Below are positions 1-64,000 of a stretch of DNA of 64,000 nucleotides, piece by piece. This DNA comes from Gekko japonicus (taxonomy: Eukaryota). Under the pieces are notes generated by a model that searched no databases, was not told the origin of the DNA, and saw nothing but the letters and a program-made list of their open reading frames with translations. Numbering within the stretch: the stretch's first letter is position 1; each line of letters opens with the position of its first letter. The DNA is taken from contig NW_015170283.1 in NCBI RefSeq assembly GCF_001447785.1, forward strand, positions 1,115,006 through 1,179,005. The letters run 5' to 3'. The position numbers and the translations under genes were made by a program.

Positions 1-690
1 TTTCTGTCACAAGCTCCATAGGAGGTTATGAATTGACATTCACTGGCTTATGGTATGGTTCAATATGACATTAGGCTGGAGCTTCAGGCACATGCTCCAT
101 AGACACGATGGTATCGTAATCCAGGCTGTCGGATTGGTCCCTGTTGCGAGACAGACCAATCCAGGGGGACTCTGTTCTGGTGGGGAAGAATCTCTTTGGT
201 CCCATGCCTGCAATGGGAATGTATTGTGTTCTTACCCTGTAATGTTACAAGTACGCTTGACCTTCAGACCTCTATAGAAACCTGGTATTCTAAGGTGCAC
301 ATTCTGATTGGCTGCTTTGCACAGTGGGCCAATCAGAACGTAGGAATGGTTCTGGAGGGAACAACACACATTGGTCATTATGTCTTAAAGCAATAAAGCA
401 ATGAGTGAGCTTATGCACAGTTCTATTTTAACAGAGCATTACATGGGCTGTCATAAAGGGCCAATCAGAGAAGCCTTTGTCTTCGGCGAGAACCACTCTC
501 ATTGGTTCCAAGCCCTGTGTTCCCATTGGTTGTTATCTGTTTGTTGGGTGTGGCTATGCCCGTCCAAATCGTATATAAATCAGCCTTGTTCCATGTAATT
601 GGGTCTTGTGTTGTTATGAGCTGAATAAAATGAAATCACTTGGTTAAGAAGCTGCATCAATCTCAGTTCATAATACCATACTTTCTCACA
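1..690 (+). mobile_element. LTR-like sequence (probable solo LTR; 5' end may lie before the window)
   Basis: Several CCAAT/ATTGG boxes (~307-529), TATATAAA 572-579, AATAAA 624-629, ends ...TTTCTCACA at 690. No TSD could be confirmed. Confidence 0.4.
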
Positions 691-1004
691 AATAGAGAAT
701 GTGGGGGAAGGAGGAAGTCAAAGACAGAAGTCTTTGATTTTAATGGCAAACTATTTTTTATTAGAAGTCTTTTCAATTATACAAGTGTTAATTATTTTTA
801 CACTCTTAAATTCTATGCTGTAATCTGTGTTGGGTTCCAGATTTCTGGGAGAAAGGGTTATAATTATTTCAAACAAATACATGAAGTCTGAGCTGAACCA
901 GGATCAGGCATACGGTGGAGTCTTCATCTTCCTCCCTCTCTTGCCTTTCTACCATAGGTTGCTTGACAGACCTATGCAACTGTCTGTGCTGAAGGAAGTT
1001 GGAA

Positions 1005-3374
1005 CTGTGCTATGGAGCAGATGGTCATGGAACCTACCAGGGGAGAGGCAATCCTTGATTTGGTCCTCCTAAGTAACACTCAAGATCTGGTGAGAGATGT
1101 AAAAGTGATTGCACCGCTTGGGAACAGTGATCATAATGTTGTTGAGTTCAACATTTGTATAAATAGACTGACACAACCACTTTTAACTTTAAAAGGGGTA
1201 ACTTATCTGATATGAGGGGACACGTGGGGAGGAAACTGAAAGGAAAAGTAGAAAGGGTCAAAACCATTGGGGAAGCTTGGAAACTATTTAAAACTACAAT
1301 CCTAGAAGCTCAAAAAAATATATATTCCGTAGGTTAGGAAAGGCACAAACAGGTATAGGAAAAAGCCTGCATGGTTAACAAACAAACAAAGTAATGGAAG
1401 CTGTAAAAGGTAAAAAGGATTCCTTTAAGCAGTGGAAAGCTAGTCACAGTGAGGCTGATAAAACGGAACACAGACTATGGCAAAAAAAATGCAAGTCTGT
1501 GGTCAGGCAGGCAAAAAGAGAATATGAGGAGCATATAGCAAAAAACGTAAAAACCAACAATAACACTTTCTTCAGATACATTAGAAGCAGGAAAACAGCC
1601 AGGGAGGCAGTGGGGCCCTTGGACGACCAAGGGGTAAAAGGAGTATTGAAGGATGATAGGGAAATGGCTGAGAAGCTGAATGCATTTTTTGCCTCTGTCT
1701 TCACTGAGGAAGATGAAAAGTGCTTGCCCACTCCAGAACTGCTGATTTCAGGAGGGGTGTTGAAAGACCTGAGTCAGATTGAGGTGACGAGAGAGGAGGT
1801 CCTAAAGCTGATAGACAACTTAAAAACTGATAAATCACCAGGCCCAGATGGCACACGTCTGAGAGTTCTGAAAGAACTCAAATGTGAACTTGTGGATCTC
1901 CTGACAAAAATATGTAATCTTTCCTTAAAATCTGCCTCCATTCCTGAGGACTGGAAGGTAGCTAAAGTCACTCCCATCTTTAAAAAGGGTTCCAGAGGAG
2001 ATCCGGGAAATCACACGCCAGTCAGTCTGACGTCCATACCAGGTAAATTGGTGGAAACCATTATTAAGGAAAGAATGAGTAGGCACATAGATGAACAAAA
2101 CCTNNNNNNNNNNNNNNNNNNNNNNNNNNNNNNNNNNNNNNNNNNNNNNNNNNNNNNNNNNNNNNNNNNNNNNNNNNNNNNNNNNNNNNNNNNNNNNNNN
2201 NNNNNNNNNNNNNNNNNNNNNNNNNNNNNNNNNNNNNNNNNNNNNNNNNNNNNNNNNNNNNNNNNNNNNNNNNNNNNNNNNNNNNNNNNNNNNNNNNNNN
2301 NNNNNNNNNNNNNNNNNNNNNNNNNNNNNNNNNNNNNNNNNNNNNNNNNNNNNNNNNNNNNNNNNNNNNNNNNNNNNNNNNNNNNNNNNNNNNNNNNNNN
2401 NNNNNNNNNNNNNNNNNNNNNNNNNNNNNNNNNNNNNNNNNNNNNNNNNNNNNNNNNNNNNNNNNNNNNNNNNNNNNNNNNNNNNNNNNNNNNNNNNNNN
2501 NNNNNNNNNNNNNNNNNNNNNNNNNNNNNNNNNNNNNNNNNNNNNNNNNNNNNNNNNNNNNNNNNNNNNNNNNNNNNNNNNNNNNNNNNNNNNNNNNNNN
2601 NNNNNNNNNNNNNNNNNNNNNNNNNNNNNNNNNNNNNNNNNNNNNNNNNNNNNNNNNNNNNNNNNNNNNNNNNNNNNNNNNNNNNNNNNNNNNNNNNNNN
2701 NNNNNNNNNNNNNNNNNNNNNNNNNNNNNNNNNNNNNNNNNNNNNNNNNNNNNNNNNNNNNNNNNNNNNNNNNNNNNNNNNNNNNNNNNNNNNNNNNNNN
2801 NNNNNNNNNNNNNNNNNNNNNNNNNNNNNNNNNNNNNNNNNNNNNNNNNNNNNNNNNNNNNNNNNNNNNNNNNNNNNNNNNNNNNNNNNNNNNNNNNNNN
2901 NNNNNTATAAGATTATGCATGGTATAGAGCAGGTTGGGAAAGAGGTACTTTTCTCCCTTTCTCACAATATAAGAACTCGTGGGCACTCAATGAAATTACT
3001 GAGCGGTCGGGTTAGAACAGATAAAATGAAGTACTTCTTCACCCAAAGAGTGATTAACACATGGAATTCACTGCCACAGGAAGTGGTGGGTGCTACAAGA
3101 ATGGACAGCTTCAAAAGGGAATTAGATAAGCATATGGAGCAGAGGTCCATCAGTGGCTATTAGCCACAAGGTATAGATAGGGGCTCTGGGGCAAGTGATG
3201 CTCTGTCTTCTTGTTGCTTGGGGGGGGGGTCAACAGTGGGAGGGCTTCTAATGTCCTGGCCCCACTGGTGGACCTCCTGATGGCACTGGTATTTCTGGCC
3301 ACTATGTGATACAGAAGTGTTGGACTGGATGGGCCTTTGGCCTGGTCCAACATTGGCGTCTCTTATGTCCTTAT
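1005..3374 (+). mobile_element. CR1 LINE, 5'-truncated (ORF2 endonuclease C-term + RT, 3' UTR), spans an N gap
   Basis: PTRGEAILDLVL..GNSDH; KSPGPDG..WKVAKVTPIFKKGSRGDPGN.PVSLTS; TRGHSMKL..FFTQRVINTWNSLP; ends with a CTTATGTC/CTTATG tail typical of CR1. Confidence 0.93.
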
Positions 3375-3909
3375 GGAACAGCCCATTAGGCCCACTTCCC
3401 AAAGGAGATGAGTTTCACACATTCCAAATTCTCCTCTGGCTTGGATGGTATCTCTTTCCATCTCTTTCGTTCTTCTCCCCTCACCAATTACCTTCTGCTT
3501 CTGGGGGGCACGTGGTAGAGGCAGAGATGATGGTAAACCATACGGCTGGACAGCAGTCTGAGAAAATATTCTCCCTCCCTCTTTTCCTCTCCCGCCTCAT
3601 TCCTCAGACACACTACATCTATAGCACCTCACATCATGCTGGGAAATATAGTTCCCAAGATGCCTGGCATCTAATGTCAGACATCCTGAGAACTATATTT
3701 CCAGAGTGCCAGGTGCCATGGGTGCATTTAAAGGGTCAGGGGAAGAGGAGGTAAGGAGAATTTTCCTTCCTTTTGGAAGGAACCTGACATGCCATAGTTT
3801 CAGCAGCAAGTAAGCTGCAAGTGGAGGGGAGACTAGGGAACATAGAACCCTATTGTGCTCATGATATTGGGCTTGGCATAACCACATACATCAACTTATA
3901 GGACATTTA

Positions 3910-3986
3910 CAGCGCTATTCTAAGCTTTCTAGGTCCATTGACATGAGAGGACTCAGAAGGGGTTAACTCTGTTTAGGATGGCACTG
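3910..3986. repeat. Short palindromic MITE-like repeat
   Basis: Imperfect terminal inverted repeats ACAGCGCTATTCTA / TAGGATGGCACTGT. Confidence 0.45.
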
Positions 3987-6894
3987 TTAATATCTGTCTG
4001 ATAGGGGAAAGGGGGGGGGCTCTCCAATTAGTAGCTTGTTAATGCTGACTAATCCGAGGCAGCCTGAAGCCCCCTGATGTGAAGGAACTTTTTTTAAGCA
4101 GCATATTCAGATTTAAATGTCAATTACAAAAATGGTTATCTGGTGGTGGTTGATGTTGTTTTTTAAATCCCTACTCTGAAATGAAATCCTTAAAACTCTT
4201 CCACATCAATAATCAAGAACACGCCCTTCCAGCAAGTATCAGATTGAAATGGCATTTCTCCACTTTCACAATTTAATTCCTCCTTCCTATGTTCAGGCTT
4301 TTTTTTTTTTTTTTTGCCAACCCATTATCAACGGTGAATGACAAAGCACTTGCCATTCCTACAATTAATACCATTTTCCCTTCCTATGTTCAATTCCTTG
4401 GAAATATGCCCTGACAGCCATCAGCACCAGTGAATGAAACCCCTCCACACATTCTATGGGAGGTGCATATTATTTTGCTGTTCGAGGCTTGAGACGATGT
4501 AAAGCGGTGACGACAACGGCGACAAAACCCTCCAGCCTTTGATTAGTTGAGCTGACATCAAATGGTAAATCAGGCATTCAGAGTCAACACTATAGGAGGC
4601 CTTCCAAAGGGAAATTGCCGCTCCTTCACCGTGCGCCGCTAGTGGCCCCTTAACTAGTTTCAGACAATGCCATTTTAACTACCCTTAGAAGACCTCTCTC
4701 TCTTTCCCCTCCCTGTCAACTTTAACACAGCCCGCCCCTTTGCTCCCAACGTCTGGTTCGCCTGCAGGCACCCAGGAGGAGCCTTTGAAATGGAACATTT
4801 ACGATTTACTCGCCACTGAAATACTTGGTGCTCTCTGAAAGAACTCGTCCCATCATTCTGCTGGTTTCTAGACTGCAATTAAACCTGAACCTCATGCAAT
4901 GCAAGCAGGGCCCGCTCCCGTGGACAGTCCTTGAACGTTACGATTCCCTTGGGTTTTCTCTCCTCTCCACCCCACCCCCCCAACACGATCCCCTCTTTTG
5001 TGCAGGGGCCTGTTATTGGTGGAATCTAGCAATCAATAATAAATATAACTTTTAGGTCAGTTTGCTTAGATGCGAATCCTGCACGAATGCAATTGGCTGG
5101 AAATGTGTGTTTGCCTTAAGTTCCCTGAGTTCAATGAGGTCATTTTCTCATCTTCCCGTTTTCTGTATTTTCCACAGACATGCCAGTCTCAAACAACACC
5201 CTCTTTCTTCATATTAGAAATGGAAACACGTCCTCTGCAGGAATTTTCCACTTAATAGCTTGTGCTTTCCTACCGGGGGCCTCAGCGCACCACCACTGCA
5301 ATGCCGTATTTCTTGCCGCTGCAGTTTGACATTTTGCAGCCAGCACAATAAGCTGTATTCACTCGCTGCAGATTTTTTTTTTTTAAAAAATACACACATA
5401 TCCGTATAGACACACGGTGCATAATGCAAACACCTTCCATGCTATTCCTTGCATAAAAGATACTTGCACAAGATTTGGTGTTGCAGCATTGTCAAACCTT
5501 TTATAGCACTTCCCTCCGATTTTCTCCTTTCAGACTTAAATACGCGCAAGCGAGCCTCCGTTTTGTGCTTGCTTCCAGGCAAGCATGAAAGACAATTCTC
5601 ATGTTCCGTAGCTGCCTGTAATTGTTTGCCTTTGTGAATTATATCCTTTGCATAGCATGTGCAAACTGTACATCACCGCCTGACACGATGATAAGAGGGA
5701 ACACAGATTGCTTATAATCTCTGCAGTAAACAAAAAAACCCAGCTTTAAAACATGCTGAATGACCTGTCTGGGCGCTACTGCATTTGTAAGACTGCCTCT
5801 AAACCCAGACGCTGCAATACTGTTTTGACCAAAAAAGAAATCTTCAAGGATCAGAAAAGCAAAAGATTTAAGTGGGTTGGATAGTGGGCTGCGGGATATA
5901 ATAACAATGATGCTTACAAAAAACTAAATAGAAAAAAAAAATCTTGCACAACTTAATTAAAGCTTCATTATCAGATATGATCACCGGGATTGTGCAAAGA
6001 TTTCCTCTGTCATTCTTAACGTCTGAACAGAGTGTCGCAGTGAGCGTTGCTGTGTTTATGGTTGAAGCAGAAGGTTCCCCTGTCTGCCCAGAGTTGGTAG
6101 AGTCTTCAGACAGCAAGGTCCCAGTAGGTCAGGCTGGCGAGCATGTTGAATTGCGTATTATCAAACGGAATCAGGGGTTGAGAGAGGGAGCGGGGAAAGG
6201 GTGTGTGTGGGGTGGGAGAGGTATGGTAGTGTCCAGGCAGGGAGGGTGGGCCATTGGGGGGGGGGCGTGATTGATGGATTGCAGGACACCTAGGGTATTT
6301 CTTTCAGGGGGTATTACTTCCACTGTTAGCCAAGAACAAGAGCAAAGGGGAGAGAAAGCAGCAGGGACTGACAGCCTTGTGTTGATCAAAGGGACATAGC
6401 GCTGAATGCCTTGCTAGCTATTTATTAGAAAGACAGGAGGGCTTTGCTATTCGAGCAGGGAGAGAGGGATTAAAGATCAAAAAAAGGGGGTAAGGGGACT
6501 TGCCTGACTTTGTTGTTCAGGGGAAATTTCTTCCACACACATATATATGTAATTTCTATTTGCAACAGCTGAGATTTTGGATGATGATAATGAATAATTA
6601 TCCTTTTTTAAAAAATGTAGGGAGGTCCCTCTGTGGTGAAATGTTTGGGAAACTGTCTTTTAGCCTGATTAACCTAGGAAATTAAGCTTAACTCAGCACT
6701 GCTGAGATTCTATTAGGATCATCCATTCACACATACAACAGGGAGCGGGGAGGTGTGTTCAAAAACATACCCTGTCAGTGCAGATGATTTCATGTTGCAG
6801 AAATGACTATGTGCTCCTGTGCAGGGGAAGGTTACTCTGCCAGCATGATGCCTGTTTCTCAGTGGCAAACTACACTTTATACTGCGGTCACAAG

Positions 6895-7100
6895 CAGTGT
6901 TCCCTCTAAGCTGAGTTAATGTGGGCTAGCTCACAGTTTTTTAGCCTCCGGCTCACACATTTTTGCCTTTGCTCAGGGAGGATGGCTCCAGAGCAAACTC
7001 ATTGATGCAGCAGCCAAATCGCTCGCTTACAACTTTAATGCCAGTAGCTCACAAAGTAGAATGTTTGCTCACAAGACTCCACAGCTTAGAGGGAGCATTG
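6895..7100. mobile_element. hAT-type MITE (family A)
   Basis: TIRs CAGTGTTCCCTCTAAGCTG / CAGCTTAGAGGGAGCATTG; perfect 8-bp TSD GTCACAAG (6887-6894, 7101-7108); second copy at 56431. Confidence 0.88.
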
Positions 7101-9001
7101 GTCACAAGTAACAAAACCATGATGGCTCCTTTACCTTTGCAAAGTACCCATTGAAGCAGAGAATGAAGGAAAGGGAGAGTTTCTGAAACGCCCCTCACCT
7201 CCCTAGTATTTTTATCCCGCAGGGTTCAAGATTTTGTGAAGGAAATATGGGTTCAAATTAATAAACTGGACAAAAACTTTGGGGTGGGGGGAATTTCAGG
7301 GAAGAGATGGTTTATACATTAAGCATTCTCTTCCTCTCTATCCCTCCTCTTTCAGGATTAAACAGTTCTGGCATAATTTTAATTTAATGGGGTATTATAT
7401 AGCCTTTGTTTTATGTTCACCTGTTGTTTCCATTCCTGTGTTCCTGCAAAGAGGTAAGAAAAACATCCAGTAAACTAACTGAGTAAATGTACAAACATGC
7501 TGTGTATGCATGCTGGTCAATAGTATTTGGAAAAATACAGATGCCACTGCAAATGTGGATTGCTGATCAGAAAACCCCCCAATTTAGATTGGATTGCCAT
7601 TTTTCTTCTTTTTAGCAGCTGCTTGATCAATGAACAAATGTTTTCACAGCAGCATTAACCCTGCCCTCATGACCACTGAATGTTCAGTAAATGTGTATAG
7701 AGGGGACCAGGCATTATTCCCAATTCCTTAGATCTGTGTAAAGAGACATAAGAGAAGCCATGGTGGATCAGGCCAATGGCCTATTCAGTCCAACACTCTG
7801 TCACACAATGGCCAAAAACACCAGGTGCCATCAGGAGGTCTACCAGTGGGGCCAGGACACTAGAAGCCCTCCCACTGTTGCCCCCCCCCAAGCACCAAGA
7901 ATACAGAGCATCACTTGCCCCATACCGAGAGTTCCTATCTATACCTTGTGGCTAATAGCCACTGATGGACCTCTGCTCCATATGTTTACTCAGTTTTCTC
8001 TTCAAACCATCCATGCTTGTAGCCGCTACCACCTCCTGTGGCAGTGAATTCGATGTGTTAATCGCTTTTCTGGTGAAGAAGTACTTCTTTTTATCCGTTC
8101 TAACCTGACCGCTCAGCAATTTCATTGAGTGCCCACGAGTTCTTGTATTGTGAGAAAGGGAGAAAAGTACTTATTTCTCTACCTGGTTGTTATAAACCTC
8201 TATCATGTCACCCCTCAACTGTTGTTTCTCCAAGCTAAAGAGCCCCAAGCGATTTAACCTTTCTTCATAGGGAAAGCGTTCAACCCTTTTATCATTCTAA
8301 TTGCCCTTTTCTGCACTTTTTCCAGCGCTATAATATCCTTTCTGAGATGTGGTGACCAGAACTGCACATAGTATTCCAAATGAGGTTGCACCATCGATTT
8401 ATACAGCGGCATTATGATACTGGCTGATTTGTTTTCAGTTCCCTTCCTAATAATCCCCAGGATAATGTTGGTCTTTTTTTATTGCAGTCACACAGTGTCT
8501 CGACATGTTCAGTGAATTATCTACTATGACTGCAAAGTCTCTCTTTTGGTCAGTCTCCATCAGTTTGGACCCCATCAACGTGTATTTATAGTTAGGATTT
8601 TTGGCCCCAATGTGAATCACTTTGCACTTGGCCACATTGAACCCCATTTGCTACATTGACGCCCACTCGCCCATCTTCGACAGATCCCTTTGGTGTGCCT
8701 TACAATCCTCCCTGGTTCTCACCTCCCTGAACAATTTAGCATCATCCGCAAATTTAGCCACTTCACTGCTTTCTCCCAACCCAAGTCCTAATTAATAATG
8801 AACAAGTTAAAAACATTGGACCCAGTACTGATCCCTGAGGTACCCTACTGCTTACCACCCTCGACTGTGGAAATTGCCCATTTACACTCTGTTTCCTATT
8901 AATTAGCCAGTTTTTGATACACAGGAGGACTTTTTTTATTCCATGACTATTGAGCTTAATTAGTTATCAAAAGCTTTCTGGAAGTCAAGGTAAACAACAT
9001 C

Positions 9002-9314
9002 CAGGGCTCTAGTCGGGGGGGAGCTCTCAGGTACGGAGCTCCGGAAGAGAACCTCTAGGGGGCGGGGCGGTCACGTGGTGAAGCCCCGCCCCCTTCTTTA
9101 CCCCGCCCTCTGCTTCGATCCTCATTCCGTTTGGGAATGAGGATGAAGCAGGAGGGTAAGTAGCCGGGCCTTCTGACACACTTCCGGTGATGTCAGGGGG
9201 TGTGGCCTTCTGTCACTTCCGGTGATGTCAGGGGGCGTGGCATATGCAAATAAGTTATGCTAATGAGTTATGCTAATGAGCTCCGGCAGCTCTTTTTCTA
9301 CAACAAGACCCCTG
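9002..9314. mobile_element. hAT-type MITE (family B, CAGGGGTC TIR) inserted in CR1
   Basis: 8-bp TSD ACAACATC (8994-9001, 9315-9322); ends CAGGG.../...AGACCCCTG; contains ATGCAAAT and tandem TTATGCTAATGAG. Confidence 0.85.
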
Positions 9315-10011
9315 ACAACATCTATTGGGTCCCCATTATCCACATGTTGGTTCACTCCCTCAAACGACACTAACAGGTTAGTGAGACAAGATCTTCCCTT
9401 ACAGAATCCATGCTGAGTCTTCCTTAATAGTTTTTTTTCATCAATGTGCCTACTAATTCTCTCCACCAATTTATCCGGTATCAACGTCAGACTGACTGGC
9501 CTGTAATTTCCCAGATCTCTTTTGGAACCCTTTTTAAAGATGGGAGTAACATTAGCTACCTTCCAGTCCTCAGGAATGGAGGCAGATTTTAAGGAAAGAT
9601 TACATATTTTTGTCAAGAGATCCGTAAGTTCACATTTGAGTTCTTTCAGAACTCTTGGATGTATGCCATCCGGGCCTGGTGATCTATCAGTCATAGGACC
9701 TCGTCTCTCGTCACCTCAATCTGACTCAGGTCTTCCAACACCCCTCCCAAAATCAGCGGTTCCAGAGTGGGCAAGTACTTCTCATCTTCCACAGTGAAGA
9801 CAGAGGCAAAAAATGCATTCAGCTTCTCAGCCATTTCCCTATCGTCTTTCAGTATTTTTTTTACCCCTTGGTCATCCAAGGGCCCCACTGCCTCCCTGGC
9901 TGGTTTCCTGCTTCTAATGTATCTGAAGAAAGTGTTATTGTTGGTTTTTACGTTTTTTGCTATATGCTCCTCATATTCTCTTTTTGCCTGCCTGACCACA
10001 GACTTGCATTT

Positions 10012-10378
10012 CGTTTATTGTCTTAGCCATTGGCCATAACAGCACAAAGTAAATCAAAGCACAACAGAAATATACATGAATAACTTGCAGTAAGTCCTAG
10101 ACCCCGTCTTATCTTTTTTGCCGCCAGTGCAAACAAAGCCATTCTGCTAGTAACATGTGCATCAGTATCAGAAAGCAAGAACACGGTCAAATCCTGCTCA
10201 GCAGTTCCATTATACAGAGGTACAATAGGATAAATAAACCTTTGCCTAAGTGATTCGTGCCATAAACATCTCAGAATGTAATGCTTGACATCATCCACTT
10301 CATCCATACCACATAGGCATATTCTAGAAGCGGCAGGGGCACCCAGAAAGCGACCAATACAAACCATTGAAGGTATGG
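10012..10378 (-). mobile_element. 3' end of a non-LTR retrotransposon with C-terminal zinc knuckle (RTE-X/Crack-like), inserted in CR1
   Basis: ORF 10023-10367 has RICLCG..EVDDVKHYILRC..LR; AATAAA at the 3' end; 11-bp TSD GACTTGCATTT (10001-10011, 10379-10389). Clade assignment is tentative. Confidence 0.7.
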
Positions 10379-10839
10379 GACTTGCATTTTATTTGTCATT
10401 GCCTGTGTTCCATTTTATCAGCCTCACTGTGACTAGCTTTCCACTGCTTAAAGGAATCCTTTTTACCTTTTACAGCTTCCATTACTTTGTTTGTTAACCA
10501 TGTAGGCCTTTTTCTATACCTATTTGTGCCTTTCGTAACCTGCGGTATATGTTTTATCTGAACTTCTAGGATTGTACTTTAAAATAGTCTCCAAGCTTCC
10601 CCAATGGTTTTGAACTTTTTAACTTTCCCCTTATTCACTATTAGGAACCATGCAAAAAACAACTTATTTTATGGTGTCTTGTTATGTGACCAACTGCATA
10701 GGACAGCATAGAGGCAAGATCTGTTGTCTCAATCCCATTTCTCACCCTTTCTCCCTTCATTTATCACATTTACTGTATACTAAGGATCACATGATTAGGG
10801 TTCATTTCACATGCTAATTTTTACAAACCAAACTACTGT

Positions 10840-12345
10840 TTATTTGTCTATTTATTAAATTTATCCCACTTCCTCTCCCTTGAACCAGACTCAAGGGCTA
10901 ACAACATAAAATACACTAGGCAAAACGATACAGAGATACAATAAACTTTAAGCACATAAAACAATAAAAAATCTATCAAAGTTAAAATCTATTGACTGTC
11001 AAGCAGGGTAGGATGCATGGATTGTGAAGACATGGCTAGAGAAAGAGCAGCCTTTCATGTCCTGTGGAACCTAGGGAAGTCCAGTAAGGCACGCACCTCT
11101 TCTGACTGCTGATTCCACAGGACGGGAGCCACTACTAAGAAGGCCCTTGCCCTTGTTGACACAAGGTGGACAATTCATGGACCAGGGACCTTCAATAAAT
11201 TTTGGATATGATGATCAGAGAAGATGGGGATGATCATGCTTGGAGAGGTATGAGGTATCCCAGACCATATAGGACTTTGGGTTTTAAAGGTAAGTACTAA
11301 CACTTTGAATTGACACTGGAAACTAATTGGAAGCCAGTGTGCAGCTGCTGTTGGATTGGTGTTATATGCATTGACCAAGACGTTTCTGTCAGCAATCTGG
11401 CAGCTGCATTCTGGACTACTTGCAGTTTCTGGAGCATATTCAAAGGTAGCCCTTCATAGAGTGCATTACAGAAGTCCAGTCTCGAGGTGACTGCTGCTTG
11501 AATTACCATAGCAAAGTCCACCTGAGATGGGGGGCCAGTTGGCAGGCCTAGTGCAGATGGTAGAATGCAGTCTGTCACGGAGGACACACTTGTCCATGGA
11601 AAGCAAAGAATCAAACCACATCCCCAGACTCTGACATAGTTGGTTGTAGAAAGTCGGACCCCTTCAAGGGACGATTGAAGTGGCCACCCCAGCAGTTCAG
11701 GCTTCCCCAGCTACATGATCTCTGTTTTGGATGGATTTAGCTTCAACCAACTCTCATCTAGCCATTCCACTATTGCTTCAAGGCAGGAGGCCAAGACTGG
11801 AATTCAGGCCACCAGTCACTTTTCGAAGAAGAAGAAGGAGGAGGAGGAGGAGATTGGACTTATACCCCGCCCTTCACTTGGAGTCTCAGAGCGGCTTACA
11901 AACTCCTTTCCCTTCCCCTCCCCACAACAGGCACCCTCTGAGGTGGGTGGGGCTGAGAGAGCTCTTGACAGAAACTGCTCTTTTTCAAGGACAGCTGTGC
12001 CAGAGCTTGTGACTGACCCAAGGTCACATCAGCAGGTGCAAGTGGAAGAGTGGGGAATCAAACCCGGTTCTCCCAGATTAGAGTCCGCGCACTTAACCAC
12101 TGCACCAAATAAGAGGCAAAGCTGGGTGTCATTTGCATATTGATCGCGCCTCACTCCAAACCTCCTGACGATCTCCGCCAGAGGGTGCATTGGGGAAAGA
12201 ATTGACCCCTGTGGAACTCCACATGTGAGGACCTTAGAGCCTGTGATGATGAACTCTCTCCACCCACAATTACCCTCTGGGACTGACCCTGAAGGAATGA
12301 AGAGAACCAGCTCAAAGCCATCAGTTTCATGGCAAATACATTCAA
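10840..12345 (-). mobile_element. L2 LINE 3' portion
   Basis: GVPQGSILSP..YANDTQL; VTSRLDFCNAL..LQVVQNAAARLL; FKVLVLTFK. Confidence 0.85.
11825..12109 (-). mobile_element. tRNA-derived SINE (Squam3-like) inserted in L2
   Basis: Minus-strand head TGGTGCAGTGGTTAAG (box A) ... GGTTTGATTCC (box B); (CTT/CCT)n tail; further copies at 50134 and 57507. Confidence 0.8.
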
Positions 12346-12541
12346 CCATTCAATTTACCTGACGCAGTTACTATGATCAGTGTGAGCGAAGGTTGCTAGA
12401 CTTGTCAGGAAGGTTAGGGGTGGGGATATGGTGGGGGGCAGCATTGTGAATATGAAGTCACTCCTGGGGAAAACCAGAAGCGATAGCAGATAGCAATAGG
12501 CATCACCAGAAAACGCTATGAAAAGAGTTTCCAGTGTTTCC

Positions 12542-13035
12542 CAGGTCTGTTACCAGAATCTCGGTAACACATTCATTTTTAAGACTGCTATTCTACCCAT
12601 AAAAGATAGTTGAAGATTTCCCCATTTTGTTAAATCCTTCGTGATTTCCGTTATTAATTTAACATAATTGTCTTCAATTAGCGTATTATTCCTTCTGGAC
12701 ATGGTTATTCCCAGATATTTAATTTTGGTGACCGTCTTCATTCGAGACACTTTTTCTATCTGCTCACTTTGACGTAGCGTACAGTTTTTTATTAAGATAT
12801 TTGTCTTGTTATAGTTTATTTTTAAACCAGCGACTTCTCCGTAACTCTCAATTACTTCCATCAATACTGGTATCGAATTTACTGGTTCTTCAACTACAAA
12901 TACCAAATCGTTCGCGAAAGCCTGCAGCTTATACACTTCTTTCTGTATTTTTAATCCTATTATACTGTCATTCTCTCTTACCAGGTCTGTTAGAGTTTCT
13001 AGCCTAACAAACCTGGTAAGAGAGAATGACAGTAT
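12542..13035 (-). mobile_element. Internal L1 ORF2 (RT) fragment with a palindromic junction
   Basis: YKLQAFANDL..YGEVAGLKINYNKT..IKYLGI..LSFMGRIAVLKMNVLP; flanked by 21-bp direct repeat AAAAGAGTTTCCAGTGTTTCC (12521-12541, 13036-13056). Confidence 0.85.
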
Positions 13036-14393
13036 AAAAGAGTTTCCAGTGTTTCCTAGAGCTACTTGCCATCACATACGGGTTTTCCCTGGAAGTAATG
13101 TAACAGCACACATGATACTGGTGTAAACCCCAACTGTTGCTTGGAGTAGCAGCAGGCTACCTGGAATGGGGAAGCCTAGTGGGAGCCGATTGCCAGATTT
13201 CCTCAGTGTAGTAGCAAACAGCTTGTGCTGCAGATTTTTTGCCCAGCATGATCAAGCAGGGTATGTTTGCTTTCAAAATTTTCTTTTCCTTTTTTGAATG
13301 CTTCTCATTCTGTGAGACAATTTTGTTTTTATGGTTCCCCCCCCTTTATTTTTTAAGGTGTGAAAAAAGATGCAAGGGAATAAACTACAACACCCATGGT
13401 GCTTTGTTACTGAGCCATACAGATCAATAGCCATTACTATTCTAAGGAATACAGAAATGAATTGCGAACAGTAGGATTTTTAAAAAAGAAGAATACAGCA
13501 CTGCTTTGCCAATAGTTTACATACTTGATGATTGATTTAATTCGGGTTGCAGAGCAAAGTGACATGTAGCCGTGACTTTGGGGAGGGGAAGTGAGCTCAA
13601 CTGGGATAATTGGCTGCTGCTGCTCAAGGTGGTGGAAGGAAACAAAATGTTTAAAAATGGCAATGTTGACTGCATTGCTATGTCATTTCTGGGGGAAATT
13701 CAGAAATGATGTAGAGTAGCTGTAGGAATTACCTGCAACTCTATGGTTTTAGAGTTTCTGACAATTCATAGAGCTACCCTACATCACTTCCAGGTTTTCC
13801 ATGGAAGTGATGTAGAGACACAGTCAACATCATGTTGCTCACATTCCTGCCCCCATCCCTCCCACCAGTTGCCAGATTCAGTTTGCAACCCTACCTGTGT
13901 GACAACACCCATGCATGGAAGCTGATAATGCTGTACTGTGTTCTGTACAGAAACCCTTTCAACACCCTCAAAAGAGATCTGAGCAATGAGAAATCAGCTG
14001 CCAATCAGGAAGTAATCCAGACCAGTTTGTGTTCAAGAATCCCTCTAAGAAACACACTTCTGCCTGTAATGTTTTTCAGTACAATCCTAAAGAGAGTTGT
14101 ATTCTTCTAATCCCATTTATTTTAATGTGCTTTGAAGGGTGTAACTTTATAGGATCACATTATTTGTCTCTCAACCCATTTAGATTTGCTGGGATTATTT
14201 CTCTCACACAAGGGACCCAGCCTTCCAACTGTCAGGCAGGTGGAAGAAAGTTCCTGATTTTGAGGTAATTCATGCTGTGGTCACACTGGAGGCTTAGTGC
14301 GATCTGGCAGCGCCTCTGTTTCCGGCAGTATAAATAGTCGTGGGAAGGGGTGACCAGACAGCACACCCTGAGGCGGCCTTACTGCATGCTTAC

Positions 14394-14545
14394 CCCATGG
14401 TCAACTGTTCAGATTATTGCAGCAGGGCAACCACGGAGTAGGTGGTCAAGTGGATTCTTTTCTTATTTTGTCTTTTGCATATGCGCATAACTGCTTATTT
14501 GAAGCACTGCTCCATTTTGACAGCTGGAGGAGGCTGCCTCCCCCT
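14394..14545 (-). other. Candidate host exon (5' UTR plus start codon ATG GG)
   Basis: Acceptor GTCTTTTTCAG| at 14546; donor |GTAAGC at 14393; ends with Kozak-like ACCATGGG; lies in unique sequence. The gene is not identifiable. Confidence 0.35.
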
Positions 14546-15319
14546 CTGAAAAAGACATATATTTTCAATTAATCCCTTCCCCACCTGTGTGATGCAAAGC
14601 TGTAGGCAGAGGAACCAGCACGAAAAAAGACAAAGGAAGCTTCTCATCCTGCCCGTCCCTCCCCCACTTCTTGCCTCAGAGGACAGCTTGCTGGTGTGCA
14701 TGAAGATGTGGTTATGTGCACATCGCTGACTGACTAAAAACACCAAGGGGAGAAAATGGAAGAGCAATGAGACTTCCCAACTGGGTTGAGGGAAGTTCCG
14801 ACATCCAGAAATGCAGGGTGAAAGCGCTGATATCCATAAACACTGGACTTTCCCTGGTGCCTGATTAGTCTGCTTCCAAAGCAAGGCATAATGGGGTGGC
14901 AGCGACTGGGGCACAAAGGCAGATGTTGCTGTCTGATGGTGCTCTTTAAATCTGCAAAAGTACCACAACGATATCGGTGCAAACTGTTCGTGTGACCGCA
15001 GCCTCAGATTCACATTTACAAGCTAAGGCTCAGTTCAGACATCAACTTGAACCCAATAGAGCTTTTCCATGGGCAAAAAGTTTTTTTTCTTTCTTGTCCC
15101 TGCCATCCTGGAGCAGCATCGGGAGGGGGATTTTGGGCTGTAATGGAAGGGGAAGGAGGAGGGGAGAAATGCATGCTCTGCAGGCGGAAATCCCTCTGCC
15201 TATAGAAACATTCCATTGGATCCAAGCCATTGAGCAAAAACATAGTTCAATTAATCCAGCTGTGGTTGCTGTGCCAGTAGCTGTGTTAGTCTGTTGTACC
15301 AAAATTAAACAGAAGTCTT

Positions 15320-15812
15320 TTGCTGTTGTTGTTCAGTTGCACAGTTGAGTCTGACTCTTCGTGACCCCATGGACCACATCACGCCAGGCCCTCGTGTCTT
15401 CCACCGTCCTCCAAAGTTTGCTCAATTTCATGTTCGTTGCATCGATAATACTATCTAACCATCTCATCCTTTGCGGCCCCCTTCTTCTTTTACCTTCGAT
15501 AATTCCCAACATCAGGGTCTTCTTCTCCAGTGAGTGCTCCCTTCCCATTTGGTGACCAAAGTATTTGAGATTCGACTTTAATATCTGGCCTTCTAGGGAA
15601 CAGTCAGGGTTGATTTCATTTAGGATTGACTGATTTGAACTCCTTGCAGTCCAAGGGACTCTCAAGAGTCTTCTCCAGCACCATAGTTCAAAAGCATCTA
15701 TTCTTCGGCACTCGGCCTTCCTTATGGTCCAAAACTCAGACAAAATGCAATCCACTGGAGAAGGAAATGGCAACCCACTCCAATATCTTTGCCAAGAAAA
15801 CCCCATGGACAG
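15320..15812 (-). mobile_element. BovB (RTE clade) LINE 3' fragment
   Basis: RRIDAFELWCWRRLLRVPWTAR.SNQSIL..LKYFGH..EGKRRRG.QRMRWLD..VHGVTKS; (CAA)n tail; Bov-A-like GGAGAAGGAAATGGCAACCCACTCC segment. Confidence 0.92.
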
Positions 15813-15824
15813 TAACAAAAACAC

Positions 15825-15900
15825 TAGTCTAGTGGCACTTTGAATACTAACAAAATTTATTCCAGCCTAAACTTTTGTGAGTTGTAGCTCACTTCATCAT
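15825..15900 (-). mobile_element. Degenerate Penelope pLTR fragment
   Basis: Reverse complement resembles the pLTR at 47240-47340 (GTGAG..GCTCACTTCATCA hammerhead remnant). Confidence 0.5.
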
Positions 15901-17252
15901 AAGTGAACTGGCAATGGTTGCCAGAATGCTGGCCACTCTACTAATTATGATAAGCTAGGGTCTATCAAGCCAGGATCTCCATTAATTAAGATTAGCTAGG
16001 GTCTATCAAATCAGGATATGAAGTGTGTTTATTAACCACAGTTAGTCTTAACTAAAGTTTCTTGCGATTTCTGAATGCAGATATCTTGGTTTCATCCTGG
16101 CTTGTTCTGTTTTGAAAGCCCTCCCAGGTTATGGAGGTCAGAAAATGAAACTAGTATTTTTCTTAGGGAAACCAGGGTATGAGTGATCGTCTGTGAGCTA
16201 AATGAAAGCTGTGTAGGTAAAATACTAACTGGTTCAGTAACCAGGTTCCCTTCTAGTGTTACAGTGTCACTAAGGGGTATTTTCCCTAACCCAATAGGAA
16301 ACATGCTCCATTTGCCATTTAATTTAAACCATTTACATTCAGATCTTATCATTTTAGCTGCACACCTTTTACTGTATTCACAAATTGCAGTACCCAGTCT
16401 TGCACCCTGAATTCTTTTAAACTTGCTTACAGCACCATATTCATTCAAAGTATCCATTAACTATCAGTAATTTCAGGATGAATCCCACTCAGCATAACTG
16501 AGCATTCTGGGTCAAACGGATCCATTGCTATCACAGAAATGTGTTTGTATAATTTTTAAAGCAACTTCACTAAGCTGATACTTGCAGTATCAATATGCCA
16601 CAAGATGGTGCTCTCCCTGTTCTGGGCCAATTTTCCCCCCATGTGTAACCCTTTCTAATGGGGGTGGAGATTCAGATCAATAACTGAGAGCATCCTTATG
16701 GCCTGACAAATATGAAATTGCTTCAGAAGTATAGGAAAAAACATTCAAGGTGTTAAATAGTTTTCAATATAACAAATATTTATAATAAATTTAGCAATTT
16801 TACAATTAAAGATAAAACTGAGTGGTAATGTCTATAAACATAGCATTTGAAGAGACAGGCTCTTCAGTGCCCTTCAGGAAGAGCACTCAGAACAAAGGCA
16901 AATTTTAGCAAACAGCATCCATTAACACAAGGAAGAAGAGAAAGTCCAAAATCTTCACTTGGAGGGCTGCTTCTTCCCCATATGCTCTTCAGTGGAACTT
17001 GCTACTCCTGCTGCTGCTCTGGAATCCTTTCTCTGGCTTGGGCCTGCAAAGGAATTAGCAGTTTCCCTCAGTTAAGCTCTGGCCTTCTCTCTCCTGCTGC
17101 AGGCCAGACTGACTCAGTCAAGGAGAAAGAGTTTTAACCATATGTTTAATCACAACTCAGCTTGAAAAACCCTTTCTTTATAACAACTCCTAAAGGGGAA
17201 ATTCTAGGATGCAATTTCTCCCTGGTTGTTGGGCCTATCACATAATCTGCAA

Positions 17253-18228
17253 GGGGGCGTGGCGACTCTGAAGATAATGGTGGTCATCTAATCTTCTGGC
17301 TCTGCTTCCCTTCCCTCTAATAAAGCTCCTACAGACCAAAAACAAAGACTATAATATCCCCGGTATGGGCAGAAATAACGACAATAATACCGGCAATAAT
17401 TCTACTATCGTCAAAATACCAAGTAAGTCTCCCAAAGACTTTTTTCAACCATGCAATAGTCGGCCGGAGCACAAGCATTTTGGCGCCGAAAAAACGGACA
17501 TGGCGGCCGATCTTTTTCTGGCACATGCTGTAGAATCGGCATTAAGTAAACAAGACCTGCCTAATCTACTAGAACAGATGGAACGTAGGCTTACCAACCA
17601 TCTGATGAGATCACTGCAGCCGGTTCGGGAACAATTATCGGAAATACAAGCTTCCCTGACACAGAAATCTCAGAAAGCAGAGTCTGCTCTCAATATGGGA
17701 CTACTCCTGAAGGATGGCATCAAAGACATCTAGGCAAGAGAAATAGTTTTTAGAGATTGTTTGCTCACCTTTGGAGGCCAAGTAAGATACCTCAACTTGA
17801 AAATTAGGGGGATCTCAGAAGGGGAGGAAGGAAANNNNNNNNNNNNNNNNNNNNNNNNNNNNNNNNNNNNNNNNNNNNNNNNNNNNNNNNNNNNNNNNNN
17901 NNNNNNNNNNNNNNNNNNNNNNNNNNNNNNNNNNNNNNNNNNNNNNNNNNNNNNNNNNNNNNNNNNNNNNNNNNNNNTAAAGCTTGAGACAGTCGTACAA
18001 ATCACTATGGTCAAGTAAAGAATGAAATCAGTATAACATGGGGACATAGAATGACACCCTCCCGTGATAATATTACACTTTGTGGGATCCTAGAAATTCA
18101 CTTCCAATCATCTCCAACATTATTGACAAATTTGGGATCGTATTTGGATTACAGCTGAACTCACAGAAACCTGAAATGTACCCAATCACCATATAAAAAA
18201 TGACGAGAGAAGAGTTGACTACTTCCTT
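17253..18228 (+). mobile_element. L1 LINE: 5' end, ORF1 and (after the gap) part of ORF2 RT; host of the YR elements
   Basis: GGGGGCGTGGC 5' start; ORF1 coiled coil then NLKIRGISEGEEG; after the gap DPRNSLPIISNIIDKFGIVFGLQLNSQK (RT). Confidence 0.8.
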
Positions 18229-18280
18229 TGCCCCCCCAGATGGAAGAAATAGACAACAAGGTTGGATGAAATAAGGCCAC

Positions 18281-18286
18281 TTTATT
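18281..18286 (-). promoter_or_regulatory. Polyadenylation signal of YR element #1
   Basis: AATAAA on the minus strand ~55 nt from the element end, followed by a GU/U-rich tract. Confidence 0.6.
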
Positions 18287-18688
18287 AAAATATTAACTTA
18301 ACGGCAAAGGGCAAATATGGAAACAGCGGCACGGCAAGGCCTGGTGTCGATTTGACTCCCATTCTTAAACTGTATAAACGGCAAGACACCACGGCCCTAG
18401 GTTGGAGCCAACCATGAGTTGCTTACAAATCCAGTCGAGCCAAGATTGGGATGCACCTTCAGGAGCCCTCAAACACCACCGCACGGCCAGTGCTGAGTCT
18501 CCGTTGTGACCATCCCCATAGGCAGACTGCAAGCCTCCTCCGAGGTAGCACGGCTACAGGGTTGAACCCGCAGACCCCTCTACCCCCCACCAGGGGTTAT
18601 TAATTGGTGCTTGCTAGCCGCTGAACTTTATTTAAACCTAATTCTGCCACCGCAAGGGTCAAGCCTCTGCTTAGGCCCCTGCGCCCAC

Positions 18689-19269
18689 TCAAACACCTAA
18701 AATTAGCTTAATCCCTTGCCACAAATCCTGAAGGAAGATGTCATTTCCCTTCTCGGAAAGGTGCACGCCATCCTCTCTGTACAGGTCCGGAAAATCAAGC
18801 TGAATCTGGGGGTGAGGCAAGTAGTGGCCCAATCCAACCTTTAACATTTAATAAAACTCCCCATTGGCCCTACGCCGAGCCCTTTCGATCCCCCTGGGGT
18901 CCCAAGCGCTACGCCATACCCGGCGCGGAATCATGGCCGACCACACAATTACTGTGTCTGGCCATTGGCGCTTAATGCACTCCAGGTCATCCCTGGCTTG
19001 CCACACAAGGGCCTTCCCCTTCAGAAATCCCAAATCTTTACCTCCCAGGTGGATAACCAACACATCTGGCGGCAAGGCTGAACTGGCCTTAAACAAAAGA
19101 CGGAGGAGGCCCGGCCAATGAAGGCCCTGACGCCCCCTCCACTCAGCCATAGCCCACTGGCTGAGGCCCAGTTGCGAGCCAATGGCCGATCGATTGGCCC
19201 GATGAGCCACCCAGAAGATGTAGCTGTGTCCGGAGATGAGAATCCGTCTCCTGCCACAAAACACAGCTC
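18689..19269 (-). pseudogene. SGNH/GDSL hydrolase ORF of element #1 (one frameshift near 18848)
   Basis: ILISGHS (block I), VIHLGGKD (block III), LYREDGVHLSEKGN (block V); stop at 18689-18691. Confidence 0.85.
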
Positions 19270-19331
19270 CTAGGAAGAAACGACAATGAACTCCAGAACC
19301 CAACAGCATGAATAGCATTGCAAACAGTAAC

Positions 19332-20249
19332 TTATACTAAAGGAAGTGGGCGCACATAACGTTTGCAAGTGGCAGAGCGCCACCTGCCAACTCTCTGAAT
19401 ATCAGCAGTGGGATAGCCCAAGGCTGCCGCCGTGGATGCAGCTCCTATTCTGAAAGAGTGAGTCCCAAACTTCACTCCAGCAAGGCCTAAGAATCCCAAA
19501 GCCCGGGCCGTAACAGCCCAAAACTGGTGCTTTGTCAGTGGGCTACCATCTGCATGGAGAAAGAGGTATCCGTCCGCATTGCCCCTGAAAACCCTGTACT
19601 GAGACAAAGCCAATACAGGGCATAGCTCAGAGTCGGAACAGACACCCAACTTGACCACTGACCCTTTATGCCGCTGGTCAGTTTTGGAGCCCCTAATCGT
19701 GATGTGTGCCTCCTTCCCCTTAAATTGAAGGTCCCGAATGTGCAAAACCCTGCCCAACTGGTCAGTCTTGGCCATCGCTACAAGCTCGCTTACTCTATGC
19801 GCCCCGAAGAATGCCAGCAGCGAAGCCGCGTGGAACAGGCAGGCTTCCAAACCGGAACTGCACACTCTGGACCAGGTTGCCTGCAATCCCTTCAGCACTG
19901 CAGGTGAAATAGGATGCCTCTGGTCCTTTAAAACCCCTCATTCCCTTGTCCAGCCTTCCAACATCTTTCTAATCTGAAAGTCCCCAGTGACTTCCATAAA
20001 ACCCATAGCCTTGCTAGCAAATGCAAGGGCAGAAAGACGTCCCCGTATGGAGCTAACAGCCAAACCTGCATCCTTCAGATAAATGGAATAATGCATCAGC
20101 TGCTCCAATGCAATGGGCCAGACCTTGAGATAGCCCTCTAGCTTCCTAAATTCCTCGAATTGGCGAACTGACCGTTCATAGCCTCTTCGCGTGCTAGGGG
20201 CGATGGCAAGGCCTATTGCCCTGCAAGCCTCGGCCCTCCAACCTGCCAT
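19332..20249 (-). pseudogene. Tyrosine recombinase of element #1
   Basis: STRRGY..; AFFGAHRVSEL; SKTDQ; THSFRIGAAS; GRWRS..KRYVR. Interrupted near 19938; start overlaps the RNase H end. Confidence 0.92.
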
Positions 20250-21860
20250 AGCTCCGGGGGCATACTTGCCGGCTGAAGATCGGCGTCTGGAGCAAGCTGA
20301 CAAAACCTCGCCATCTGTTTGCGAGAGAGAGCGTCAGCTACCCCATTGTCCACCCCCGGCACATGCCTAGCTACAAACAGTATGTTAAACCGCAGGCATC
20401 GCAGCGTAAAGGCTCGAACCAAGCACATTACCCTTGGTGATTTAGATGTGAGGGAATTGATGACGTGTACCACTGCCAAATTATCGCACCAAAAGTGCAC
20501 CGTATGATTTGCCAACTCAGTCCCCCACAGCCAAACTGCAACTAAAATGGGGAAGAACTCCAGGTATGTCAGGTCTCTAGTAAACCCGGCAGCAATCCAG
20601 TCTTCAGGCCATTCCTCCGCACACCAGTGTCAGCGGAAATAAACCCCGAAGCCCTGGGACCCTGCGGCATCCGACATGACCTGCAGCTCTGCTTCAAGCT
20701 TTAAGTCCTCCCGCCAAAAAGAGACTCCATTAAAGGAAGTCAAAAATTCCTGCCAAACCATTAGGTCTTCCCTCATTGCACCGTTAATACACACCTTGTG
20801 ATGCAGCCACTGAAGCCCAGACATGGCATCACACAGCCTGTGCAAGAAGGCCCTACCAGGGGCAACCACTTTGCATGTGAAGTTAAGGTGCCCCGTCAGT
20901 TGCTGGATTTCTCTCAGTGTGGCCTTTCCTCGTGACAAGAATTCGAAAATGCGATCCCTCAGGGCAGTGATTTTGTCCCTGGGCAGTCGGGATGTCTGGG
21001 CCACTGTATCCAGTTCAACACCCAGAAAATCCAACTTCTGTGCTGGACCTTCAGTCTTTTCATGGGCCAGAGGAACCCCCAGCTCCAAGGCCAAATTCTG
21101 AAACTCTTGAAGGAGCAGGGCACATTTATTTGTTCCATGAGGTCCCACAAAAAGGAAATCATCTAAATAGTGTGCAACATCCTGAAGGCCCATCTTAGCT
21201 CGTAAAGCCCATTCCAGGAATGAACTAAAGCGCTCAAATGCAGCGCATGACACAGAACATCCCATGGGTAATGCCCTGTCCATGAAGAACTGGCCACCAA
21301 AAGAGAATCCCAGCAGCTCGAAATCATCTGGATGCACGGGGAGGAGGCAAAATGCTGACTTAATATCGCACTTCGCCAACTCTGCCCCCCGACCACAGCG
21401 CTGCACAATCCGTACTGCCTGGTCAAAGGAGGTGTACCTCACTGTGCACAGATTATCAGGAATGGCATCATTAACTGAATCACCTCACGGATATGAAAGG
21501 TGGTGAATTAAACGAAATTCACCAGCTGCCTTTTTAGGCACAATCCCCAGAGGTGAAACTCTCAAATTAGGGATCGGTGGTGAAGAAAATGGGCCCAGAT
21601 CACAGCCCTCCTCCAGTTCCTTGGCAATCTTTTCCCTCACCACCGACTCCATGCCCTTGACTGATTTAAGATTAGAGGCCATAAACGGGGCCCTAACTCC
21701 TTGAAAGGGTATATGAAAACCGAACGTGAATCCCTCTAACAAGTAAACTCTGTCCTCCTCTTTAGGGTACCCCCGTAGCCAGGCTTCAAGTGCCGTCAGG
21801 CGTATTGGACTGGGGCCCTTTACCAGTGGAAGAGGAGGAACCACCCCCTCCCCTCTGCCT
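20213..21860 (-). pseudogene. RT/RNase H (pol) of element #1
   Basis: SPLGIVPKK..FRLIHHLS; AKCDIKSAF; LPMGCSVS; HYLDDFLF; SDAAGSQGFG; FWCDN; HVPGVDNGVADALSR. Confidence 0.93.
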
Positions 21861-23190
21861 CTGACTCCTGCGAGTCCTTCTTCGTGGACAAGAAGGAAAG
21901 GAGTGGGGTCCTCCACATGCTGGGCATTCATGCCAGAATGTGCATGACTTCCTATCACATACCCCCCGGGACCCAAAATCCCAACAGAGCAAGCAGGGTT
22001 GAACCACCTGTCCCGTGACACCACAGGAAGTATTAGCCCCCTGCACACGCTGCATGATATGCCCACTATGCGAGCGTTCAACAGCAGATAAATTGAGCGT
22101 GGACATAATCTGAAGCCACAGATGAGGATGCATTCTATCCCATGGAAGCATGGGATTCATAGCAGCCCTCATCCGGAACTCCTCGTCATATTCCAGCCAT
22201 GCTGGGCCCGGGAAGCTCGTATAGGCCTTATAAATTATGTCCAGATATTGGAACAGCGCCGGGGACCTCAAAGGCTGAGACCTAGACAACAGGCCAGCGT
22301 AAATTAAATATCCTGCCAGCCAGTTGGCCCAAGTCCTATCCACCTTCTTTCTTCTCAATATCTCCTTTTCCTTGTCGTCCATCTCCTCTTTATCCTTCTT
22401 CTCTAAATCCCGGTAGAGAAGGCTAAAGATGTCAATGAATTCACCCTTACAATTTTTTTCCTTTGTTGCGGGTAAAAGGTGATCGCCCAAAGGCAAGGCA
22501 GTATCCCCGAAAGGCATTGCTGATGCTGACGCAGCATTGTAAGGGTTCACCCAAGGGGGGGGTACACCCTAGACTACCCCAAGGACCAGCCTGAACTGGA
22601 CCCCAAGGGGACTGTATAGCCTGAGAAGGAGGGCCCCAAGCTCATGGTTCAGTAGTGTCACCAGAGCTTTTAATTGCGTTGGTCTGCGAGGCAGACGACA
22701 CCCCCGAGCTAGCTCCCTGACCCCACGGCCCCCATGGCCACATCATACTGAGCTGTAATGCTGGATCCCACGTACCACTGGGACCCGGTTGTTCCGTCTC
22801 CACAACTTCGACTGGCACGACATCTGCTTCAGCTGCAACTGCTCCAGACGCCCTGGAATCATTTCCAGCATCAGGCCCAACAGCAGTAGGCCTGCATTCA
22901 AATGAAGAAAGCCATTTAATGACCTCCTCTCTGAACCTCTTTCTCTCAACCCGGCACTCTTTTCTGCGATCAAAACTGACGACCGCCTGTGGAGGTGTTG
23001 TAACCGCCTCCACCCGAGCTTGCTGCAGTGCAGCCAACCTGTCTAAAATTAGTTGTTGCTCGGCCCTTTCCACCTCATCATCAGACGAGGAAGGAGCAGT
23101 GTTAGGGCCCTCAGGTGTGGGTGCAGGTGCGGGCCTTTTAGGCGCAGGCCCCTTGCCTTTCGAACGGCCCTGTCCTTTACGGGATGCCAT
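21786..23190 (-). pseudogene. gag-like ORF1 of element #1
   Basis: Basic N-terminus MASRKGQG; conserved core GD.ALPLG.HL..W..YDEEFR; C-terminal Cys/His cluster CWDF..C..C..HEC..C..H; internal stops and a frameshift. Confidence 0.8.
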
Positions 23191-24229
23191 ACCATTTACT
23201 ATGAAATGCGTAACTATCTAAAATGATAAGTGTATATGGCTGCCACACCACCCACACAAGTGGCTATCTAAGCAAACCACCTGAAATGGCCGCCACTGAA
23301 CACACACTTAAAATGGCTGACTCACCAAACTGCTCCTACCCAGCAACACAGGTGTTTATAATTCCACCAACAGAGGGGTTTACCACCAAAACCACCCGGC
23401 CGTTATGAACTGAACTGAGCGGCCTATGCCATGATGTGCACACCAACCACTTAATCCCACCACCCTTAAGAAGTCCAGGATAAGGGAACTAGGGGCCCCG
23501 GCAGCCTCACCAACTGCCTCAACTACACCCCCAAAGGCCCTTGACTGCACACACCCCGGCCGGAACGTGTCAGGGAAAGTCCCACCCCCCTGTGTGTATG
23601 TGACTTTCTTAACAAGGAGGGCTGACTGCTGCAGGCTGACAAGCCTGCGCTCAATTGCCTGCTGGGCTTGCTAACACAAGCCCAGCCCAGCAAACAACAG
23701 CCGCCGCTTCCGTGCACCACCGCCCGCTCAGGCGACCGGTGCCGGTTCTGGCTGCGACGCGGCCCTCCTCTCCTGCCGCCGATGCGGCTTGCTACTCTCG
23801 AGCCCTGACGGCGCTGGCTCCTGCCGAGACGCAGCACAGACTCCGCCTCAAAAATCGCGCCGGCCCAGCCCGACAGTTCCTGCCTCTGGAGGAGCCAAAA
23901 CGTGCAGCCGCTGCAGCACCAAGCCCCCCAACGTTGCTGAAAGCTCCCCTGTCGCTCGCTGTTGAACTAAGACCTCTCCCGCTGCCTCCGGCCTCAAGGG
24001 GAGCCCAAAGCCAGGGAACTAGCCAAGGTAGCGCTCAGAGCTCAACTCGATCCGAGCACGAGGCGACAGACTGCAAGGGGGAGAGGACAGAGCCTGCCTT
24101 TAAGAAGTGTAGGCTCTGCTCCCCCTCTTGGAATTTAGGCTGCACTGCAGCACATCCCTATGCCTCCTCACGAGGAGGCAAACGCAGCCCCCAGGAGGCA
24201 TGCCGTGGGCTGTCTTTTGCGGGGCCGGA

Positions 24230-24602
24230 TTCCTTACAAATGGATCTCTGCAGGTTGGAGACACTTGGGAATTCAGATACTGTTGGAACTTAACAAACTC
24301 TTTGACTCTAGTTTCAAAAAACTGCATACTGATATTCAAAGCCGAATCCGAGACTGGAATGCTTTAAAACTATCCTTAGCAGATTGTATGCAACTCATCC
24401 AAAGCTTTTTATTTCCTAGCTTTCTGTTCCTTTCCCGAGCACTACCTATACATATTTTGGACGCTGAAATAGTCAAATGGCAAAGCACTCTTACTAACTT
24501 TTTATGGGCCTCCAAACGTTCCAGAATTGACAGATGTCACCTCTCAAGACCAATTTTGAAAGGTGGTCTTTATTGCACCATTATCATCAGGCGGCTGTTC
24601 TT
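24230..24602 (+). mobile_element. L1 ORF2 segment between the two YR elements
   Basis: PYKW..RHLGIQI..W..LKLS..FLW.SKRSRI..KGGL then YHQAAVL; continues the RT interrupted at 18228. Confidence 0.85.
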
Positions 24603-25076
24603 TGCCCCCCCAGCCAGAATAATGAGACAGACAACAGTTTGGAATTAAACAAGGGCCACTATCAACTATTTAACAGAATATTGCAGCAATGACAACTAAG
24701 CAAGCATGGAACAGGCAAGGCAGGCATCACTCCATGACCAACCCCCTTGCCCTTAAAGGGCGGGTCACCCAGCTCCGGCCGTGAGCCATTTACTCTCTGG
24801 CTCGTGACCAGCAGCCCAGCAACTGGTTGCCTCCTAGGAGCGCCTACCCCTGAAACCTTCCAACCTGCAGGGAGGAGCCTGCCCTAAAAGGTTCCCAGAG
24901 GAGGTGATCACCATTCCCCACCCAGGACCCTGAAATCCGAAGGCAGTTCGTGATGACCACCTGTTCCCTAACAGGATATGCCGAAAGGTGCTCACCAGTT
25001 CCGTTTTCTTACTTGCACAAACCTGCCACAGCCAAGGCCAAGCCTCTGCTTTAGCCTTTGCTCCCCACTCAGCATC

Positions 25077-25645
25077 CTATTGCCAACCTTGCTGCAAGTC
25101 CTGCAAAAATATCCCATTGCCCTTGTCAGACAAATGCACCCCGTCGTCTCTATACAGGTCCCTGAAAACAACCCGTATATCGGGGTGCAGCAAGAACATC
25201 CCCAAACCAGCATCCATGGCCTTTCTCAGCTGCCTATTAACTTTTCGTCTGGCGCGGTCAATACACCTGGGGTCCTCCAAGTTTCGCCACACCTGGCAGG
25301 GCAGTATGGCCGACCATACTATCTTCACACCGGGCCACCTTGCTCTTATCCTCGAAAGGTCTGCCTCGGCCTGTAACACAAGGCCCTTGCCCTTCAATAG
25401 ACCCAGATCATTGCCCCCCAGGTGTATTACCAGAACATGAGGAGGAGGCCCCTTCCTCTCGTCAAATAGCAGGGGAAGGAGCGCGGGCCACCGCATGCCC
25501 CTCCTCCCCAGCCATTCCACTTCTGCCCATGCACTAAAGCCAAGCTGAGAGCCGCAGGATGTCCTTCTGGCCTGATGAGCCACCCAGAAGACCATGCTGT
25601 GGCCACAGATGGTGACCCTTTGTCTCACTCCATGGCCTGCAGCAT
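25077..25645 (-). pseudogene. SGNH/GDSL hydrolase ORF of element #2 (frame open)
   Basis: VTICGHS; GRRGMRW; VIHLGGND; LYRDDGVHLSDKGN. Confidence 0.88.
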
Positions 25646-25692
25646 CTGTAAAAAGAACATTATTAATAAATCATCTAAATGAAATGGGATAT

Positions 25693-26609
25693 TTAAACAA
25701 TGCACTTCCTGACGTAACCCTTGTAGCGACGTGACTTCCAGTGACCTATCCGCTGAATCTCGCTGCTCGTATAACCCATGGCCACCGCTGTTGATGCGGC
25801 CCCTATGCAGAAAGAGTGAGTTCCAAAGCGAACCCCCCCCCCAATCCCAAGCGGGCTAATGCCTTCTGAGTCAGGCTCCAAAATTGAAACCTGGTGAGGG
25901 GAGTGCCATCCCTGTGTCGGAATAGGTAACCCCGGCCCTTACCTCTCAAGGCCAAGTAATGGCTCAAGGCCTCAAATGGGCATAACTCAATTTCTGAGCA
26001 TTGGTTGAGCTCAATAACCTTCCCCTTGCTGCACTGGTCTGTCTTTGACCGACGTAACCTAATTCCCACTTTGGAGCCTGACACGGAAACATCCCGCTGT
26101 TCAAGTGCTAGGCCTGAAACATCCTGCCGAGAGCCAGCCATCAGCTCGCTGATCCGCAGTGCCCCCAAAAAGGCAACCAGTGATGCAGCATGAAACAGGG
26201 CAGCCTCATAGCCATCAGCGCACAATGCCTGCCACTGATTCCTGAGCCCCCTCAATATTGCTGGAGTCAAAGGCTCTCTGGTGTCAGCTACCCTGCCGCT
26301 CTCCCTGGACCAGCCCTCGAGCATCTTGCGGATACAGAAATCACCCGTATTGTCTGCGCACCCAGATGCCTTGCTGGCAAAGGCCAGCGCAGACAGTTTG
26401 GCCCTGATGGAATGAGCTGACAGGCCGTCACGTCTTAATTTAACACAGAAATGCTTTAAATGAGGAACAGGTATGGGCCTAACTTGCCGCAGTCCAGCTC
26501 CCTCCCTGAAGGACAAGAACTGCTTTCCGGCCCTCAAATAAGCTCTGCGTGTGGAAGGGGCAAGAGCCAAGCTCATTGACCTATTGGCCTCAGCCCGCCA
26601 ATCTGCCAC
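25693..26609 (-). pseudogene. Tyrosine recombinase of element #2
   Basis: AFLGALRISEL; SKTDQ; THSFCIGAAS (catalytic R to C); GHWKS..GYVR; frameshift near 25835. Confidence 0.92.
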
Positions 26610-28170
26610 ACCTCGGCTGGCATACGCACCGGGAACTGGTCGGCTTCTGGCGTCAGCTGATGGAATCTCTCCACCTGTTTTCGAGAGAGAGCATCAGCGA
26701 CCCCGTTATTAACTCCCGGCACATGCCTAGCCTTGAACATTATATTGTTGTTTAAACACTGCAGAGTAAAGGCCCTGACCAAAGCCATGACCCTGGGGGA
26801 CTTGGACGTCAAGGAGCTGATCACGTGTACTGTGGACATGTTGTTGCACCAGAAGTGGATGGTGTGGTTGGTAAACTCCCATGACCAAATCCACACTGCT
26901 GCGACAATCGGAAAAAATTCCAGGACGGAAAAAATTCCCTGCCTGAAACCATTCCTCAGGCCAGTCCCCAGCACACCAGTGCCCCCGGAAATATACTCCA
27001 AAGCCGGAGGCACCTGCAGCATCAGATGCAACCTGCAGCTCCGCTTCAACTAGAGGGTCCTCACGCCAAAAGGACACCCCGTTGTATGAACCCAAAAATT
27101 GCTTCCATACAAGGAGGTCATCCTGTATCCCCTTGGTGACCCTAGTCCTATGATGGGGGAGACGCAGCCCCATCATAGACTCACACAGTCTCCTAACAAA
27201 GGCCCTGCCGGGTGCCACAACTTTGCATGCAAAGTTGAGGTGACCAACCAACTGCTGCAACTCCAACAGGGTTATCTTGTTCTTTTTCCTAGTTGTGTCT
27301 ATTAATGTCTGTAGTGAAGCCAATTTATCCATAGGTAATCTGCAGAACTGCCCCACCGTGTCAACTTTGATGCCCAGGAAATCAAAATATGGGACGGGCC
27401 TTCTGTTTTTTCCTGAGCCAGAGGAACTCCCAGCTCCCTTGCCAGATTGATAAAGCTGGACAGCAAAAAGGCACATTGACCCGTACCCCTCATTCCTGCC
27501 AATAAAAATCATCAAGGTGATGAGCAGTGCTGCTGAGACCCGTCCTGTACCGCAGGGCCCACTCCAGAAAGGAACTGAACCTCTCAAAAGCAGCACAGGA
27601 TACAGAACAACCCATAGGAAGGGCCCTGTCCATATAAAATTTGCCCTCAAAAGCAAATCCCAGGAGCTCGAAGTCGGCTGGGTGGACAGGAAGGAGGCAG
27701 AAGGCTGACTTAATGTCACATTTTGCCAATTCCGCTCCCTGTCCACAGCTGCGCACTACCCGCAGGGCCTGATCAAAGGAGGTGTACCTAACAGAATACA
27801 ACTCCTCAGGTATCGCGTCATTCACCGATTTGCCACGAGGGTAAGACAAGTGGTGAATGAGGCGATATTCTCCAGGTGCCTTCTTTGGCACAACTCCCAA
27901 CGGGGAAACCATCAAACTGCTAACTGGGGGTGAAGGAAAAGGCCCCAGGACTCTACCCTCCGTACATTCCTTGTTAATTTTTTCCCTAACTATTTGCTCC
28001 ATACCTCGCACTGATTTCAAGTTAGGAGTCATGTATGGAGTCCTAGAACCCTGAAAAGGTATCCTGAATCCCAACCTAAAACCTTCCAATAGGTAACTGC
28101 GATCCCGTTTGTTCGGATAGTCCTTCAACCAACGCTCTAAAACTGCAAGCTTTATTGGGCTAGGTCCCTT
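26573..28170 (-). pseudogene. RT/RNase H (pol) of element #2
   Basis: SPLGVVPKK..YRLIHHLSYP; AKCDIKSAF; HHLDDF; ASDAAG; HVPGVNNGVADALSR; several frameshifts. Confidence 0.92.
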
Positions 28171-29374
28171 TATCAGGAGGGGGGTTAACACCCCCTCCCC
28201 CTCCGGAGCGCTTGCAGCCTCTACCGCCTCCCCTGCCCTTTGGCTTGGGGCAGTTAGTGAATGAATGGGGACCTGCACATAATGGACACTCATGCCGAAA
28301 TGCACATGACCTCCGACCACACGTCCCATGGGAGGTAAACTCCCAGCAAAGCGGGCGTGGGTGTATCCGGTCCCATCGCATTGCAGTATTCATGGCCGCA
28401 CGCATACGGAATTCCTCGTCATACTGCGACCATGCTGGGCTTGGAAAATCTGTGTAAGCCTTATAGATGATACCCATGTATTGCAGCAGTGCTACCGCTC
28501 TCCATGGATGATGCCGGACTATAACTGAGGCATATATCAAAAACCCTGGGTACCAATTTGCCCAGGTCCTATCCACCACCCGCCTCTTCATTTGCCCAGG
28601 TCCTATCCATCACCCGCCTCTTCAGGCGCTCCTTTTCCCGGTCATCCAGATCCTCCCTGTCTTTCTTTTCCAACTCTCTATATAATAACGTGAATACATC
28701 TACGTATTCGCCCTTAAGGATCTTCTCCTTCGTGGCGATAGAGAGATGATTCCCAAGGGGCAGGGCCGAATCACCCGATGGCATAGCCGCTGGCTGAGAC
28801 TGTATCATACGAGACATCCCCCGTGTTTGGTAACTTATTTGTGGATATCCCCATCCAGGGCAAACCCCGGGGGGGGTGGATGCCCACAACTCCAGCCTGC
28901 ATAATGGTGACAGCTTGTTGGCGCCGCTTGGGGTGCGGGCCCAGAGGCACCCTGAGGGCATGGGCCCCATGGTCAGTGTGAAGTATCCTTCTCGCCATGC
29001 CCCTCCTTACCATCAGTCTTTGGGGGCTCCTTGTACACCTCAACCTGAAGCTCCTCAGCGTCCTGCCCCTGTTGACCAGATGTAGACGCGTCACCTTCGT
29101 CCCCCACCTGTTTGTCCTCCAAAAAGGCCAAGCGGGCAAGCACCTGTGCTTGAAAAGAAGCATTAGAATCTCCTTGTGTTCTTTTAACCCCCCCCCCGCT
29201 TGACTGACAAGCACCCCATTGCTTCTCCAAAGCCTCCAACCTCTGTAAAATAGCTACATTTACAGGGTCATCTTCTTCCCCATCAGATGGTATAGCCGGC
29301 ACTGGCCGCACAGGGGGCTGCTTAGGCGCTGGCTTCTTCCCCTTGGCTTTCCCTTGACCTTTCTTGGAAGCCAT
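28160..29374 (-). pseudogene. gag-like ORF1 of element #2
   Basis: MASKKGQG..; GDSALPLGNHL..TKEKILKGE; YDEEFRMRAA; CWEF..HECPLCAGPH; 34-bp tandem duplication at 28557-28624. Confidence 0.8.
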
Positions 29375-30426
29375 AACTACTAACAAGTATCTAAACCGTT
29401 ACCTAAAGAACGTATGGCAACAATGGGTAAGACTACAAACGACTAGGCCCCTGAATAAAGCCCTCTAGCCTTCACTAAAAATGGCTGACAGCAATACAGT
29501 AAGGCCCGGCCCTATATAAATATTATCAAAATTTTCTCCTATCCAGAAAAATATTAAATGTCAACCCTTAGGGGGAGACGTAGCAAAATGTTTTTCAAGA
29601 GGCAGAAGTAAACCCTAATTGCGGAGCAACAGCCACTAGGGGGAGTACCTCCAGCCTGCCTATGCCAATCAATGTCTCCCTCCCTTTTCCCGGCAACAGC
29701 CACCAGGGGGCAACACTGTACTCTGCCCCTCACACCGGCAAAAAATCAAATTGCCCAGCAACAGCCCAATGGGGGGGGGGGCTATTAACAGAAAGGAATG
29801 AAGGCCCCCAAAAACCCACTGGCCAGAACCGGGGCCGTTAACCACCCCAATGGCCCAAACATTTAACTTATTTATTTAACTTATGGCCGGGGAGAGCCGA
29901 AATGAAAGGGGGGGCAATAGCCCAAGGCTTATCTGCGCGGCCCTGGAACCGTGTCCAAGGGCCGCTGATGTTTCTCCCTCATGCCGCCGTCGCCACCGTC
30001 CAGGCCCCCCGACCGCTGCCCCACTCTGCCGCCTTTGTCCCAAAAATGGGCACCGCTGCCACCCGCGCTGCCTCGCACGGGCGGCTTGAAGCCTTCCTGC
30101 AGCCGATCGCCCAGCCGGGCCAATCTGCTACCTTCAAGCCACCGCGATCAGGCTAATGCTGCCCTGATCACCCTGCCAGTGTTGTTGCTGCCGCCCGCTG
30201 AAAGCCCCGCCCGGAATTGGCCCGAACTTGGTCGCCTCCTCCATGCAAGGCCACAACCAGGCCAGCACCAAACGCTCCGCTCTGCGTGCTCTTCTCAGAA
30301 TGAGCACGCGGAGCAACTGACAGAGGGCGGGAGCGGAGCCTGGCCCTTTGCATCGGCCGGCTCCGCCCCCCAACGCGTCAGGACGCATAGCATCCTCTTC
30401 GCTGCCGTCTCCATTCTTCGGAGCGG

Positions 30427-30507
30427 CCCTCCCATCCCCAAACCCCACCCTCATCAGGCTCCACCCCCAAAATCTCCAGGTATTTCCCAATGTGGAGCTG
30501 GCAACCC
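30427..30507. mobile_element. Partial hAT-type MITE (family C, TAGGGTTGCCA TIR)
   Basis: Matches the end of family C copies: CTCCACCCCCAAAATCTCCAGGTATTTCCC..TGGCAACCC. Confidence 0.7.
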
Positions 30508-31149
30508 AAGCTGTGTTTGCTTTTTATTATGGGGGGGGGAGCCTTAACCCTTTCATTTGTGGGCTACCTATTTTCTGCATGGGAAAATCCCTCCCCCCAG
30601 CAAAATGTCTGCTTCTGGCTCCCCCTTCCTATCTTGCATGTACAACTCCAGGTAACAGAACAGGAAAACTGAGTTTGTGCAAGGATTTGGGGAAATGCTT
30701 GCCATGCACAGGAATGCAAATCGGAATGATTCCATTTGGCATAAATGTGAGGCAAGGGTTCAGGTTGGACAAGGTCCCTGCCAGGTACATATCTGCTGAG
30801 TTATTTTCACCCTTCACTGTTGCTCTTGCTGCTGCCCTCAGGAAGTGGAAGGTTTAAGATGCTGAAAACAGAAACTGAAAGCAAAGTGAAGATGCTGACC
30901 TGCCATCAAAATAATGTTTGATTGTGGCCTATTTGGTTTCTTCCCAAAAGGCATAAATAATTTCATTGGTATAATTTACCTTTCCAGTGCTAGTGAATAG
31001 GGATCAGATTGGGATGGTGATATATTAACAAAAACACTGCTTAGATTAGCTTTTAATGTGTTATATTCCAGGCCCACATCCTTATCTATTATGATGAATA
31101 GTCAACGATGACAAACTGTCCCATATTTCTCCACCTATTGCTGAGCAAG

Positions 31150-31488
31150 CAGGGGTCATTTCGTAGACAAAGAGCTAGGGGAACTCATTAGCATAACTCA
31201 TTAGCATATGCCACACCCCCTGACATCAGGGGCCCGGCGGTGGACCTGCAAGGCCAGCGAAGTGCGAGGAAGCCCCGCCAAGGCCCTCCCTGGCCCCAGA
31301 CAGGCAGGGGTGGGGAGAGGCGGGGAGGAAGCAACTTACCCTCCCTCTTCTCCTGCCTCCTCCTGGCTGAATGAAGGCTGGAAGCGGGACGGCCGGAAGC
31401 AGGGGCGGGGCTTCGTCATGTGCCCCGCCCCCTGCACCTCACCCGGGGGAACTGCGTTCCCCCGCGTTCCCCCCCGAAATGACCTCTG
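31150..31488. mobile_element. hAT-type MITE (family B)
   Basis: TIRs CAGGGGTCATTTCG / CGAAATGACCTCTG; perfect 8-bp TSD TGAGCAAG. Confidence 0.88.
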
Positions 31489-32094
31489 TGAGCAAGTGTT
31501 AAGTATCTTTCACTGCTTTGGAGTCAGACTCTACGGCAAGCAGTCTCTCCGTATTATTAATTTTGTAAGTGCTACAACTAATTGAAGTCACTTAGTGTTA
31601 CAGACCTGGTGTAACGTGTATCCTGACAAATCCTTCCTAGCAAGAAAAAAGGTCTTTGTTCCTCCTCACTTACTCCAAGAAAGCACTATTTAAATAATTC
31701 CCCCTTGTGCAGTATTCCTGCGTCTATCTCCTGTTCTGATTTCCTTGTTTTGAAATCAAAGGACCTGGAGATTCCTGTAGACTGCATAATTAGCTTTAAT
31801 AATCAGCCTTGCCATTTTTGAGGTGTCGTATACACTTTCTGCATGAGCAGAAGTTTCTCATTGAATGCACAGCAATCACCTGTGGATAGGCTAGTTAATT
31901 AACAGAGTTACAACCCTATTTCATTCCATTTTAGACCACAGCAATTTGGACAAGGGTAATCACCTACTACAATATATAGTCATTTAGGCCCCTTTCAAGG
32001 TTATTTTAGCAATTATAATCCTGGAGAATGTGTTAGAGACTGAGTACTTTTGGTGTTTTCTGCACTGCTTTATTCTCCGGAATGCCACAGCCTG

Positions 32095-33580
32095 TGGCTT
32101 TTTCCAGCGTCGGGGACAGAGGGTGGTGCTCGGGGAGAGGGTTTCACCGCAACACCCACTGGTAAGCGGTGCCCCTCAGGGGGTGGTCCTCTCCCTGGTG
32201 TTGTTTAACATCTACATGTGCCCCCTCTAGGGTTGCCAGGTCTGGGTTGGAAAATACCTGGAGATGTTGGGGGTGGGTCCAGGAGAGGGTGCGGTTTGAG
32301 GAGGGGAGGGGCCTCAGCATGGTACAATGTCATAGAGTCCACCCTTCAAAGCAGCCATTTTCTCCAGTCAGTTGTAAAAGCAGGAGATCTCCAGCCCCCA
32401 CCTGTGGGTTCGCAACCCTAGCCTCCTCACCCAGCTAATCCGGGGGGTTGAGTATGCTGATGACACCCAGCTGTATCTGTTGATGGATGGATGGCCGGAC
32501 TTGGCCCCAGTTATTCTGGACAAGGTATTGGAGGCTGTGACTGGTTGGTTGCAGCAGAACCTGCTGAAATTAAATCCATCCAAGATGGAGGCCCTGTTCC
32601 TGAGTTGCGGGGGGGGGGCAGATCTGGGAATTCAGCTCCCAGTCCTTGGTGGGGCAGCATTAGTGCCAACACCGAAGGTGAGGAGTTTAGGAGTGATACT
32701 GGATGCCTCGTTAACTATGGAGTCCCAGATCACCAGTGTTGCAAAATCAGCCTTTTACCATCATCGGCTGGTTCGGCAACTAGTTCCCTATCTGTCCCCC
32801 TGGCACTTGGCTACCGTGATCCAAGCAATGGTCACTTCCAGGTTAGGCTACTGTAACTTGCTTTACTCAAGGCTACCTTTGAATATGACCTGGAAACTCC
32901 AGCTAGTGCAGAATGCGGTAGCATGCTTTCTGATTGTGACGTCTGTGCGAGCAGGCATTCAGCTGGTGCTACGCCAATTGTACTGGCTACTAATTGAGTA
33001 CCAGATCTGGTTCAAGGTGTTTGTGCTAACCTTTAAAGCCCTATGTGGCCAGGGACCAGCATATCTGTGGGACCGCCTCTCCCCATATGTACCCTGTAGA
33101 GCTTTACACTTGGCAGAGCAACATGTACTGGCAGTCCCCAGCCCAAAAGATGTCCAACTGGCCTCAACTAAGGCCAGGGCTTTCTCTGCTCTGGCTGGCC
33201 TCAGCCTGGTGGAATATGCTCCCAATTGAGATAAGGGACCTGTGGGACTTATTATAGTTCTGCAGGGCCTGTAGAATGGAGCTGTTCCACCAGGCTTTTG
33301 GCTAACTGGCAGGCAACTGCTTTTTCTGGCCCTTCCCGCCCAAACTGCTCTCATACTCATTCGATGGTGTAAAGGGCAATGGTTTCCATCAATATGAACT
33401 GGACTACTATTATGTTTCTGCCCGCCTGCCCTTCAATGCAAGGATTCTTACTGGCTTGCCATCTGTTTTAAAATTGGATTCTTAATTGTTCATGGTTTTA
33501 TGATGTGGTTTTATTGTTCATATTCCTGTTGTGACCTGCTTTGAGACTGCTTGTGGGGGAGGGCAGGATAAAAATCAAAT
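32095..33580 (+). mobile_element. L2 LINE 3' portion
   Basis: GAPQGVVLSLVLFNIYM; YADDTQLY; LKLNPSKME; VTSRLGYCN..LQLVQNA. Confidence 0.88.
32228..32420. mobile_element. hAT-type MITE (family C) inserted in L2
   Basis: TAGGGTTGCCA ... CGCAACCCTA; TSD GCCCCCTC/GCCTCCTC. Confidence 0.8.
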
Positions 33581-33834
33581 AAAATTATAATTCAATTATC
33601 ACTTTTTAGGAATTCATTCAACACCATTTATCAACATTTGAGCCCTGATCTTGAGAAACCTGGTGATTCAATACCACCTGAGTTACTGACAGATTTCTGT
33701 ATTTAAACCATGTCTCTATTATTTATAATGCGGAAGATGAATAGGAAGTCCAGTTTTAACCACAGTCTTTGAATGTTTCCCTTGCCTGAACAGCCAGTTG
33801 CTTTTCTGATCTGGGTTGAGTTCTAGGTCCCGAT

Positions 33835-34046
33835 TAGGATTGCCAGCTCCAGCTTTGGAAATGCCTGGAGATTTGGAGGTGGACCCTGGAGAAGACAGAG
33901 TTTGGGGATGGGGGGGGGGAGCTTAGAAGGAATGTGATGCTCTACAGTCTACCCTGCAAAGTGGCCATATACTCCAGGGAAACTGATCTCTGTACTTTGT
34001 AGATAATTTGTAATCTTGGGAGATCTCCAGGCACTAGGGTTGCCAG
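33835..34046. mobile_element. hAT-type MITE (family C)
   Basis: Starts TAGGATTGCCA; family C body. Confidence 0.65.
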
Positions 34047-36737
34047 TATGCAACTGTATGCAAGAACGGGAAAGACTATGAAACGCTTTGGAGGTATTCT
34101 GTCTCACGGTTCCGCCAAAGAGCTCAGGATGGAATATTTGGCTCTTCCCTCTTTATTTAATGCTCACAACAGCTATGGATGTTCAAACACACCACCGATT
34201 CAGCTTATGTGCTGGTTCCTTGTCAAGAACATGGAGCTGATTTTTTTGGTTAAGTATTTGGCTGTTTGGAAGCAGGTCAAGCCTGTTCATTGGGTTATTA
34301 TTTTTCATGTATTCGAACAGTACAATACAATGCAACAATTCCCATTTCACACATGCACATTCTTGCATAAGCACAAGTCCTAGTTTCCTCTCCTTTGTTG
34401 TGGACCTGTCTTTGCTGCTCAGCAGCCAGTTATGCGAATTAGTAAGTCAGACAGCGATTATAAGTAAACATTGATTTTTTTAAAAAAATCTTACTGTTTG
34501 ATGTTTGTGTTATCACTGATATTGTTTCACACATGCACAGTTTTGCACAGCCTTATGGGATTCCTAATACCTTCCCAGTATAATTTAATTGCCTGATCCA
34601 ATTATCCATGACCCTGAGGGAGAATTGATTTCACAAATGGTACAGATGCAAAAGCTGCATGCAAGGCAGAAGGAAATGAAACTCCACCATTACAGCTGCT
34701 AAGTTGTTCAAGGCAGATGGCAGACAGGCAAACGGATCTGAAGATCGGCTTGCAAGCGATCATGGCTGTCTACCATGGTATGTTTTCCTGCTGAACATGA
34801 TCACCATGAATAATGGAAGTCTCATGACACATTGGTTCCACTTTGGAAGTAGGAGCAGGGAATCTGGAACTCCAAAATTTGGGGAGAATTTAGATAAGAT
34901 GACTCTAGCCAGCATCCTTAGCCCTTTCTGCTATTGCTTTTGGCCATTTTGTGGTTGACATTATTTGCTTTGGGCTTCTGGACCCACATTACACATTTTC
35001 TTTCTGTACATTCCAGTCTTTAAACAAATCATTCTCCAGCAAACACAAACTGCATGCTTTGTCCAGGACTCAGCAATTCAGTCCTGCATACAGAAATGGG
35101 CTCTCCCAATGTCAGCAGTAGACAGGATCAAATGCCTCTCATCCCTTATAGGTCTCGCTCTACTATAGCCAGCAATGGGATTTGTGGACATGGTTTTCAT
35201 ACTGTGCTACCTCAGACACCATTTGCTTTGACCTTTTCTTTCCCCACTGTAGAACTCAGTATGAAAATGTAAAGAATGCTTTATAAGACCTACTCCCAGT
35301 ACATTTTTGGCCTTGAAGAGCAACTAAGTTTGGCTTAGTATTTATCAGTGCGTTACAAGCATATTACATAATAGCAATTTCATTAAATAATCCTGAACCC
35401 ATTGGGGTATTCATTGCATCATTCAGAGCAACTCACAGTAAAGCAAGACTTGGGTTTGCCTAGAATAATTTATACACAAGTAATCCCAATGGGCTTTACA
35501 AAGTAATGATTCCTGTCAAATGCTGGCAAGTGTGCTTCCTTTGTAAGCAAAAAAAAAAAAGTAAAGTAAATAGAACGTAGTGAGCAGTGTCTTTAATTCT
35601 TCAGTGAAAGAGAATTGCAGTCAGGCTAGAGGGGAAGCCTGAATATTTCCTTCCATACCTCATGGAATCTTTCTGCGTATTTCATAAATGTGCGAAGAAG
35701 CCTTGGCAGAACAAGTCATCCTTTAAAAAATGGTGGATTTTTTCAGCTTTTCAGACCATAGACCCACTAAGCTGTAAGCGTATGATAGGAAGTTGTGTGA
35801 CACCAGAATCACACGACAGGAAGAGAGGCAGAGTTTGGCTTCACTGGAAAAGTCTACTGTGGGCACGAGGCCAAGATAGCCAGGATTCAAAAACACAAGC
35901 TGAATGCCAGGAGGTGTAGTGTAATGAGAAGCGAGCCAAGGGTCAACATTATGGAGGAATCTTCCGCACAACACTCAGCCCAATCCTGAGGATCACTGTG
36001 GTGGCAGTGACTGGCCACTGCGTAACAATGGTGCCACTGGACAGTTCCTGGAAGGAGTACTTTTCCTTTCCTGTTGAATGGGTTCCTAAGGGCTATGCCA
36101 TGTTTTTATGCTGACATAACTGCATGGCAGTTGTGAGGGGTATTCCGGGGCTAGATAGGCTGAGGGAGCCAACTAACTCCTGCCACACCCCAGAAGGCCC
36201 CTATATGTGCTGGTATGGTAGATGTGCCAGCAGACCTCCAATCCAGAGATATGCTGGCATAATGCCTAGTTGGCTCTGCGAGTGACCTTGTAAGTGATCT
36301 TGTCTGCTACTACTTTCAGCAACAGTCCAAAGAAGCATAGGATCCTTGCTCTCTGTGTATGTGTACAAGTAGTAGGTTTTCACAAAAGGTAGTTAAAAAA
36401 ATGATAGCTCAGTATGTGCTTGCAAACCAACAGGTGGTGCTCCATGACCCACCTGAGGGCACCAACCTATGAATTGAAAACCACTCTGCTAAATAATTTA
36501 AGGCCCTCTAGTCTTTCATTTCAAAGAATCCTAAATCACAGTGTTAGGTACAGTTGCATAAAATGGGATTATCCCTACATCACACACCTTGTACAGCTTT
36601 TGTCATTCAGTAGAGAAAATATTGGTCCAATATTATATATACATAAAAGCAAATGAAAACATTTCCAACCAGCTCCAGACCGCACATGTTGAGACTGAAC
36701 TTTATTAATCAAGATCAGACCTGAGCCACATCCATTT

Positions 36738-36835
36738 ACAAATATAGTAAATGTATTCAAATGGAGTAGAATTACTTCCAGAATTCACAAATATAGTAAA
36801 TGCATTCAAATAGAGCAGAATTACTTCCAGAATTC
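36738..36835. repeat. 49-bp tandem duplication
   Basis: ACAAATATAGTAAATG.ATTCAAAT.GAG.AGAATTACTTCCAGAATTC twice. Confidence 0.85.
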
Positions 36836-37606
36836 AGGGGTGAAGTGTGTAAGCCTTCTGATTTTACAGGTATTCTGATGCCCTGTTGTCGGGTTTCATT
36901 AGCTTGGTAGCGGGAGGGCACCGAGCAGAATAATGAGACAACAAATATGTGCCTGAGAGGGTGATCAGCAAATCCAAACAGTTAGCTGTTCTTGCCTGTT
37001 TGGCAGGCTCATTCTTACTGGCATTTGGAAAAATCATTGCATCATCACAGAAGGCTTTGTGAGGACTTTTTGATTCCATGTAAACACAGGGTTCTGTTTG
37101 CATCAGATGTTTCATTTGTTGGTATTCTTTCTGCTATGTGGGAGTGATGGCTGTGGTTGCACATGCTGGCAGGCAGGCAAAGCAGATTGGTGGAGAGGGA
37201 GCAGAGAGACAAATGCTGCATCTCCTCACTGATTCCCCACTGTGAGCCAGTTGCCCACTTCACAAACTGGATTAGGAGAATCATAAAGGCAGAACCTAAG
37301 ATGGATTGGGATACTGCATTGGAAGAAATGACTTTCAGATTGGTTTCCTAAAAGACACAGTTTTGTTTTCAGTTTTAAATAACCCAAGTGGAAGGATTTT
37401 TTAATGTGACTAAATTTTTGCATGTTTTTTGCAGAACAACTATTAGTGCAAAATCATTAATCTCCTAACAGAATTTTTCATAGCTGCAAAAGGGGGTCTT
37501 CTGCACTGAAAATGGAAGCTCTTCTGGTTTCCAGATTTAAGTTCCCACTTAACACCAAATTCAGATCCTTCAGATGCTGATGAGAGAGATGTTTTTCTAA
37601 ATCCCT

Positions 37607-37665
37607 CTCATTCATTCATTCATTCATTCATTCATTCATTCATTCATTCATTCATTCATGCATTC
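37607..37665. repeat. (TCAT)n microsatellite
   Basis: Direct read. Confidence 0.95.
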
Positions 37666-37999
37666 ACTTTTACCCCACTTGCCTTTAGAGCCCCATAAGC
37701 ACCCCAAATAAGTGTCAGTAGTACAAAAGCTCCTTTGTTCTCTAGATATAGGCAGGATTTCCCCCGTAACATGCATTGAAGTAGTAGTGAGAAGAGGCAC
37801 TTAATCAGGGACTACACGTGACTTCAACAAATGTATGTTCCCAACCTGCTTATACAGGTAATGTTCTTGTATGGGGAAATTCACTGAAGAAAATCAGTGG
37901 TAAGGAGCATGGCTTTGGAGGAAAGTTGTGAGTGTGGAAAGGACCGAGCACTCTTTACAACTGATTCTCCCCTATTTGGGAATGTGAGACAGCCTGACA

Positions 38000-39120
38000 A
38001 TTAAGATTTATTTATTAGCCAGCTTTCTACCTTGCAGGAACTCATGGCAGCTTACAATGTAAATAGCAACAAAATAGAATAACATGCGTTCAAAAGCATC
38101 AATTTAAAATTAACAATTTCAAACTGCCAGTAGGCAGAAGAAATTAAACTAATTAAATGCCATCATGAATAAAGCTCTTTTCAGCTGCCTCCTAAAGGTT
38201 ATGGGGACCAGGTGCATGTCCCTGGGGAGGTTGTTCCATAATCATGGGGCTGCCACTGAAAAGGCCCTCTCTCATGTATCTACCAGACAAGCTTCTTTGG
38301 CGGATGGGGCAGTCAAAAAGGCTTCTCCCTGTGATCTTAGCTCCTGGGCAAGAAAGTATAGGAGGAGAAGTCCTTCAAATACCCCAGTCCCAAAAGCAAC
38401 ATTTTGACTTGGACTTGGGTAGGGTTGCCAGGTCCGCCCTGGCCACTGGCGGGGGATGGGAGGGTAGTTTGGGAAACTCCTGGAAATTTCGGGGTTTAGC
38501 TTGTAGAGGACAGGGACCTCAATGGGGTGCAATGCCATAGAGTCCACCCTCCAAAGCATCCATTTTCTCCAGGGGAACTGATCTCCGTAGTCTGGAAATA
38601 AACTTTAATTCCAGGGGATCCCTAGGTCCTACCTGGAGGTTGGCATCCCTAGGATTGGGAGTGGATTGGAAACCAATAACATTTCTGTAGTTTTTGGGGT
38701 TAAAAGATGATCCCAGTAACTGCCTCCAACCAGTAGTCTAACCACAGCATTCTCCACTAACTGCAGCTTCCAAACACATTTCAAGAGTAGCCCCAAGTAG
38801 GGTGCATTGCACTGGTCTAGATGTAACTGAGGCATGGATCACTGTGGCTAGATCTAACTGAACCAGGAATGGGTGTAGCTGGTGCACCAGCTGAAGCTGG
38901 ACAAAAAAACTCTGAACCACAACAGCCACTTGCTTTTCTAAGGGGACCACTGTGTCACGCAGGACTTCCAAGCTGTGAACCTGACTCTTCAAGGGCAGTG
39001 TAATCCTGTCCAATACAGCAGAGATTTCAAGTCCCCAGTCTGCCTTTTTACTAACCCAAAGAATCTCTGTCTTGTCAGGAGTCACTTTCACTCTATTCAT
39101 CCTCATCTAGCCCATTACTG
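38000..39120 (-). mobile_element. L2 LINE fragment with a family C MITE at 38420-38651
   Basis: LATVIHASVTSR..; WKLQLVENAVVRLL; MITE ends TAGGGTTGCCA/TGGCATCCCTA. Confidence 0.75.
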
Positions 39121-39356
39121 ATCACCAACACCAGTGTAAAATACCAGAGCATTGCCGTGCGATGTCCCCAGTGTGATGATGTCACTTCTGTGTGACATCA
39201 TGTTAGGGTATCACCCCACTCCTATAAAAATCCCTCCCACCCCCCAACAGCAAGCACACAGGACCTGGCAGCCCTACCCAGAGCAGAAATCCTCCAGCAC
39301 CACCTTCTGGGACCACTCCCCAAGAAAAGACTTGAACCACCTTAACTAGATGCCCC

Positions 39357-40301
39357 CAGGGGTCTTTTGGGGCCGAAGCGCCGCTCAGGGAGCCCAGGAG
39401 CTGGCAAAATGGTGGTGGCAGCAAGCCCCGCCCGCAGCTCGCCCTGCTACAACCTGCCGCTGGCCTCCCAAGGCCCGCATTGGAGCGCTGCGGCCCCGAG
39501 GAGGCCCATCTCCGGCTTCCCAGGGCCCGCGCCAGAGCACTGCAGCCCGGAGAAGGCCAGAAGAGCCCCTCTGCCTCCCTGGGCCAGTGCCGGAGCGCTG
39601 CAGCCTGGAGGTGGCCAGAAGAGGCCCCTCCCACTGCCTCCCGGGGTAAGTGACGGATCTGCGGGGGGTGGCAGAGACTTGAGTGGGGGGTGGGAGAGCC
39701 TCCCCCATCTCTTTGCCCTATTTCTTTCCTTCCCCTTTTCTTTTCTTTCCCTCCTTTTCTTTCCCTCCTTTTCTTTACCTCTTTCTCTTCTCTTCCATCC
39801 TTCCTTCCTCTCTTTTCCATCTTCTTTCCTTCTCTCTCTTTCNNNNNNNNNNNNNNNNNNNNNNNNNNNNNNNNNNNNNNNNNNNNNNNNNNNNNNNNNN
39901 NNNNNNNNNNNNNNNNNNNNNNNNNNNNNNNNNNNNNNNNNNNNNNNNNNNNNNNNNNNNNNNNNNNNNNNNNNNNNNNTCTTTCCTTCCTTCGTTCCTT
40001 CTCTCTACTCTCTCTCTCTCTTTCTTTCCTTCCTTCTTTCCTCCTTCTGTGGCCCAACTCTAGTGAGAAGGGGTTTAAACTTTAAACCCCTTCTCTCTTC
40101 GCCCCCCCCCCCGCTGGCTGGGGAAGGGGAGGCTTTTGAAGATGCCTTCCCCCCTTTTGCTTCCACTTCTGACATCACTTCCGGTGATGTCAGGGGGGTG
40201 TTGCATATGCTAATGAGCTATTGTGCTAATACCCTAGTAGCTCATTAGCATATCACATGCTAATGAGCTCCTGCAGCTCTTTTTCTACGAAAAGACCCCT
40301 G
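39357..40301. mobile_element. hAT-type non-autonomous element (family B, long), containing a CT-rich tract and an N gap
   Basis: TIRs CAGGGGTCTTTT / AAAAGACCCCTG; TSD GATGCCCC/GGTGCCCC. Confidence 0.82.
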
Positions 40302-42982
40302 GGTGCCCCTTAGTCCTAACATCAACAGGTCCTTTTCAGGGTGCCCCAGAGACAGGGCCTTTTCTGGGGAGGCCCCTTGTGGGTTGAAGTCCATCCCTGC
40401 AGCTGTTCATCCATTCTGTTTAGTTTTAAGCATCCTATGTAGACCTTTCTGTTTACTCAAACATAGGCTTAGCTTTGGTTGTGCTTAGCTGGTTGTGTCT
40501 AATTAATTTTGGTGGTAGTTTCCTGTGTGCATATTTTAAAATGATTGATCTGTGTTTAATGGTTATTGGTTATTACTGTTTTGTTGGCTCTTTATGAATT
40601 TTTTTACTGTTGATTTTATTGTGGAAAGTAACTTAAAAAGACAGGGTATAAACTTAGCCAACCAGCAAGGAAATGTGTATTGTGCCAGCTGAAGGGTTAT
40701 TGCAGCATTAGAACTGTCATCAAAGGACAGCTTTGCATTCATTCACATGCCTTTCGAACATGTGAGTAGTTCCTTTCAGAGGAGGACTGATAAAGAAATA
40801 ACAGTATCAATATGGTACATTAAAAAAAAAGATTTGCTGGAATCTCTTTGTGTGTCCCCTCCCCATTTTTCCCACCGTGGGTGATTTCATCGTATACAAT
40901 CCCACCCTTGTCCCATGCTTGATTAGCACATGCTTTCATAATAATAAAAATAGACCTCTCCCTCTGCCTTCCCAGCTGCAGATTCCCACCCAGGCTTACA
41001 TTATGAGTCAGAGCAAATACATGTGTTTAAAATAATACAGAATATCTCACTCTCCTCTCTTTCACCTTGCTATACATTCCCACCCATAGACTCCTCCCCA
41101 GCCTGACTTCATTGAAATGTGCCCCTGAGTATTGTGCATCTCTCTTTCATAGCAGTTCTCTCTAGCTGTTTCCAGCACATGACACGAATAGAGTACTCCA
41201 CGGTGATGTCAAGCATTGCTGCCATACTCATTTAAAGTTATCAGGCAAAACAGATACAAAAGGGCAAGGCAAGCTGGATACAGGCATAATGGGTGAATAG
41301 AGGAGCAAAGTCTGTGTTTTTCTTTTTATGAGTCTATAGGGCTTTGTACACAGAGGTAAAATCTCTGACAAGCAACTATTGCAAAGGCATTATGTGGAAT
41401 TAGATTTTTTGGAGAGAAAAGTAGAACAATACATACCCTGGATTGGGGGCGGGGGAGATATAGGTATTGTAAGGATATCAAAATGCAACATTCCCAAAAG
41501 TGACACCTTTCCCCACATGCAACTTTCCCTACAGCTTAATATATACAAGAGCTGAATGTTCAAAAAATGTGATTTTTTTGTTCAGTTTACTGAAGCACCT
41601 AATGGTCATTAACATAAACTTATAGGTCTTTTCTTAAATGAAATCCCTCATAAGATTCAAAATGTTATTCAGGCGATTACATTCACTTTTTAAAACAGAC
41701 CTGCAGATTTCAAGTTATCACCTGCATAATTCCATAGGATTTGTCCAAAGATGACTTTTAAATATTCTATACATTTTTATGTCAAACAGAATCACAAGTG
41801 TATGATTCTTGGGAACACTAAATTGTGGGGTTACGTTGCAGTGGGTTATTTTCCTTGGATTGTTCTTTGGAGCTTTGAAGTTCAGCTGGATTGATTCTCA
41901 TCCCATGTGAAATAGTCACATTCCATTCCCAGCCATGTGTCATTACCACCCTGAAAATGTTGTATTTAAATTAGACACAGCATTGTGTTTTGTCAAGAAA
42001 TTTGATTCTGTTTCATAGTTATTATTTACAGTTATAGCTAATCATTTCCTTCCTCCATGATGCAAAGGCAAGAAGCTGAGGATAACAGAAATATCTTCTC
42101 TTCTACATACTGTTTTCATTTAACAGTTTATTTACTCATGTTTGTAGCGTGATGTATCCCAGGTCAGACATCCCCAAAAGCATCAGTAACATGAGAGTCA
42201 ATGGAGTGAACAGAAAGCTGGACATGCTGGCAAGACATAGCTTCAAATCTCCACTAGTCTTGAAGCTCACAAGGTGACCTGGGCTTGTCCCGCAACCATC
42301 TCTTAGCCTAACTCGACTTCATAGTCATAAGAATCCAACTGAACACAGACAAGCTAACTTGGGTCCCTCCCTCAGCTGTTGATGCCCTTTTATGGACAGT
42401 GATGACAAATGGAGGGGTAATTTGTAGCCCCCTTTCCCAAATGTCAGCAATTACATGCTTGATAGCAGAAATGATGACATGATAATAAGAAGACAAAGAA
42501 GTAATTCGGGGTTAATTTGAGTGCAGTTTTGTGTGAAGTAAAAGTAATGATGATGGGGTTTGGGCTTAAAATGTGGAATCTCCGCTTAAAAGGTGAATGT
42601 CACAGCTGCAGAAGCCCTAGGGTTGCTATCTCTGGCTTGGGAAATACCTGGAGATTTGGGGGGTAGAGCCTGAGGAGGGCAGGGTTTGGGGAGGGGGGGG
42701 GACAACAGATGGGTATAATACCAAATGGTCCACCTTCCACAGGGCCATTTTCTCCAGGTGAACTGATCTCTGCTGCCTGGAGATCAAGGGTGTAGACTTT
42801 CCAATTTCCCGGGGGGGGCTGGGGCTGGGCCAGAGGCATTGCTGTGCTAGGAGCAAGGGTGGCTCCCGGGGGAGGCTGAGCACTTTCCTGAAAATTTCGG
42901 CGGGGGCTGAAGCCCCGCCGCCCCCACGAAGATTACGCCTATGCTGGAGATCACTTGGAATACTGGGAGATCTCCAGCTACC

Positions 42983-43914
42983 GTAAGGCACAGGGAGGGG
43001 TTAAATAAACCTGACTAGGGCTGCAAATCCCCCCGGGGGGTGGAAACCCCCCCGCCCCAGAGGCCTGTTCCCTGACGCCGTGGAATTGGACCCTGGGGGG
43101 AATCCCGCACCAGCGTGCACATCACAGGGAAGTGATGTTATGATGCCGGCACGCGTGCACACGCGCCGGGAGCCAAACTAGAGTCCCCCGCCGGAAGGGT
43201 AAGTGCCAGTTGGCAACCCTAACCTGACCCAAAAATTGGAATCAAGAACCACAAGGGTAAGAAAGAAGTCAAATAAAGGGCCAATATTAAAAACTAAGTT
43301 AAAACTTATAATATACAAAAATGCATGTATTTATTAGAAAGACAGTTAAAAACATATAAGGGCCCAATGAAAGCCTCGTAAACAAGTAAAGGTGGCCTAA
43401 ACACGAGGGCCAATACACATGACCTGACGTGTTTCCGACCTATTGGGGCCTTCTTCAGAGGTCAAACAATATTGAGGTACACGTAACTGTAACACATATT
43501 ACAATAAGATAACCAATAAATGAATATTGGACCAAGAAAAAGAAGGTTAAGCAGCAAAATCTAAAGATTTGTTTGCTTAAGGACACTCTAGCTCTGACTT
43601 AGCCACACAGGTGCTTTTTGGACCTAAATTGGAAGATGTTCTTATTCAGTAACTGTACATTTGGCACCAGACACATGACTTTTATCTTTTGAGGCACCAG
43701 ACACATGACTTTTATCTTTTGAGGTCTTGTGTCTTTAGATCAGGTCATGTGTATTGGCCCTTGTGTTTAGGCCACCTTTATTTGTTTACTAGGCTTTCAT
43801 TGGGCCCTTGTATGTTTTTAACTGTCTTTCTAATAAATACATGCATTTTTCTATATTATACGTTTCAACAGTTTTTAATATTGGCCCTTTATTTGACTTC
43901 TTTCTTACCCTCAT
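42983..43914 (-). mobile_element. Penelope-like element remnant: pLTR plus inverted pLTR (a further MITE nested at 43016-43221)
   Basis: 15-bp TSD AGATCTCCAGCTACC (42968-42982, 43915-43929); ~173-bp inverted repeat 43254-43427 / 43740-43911; hammerhead motif. Confidence 0.75.
43421..43463 (-). ncRNA. Minimal type I hammerhead ribozyme (Penelope-type), slightly degenerate
   Basis: GACCU CUGAAGA A GGCC CCAAUA GGUC G GAAAC AC GUC/AGGUC: P1 GACCU:AGGUC, core CUGANGA and GAAA, GUC cleavage triplet. Confidence 0.75.
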
Positions 43915-44359
43915 AGATCTCCAGCTACCACCTGGAGGTTGGCAACCCTAAACCATCTTTGTTTTGGTTTTGGTTCCCCCCCGCCCCAGTTCTCTTAGGT
44001 TATGATACAGACAACACTTTCTAGAGGTACAGAAGAGTGTAGATTTGACAGTCTAGCTCAGCTTTTTGAGCCTGCAGGCACCTTTGAAACTCTGGCACTG
44101 TGTTGTGGGCACAGCCATAAAATGGCTGCCACAAAATGGCTACCAAGGGAAGTGGAGCCAACCATAGCTTGCCTTCAATCACATGGTGACCTCATGCTGT
44201 GGTGGCAGCTAATGTCAAAACAATGTTTTTAAAATCTGTATAGCCAATTGAATCTCCAATGGGCAGTCAGAAGCCTTGCTGGGGGAAAGCCCAATCTGGA
44301 CCCGCCCACTTTCTAAAAACACTAGTGTGAGTGGCCAATGCATAGATAGGGCTTATTGG

Positions 44360-44575
44360 CAGGGCTGCCAACCTCAAGGTGGTGCCTGGAGATCTCCTAG
44401 AATTACAACTTATCTCCAGACGACAGAGATCAGTTTTGGAGAAAACTGTTGCTTCGGAATGTGGACTACATGGCATTATTCCCCCCCTGAGCTCTTTCCC
44501 CTTCTCCAATCCCTGCCCCCCAGGCACTACCCCCCAAATCTCCAGGAATTTCTCAACCCAGATTTGGCAACCCTA
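44360..44575. mobile_element. hAT-type MITE (family C)
   Basis: CAGGGCTGCCA ... TGGCAACCCTA; family body. Confidence 0.7.
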
Positions 44576-45414
44576 TTTGTTGGCAAACACCTGAGGCACC
44601 GAGTGGTGAAGGGAGGTTTACCAAACCACCCTTTCATGGCCTTGTGCAAACAGGATGGGGGACTGCCCTGGTGCTGAGTGGTATCAGGCAAATCTGTAGC
44701 TGCTTAAGCAGCACGATGTAGGGAAGGATGAGTTTTAACACCTTTCAGTGCAGTTTTATACGGATAAACAAAGCTGATGGTAGCACTGGCTGAGTTTGGA
44801 GTGAGAGCTGAGTTGCCCAAATGCTAGTATCTAGAGCCAGTTGCTTGTTATGAGTAACCCACATGGGGGGGGGGAAGTAGAGGGGTTTATTAATGGTGTA
44901 AAGAAACCCCTAAATAAACCTCGGTTAACTCATATTTTGGTGTCTTGTGTCTCTATTGTGTCTTCTTCATGGACAGCACAGAACAATCAGTTGAGAATCC
45001 CACTGACTCAGTGAATACTTTCAGTCCAAATGAAATTTGATGTTTGAATGGAGCCCAACCTCTGAATCTCATTCTTGCAAGAATTAGTCAGGCCTTCTCA
45101 GGATGAGGGAAAACTTGGAGGTCCTGTTTTTCTCTCTTGACGTGGGATGTCCCCCTACATCTCCTTTCCTAACCACTCCTTTGAGCTCAGCGTTCTTGGA
45201 GATGCATGATTTACACCTGTTGTAACCTCTGTTGGGAACAATGCTGATTTGGTTCTTTCCTGTGTTCACAGTTCCTTGGCAACTATCTTTGGAAGATACC
45301 ATGCTTCACTTGGTAAATACACTATACATAACATTTTAAAAATATTAGATGACACATTTGACTGAATGGGAGTATTATCAAATATAAATCAGGTAATTCT
45401 CTGACCTGAGTAGT

Positions 45415-45605
45415 CTAGGCTAGCCCAATCTCATCAAATCTTGGAAGCTAAGCAGGGTCAGATTGGATTAGTACTAGGGTGGGAGACCACCAAGGGAGTC
45501 TTGGGTTGCTGCACAGAGGCAGGCACAGCAAACTACCCCTGAATGTCTCTTGCCTTGAAAACCCTATTGAGTCACCATAAGTCAGCTGCAACTTGACAGA
45601 AAGGG
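45415..45605 (+). mobile_element. 5S rRNA-headed SINE (5S-Sauria-like)
   Basis: GCCCAATCTCATCAAATCTTGGAAGCTAAGCAGGGTC..TTAGTACTAGGGTGGGAGACC resembles the 5S rRNA internal promoter region; followed by RTE-type tail TCTTGCCTTGAAAACCC..CCATAAGTC. Confidence 0.72.
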
Positions 45606-46749
45606 GAAAAAATTGCCTGTGCAGACATCTGCTTATTAAATGTTCATGCCAAGGTAAATCTTTCTCCCATAATTGTTTTCAGTTGTCCAGTTTTACCGGT
45701 CTGTGCCAAAAGTTGTGGCATAATGAATACACCCATGTGCAGCTTTCTGGTGCTGACATGTAACCCAATTTTGTATGCACTGATGATTACAGTTTTCTGT
45801 TAAGGGCTCATTAAGTATATCTATAAATTTTAAAAGTCTTGTGAAAGTTCTGTTCCTCTATTTACCAATTTTTCTTCTTTATGGCTGCAGTTCGGAGCTC
45901 CAAACATGAACACAATATGCTGGTTTACAGAAGTGAGCAAGATGACTGTCCCCTTCCATATGCAACCAGAAAATTTCAGAACAGAATCAATAAAATGCCC
46001 TAGAGTCATTATTGCAATGGATGGAATTGCAATGAATTGGGATGAAATAGATTAAGGAGATAAGCGTTCAGGGTTTTTTTCTTGAAGAGAAGGTGACCAG
46101 ATTGATCTGAGAACGACTGTCCTCCATCTTGTAAACTTGTTTTTCTTCTAGCCTTTCATTTCTAGTGGCCCTTTTAATTGTTGAGGAAATTTCCATAGAT
46201 TACCTCAATAGTCACATATGCCTATCGGTTATTTAATAGTCTGGTTCCTGAGCTCTTTTATTTGGTAGCTATAAGTAAACATGTAAACAAAAGAGCCCCA
46301 AGCTATGTGCTGGTTCTGAGGCTAGTAGCAAGCAGTGCTCATAACAGCTGTCTCAGCAAGCTACTTTGAGCTTGTGATATGTGCCAACAATAAAGAGGTC
46401 AGGCTGAAGGCATAGAAAGAAAGGGTCATTCACAGTATTCACTGCAAACATGTCAGCACATCAGGCCTTTAGCTCCCCTATCAGCCTGAATCTTGGACTG
46501 CTGCCTAGGTCAAAAAGAGCAGCAAGGTGGCATTTATTTACAGTCAGAGAACTGTATCTGTTTTCTCATAGCTCTGTTTATTGTTCATCTGGTAAAAAAA
46601 ACCCTGGACTCTGTAATTGTTCATATTTATAAAGTACCAGAGAAACCCTGCAGAGATAATGACAAGGAACAAACACATCTGAGATTTGTTTTATTTAATT
46701 AAAACATGTATTGGCTGATTCTGCTTTGCTTAAAGCAATTTACAAGCAT

Positions 46750-47340
46750 AGACCATCTCAGGTTCATATTCTTGCTCATTCTCTAATGTGATTTATGCCA
46801 TCATGTGTCAACAGTGCCCTTCCACCCTCTACATTGGACAAACAGGCCAGTCCTTTCGACAAAGAATTAATGGACATAAGTCTGACATTAGGAAATACAA
46901 CATTCAAGAACCAGTGGGGGGACATTTTAACCTTCCAGGACATTCATTTGCTGACCTAAAAGTAGTAGTTCTCTTACAAAGGAATTTCAAAGAATTAGAA
47001 AGAGAGACTGTTGAATTGTAACTGACAATGAAGCTCAAGACAATGTATCCACCGGGACTGAATCGAGACCTAGGTTTCCTGTCTGATTACCAATGCTGAT
47101 TTCTCCATGCCTATTACCCCTCTACATATCTCACCTAAATCCAATCACACCTGCTATTGTCATTTACCTGCTATTGTCATTTGGCATCTGAAATCACTCC
47201 AGTTTCCAATAAATAGAACAGACAGACTCCCATTCCAGCTGTATCTAAAGAAGTGAGCAGTGACTCACGAAAGCTCCTAACCTGCCACAAATTTTATTAG
47301 TCTTTAAGGTGCTACTGGACTCTTGCTCTTTTCTACTGCA
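46750..47340 (+). mobile_element. Penelope-like element 3' end (GIY-YIG endonuclease + pLTR)
   Basis: IYAIMCQQCP..LYIGQTGQSFRQRINGH..VGGHFN..H; pLTR with degenerate hammerhead CTAAAGAAGTGAG..CTCACGAAAGCTC (~47245-47276). Confidence 0.9.
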
Positions 47341-49199
47341 AAAGAAGAAATTGTAAAAGCAACAGAAAAAAATATATATATATGATATTTGGTCAGAATG
47401 CATGCAACACAAACTTCACATGCATTTATTGATGCGGGTACTCCTATTTACATATAAAATGGGGGATGGGTCTTTTTTTAAACATGAAATTAAGTATATG
47501 GGGAGGATAGTTAAACCCTCTTCTCTTTCTACCTTACCACACTCTGCTCTGTTGCTGAAAGTACTTTTCTCCCAACCCAGTTCTAACACTGAAAGTAAAC
47601 CAGACTAAGGAGAAAAGTACTTGAAGCAATGAATGTTTAGTGTGCTTGTAATTAGGGAAATATTTTAATAAAATACTTTAATAAAAACTATTTGATTTAC
47701 TCTTCAAATTTGGAGTCTTTCTACTGTAGTGGGCCTTGGTATAAACAGGTGTACAGGTCCCATGTACCTCTCTGGCCTTGCCTGCTGCCTAGCTAATTTC
47801 CCAAAACAACAAGGCAGGCCATTGGCGGTAACAACACTTCATTTCATGTATTTTAAACCAAGCCCTGTTTTATATCTGAATGACACAGTGCTATGAGTAG
47901 ATTACTCACGGCTTCTCTGGTCACGTCTAGTTCAGCTCTTAGCCAGCTGAATCCAAAGCTACCTGAACTAGGGGGTCTTTCTGAAGCCAGTTAAAATGTT
48001 GCAAGTTCGTGCTTCCTTTGAAAAACTGTACCTCAGCTTCAGGGCAGTCACTATTTCCTCAAATGGTGTTAGTTGTTAGGAGGTAGTCCCTGGTAGCTTT
48101 CAGTATCCAGCAGAGATTGGTGAGTCTCTCAGGAGAGAAGAGGACAAAGGAGTGTATGTATAAAGAACATCAGCTTAAGAACACCATAACATAAAAATGG
48201 CCATACTGGATTATACCAGGGGTCGGCTGCTTTCCTACCACCATATCCCCCCTACCCTACACACGGTGAATCATGACATCTCTCACCCCATTCTGTCCCC
48301 CTGAGCACATCTTTTCCATCAGTAGGCAAAGGAAAAAAAATAAAGATACACCCATAGTTAGTATAGAGACCCACCTCTCACCTGAGTCTTGGAAACATAA
48401 AACACAAAGCCAATACAAATCCAGACCCACCTCTCACCTGGTTAATCAACAAACAAACAACAGGTAGCACACCCTCACTCTCCTTCCTCCAAGTATCAGA
48501 GGCCAGAGATCCCAGTCTTCTCTTTGGGTAGTTCTCCCTGCCTTGGTACAACCAGGTGGAGACCGAGCAGTGCTGGTTCAACACTTCTTCCTGTTAAATC
48601 CAGGATGCTGAGCCACAGGTTCAATGTAAGCAAAAAACAAGCAAAAAAATCCTCAAAGATTCCAGCACTATGAAAGGACCAAAGCCAGGTATTTATNNNN
48701 NNNNNNNNNNNNNNNNNNNNNNNNNNNNNNNNNNNNNNNNNNNNNNNNNNNNNNNNNNNNNNNNNNNNNNNNNNNNNNNNNNNNNNNNNNNNNNNNNNNN
48801 NNNNNNNNNNNNNNNNNNNNNNNNNNNNNNNNNNNNNNNNNNNNNNNNNNNNNNNNNNNNNNNNNNNNNNNNNNNNNNNNNNNNNNNNNNNNNNNNNNNN
48901 NNNNNNNNNNNNNNNNNNNNNNNNNNNNNNNNNNNNNNNNNNNNNNNNNNNNNNNNNNNNNNNNNNNNNNNNNNNNNNNNNNNNNNNNNNNNNNNNNNNN
49001 NNNNNNNNNNNNNNNNNNNNNNNNNNNNGCTTACACACAGAATAAAATTCAACAATACAAAATCATCAGCATCAATTAATATAAATAACAATGTTAAAAC
49101 CAGTAACCTAATAAAGTGCTAGCAGACATAATTTCCTCATTTTACAGTCAGCTTTTTGGTCTTTTTCAGTTTTCTTGGGTGATTAGCTTAGGCAGCAAT

Positions 49200-49976
49200 T
49201 GAAGGGTCCAGCGGATCAGGGCTCTCCCACCATAAGGTGTCAATTGTTGGGAGTAGAGGTGGTGGTGGTAATGGTGGAAGCTCCAAAGGCCTGGTGGAAG
49301 AGCTCCGTTTTACAGGTCCTGTGGAACTGTAAAAGGTCCTGCAGGGCCCTGATCTCTTCTGGGAGCTCATTCCACCAGAGTGGAGCCACCACTGAAAAAG
49401 CCCTGGCCCTAGTTGTCACTAGCCTGCCCTCCTTACTTGGGAGAGGCAGCCGATCCTGGGTCCCTGAATGCAGCACTCTCTGGGATACATATGGGGAAAG
49501 GCGGTCCCTCAGGTATGTAGGTCCCTGGCCATAAAGGGCTTTAAAGGTAAGAACCAGCACCTTGAAGCGAATCCGGTATGCTATAGGCAGCCAGTGCAAT
49601 GTCTTTAGCACACGTTGGATGTGCTCCTGAGCTGCAGCTTCTGGATTTGTGACAAAGGCAGCCACAAGTAGAGGACATTACAGTAATCCAGTCTCAAGGT
49701 GACCATTGGCTGGATAACTGTTGCTAAATTGTTGCGTTCGAGGAAGGGAGCCAACTGCCTAATCAGCCAAAGATGGTAAAAGGCCGACTTGGCAGTGGCT
49801 GCTACCTGGGCCTCCATTGTTAAGGAGGCATCTAGGAGCACTCCCAAGGTCCTAACCTCCAGCACTGGCACCAATGGTGCCCCATTGAAGGTCGGGAGTG
49901 GGATCCCTACCCCCGGTCTGCCCCGACTCAAGCACAGGACCTCCATCTTCATTGGATTCAATTTCAGCTGGCTCAA
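49200..49976 (-). mobile_element. L2 LINE fragment
   Basis: LKLNPMKMEV; RLDYCN; LHWLPIAYRIRFKVLVLTFKAL; RAFSVVAPLWWNELP. Confidence 0.88.
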
Positions 49977-50133
49977 AGAAAGCCATGCTTGTGAGGCTTA
50001 AGGACAAAGCATTCTTCTAAAACTAGGTTATGATCTTCTTGAATTAAATTAGCAACTCAGGTTACTCAGGTTTGAAATTAAAGGAACTGAATGAGAACAT
50101 TAGCTGAGAAAAGAGCAAATCACAGTACATTTA

Positions 50134-50383
50134 GAAGAAGAGATTGGATTTATACCCCACTTTTCACTCAGTCTCAGAGCGGTTTACAAACTCCTTCCCC
50201 TTCCCACAACAGACACCCGTGAGGTAGGTGGGGCTGAGAAAGCTCTTTCCAGAAATGTCCTTGAGAGAACAGCTCTGACAGAACTATGGCTTGCCCTAGG
50301 TCATCCAGCAGCTGCAAGTGGAGGAGTGGGGAAAAACCCGGTTCTCCCAGATTAGAGTCCATGCACTTAACCACTACACCAAA
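50134..50383 (-). mobile_element. tRNA-derived SINE (Squam3-like)
   Basis: Matches the copy at 11825. Confidence 0.8.
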
Positions 50384-52064
50384 CTACAATGGAAAAGGAG
50401 ATCAGCAGTGCCATCCAAAGTCTACTGACTGTGTTTGGGATGGCACTGCCAATAATCTACCATTGATATGTTTTCTATGAGAACTGGTAACCTCTTCCCC
50501 ACACGAATGTTGTAAAAGTAGACTTCAAAACAGACATGTAACAGTTGTTTAAAAAAAGGCAAAGCAGATACATAAGAAACCTCTAAAATCAGGAATTTTT
50601 TTTAAAAATAGGATTTCCTGAACATAAAAGAAGGCTAAAAGAACTGCAAATATGTGTATTGCACATTCTTATGTAGTACTACAAAAAAGAAACAGTGTAC
50701 TATTTGCTGCCCTGCAGGCTACGATTCATGACTGTTAGGCTTCATGCAACTCGTTGGGCTGTATATACCGGCCTGCTTTTAGTTTTCTTTTTAAAAAAAC
50801 CATTTAAATACAAGTTCCTCACACGTTGTATTTAACAAAAGGCCCAGAACATTACAGATGGGGCCAAACAAATTTGTGTAGGTTATGTAAGACAGAGAGA
50901 AGCAAGAAAAGAAAGCAATTACAGCAGCCGTCACTATATAATAATTTTCAAAAACCATTAAGCTATATTTGGAAGAAAATATATGTTGCCTCAGTGTTTA
51001 AAGGGCTGCATTTGTTGGGTGTTTTTTTTTTTTTTAAGAGAAATAGTTTTGGGGTTCAATATACAAAAGAAAGGGGAGCCATTTCTTTGTAAAGTTGCAA
51101 GTATAGGTGGCATGGCCCATACTTTTCAATTGGGACAATATTTTATTTATTACCATAATTCCCCAGATCATGGAGTACCTGGTTGAAATAACAGGGAGGT
51201 TTTCCTTTTTTCCTTTTTTTGAGGTATTTTTTATTTGTAAACCACCAACAGCAAGTTTATAAATTCTCAACTAACAGGAAAAATCTGTTTATCATCTATA
51301 TATCCCTCATCCTTCCATGCAGTTCCCTTAATAATTCTTTTATTTGATTTTCTTTTAAGGTTACTTTTAGATTGCTTTGTGTACATGCAACAAATTGGCC
51401 TAATATGAAACTGGAAGTGTTTAATGCTTTAGCCTGAGTGTCAGATGAGCAGCATGTTACAATTTACTACCTTTCCCTTTTTTCTGTGCTATTTGAGATA
51501 CAGGAGTTTAATAATGCAATACCATAAGAACTGTGAAAGCATGCTGGGCTAATCCCAGTATCTTGCCATCTGATAGATTTATGTATCAAGAGGTCTTTAA
51601 AAAAAAAAAAAACAACTGTTATGAACATCTCTTAAATCTGAAATACAGCAAGATTAAAGTAACAGCAACAGCAGTCCACATTTCTGCTGTTACAGAGGAT
51701 CCATGTACAAATTTTACGGTGTTCATAGGCACCATATATTGCTGTACCCTCAGGGCCAGACTAAATTTGACTGTAGGAAATCCGTGGTCTCCCACATTTT
51801 TTAAATGCTAAAAACAGCCAAAAGAGCGGTGACTTGGATCAGACTATCACTTGTATGATTCACTCTGCAAGGCACAGAGCAGTCTGGAGAGGAGCAATTG
51901 AGATCACAGAAATGACATGGGGGGGAATGGTTTAATCCTCCCTTTCCCCGTTTCATGGTCCTGATCCATATCATCTGATTTCATCACCCTAAAGAACTGT
52001 GGCAGATACATGATCATGGATGTTCCATATCATATGTAAGGCAGAAGTCAAATATATGCTGCTT

Positions 52065-52595
52065 TGAGGTTTCCAGCCTACAGATGGGACATGGAGTTCT
52101 CCTGAAATTACAACAGTTCTCCAGACTACAGAGATCGGCTCCACTGGAGAAAATGGCAGTGTTGGGAGGCAGCCTGTATGGCATCTAGGGATGCCAAGTC
52201 CCCCCAGGGGGCGGGGAAACCCCCACCCGGGAGGCCTGTTCCCCACCGCCACCAGATTGGGCCCCCAGGGGGAACCCCACCCCCAAAGCACGTCACACGG
52301 AAGTGACGCAAGCACATCAGGGGCGGGGCCACAATCATCCGAGGGAAAACTCTATGGTTTTCCCTTGGATGATTGTGGCCCCGCCTCCAACGTCCCCGAC
52401 GTGCTTGCGTCACTTCCGTGTGACGTGCTTGCGGCGCGCGAAGACTCCCGGAGCAAGGCTGGACTCCCCCGCTCCGGAACAGGTAAGCACTTGGCAACCC
52501 TAATGGCATCACATCACTGCTGAGCTCCTTCCCCAAACTCACCCTCCTGGTTCCATCCCCAAATCTCCAGGAATCTTCCATCCTAGAGTCAGCAG
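52065..52595. mobile_element. Family C MITE containing a GC-rich TAGGG-TIR MITE (52186-52502)
   Basis: Inner element TAGGGATGCCA..TGGCAACCCTA with perfect 8-bp TSD ATGGCATC. Confidence 0.8.
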
Positions 52596-53738
52596 CCATT
52601 ATCTGAGTTTCTTTGAGGAAGGATGAGATAGAAACATGCTGAACAGATACATAATTATGGGATACTTCTTCGTGCTTTACAAAAGATGGACCCATTGCTA
52701 ACAATAAGTCCATCTTTTACAACACAGGTAAATGCCTGAATTTAAGCTGACAGCATTAGCTTTGTTCTAAGTACCTTGACTTAACTGGGACTGGATTGGG
52801 AAGTATCCTTCCTTTGTGGTGAAATATTTTGCTGCTTGGAGGCACATTCCATTAGTCACACATACACATTTTAAAAGGTAAGAACAGGATAATTTGTATT
52901 TACAGAAGCATGCTTTTTAAGCTTCACCCACTAATTTATTTAATTTAAATGTGCCTATCCTCTCTTAGCTATTTGTAAATAAATCCCAGAAGATTGTCAG
53001 CGAAAAACTAGATACTTTATTGTGAAACGCATGTTCATTTATTGTTGAAGCACCTTTGTTTCTGCTTGCAAACACACTTGCTAGCTTACTGCATGCCTTT
53101 ACTCAGCTTTCTTCTGCCAAAGAGAATATTTACAATTCTTTTAAAGGAAAACAATTCAGCACACAGCACCATTGGAAAAATTTGTTCACTACTGCTTGGG
53201 TCTTTGCCGTTCTACAAATCCATTGAGCACTGCGTTGTGAGCAGAAAAACAAACTAGGCCACTGACCTTTCCCATGACCTTGACACAAATTCCGACTCAC
53301 ATTGACCAGCAGAAGGTAAACATGAATGGGACCTGTCCTTTCGTCTTTTTCACTGTGCCTCGCTCATTTCAAAGTGAGGGAGGCAGAACAGAAAACCATA
53401 AGTTAGGACTGAATGGCCTTTTCTTCATAACAAAATCCCCTCGGGGCCTCCCATTCCTTTCTTTCTAATTTGAGGAAGCTAAGTCATTTTGTTCTACTGC
53501 TGATTTTTAACACAGCCTGTGATGCCGTCAATAAGCGGTACATCCTCCAAATAATACTCTTAAGGAGGTTCATTTAAATGAATGAACTGCATATTTTTTA
53601 AAAAGGTGTTACCTCTGTCGGAGGTATGCAGGAGTTACTCTGTGCAGAACCACTAGCTATTTTACAGGCTTTCAGATTCTTAAAACAGATGTGTTTTCTC
53701 CATTTTTGAGAGAGTCCTTCTAACCCTTTGTTTCACAA

Positions 53739-54427
53739 GTAGAGATGGACATGAACCAGGAAAATATGGTTCAGTTCATTTTGTGGTGCGTGACATGCCC
53801 GGTTTGTGAACCATGAACCATCATGAACTTTTATCTGCCAAACAAATTGTTGCAGTTCATGAAATTTGTGATGTGGTAGAATGCCCCCCAGTGTGCTAGA
53901 GATACCAGACTCACAGAGAATCTCCAGCTGATTCTCCTCTACCTGCCCTCCAAGTTTGGTGAGGATTGGATTTACGGGGTCAGAGTTACACCCCCCCTCC
54001 AAAGAAGGCACCCCAAGGAAAGTGCTTTCTGAGGAAATGACAGGCGGTCATTTTGACAGGCAAAGGTTATGGCCCCCCAAAGAAGATGCCACCAGGAAAG
54101 TGGGTTTGGGGAAAATGTTGGGCTCAGTTTCAAAAGTTACACACATCAAATGCACAGGGAACCTATTGGGGTTTCTAAGGCTGGGGAATTCCACACCCCC
54201 CCCGTTGCTTTGTTGCTTTTTTTTACTTTGAAGTTTGGTAAACATTTTGTTTGAGCAGAAACAGTCTGTCTGAAAATGTATTAATTCACAAACTGCCACA
54301 AACTGCTTGAAGATTCGTGGAGAGTTCATGCTGGTTGAACTGCCACGAACCTTAGTTCACGAACCACGAAGTGCCCAAAATTCATCATGAACTTCTGTTT
54401 GTGAGATGGTTCATCATGCCCATCTTT
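53739..54427. mobile_element. Non-autonomous DNA element (family D, TAGGGATGGGCATGAAC-type TIR)
   Basis: TAGAGATGGACATGAAC ... CATGCCCATCTTTA; body shared with 60303-63270. Confidence 0.65.
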
Positions 54428-54707
54428 ATTCACCATGGTGTCTAAGATTCATCCAGGAGCAAGACAAGGGAACAATAAATTATGCTTCTGCCTGGGAGGA
54501 ATTTATGTGCCAAGCAGAATCACTATGATTTATGGTCTATGTTTGATTGCAAGTGTGAATTAGCACACGTATGAGAATTTGGGGCAGAGAAGTAGCTACT
54601 TGCTTATGGCTGAGGGGATTCAAATTATAGTTCAATAATGTGCCCCCTGTATCTGATCTGATATCACTACACCACACTATTTGCCATTGGCCAGTGTGGT
54701 GTAGTGA

Positions 54708-55025
54708 TAGGGTTGCCAAATAATTCTTCGCCGGGAGCGGGGGGCTCCCAGCCGGCATCGGGTGAGTGCGCATGCACGTCACCCGGAAGTTATGTAGGCA
54801 CGCTGGGCACACTGGCGGTGGGGCCACGGCCATACAAGGGAAAACCATAGAGTTTTCGCTTGTATGGCTGTGGCCCCGCCCCCAGCGTGCCCGGCATGCC
54901 CACGTCACTTCCTAGTGACGCATACGCCGGGGGCGGGGTTCCCCCAGGGCCCGATTCCGCTGCGGCAGAAATCGGGCCTCCAAAGCGGGGGTTTCCCTGC
55001 CCTTCGGCCCGATTTGGCAGCCCTA
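54708..55025. mobile_element. GC-rich TAGGG-TIR MITE inserted in the head of a tRNA SINE
   Basis: Perfect 8-bp TSD TGTAGTGA; SINE box B GGTTCAAATCC follows at ~55066. Confidence 0.82.
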
Positions 55026-55425
55026 TGTAGTGATCAGAGTACTGGACTAAGGCTACGGAGACCTGGGTTCAAATCCTCATGTGCACTGGATGGCCAGTTA
55101 ATATCCCTCACTTTAACCTAGGTTTGCGAACCTCTAGGTGGTACCTTGAGATCTCCTGGGATTACAAGTGATCTCCACGTGACAGAGATAATTTCACATG
55201 GAGAAAATGGCCACTTTAGAAGGTGGACTCCATGGCATTATATTCCATTGAAGTCCCTCCCCTTCCCAAACTGCTCCCTCCTTGTTGTGAGGGAAAAAAA
55301 TAAATTGGGGGAAGTGATAAACATGGGCATTATCCTAGGAGCTTTGGAAGACAGTGGGATACAAATGCACTTAATAAAATAAAATAAATCTATTTTATTT
55401 CTTGATTTTCTATGGAGGTCTTTTA

Positions 55426-55426
55426 T

Positions 55427-55462
<36 letters not shown>
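55426..55462. repeat. (TTTC)n microsatellite
   Basis: Direct read. Confidence 0.9.
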
Positions 55463-56430
55463 TGTGCCAGGAAAATTAAATAGCAGACCCTTTTTCTTCT
55501 GCATGGCATGTAATCCATTAATCATTTGGAATGCTGCCTGGGCTAATTGNNNNNNNNNNNNNNNNNNNNNNNNNNNNNNNNNNNNNNNNNNNNNNNNNNN
55601 NNNNNNNNNNNNNNNNNNNNNNNNNNNNNNNNNNNNNNNNNNNNNNNNNNNNNNNNNNNNNNNNNNNNNNNNNNNNNNNNNNGCTTGGTAAACATTTTCA
55701 ATCATCTCTGAAGTCATAAAAACCTGAAGCTTTATAGTAACAAAATACTTATTTGTCTCCTTAAGTGCTTGTCTGTAATTCAGTTTAATGATGCTGCACT
55801 TCCTCATGGGCCCTCCTTGCCTAGAGGGTAGTTTGTATTGATTTAGTCATTGTGTTAGTCTCAGTAACAAAGTACCACATAAAACACAGACTGGGAAAGG
55901 AAAGGAGAAACTTTCCTTGGATGGAAAAACACATTTATCAGTGGAAGAAACTTTGTATTCATGGTACCTTTTTACAAATGGAGGGGGGAATCTTAATGCC
56001 AAGCAGAAAGTTTTGTGAAGATTATGCAGCAATATATACTTTTTAATGGGTCCTGCACTCCTAAAATGAGAACATTTTTATTAAAAGGCTGAAATTAAAT
56101 TTATCAATTTAAACTCATCTACTCACAATGCAAATGTCTTAATTTAATTAAGAATTCTTTCATACATTATTCCTCAGAGAATAATACCTCTTGATGTCCT
56201 TGCCACAGCCAATATTATTTAATAATGTTGATGGCTAGGACTGCTTTTTCACACTATATTTTGTCCTTGAGAAGAAACATTGGCATGCCACATCAGTTGC
56301 AAATTGTATGTACACATCTATTGCCACTGTGCCCTTTAAAAATACCATGGAAGCATCAAGTTGGAAAAGACCAGGTCTTTGAAGGGTAAAGATAAAATGT
56401 AAACTGCTACATAATATTCATGCTTGTGGC

Positions 56431-56636
56431 CAGTGTTCCCTCTAAACTGAGTTAGTGTGAGCTAGCTCACAGTTTTTTAGCCTCCGGCTCACACATTTTT
56501 GTCTCCGCTCAGGAAGGAGGGCTCCAGAGCAAACTGATTTATACAGTAGCCAAATCACTTGCTCACAGCTTTAATGCTAGTAGCTCACAAAGTAGAATTT
56601 TTGCTCATAAGACTCCACAACTTAAAGGGAGCATTG
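56431..56636. mobile_element. hAT-type MITE (family A)
   Basis: Same TIRs as the copy at 6895; TSD CTTGTGGC/TTTGTGGC. Confidence 0.88.
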
Positions 56637-57506
56637 TTTGTGGCCCTTTCTGCATATGTATTTAGCCATAGTTTCAGAGCACATCCTTTTCTTCCCTTCT
56701 GCATTCCATTCTGCTTTCACTTCAGATTTGTTGCTGGGGGGGGGTTGTTTCTGCATCCGTTTCACAGGAATCAGTAGTCAGGGTTCTTTCGGTACACTCT
56801 TGCCCCACATTTCTCAAAACTTGTTTTGCTGTTCTTAGTTCTGATCTGATTTCAGAATAAAGTAGAAGTGTTTCTGCATGCCTTTAAATTCCACCCACTT
56901 CCCTCCCATATTTCCACCCTCGGCCCATTCGGGGGAGAAGTATAAGCACTTCAGTGATAATAGTAGAACAGGAGGTGGTGCTATCCTATACTTCATTCGC
57001 TTACTATATATGTCATTTGATGCCGTGACCTCTCCCATCCATTTTTTCTAATTGTTTTTTTAATTGAATAAAGTTCTATGCAGATGAATTATAATAATTT
57101 TATTAGGTAACATTTTAATCCCTTTTTTTAGTTTACATGAGGAATATTAATCTGATGCAAATCTTTCTTAAGGACTGCAGTTGCCCAAGAAGAATTGCCT
57201 TCCCTTGGCTTTTTCAAGGCAATAATTAGCATGTGAACAGATTGGGTGCTGGGTCACAGTAACAATCACAATCCTTTAGATGATAGATTCAGGTGGATAG
57301 CCCTGTTGGTCAGTCAGAGCTCTGCAGGAAGGAAGAGAAACTTGATGAGCATGTTTTTCTTGTTGCTAGTCCATGCAAACCTTTCTTGCATGACCAAAAA
57401 CATTGTGGTGTCATGCATCTTCAATCAGGAAAAATACAGAAAGAATAATCCGCATAGAGTAAAGTTTCCAATACCAACATTTGCTGAAAATTAACATATG
57501 GAGAAA

Positions 57507-57780
57507 TGAAAGAAGAGAAGTGATTGGATTTATACCCCCCCCTTCACTACCCAAAGGAGTCTCAGAACGGTTTACAAACTCCTTTCCCTTCTCCTCCCCA
57601 CAACAGACACCCTGTGAGGTAGGTGGGGCTGAGAGCGCTCTGACAGAAACTGCTCTTTTTCAAGGACACCTCTGACATAACTATGGCTTGCCCAAGGTCA
57701 TCCAGCAGGTGCAAGTGGGGAATCAAACCTGGTTCTCCCAGATTAGAGTCTGCGCACTTAACCACTACACCAAACTGGCT
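57507..57780 (-). mobile_element. tRNA-derived SINE (Squam3-like)
   Basis: Matches copies at 11825 and 50134; includes the 5' end GAGCCAGTTTGGTGTAGTGG. Confidence 0.8.
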
Positions 57781-58259
57781 CCCAAGAAAGGCTAATGAAA
57801 AACATACCGGCTGGAGTGCTGGAAAACTCTGGAGTAAAGACTGAATGCAGAAAGGGCCACTGTAATCCCAAGGTTAGACTACTGTAATGTGATATGCATG
57901 GGGTTGTCCTGGAACCCTAATCATTTATATTTTTAATTGTTGTTATTAGCTTGAGTTGTTTTTACTTGTTGGTTCTGTTTTATGGTTTTAATTGTGAGCC
58001 ATCACAAGCAGATGCTGGAGAGACAGCATACACATTTTCTAATATTGTTCTAATATTCTTCTAATATTGTTTACCAATATTATATGAATGATTACCCTTT
58101 ATCTGTATCCAGCAAACTATGATCTTAAAAATAATCTGTGTAGATAGATGGTACAGAGTTTTTGGGAGAGGGGGCACTTGAGACAAAGGTAGCTTGTCCC
58201 TGATACAGGCAATAAAAATGGGAAAGGGTCTACCACTATTATTATCAACTATCTTCACT

Positions 58260-58560
58260 TCTAGTGCCTGCCTAAAACATTCAGTCTTGCACAATTTCCT
58301 CAAGGATACTGAGGTGGATGTCTTTTTCATAATGTGGGAGCCACTACTATAAAAGCCTGAGTCCATACCCTCACAAACCTGCAAGAGGGCACAGACAGAA
58401 AGAGCTGCTGGGAAGCCTGGACATGCCTGGACATGCCACATGGATTTATGCAGGGGAAGTCTGTGGGTCTCAGTTCATTAAGGACTTTAAAGGTAAGAAC
58501 CAGCACCTTGAATTGAACCTGGAAACAAGCAACCAACGTAGTAACTTATGATGGGAGCAA
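58260..58560 (-). mobile_element. Old L2 fragment
   Basis: VQFKVLVLTFKVLN..AFIVVAPTL. Confidence 0.6.
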
Positions 58561-59001
58561 TTTGTACAAACTGGCCTGACAGTAGTTGAGCTGCTGAATT
58601 TTATGGGGTGTCTTCCAGGACAACCCCATGCATTAAGTGACTTGCTGCCACACAACTCTTGCAACTAGACTTTTCCCAAGAAGGGGCTGCCAAGGGGAGG
58701 GAAATCTGTGCGCACTTGGACCAGGCATTCTCTCTCAGCCTAATCAAACTCACAGGGCTGTTGTGAGGATAAAACATAGGAAGGATAAAATATAGTAGAG
58801 AAAGGCAGGATACAAATTAAGTAAATAAATAACAAAGCTGAATCCTGAGGGGAAACAGAAAAAAGGCAGGTGGGTGGGTAGGAGAAAAGGAAGCTGGGAA
58901 AGGGGAGAGGATATGGGGACTACCAGGAGGAGGAAAAGAGAAAATAGTGTGGGATGGGGATATAGGGGCAAAATGAGATGCCCACCTCATATATGATTTA
59001 T

Positions 59002-59185
59002 TAGGGTTGCCAACCTGGAGATCTCCTGGGATTACAGTTGATCTCCAGGTGACAGAGATCAGTTCACATGGAGAAAATGGGCACTTTGGAAGGTGGACTC
59101 CATGGGATTATACCCCATGGAATTTCCTCCCGAAACCCCACCCTCCTCAAGCTCCACCCCCCCAAATCCCCAGGCATTTCCCAGC
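59002..59185. mobile_element. hAT-type MITE (family C)
   Basis: Starts TAGGGTTGCCA; family body. Confidence 0.7.
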
Positions 59186-59411
59186 CCAATTGTCCATCCT
59201 TCACTCCACATTCCCCAATCATATTTAAAAACAAAACCCAGCCAACACCTGAACAGCATAGCTAGAAGAATCTGTTTTCCTCCCTGTATCTTTTAAATTT
59301 TTTGTAACATTCAGCCTGATGAATTGTTCTGGTGAGCTCAAAATCTTGGCCAATGTTTTGTGTCAATTTAGTTAGTCCTAATAAAATGTATTGCACATAT
59401 ATCATTCATAT

Positions 59412-60229
59412 TGTCATGGATCAACCAGGCACAACCAACCCTGAAGAGGCAGGGTTCCCAGCTCGCAGTCAGTTGCAGATGACCTGCTACAGAAAGCTAT
59501 TCAGAAAGCTGTTCAGGCCCATGGTTCCTGACTTAGTACATCAATTCCATCATTCATACCTGCAGAAACATGGTCCATCAGACGGAGGGGGGCCTGGGGG
59601 GGTTATGGATCAGCCAGGCACAGCCAACCCTGAAGAGCAGAGGAGTCTATGGAAGAGGAATAGGCAGACGAAGGGGTTCTCAACTTGCAGTCAGTTACAG
59701 ATGACCTGCTGCAGAAAGCTACTGCAACCCTGCCAAGTAGCGATTCATAGTCTGACAGTAACTTCCCAGCTGTTCAGGCCCATGGCTCAGAAACCAGATA
59801 GCATCTCACCATCCACCTTGCCTCCCTCATATCCAGAACCACTGGAACATAGATTGAGGAGGATCCACCATGAGGTACTGGAAAGAAGGCAAAGTGCATG
59901 ATTAGCAGCTCAGAGGCACCTGAGTCTAGCTAGTAAGGAGGATAGCGCACACACCTGCACGATGTGACCCAGCTGTGAGATGAGCATCTCAGCCATAAAG
60001 GGTGAAGAGAGGGAGAGACTGGCCATTGAAGCCAAGCATCAAATTACTCCTGGCCTCGCTGTCACTGACTCTCCCTCTGACTCATGACTTTGACTCTTTG
60101 GGATGTACCTGGACCTCAACTTTTGGACTTGCCTCAAACATGTTCCTGTTGCTGCTCTGTATATGACCTAGAAACTAAACTCTGCCATGCCAGATTGTGC
60201 CTTCGCCTTGCCTTGCTCACACCAGGACA
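59412..60229 (+). mobile_element. Probable solo LTR with internal duplication
   Basis: Termini TGTCATGG..CCAGGACA; internal repeat ~59416-59500 vs ~59605-59720; TSD poor. Confidence 0.5.
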
Positions 60230-60864
60230 CTTTTTAAAGCTTTTCACAGTACATTAAAAGTATATGGGGGGTAGGGTTTAATCAGAAAATCCAATAATCT
60301 AACTAGGGATGGGCATGAACTGGGAAAAATGCGGTTCATTTTGGTTTGTGATACATGGTGTGCCCTGTTCATAAGACAAGAACCGTCACAAACCGTTAGC
60401 CCCCAAATGAACCAGTTTGGTTTGTAATTTGGTAGAATGGACCCACAGTGTACTAGAGACACCAAACTCACTGGGGATCTCCAACTGACTCTCCTCTACC
60501 TGCTCTCCAAGTTAGGTGAGGACTGGTTTTATGGGGTCCAAGTTATACCACCCCCAAAGAAGGTGCTCTCATCATCCATTGTTTCCAAAGGAGGGGAAAA
60601 AACAGCAAAAAAGCAAGGGCAGTATAAGCCCAGCATAACAAAACCAAAGTCCCAGATAATCTTTGCAGTAGAAACTGAAGGGTGGTGGTGGGATTTTTGC
60701 AAACCCAGTAGAATCGGTGCAATGTACAGGGTGCCCAGCAGTACCAGTGCAATCAAAGAGTGCCCAGCAGAACCCAGTGCCAATGTGGCAATGCCAGCTC
60801 AATCACAATCCAAGGAAAGGAGGCATTTTTGCAAGTCCAGAAAAATGTGCAGAGTGTCCAACAG

Positions 60865-61278
60865 CAGGGGTCATTTTGAAGAAAAAGAGGTGCAGGGGCT
60901 CATTAGCATAACTCATTAGCATAACTTATTTGCATATGCCACACCCCCTGACATCACTGGAAGTGTGTAAGAAGGCAACACCCACCGCTCAGGCTCCACT
61001 GGACTGTTTTGGATTTCTAGCTATTGGGGGGGGACATGCAGATCTGTCCTCACAGAGGAGGGAGAGCTTGTACCTGAATAAAACTTGGTCTTAAAGGTGC
61101 TACTGGACTGTTTTGGACCGGGGGGGGGGCGAGGGGGCTGCGCAACTTACCTGGCTGCTTTTTGCACTGACTGAGGGCTTCTGGGAGTAGTGGGTGGGGC
61201 TTGTTGCATGTGCCCGCCCCTTGGGCTCTTTACTGCCAGAGCTCTGCTCCTGTGCGCTCCTGCACGAAATGACCCCTG
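60865..61278. mobile_element. hAT-type MITE (family B)
   Basis: CAGGGGTCATTT / GAAATGACCCCTG; TSD TCCAACAG/TCCAACTG. Confidence 0.85.
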
Positions 61279-61504
61279 TCCAACTGTACCAGTGCAATCA
61301 CAGATAAGGATAGGTATGAACCGGAAAAATGCAGTTTGGCTCATGGTTCAAGATGTGCCCCATTCACAAACCATGGACCATCACAAATTTTTAGCCACCT
61401 CATAGAACATTTCAGTTCCTGAGATTTGTGAGGCAGTAGAATCAGGCTCGTAGCTACAGTGGGGCCTCTCAGGGCCTAGCCCCCTGACTTACCACCAAGG
61501 CCCC

Positions 61505-62041
61505 TGTCATGATTTGGGCTGTGCAAGCATGGCCTTGCAGGCCCAGGGAGCCTGGCTAGCAGTAGGGGAGGCTGGGCCTACAAATCCCAGAAGGCCTTTG
61601 GACGTTTTGGCACTGATTTTGACCAATAGGGTAGAAGAGGGCTGGGAAATAAGAGGACTGGTACAACAGGGAAAGCTTGTTCTTTTCCCCAGAGGGCAGA
61701 GCCAGAAGGAAGGCTGCTGTGGGAAGAAACCCTCATCCTGAGGGAAGGGTGAATAGTCTAAGGCCACTTGAGATAGTGAGCTAGGGACAGTATATATTTA
61801 GACGCGTTAGGCCATTTGATTTCTTTTCTTTTCACCCACTTACTGTTATTATTCTGCACCTTGTATGTTTGTCCTCCTATAAAATAAACCTTTTCCTTGT
61901 TGTACTCTGCCTGGTCCTCACACCTATTATTCAGCCAAAAGGGAGGTCTGAAGGTCTTGGGAGGGTGCTCTGGGACTTCTCAAGGGATCCTAAATCCAGA
62001 GTGGTGGCAGCGTCAGGTGACACCCCACCTGAGCCGTGACA
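61505..62041 (+). mobile_element. Solo LTR
   Basis: TGTCATG..CGTGACA termini; perfect 5-bp TSD GCCCC (61500-61504, 62042-62046); TATA-like at ~61791; AATAAA at ~61883. Confidence 0.8.
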
Positions 62042-63669
62042 GCCCCCGACTTCCCATCCAGCCCAGGCTTCCCAACTTTCCAATTTTTATTTTATTAATA
62101 GTGCTCTCTTGGGGTGTGTGAGGGGTACCCCCTGACTTATTTAAAGGCCCCCCAAATTAAAAAATCCTGGTTACAGGCCTGTCGAATGCCCCCCCCCGTG
62201 CATTAGAGACACCAAACTAGCAGGGGATCTCTGGCTGACTCTCCTCTACTTGCCCTCTAAGTTTGATGAGGGTTGGATTTACAGGGTCCATGTTACAAGC
62301 CCCCCCCCCCCAAAAGGTGCCCCAGGAAAGTGCTTCCTAGGGAAATGACTGTCTGCCATTTCTCCAGAAAGCACTTTCCTGGGAGCACCTCCTTTGGGGG
62401 GGGGCATAACGTGAACCCTGTAAATCCAATCCTCATCAACCTTTGGGGGAATGTGTAGGAGCATTCAGGGGCAGTCCCATGTGAGTTTGGTGCCTCCAGC
62501 TTGCACAGGATCAGTTCTATACATTCCTCAACCTGTGTCTGTCAAAATGACAGCTGACTGGAGGTTCAAGAGTGTATAGAATGAATCCTGTGCAAGCTAG
62601 AGACACCAAACTTGGAAGGCATGTAGAGTAGCATCCATGAGAGGTCTGTTGTGAGTTTCGTGACTCCGTACATTCTAGAACCTCCTGAGCCTGCATCTGT
62701 CAAAATGACTGAAGTTCAGGAGTGTATAGAACAGATCCTGTGCAAGTTAGAGTAAGTTCTGTAAATATTTTTATTGAACAGAGACAGTCTATCTGGGAAT
62801 GGCTCATCTCACAAACCAGTATGAACCTCCACAAACAGCTTGAAAGTTTGTGGAATGTTTGTGAGCTGATTCATGCCCATCCCTAATCACAGAGTGCCCA
62901 GCAGAACCCAGTGCCACTGGCACTGCAAGCTTTAAAAGATGGTTCTCAAAGCACAAAATCACAAATCCAAGCAAGGGGAGGGGAATTTTGCAAGCTCTGT
63001 GCAAGAAAATGGGAAGGGAACACAAAGGAATGCCAACAAAGGAAGGGGTAGCCTCTTGAAACTGACAAGAAGTTTGGGAACATTTTGTTTGAACAGAGAC
63101 TGTCTGGAAATGTATCCATTCACAAACCACACAAACTGCTCACAAACTGCTTGAAAGTTTCTTGAAAGTTTTTGCTGGTTGACCTCCCAGGAACTTCAGT
63201 TCGCAAACTATGAACCACCCAAAATTCATCACAAACTTTAATTTGTGAGCTGGTTCATGCCCCTCTCTAAATATAACATGTCCTTAGTTTTTCTCTAGAC
63301 TAGAGACCTGTATTAAATAGATGCAGTCCCTCCATGCAAATTGGTAAGATCAGCAACTCATGTACGTTCTCTATGGTGGCTCCCATCTTGTAGAACAGCC
63401 TGCCTGAGGAGGTAAGGAAGTCTCCCAGTACTATCATTCCTTAAAATGTGCAAAAGCAGAAATATTCAGGAGGCCATTCTTGTGATGGAATTGATCTGTA
63501 GTGGGACAGAACTGTCCAGAAGAGCCCCTTCATATATCAGTCAGGAGTGGATACCACATTTCCTTGTACCTTTGTAATCCCACACTCTGCATTGCTTACA
63601 TTATGCCAGCCTGGGTAGTTGGCTGTCCATATTGTCAATTAATTTAGTACCGCTGATTGTATGTCCTAC

Positions 63670-64000
63670 CCATTTCCTCATGGACATTACTGATGTTATT
63701 TTTGAAAAGAATTATTTCTTGTGAGAAAGTCAGTTTTTCATCCAGGTCAGTGGTGTGGCAATGGGTAGTGCTGCAGCACCATCCATTGCTAACCTTTTTA
63801 TGGATAGTCTACATCCATCTTTGAACTTTACAGCTAATTACAATGCACAGGAAATACAATTTCTAGATACTTCAGTTTACAAAGATACTAGGAATCACTT
63901 AGCTATCAAACGTTATAAAAAGGACACAGATAAAAATAGCTTTCTGTATTATAAATCACATCATGTGTCCCATATAAAATATGGCTTACCCTTCAGTCAA
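63670..64000 (+). mobile_element. Penelope-like RT fragment (runs off the window)
   Basis: QFFIQVSGVAMGSAAAPSIANLFMD..IQFLDTSVYK..YKKDTDKNSFLYYKSHH..GLPFSQ; the catalytic DD segment is deleted. Confidence 0.8.

Follow-up and report, generated by a model that had tools for sequence, protein, structure and literature searches.

Two decayed tyrosine-recombinase (YR) retrotransposons of Gekko japonicus belong to families that probably express three proteins with the help of a single splice donor. Within the 64,000-nucleotide stretch that we analysed (the window), each element carries one phase-1 donor in gag and two alternative acceptors, an arrangement that would place the same Gag N-terminal segment (Gag-N) on full Gag, on a recombinase and on an SGNH esterase. 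Unspliced RNA would encode full Gag, splicing to the YR acceptor would yield a Gag-N/recombinase and splicing to the SGNH acceptor would yield a Gag-N/SGNH esterase. From the sites, their phases and conservation, and annotated gene models with these same joins, we infer that the spliceosome very probably joins the gag donor to the acceptor that lies 3′ of the YR stop, removing Gag-C, RT/RNase H (RT/RH) and YR. Pairing of the same donor with an acceptor in the RNase H motif DALSRKQ likely makes the recombinase. The original prediction had proposed the Gag-N/SGNH splice; that the donor also fits a predicted phase-1 acceptor before the YR ORF is new here. Our literature search, which did not reach the two founding Ngaro papers, found no description of this splicing scheme.

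Two Ngaro-type elements on the minus strand

All features described here lie on the minus strand. Element 1 (18228–24232), with ends set by copies, runs from an A1 start to a single B end (GGGGGGCAA) and contains matches to the Pfam families RVT_1, Phage_integrase and Lipase_GDSL_2; a scan of the element against its own sequence gave no self-repeat. Element 2 (24600–30427), also defined by copies, represents a second family with ~67% identity to element 1 over pol and lacks ~50 nt at its A start. The ORFs of both follow the Ngaro-like order gag, RT/RH, tyrosine recombinase, the RH frame terminates within the YR start, and an SGNH hydrolase ORF, recognised by Pfam, lies 3′ of YR, a trait that in PMC9210276 defines a vertebrate Ngaro-like subgroup. 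No methyltransferase follows RH, with no Dam match at E 0.1. Both copies are decayed. In element 1 the part of gag specific to the unspliced product (21786–22775) is broken, with 182 codons open from the ATG, and two in-frame stops interrupt RT/RH (20213–21820) and one the YR exon (19332–20314). The YR frame of element 2 (25690–26674) is broken near its end.

Split direct repeats (A1...B1-A2-B2) are present in the loci L087 (95% and 98%) and L079 (91% and 92%) and absent from 37/38 oriented distant loci and from both window copies, neither of which has A2-B2. A DIRS-1 type, marked by inverted terminal repeats, an internal complementary region and a methyltransferase, was rejected, as there is no terminus-interior inverted match >20 nt and no methyltransferase. 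Both elements are decayed Ngaro-type tyrosine-recombinase retrotransposons, and the ORF order, Pfam domains and copies bear out the original assignment to two YR families.

A conserved phase-1 donor in gag

The Gag-N coding exon of element 1 (22776–23190), which aligns to the N-termini of RefSeq fusion models, starts at ATG 23190 and spans 415 nt, or 138 codons + 1 nt. It encodes a basic N-terminus, an acidic patch, two helical segments and a linker, and ends at the phase-1 donor GTG|GTACGT (22770–22778, GT at 22775; full context AGTG|GTACGT). The equivalent exon of element 2 (29011–29374, ATG 29374) spans 364 nt, or 121 codons + 1 nt, and ends at the phase-1 donor ATG|GTAAGG (29005–29013, GT at 29010; full context GATG|GTAAGG). 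These lengths agree with the ~120–140 Gag residues that had been predicted, and the coordinates and phase-1 arithmetic of all four predicted sites proved exact, giving introns of 3506 nt (element 1) and 3365 nt (element 2). The donors had been placed directly before the WPWGP motif; they lie 35 nt before its codons. In the window copy of element 2 the Trp codon of WPWGP is TGA.

The donor sequences alone are unremarkable: scored with a rough weight matrix, they rank 9th of 291 GT sites in element 1 and 2nd of 261 in element 2. What raises them above chance is their conservation among copies and their fixed position in distant families, together with the unitig ends and annotated models described below. 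Among the copies, which are best BLAST matches related by descent, the GT is present in 37/38 projected family-1 copies, several of which read G|GTAAGT, and in 34/34 family-2 copies, where it is the top-scoring conserved GT among 158. The wobble T of the donor Gly is invariant in both families (37/37 and 30/30), and in family 2 this is the sole invariant Gly among 13 listed. As a synonymous control, invariant fourfold sites number 2/72 in family 1 and 4/53 in family 2 (mean 0.75 and 0.74, respectively), a control that is weaker in family 1 because the adjacent wobble sites are almost as conserved (0.97).

We also examined 40 distant loci, three of which could not be oriented or anchored. A WPWGP-like regular expression gave 14 matches, six of which were outside gag or loose; in the remaining 8/8 the best donor is in phase 1, exactly 35 nt 5′ of WPWGP. 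The predicted conservation of phase in relatives is therefore seen in distant loci, and the named relatives are all lizards.

The SGNH acceptor keeps its position between families

In element 1 the phase-1 SGNH acceptor TTTCTTCCTAG| (19270–19290, ending at 19270) reads TAG|G in 19/19 copies, is the best-scoring conserved AG among 240 in the family and coincides with a contig end in the RNA-like set X1. The phase-1 acceptor of element 2, TGTTCTTTTTACAG| (25646–25670), in which the tract ending at 25646 is TTTTACAG|, lies 41 nt 5′ of the codon for the glycine of GHS, with YAG in 24/24 copies and a branch-like motif in 22/22. In both elements the SGNH frame is reached by skipping 2 nt after the AG. 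The donor and acceptor counts together uphold the conservation of GT and AG across copies on which the original prediction depended. Between families the AG keeps its position while the sequence 5′ of it diverges, and in distant loci a YAG stands exactly 41 nt 5′ of the GHS glycine in 31/37.

The SGNH exon of element 1 (18671–19269) contains GHS, GGKD and DGVH, with Lys in place of the catalytic Asn, and is closed by a premature stop after 139 codons. That of element 2 (25077–25645) has 188 open codons with GHS, GGND and DGVH and matches Lipase_GDSL_2 at E 3.5e-11. The Ser, Asn and Asp-x-x-His blocks, along with the alpha/beta fold of the structure model, identify the predicted domain as an SGNH hydrolase.

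Lizard gene models carry the same joins and RNA-like contig ends fit the SGNH splice

Automated RefSeq models of eight lizard species contain the Gag-N/SGNH fusion, and in seven lizard species such automated predictions place YR directly after Gag-N, with the join at the second acceptor. Among the longer SGNH matches, 14/19 start with Gag-N. A Gag-N profile gave 150 matches, 15 of them with SGNH, 11 with YR, 1 with both, 9 with Gag-C and 0 with RT, leaving 114/150 with no recognisable partner. Paired models share a common N-terminus and diverge at one residue (in A. sagrei the two are isoforms X2 and X3, whose accession numbers follow one another), and in 3/3 paired YR models the distance from junction to Trp is 26 residues, equal to that predicted for both window elements. 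One model, P0038, maps on locus L083 of this genome with an intron GAGG|GTAAGC to TTTTCTTTCTAG|G, and its sites are homologous to those in the window.

Contigs of set X1, classed as RNA by guess only, derive from an expressed copy ~88% like element 1. One record ends exactly at 19270; the other runs from 19241 to a computed 22804 (22775 + 29), the donor-side end being computed from 19 unaligned letters. These ends are those expected of an intron unitig at k = 31 and hence fit both family-1 splice sites to the base. No contig or read across the Gag-N/SGNH junction was displayed, and the bridging X1 unitig was not shown. Raw RNA runs X3–X5 gave no listed joint at a depth of 0–2 on the gag exons, and are hence uninformative, and among the matches listed no RNA dataset had a large share of element sequence. 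For junction reads, the check that the original prediction had proposed, the outcome is partial: the X1 ends match the family-1 sites, no read spanning a junction was seen, and X1 and X3–X5 hold no support for the family-2 splice. The predicted Gag-N/SGNH splicing itself is favoured by copy conservation, the unitig ends, the models of eight lizards and the L083 intron.

The gecko genome gave 0 matches to two proximity patterns for spliced retrocopies, searched by exact match only, and a single-sequence Gag-N search gave 0/495 candidates. The long-frame SGNH loci L080–L087 were rejected as processed copies (gaps, YR read-through or deletions), as were L058 and L077 as spliced copies, neither being joined to the SGNH exon.

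A predicted second acceptor for the recombinase

The predicted phase-1 YR acceptor of element 1 (20315–20337, AAACAG| ending at 20315) lies in the DALSRKQ motif of RH and is homologous to the junction in the RefSeq Gag-N/YR models. A CTGAC branch-like motif, whose TGA closes the YR frame, precedes a CTCTCTCTCG tract. In element 2 the predicted phase-1 acceptor reads CTGAT ... CTCTCTCTCG AAAACAG| (26675–26697), with YAG in 21/23 copies. Across 49 RH/YR overlaps, YAG is present in 46/49, the TGA of the branch-like motif ends the YR frame in 48/49, and a Met before the Trp is found in 21/49. Family 2 also has an inner phase-1 donor place at the YR start (26522–26530), with GT in 19/23 copy rows. 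Most copies read G|GTAAGC there and the window copy has no GT. This donor delimits a 147-nt mini-exon that equals the 49-aa insert of the Elgaria isoform P0049 over P0048.

That the SGNH splice is real while the recombinase arises by −1 ribosomal frameshifting from RT/RH, with the Gag-N/YR models as minor or mispredicted isoforms, seems unlikely to us. PMC13003380 quotes Poulter and Butler 2015 as proposing frameshifting for YR. In the gecko elements, too, YR is in the −1 frame relative to the RH that it overlaps, and the X1 intron unitig is unbranched at 20315, so that use of the YR acceptor is not seen in X1. Further, the acceptor sits within a conserved RH motif, and protein constraint therefore confounds its conservation. 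Against frameshifting, a canonical slippery heptamer (XXXYYYZ) is absent in 49/49 overlaps, the Gln codon at the acceptor is CAG rather than CAA in 45/46, and Gag-N/YR models occur in seven lizard species, the paired ones joining at the predicted residue. Pol differs from the spliced recombinase that we favour: there is no conserved phase-1 AG at 41 anchors, and with its +1 frame overlap with gag it is probably made another way.

Translation of the SGNH domain

Could the SGNH domain be translated from its own start codon, by a short RNA, re-initiation or internal entry, with the splice a side route or confined to families that have no ATG? We consider this improbable, although family 1 offers a case for it. 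An in-frame ATG lies 16 codons before the element 1 acceptor (19316–19318, ATG at 19318) and is conserved in 17/18 family-1 copies; no stop common to the copies separates it from the acceptor, and it counts against an obligatory splice there. A 12-nt deletion in two copies preserves the frame, and shared variants between ATG and acceptor comprise 4 synonymous, 4 non-synonymous and 0 stop changes. A conserved in-frame ATG, which the original prediction named as contrary evidence, is accordingly present in family 1. It is not general: an upstream Met is found in 2/22 family-2 copies (in four, a Met occurs within the exon, six codons from its start) and in 12/40 distant loci, with none in 28/40, and the claim that element 2 has no in-frame ATG upstream of GHS holds for the window copy. 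Moreover, the constant place of the AG between otherwise divergent families, and the break at the acceptor in X1 contigs, which belong to family 1, favour splicing to the SGNH exon.

Equally doubtful is that the sites serve mainly host read-through transcripts or act as a brake on full-length RNA, with the fusion protein idle in transposition: the SGNH exon is spliced to DUSP12, keratin and vomeronasal receptor genes in several models, the window copies are dead and the role of the fusion is read from sequence, yet phase 1 and the fixed positions persist from family to family and from one lizard lineage to another, 20/20 of the fusion models examined have GHS and G-ND, 19/20 have DG[VI]H, and shared variants in both exons show a third-position bias. 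The DUSP12 exon is not a processed retrocopy, as the whole element sits in L083.

The predicted fusion protein

In the fusion models, 7–10 Lys/Arg fall within the first 30 residues (10/10), and helices are predicted in Gag-N at residues 33–52, 59–70 and 74–90. The structure model has a pLDDT of ~75–95 over the SGNH domain. A profile of the fusion finds 4C1B as its top PDB sequence match (E 0.0013), while Foldseek on the SGNH model (E 2.7e-7) places 4C1B at rank 43, behind PAF-acetylhydrolase and TesA. The predicted likeness to the zebrafish ZfL2-1 ORF1p architecture, with basic N-terminus, helices, linker and SGNH domain, holds.

Discussion

How YR retrotransposons express overlapping ORFs is an open question, for which one review, as quoted in print, guesses frameshifting in the case of YR. 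The hydrolase ORF has so far had no known function or start, and a fixed donor with two acceptors would give three defined proteins. Under this scheme, dozens of lizard RefSeq genes labelled "uncharacterized" would be splice products of such elements, and a route by which host genes such as DUSP12 capture the esterase exon would become apparent.

The shared module may bind element RNA through its basic stretch, self-associate through its helices and thereby bring both the recombinase and the esterase into Gag particles, with the esterase acting on or binding membranes as ZfL2-1 ORF1p does. More broadly, we tentatively suggest that the organisation of vertebrate Ngaro elements resembles that of complex retroviruses: Gag-N would be a packaging tag on the recombinase and a lipid esterase, giving a membrane-equipped particle without an envelope gene, with the ZfL2-1 ORF1p architecture rebuilt independently and YR expressed by splicing, not frameshifting.

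Retroviruses make spliced subgenomic RNAs, among them avian sarcoma-leukosis env, with its donor in gag, and foamy virus spliced pol and Bet. The likeness lies in the single 5′ donor, the alternative acceptors and the excision of the replication ORFs as an intron. The original term "env-like" suits this splicing logic and not the product, since only SGNH families and folds were matched and no envelope protein. Retroviral env yields an envelope glycoprotein whose leader is short, whereas the gecko product would be an esterase or recombinase retaining 120–170 Gag residues.

Zebrafish ZfL2-1 ORF1p, from a CR1/L2 non-LTR element, likewise has a basic N-terminal motif, a helical segment, a linker and a C-terminal SGNH domain, and PMC3905857 (PDB 4C1B) demonstrates its dimerisation, hydrolysis and lipid binding. 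It is the unspliced first ORF of an element without Gag, whereas the gecko protein is a predicted splice product beside full Gag, its SGNH domain the last exon of a YR element; it would work like the ZfL2-1 type without being one. If true, two unrelated retroelement classes have converged on a basic-helical-esterase design, and the idea that retrotransposition involves a lipid step gains in weight. The closest organisation is that of Xenopus DIRS-53_XT and DIRS-54_XT (PMC9210276), which likewise have gag, RT/RH, YR and then an SGNH hydrolase ORF, with no methyltransferase. A few gecko copies have split direct repeats as well, and most are without A2-B2. That account draws four overlapping ORFs, with a hydrolase of no proven function, and contains neither "splic" nor "intron"; in the gecko elements, SGNH and YR instead resemble alternative 3′ exons of gag.

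Adjoining elements and their ends

The window carries two decayed YR retrotransposons of the Ngaro type that adjoin each other on the minus strand, element 1 (family 1) at 24232-18228 and element 2 (family 2) at 30427-24600, with ends set from other copies. Each contains gag, RT/RNase H, tyrosine recombinase (YR) and SGNH ORFs, and neither has a methyltransferase or an inverted repeat. The two are ~67% identical over pol, and their nearest protein relatives are gecko proteins. The B1-A2-B2 arrangement typical of Ngaro was present in the genomic copies L087 and L079 and missing from both window copies and from 37 of 38 oriented distant loci (full split repeats, 1/38). Most copies end in one B repeat (GGGGGCAA and flank) without A2-B2 (window 18228 and 24600; L080-L119), and L057 contains an A-B unit; A2-B2 was possibly lost when B1 recombined with B2 or through recombinase activity at the internal junction. 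Element 2 is abutted by a short, heavily transcribed repeat (30427-30510; inverted copies at 32227-32310 and 33837-33916), which takes the place of ~50 nt of the element's start. Strong conserved AG sites lie near the 5' end of both families (window 24071, 24/24 copies; 30317, 25/26 copies).

Conservation of the gag donor and SGNH acceptor

The original prediction was that phase-1 gag donors (22775 and 29010) are joined to phase-1 acceptors after the YR stop (19270 and 25646), removing 3506 and 3365 nt; recomputation on the window sequence returned the same coordinates, phases and intron lengths. The donors rank only 9/291 and 2/261 in single copies by a rough splice-site matrix, and therefore the single window copies prove little. 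The copies compared came from 39 loci of family 1 and 40 of family 2, the top-scoring hits among 131 and 61 gag candidates together with two acceptor matches. Among the copies covering each site, which were picked by similarity and are related by common ancestry, the donor GT is retained in 37/38 (family 1) and 34/34 (family 2) and the acceptor YAG in 19/19 and 24/24, the single donor exception being a gap next to an intact GT. Of 240 conserved AGs the family-1 acceptor scores best, as does the family-2 donor of 158 conserved GTs; the family-1 donor and family-2 acceptor rank sixth and fifth. The donor T, the wobble base of a Gly codon, is invariant (37/37 and 30/30) while only 2/72 and 4/53 fourfold sites are, a contrast weakened in family 1 by some neighbouring sites conserved to 0.97. 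The families diverge upstream of the SGNH AG and align downstream of it.

An SGNH search of the 2.49 Gb genome gave 5754 candidates, of which 150 were scored; 40 of these, selected because their frames were long or free of stops and mostly showing 62-75% identity, formed a distant set. Eight distant loci have a true gag WPWGP motif; in each of them the highest-ranking donor within 100 nt sits 35 nt upstream of the motif and is in phase 1, matching the window elements. A YAG is found 41 nt 5' of the GHS glycine in 31/37 anchored loci. The expectation that SGNH would have no conserved in-frame ATG of its own holds for family 2 (ATG in only 2/22 copies) and fails for family 1, where one precedes the acceptor in 17/18 copies; 12/40 distant loci also have one. 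We judge the splicing scheme to be real and conserved within a known retrotransposon family, and joining of the gag donor to the SGNH acceptor is very likely.

The WPWGP codons form G-runs 35-55 nt into the intron (window 22726-22740 and 28961-28975), which by analogy might also serve as intronic splice enhancers. Two copies with internal rearrangements have tandem SGNH fragments directly 5' of the retained acceptor (L078 4730-5600 and L079 1700-2250).

No published account of the scheme was found in the literature searched, which included PMC6681497, PMC3783388, PMC7192593, PMC8547959, PMC7599744, bioRxiv 2021.04.08.439009, PMC3905857 and PMC9210276, the last of which describes a hydrolase without proven function and lacks the string 'splic'; the founding Ngaro papers may mention spliced ESTs.

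Annotated models and RNA-like contigs

Fourteen of 19 longer SGNH relatives begin with a homologue of Gag-N, the N-terminal coding exon of gag, without RT and YR; the other five are two DUSP12 isoforms, one keratin, one receptor and one unnamed protein. Gag-N/SGNH fusion models are on record for Eublepharis, Heteronotia, two Anolis, Rhineura, Elgaria, Hemicordylus and Pogona; all such RefSeq models are automated predictions whose intron support is not visible. A Gag-N profile matched 218 representatives. Among the 150 listed, partners were SGNH (15), YR (11), both (1), Gag-C (9) and RT (0), with 114 lacking a recognised partner; only the YR and Gag counts are unbiased, because the profile was made from SGNH fusions.

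The protein model P0038 maps onto L083 in Gekko japonicus as a DUSP12 exon followed by cryptic entry into gag-N, with a donor, GAGG/GTAAGC, 35 nt 5' of WPWGP and an acceptor, TTTTCTTTCTAG/G, 41 nt 5' of GHS. The element in L083 (reverse strand 3080-7315) lies inside a DUSP12 intron, and its RT, RH and YR align in pieces only. P0038 and P0039 belong to two gecko genera and have the same gag-tail and SGNH exons at their ends (57% and 73% identical), with SGNH frames that are open and lack the catalytic His, possibly a dead esterase domain exapted in common. The Heteronotia models P0043 and P0055 link a keratin and a vomeronasal receptor with the SGNH exon; annotation chimeras or exon capture are the likely explanations.

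Contig set X1 (171 million letters, RNA by guess) shows branching at both splice sites in a copy ~88% like element 1 but not the bridge between the exons. The end of record 1 falls at 19270. Record 2 begins at 19241, and its alignment reaches 22785 with 19 further letters unaligned, which computes to the 19241 to 22804 expected of an intron unitig (31-letter words, G shared each side). The exon has a depth of 38 and the intron one of 25. The intron unitig has no branch at the YR acceptor. Junction reads were found neither in X1 nor in raw runs X3-X5, which list no joint and barely cover the gag exons, and a search with two exact-match patterns yielded no spliced retrocopies in the genome. Another X1 contig (depth 75) skips 316 nt of the SGNH exon (window 18842-19157) from a minus-strand GT, which may reflect either a further splicing event or a different copy with a deletion.

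A probable second acceptor for the recombinase

An insert of 49-50 residues in Elgaria isoforms pointed to AAACAG/, which lies in the DALSRKQ motif of RNase H and is in phase 1 relative to the YR frame, at window 20315 (element 1) and 26675 (element 2). The site is YAG in 46/49 copies, a conservation confounded by protein constraint, and the YR frame is closed by a TGA inside a CTGAY branch-like motif in 48/49. Poulter and Butler 2015, as quoted in PMC13003380, held that YR is probably produced by frameshifting; no XXXYYYZ slippery site occurs in the overlap across 49 copies. Gag-N/YR models are available for Eublepharis, Elgaria, A. sagrei, Tiliqua and Hemicordylus, and in part for Rhineura and Pogona. 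All three pairs of SGNH and YR models have a common N-terminus and diverge at a single residue; this lies 26 residues ahead of the YR Trp, as predicted for the window elements. Family 2 also retains an inner donor defining a 147-nt mini-exon (GT in 19/23 rows). Splicing from the gag donor to the YR acceptor is probable, less firmly so than to SGNH. No conserved Pol acceptor was seen at 41 anchors; the +1-frame overlap of Pol with gag falls at a conserved AAAGGG-N-CC word (window 21810-21825 and 28160-28175; 41 anchors, chosen on the encoded motif).

Likeness of the fusion to ZfL2-1 ORF1p

In the predicted structure of the P0041 fusion, a basic, disordered N-terminal stretch precedes three helices (33-52, 59-70 and 74-90), and a disordered linker then leads to an SGNH domain modelled with confidence. 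The fold matches PAF-acetylhydrolase and TesA. Catalytic motifs are retained in 19-20 of 20 fusion models. By analogy with ZfL2-1 ORF1p, as described in PMC3905857, Gag-N may self-associate, the fusion may co-assemble with Gag and it may act on lipids; a packaging and lipid role is put forward tentatively. The best PDB sequence match to the fusion profile is the ZfL2-1 esterase itself (4C1B, E 0.0013).
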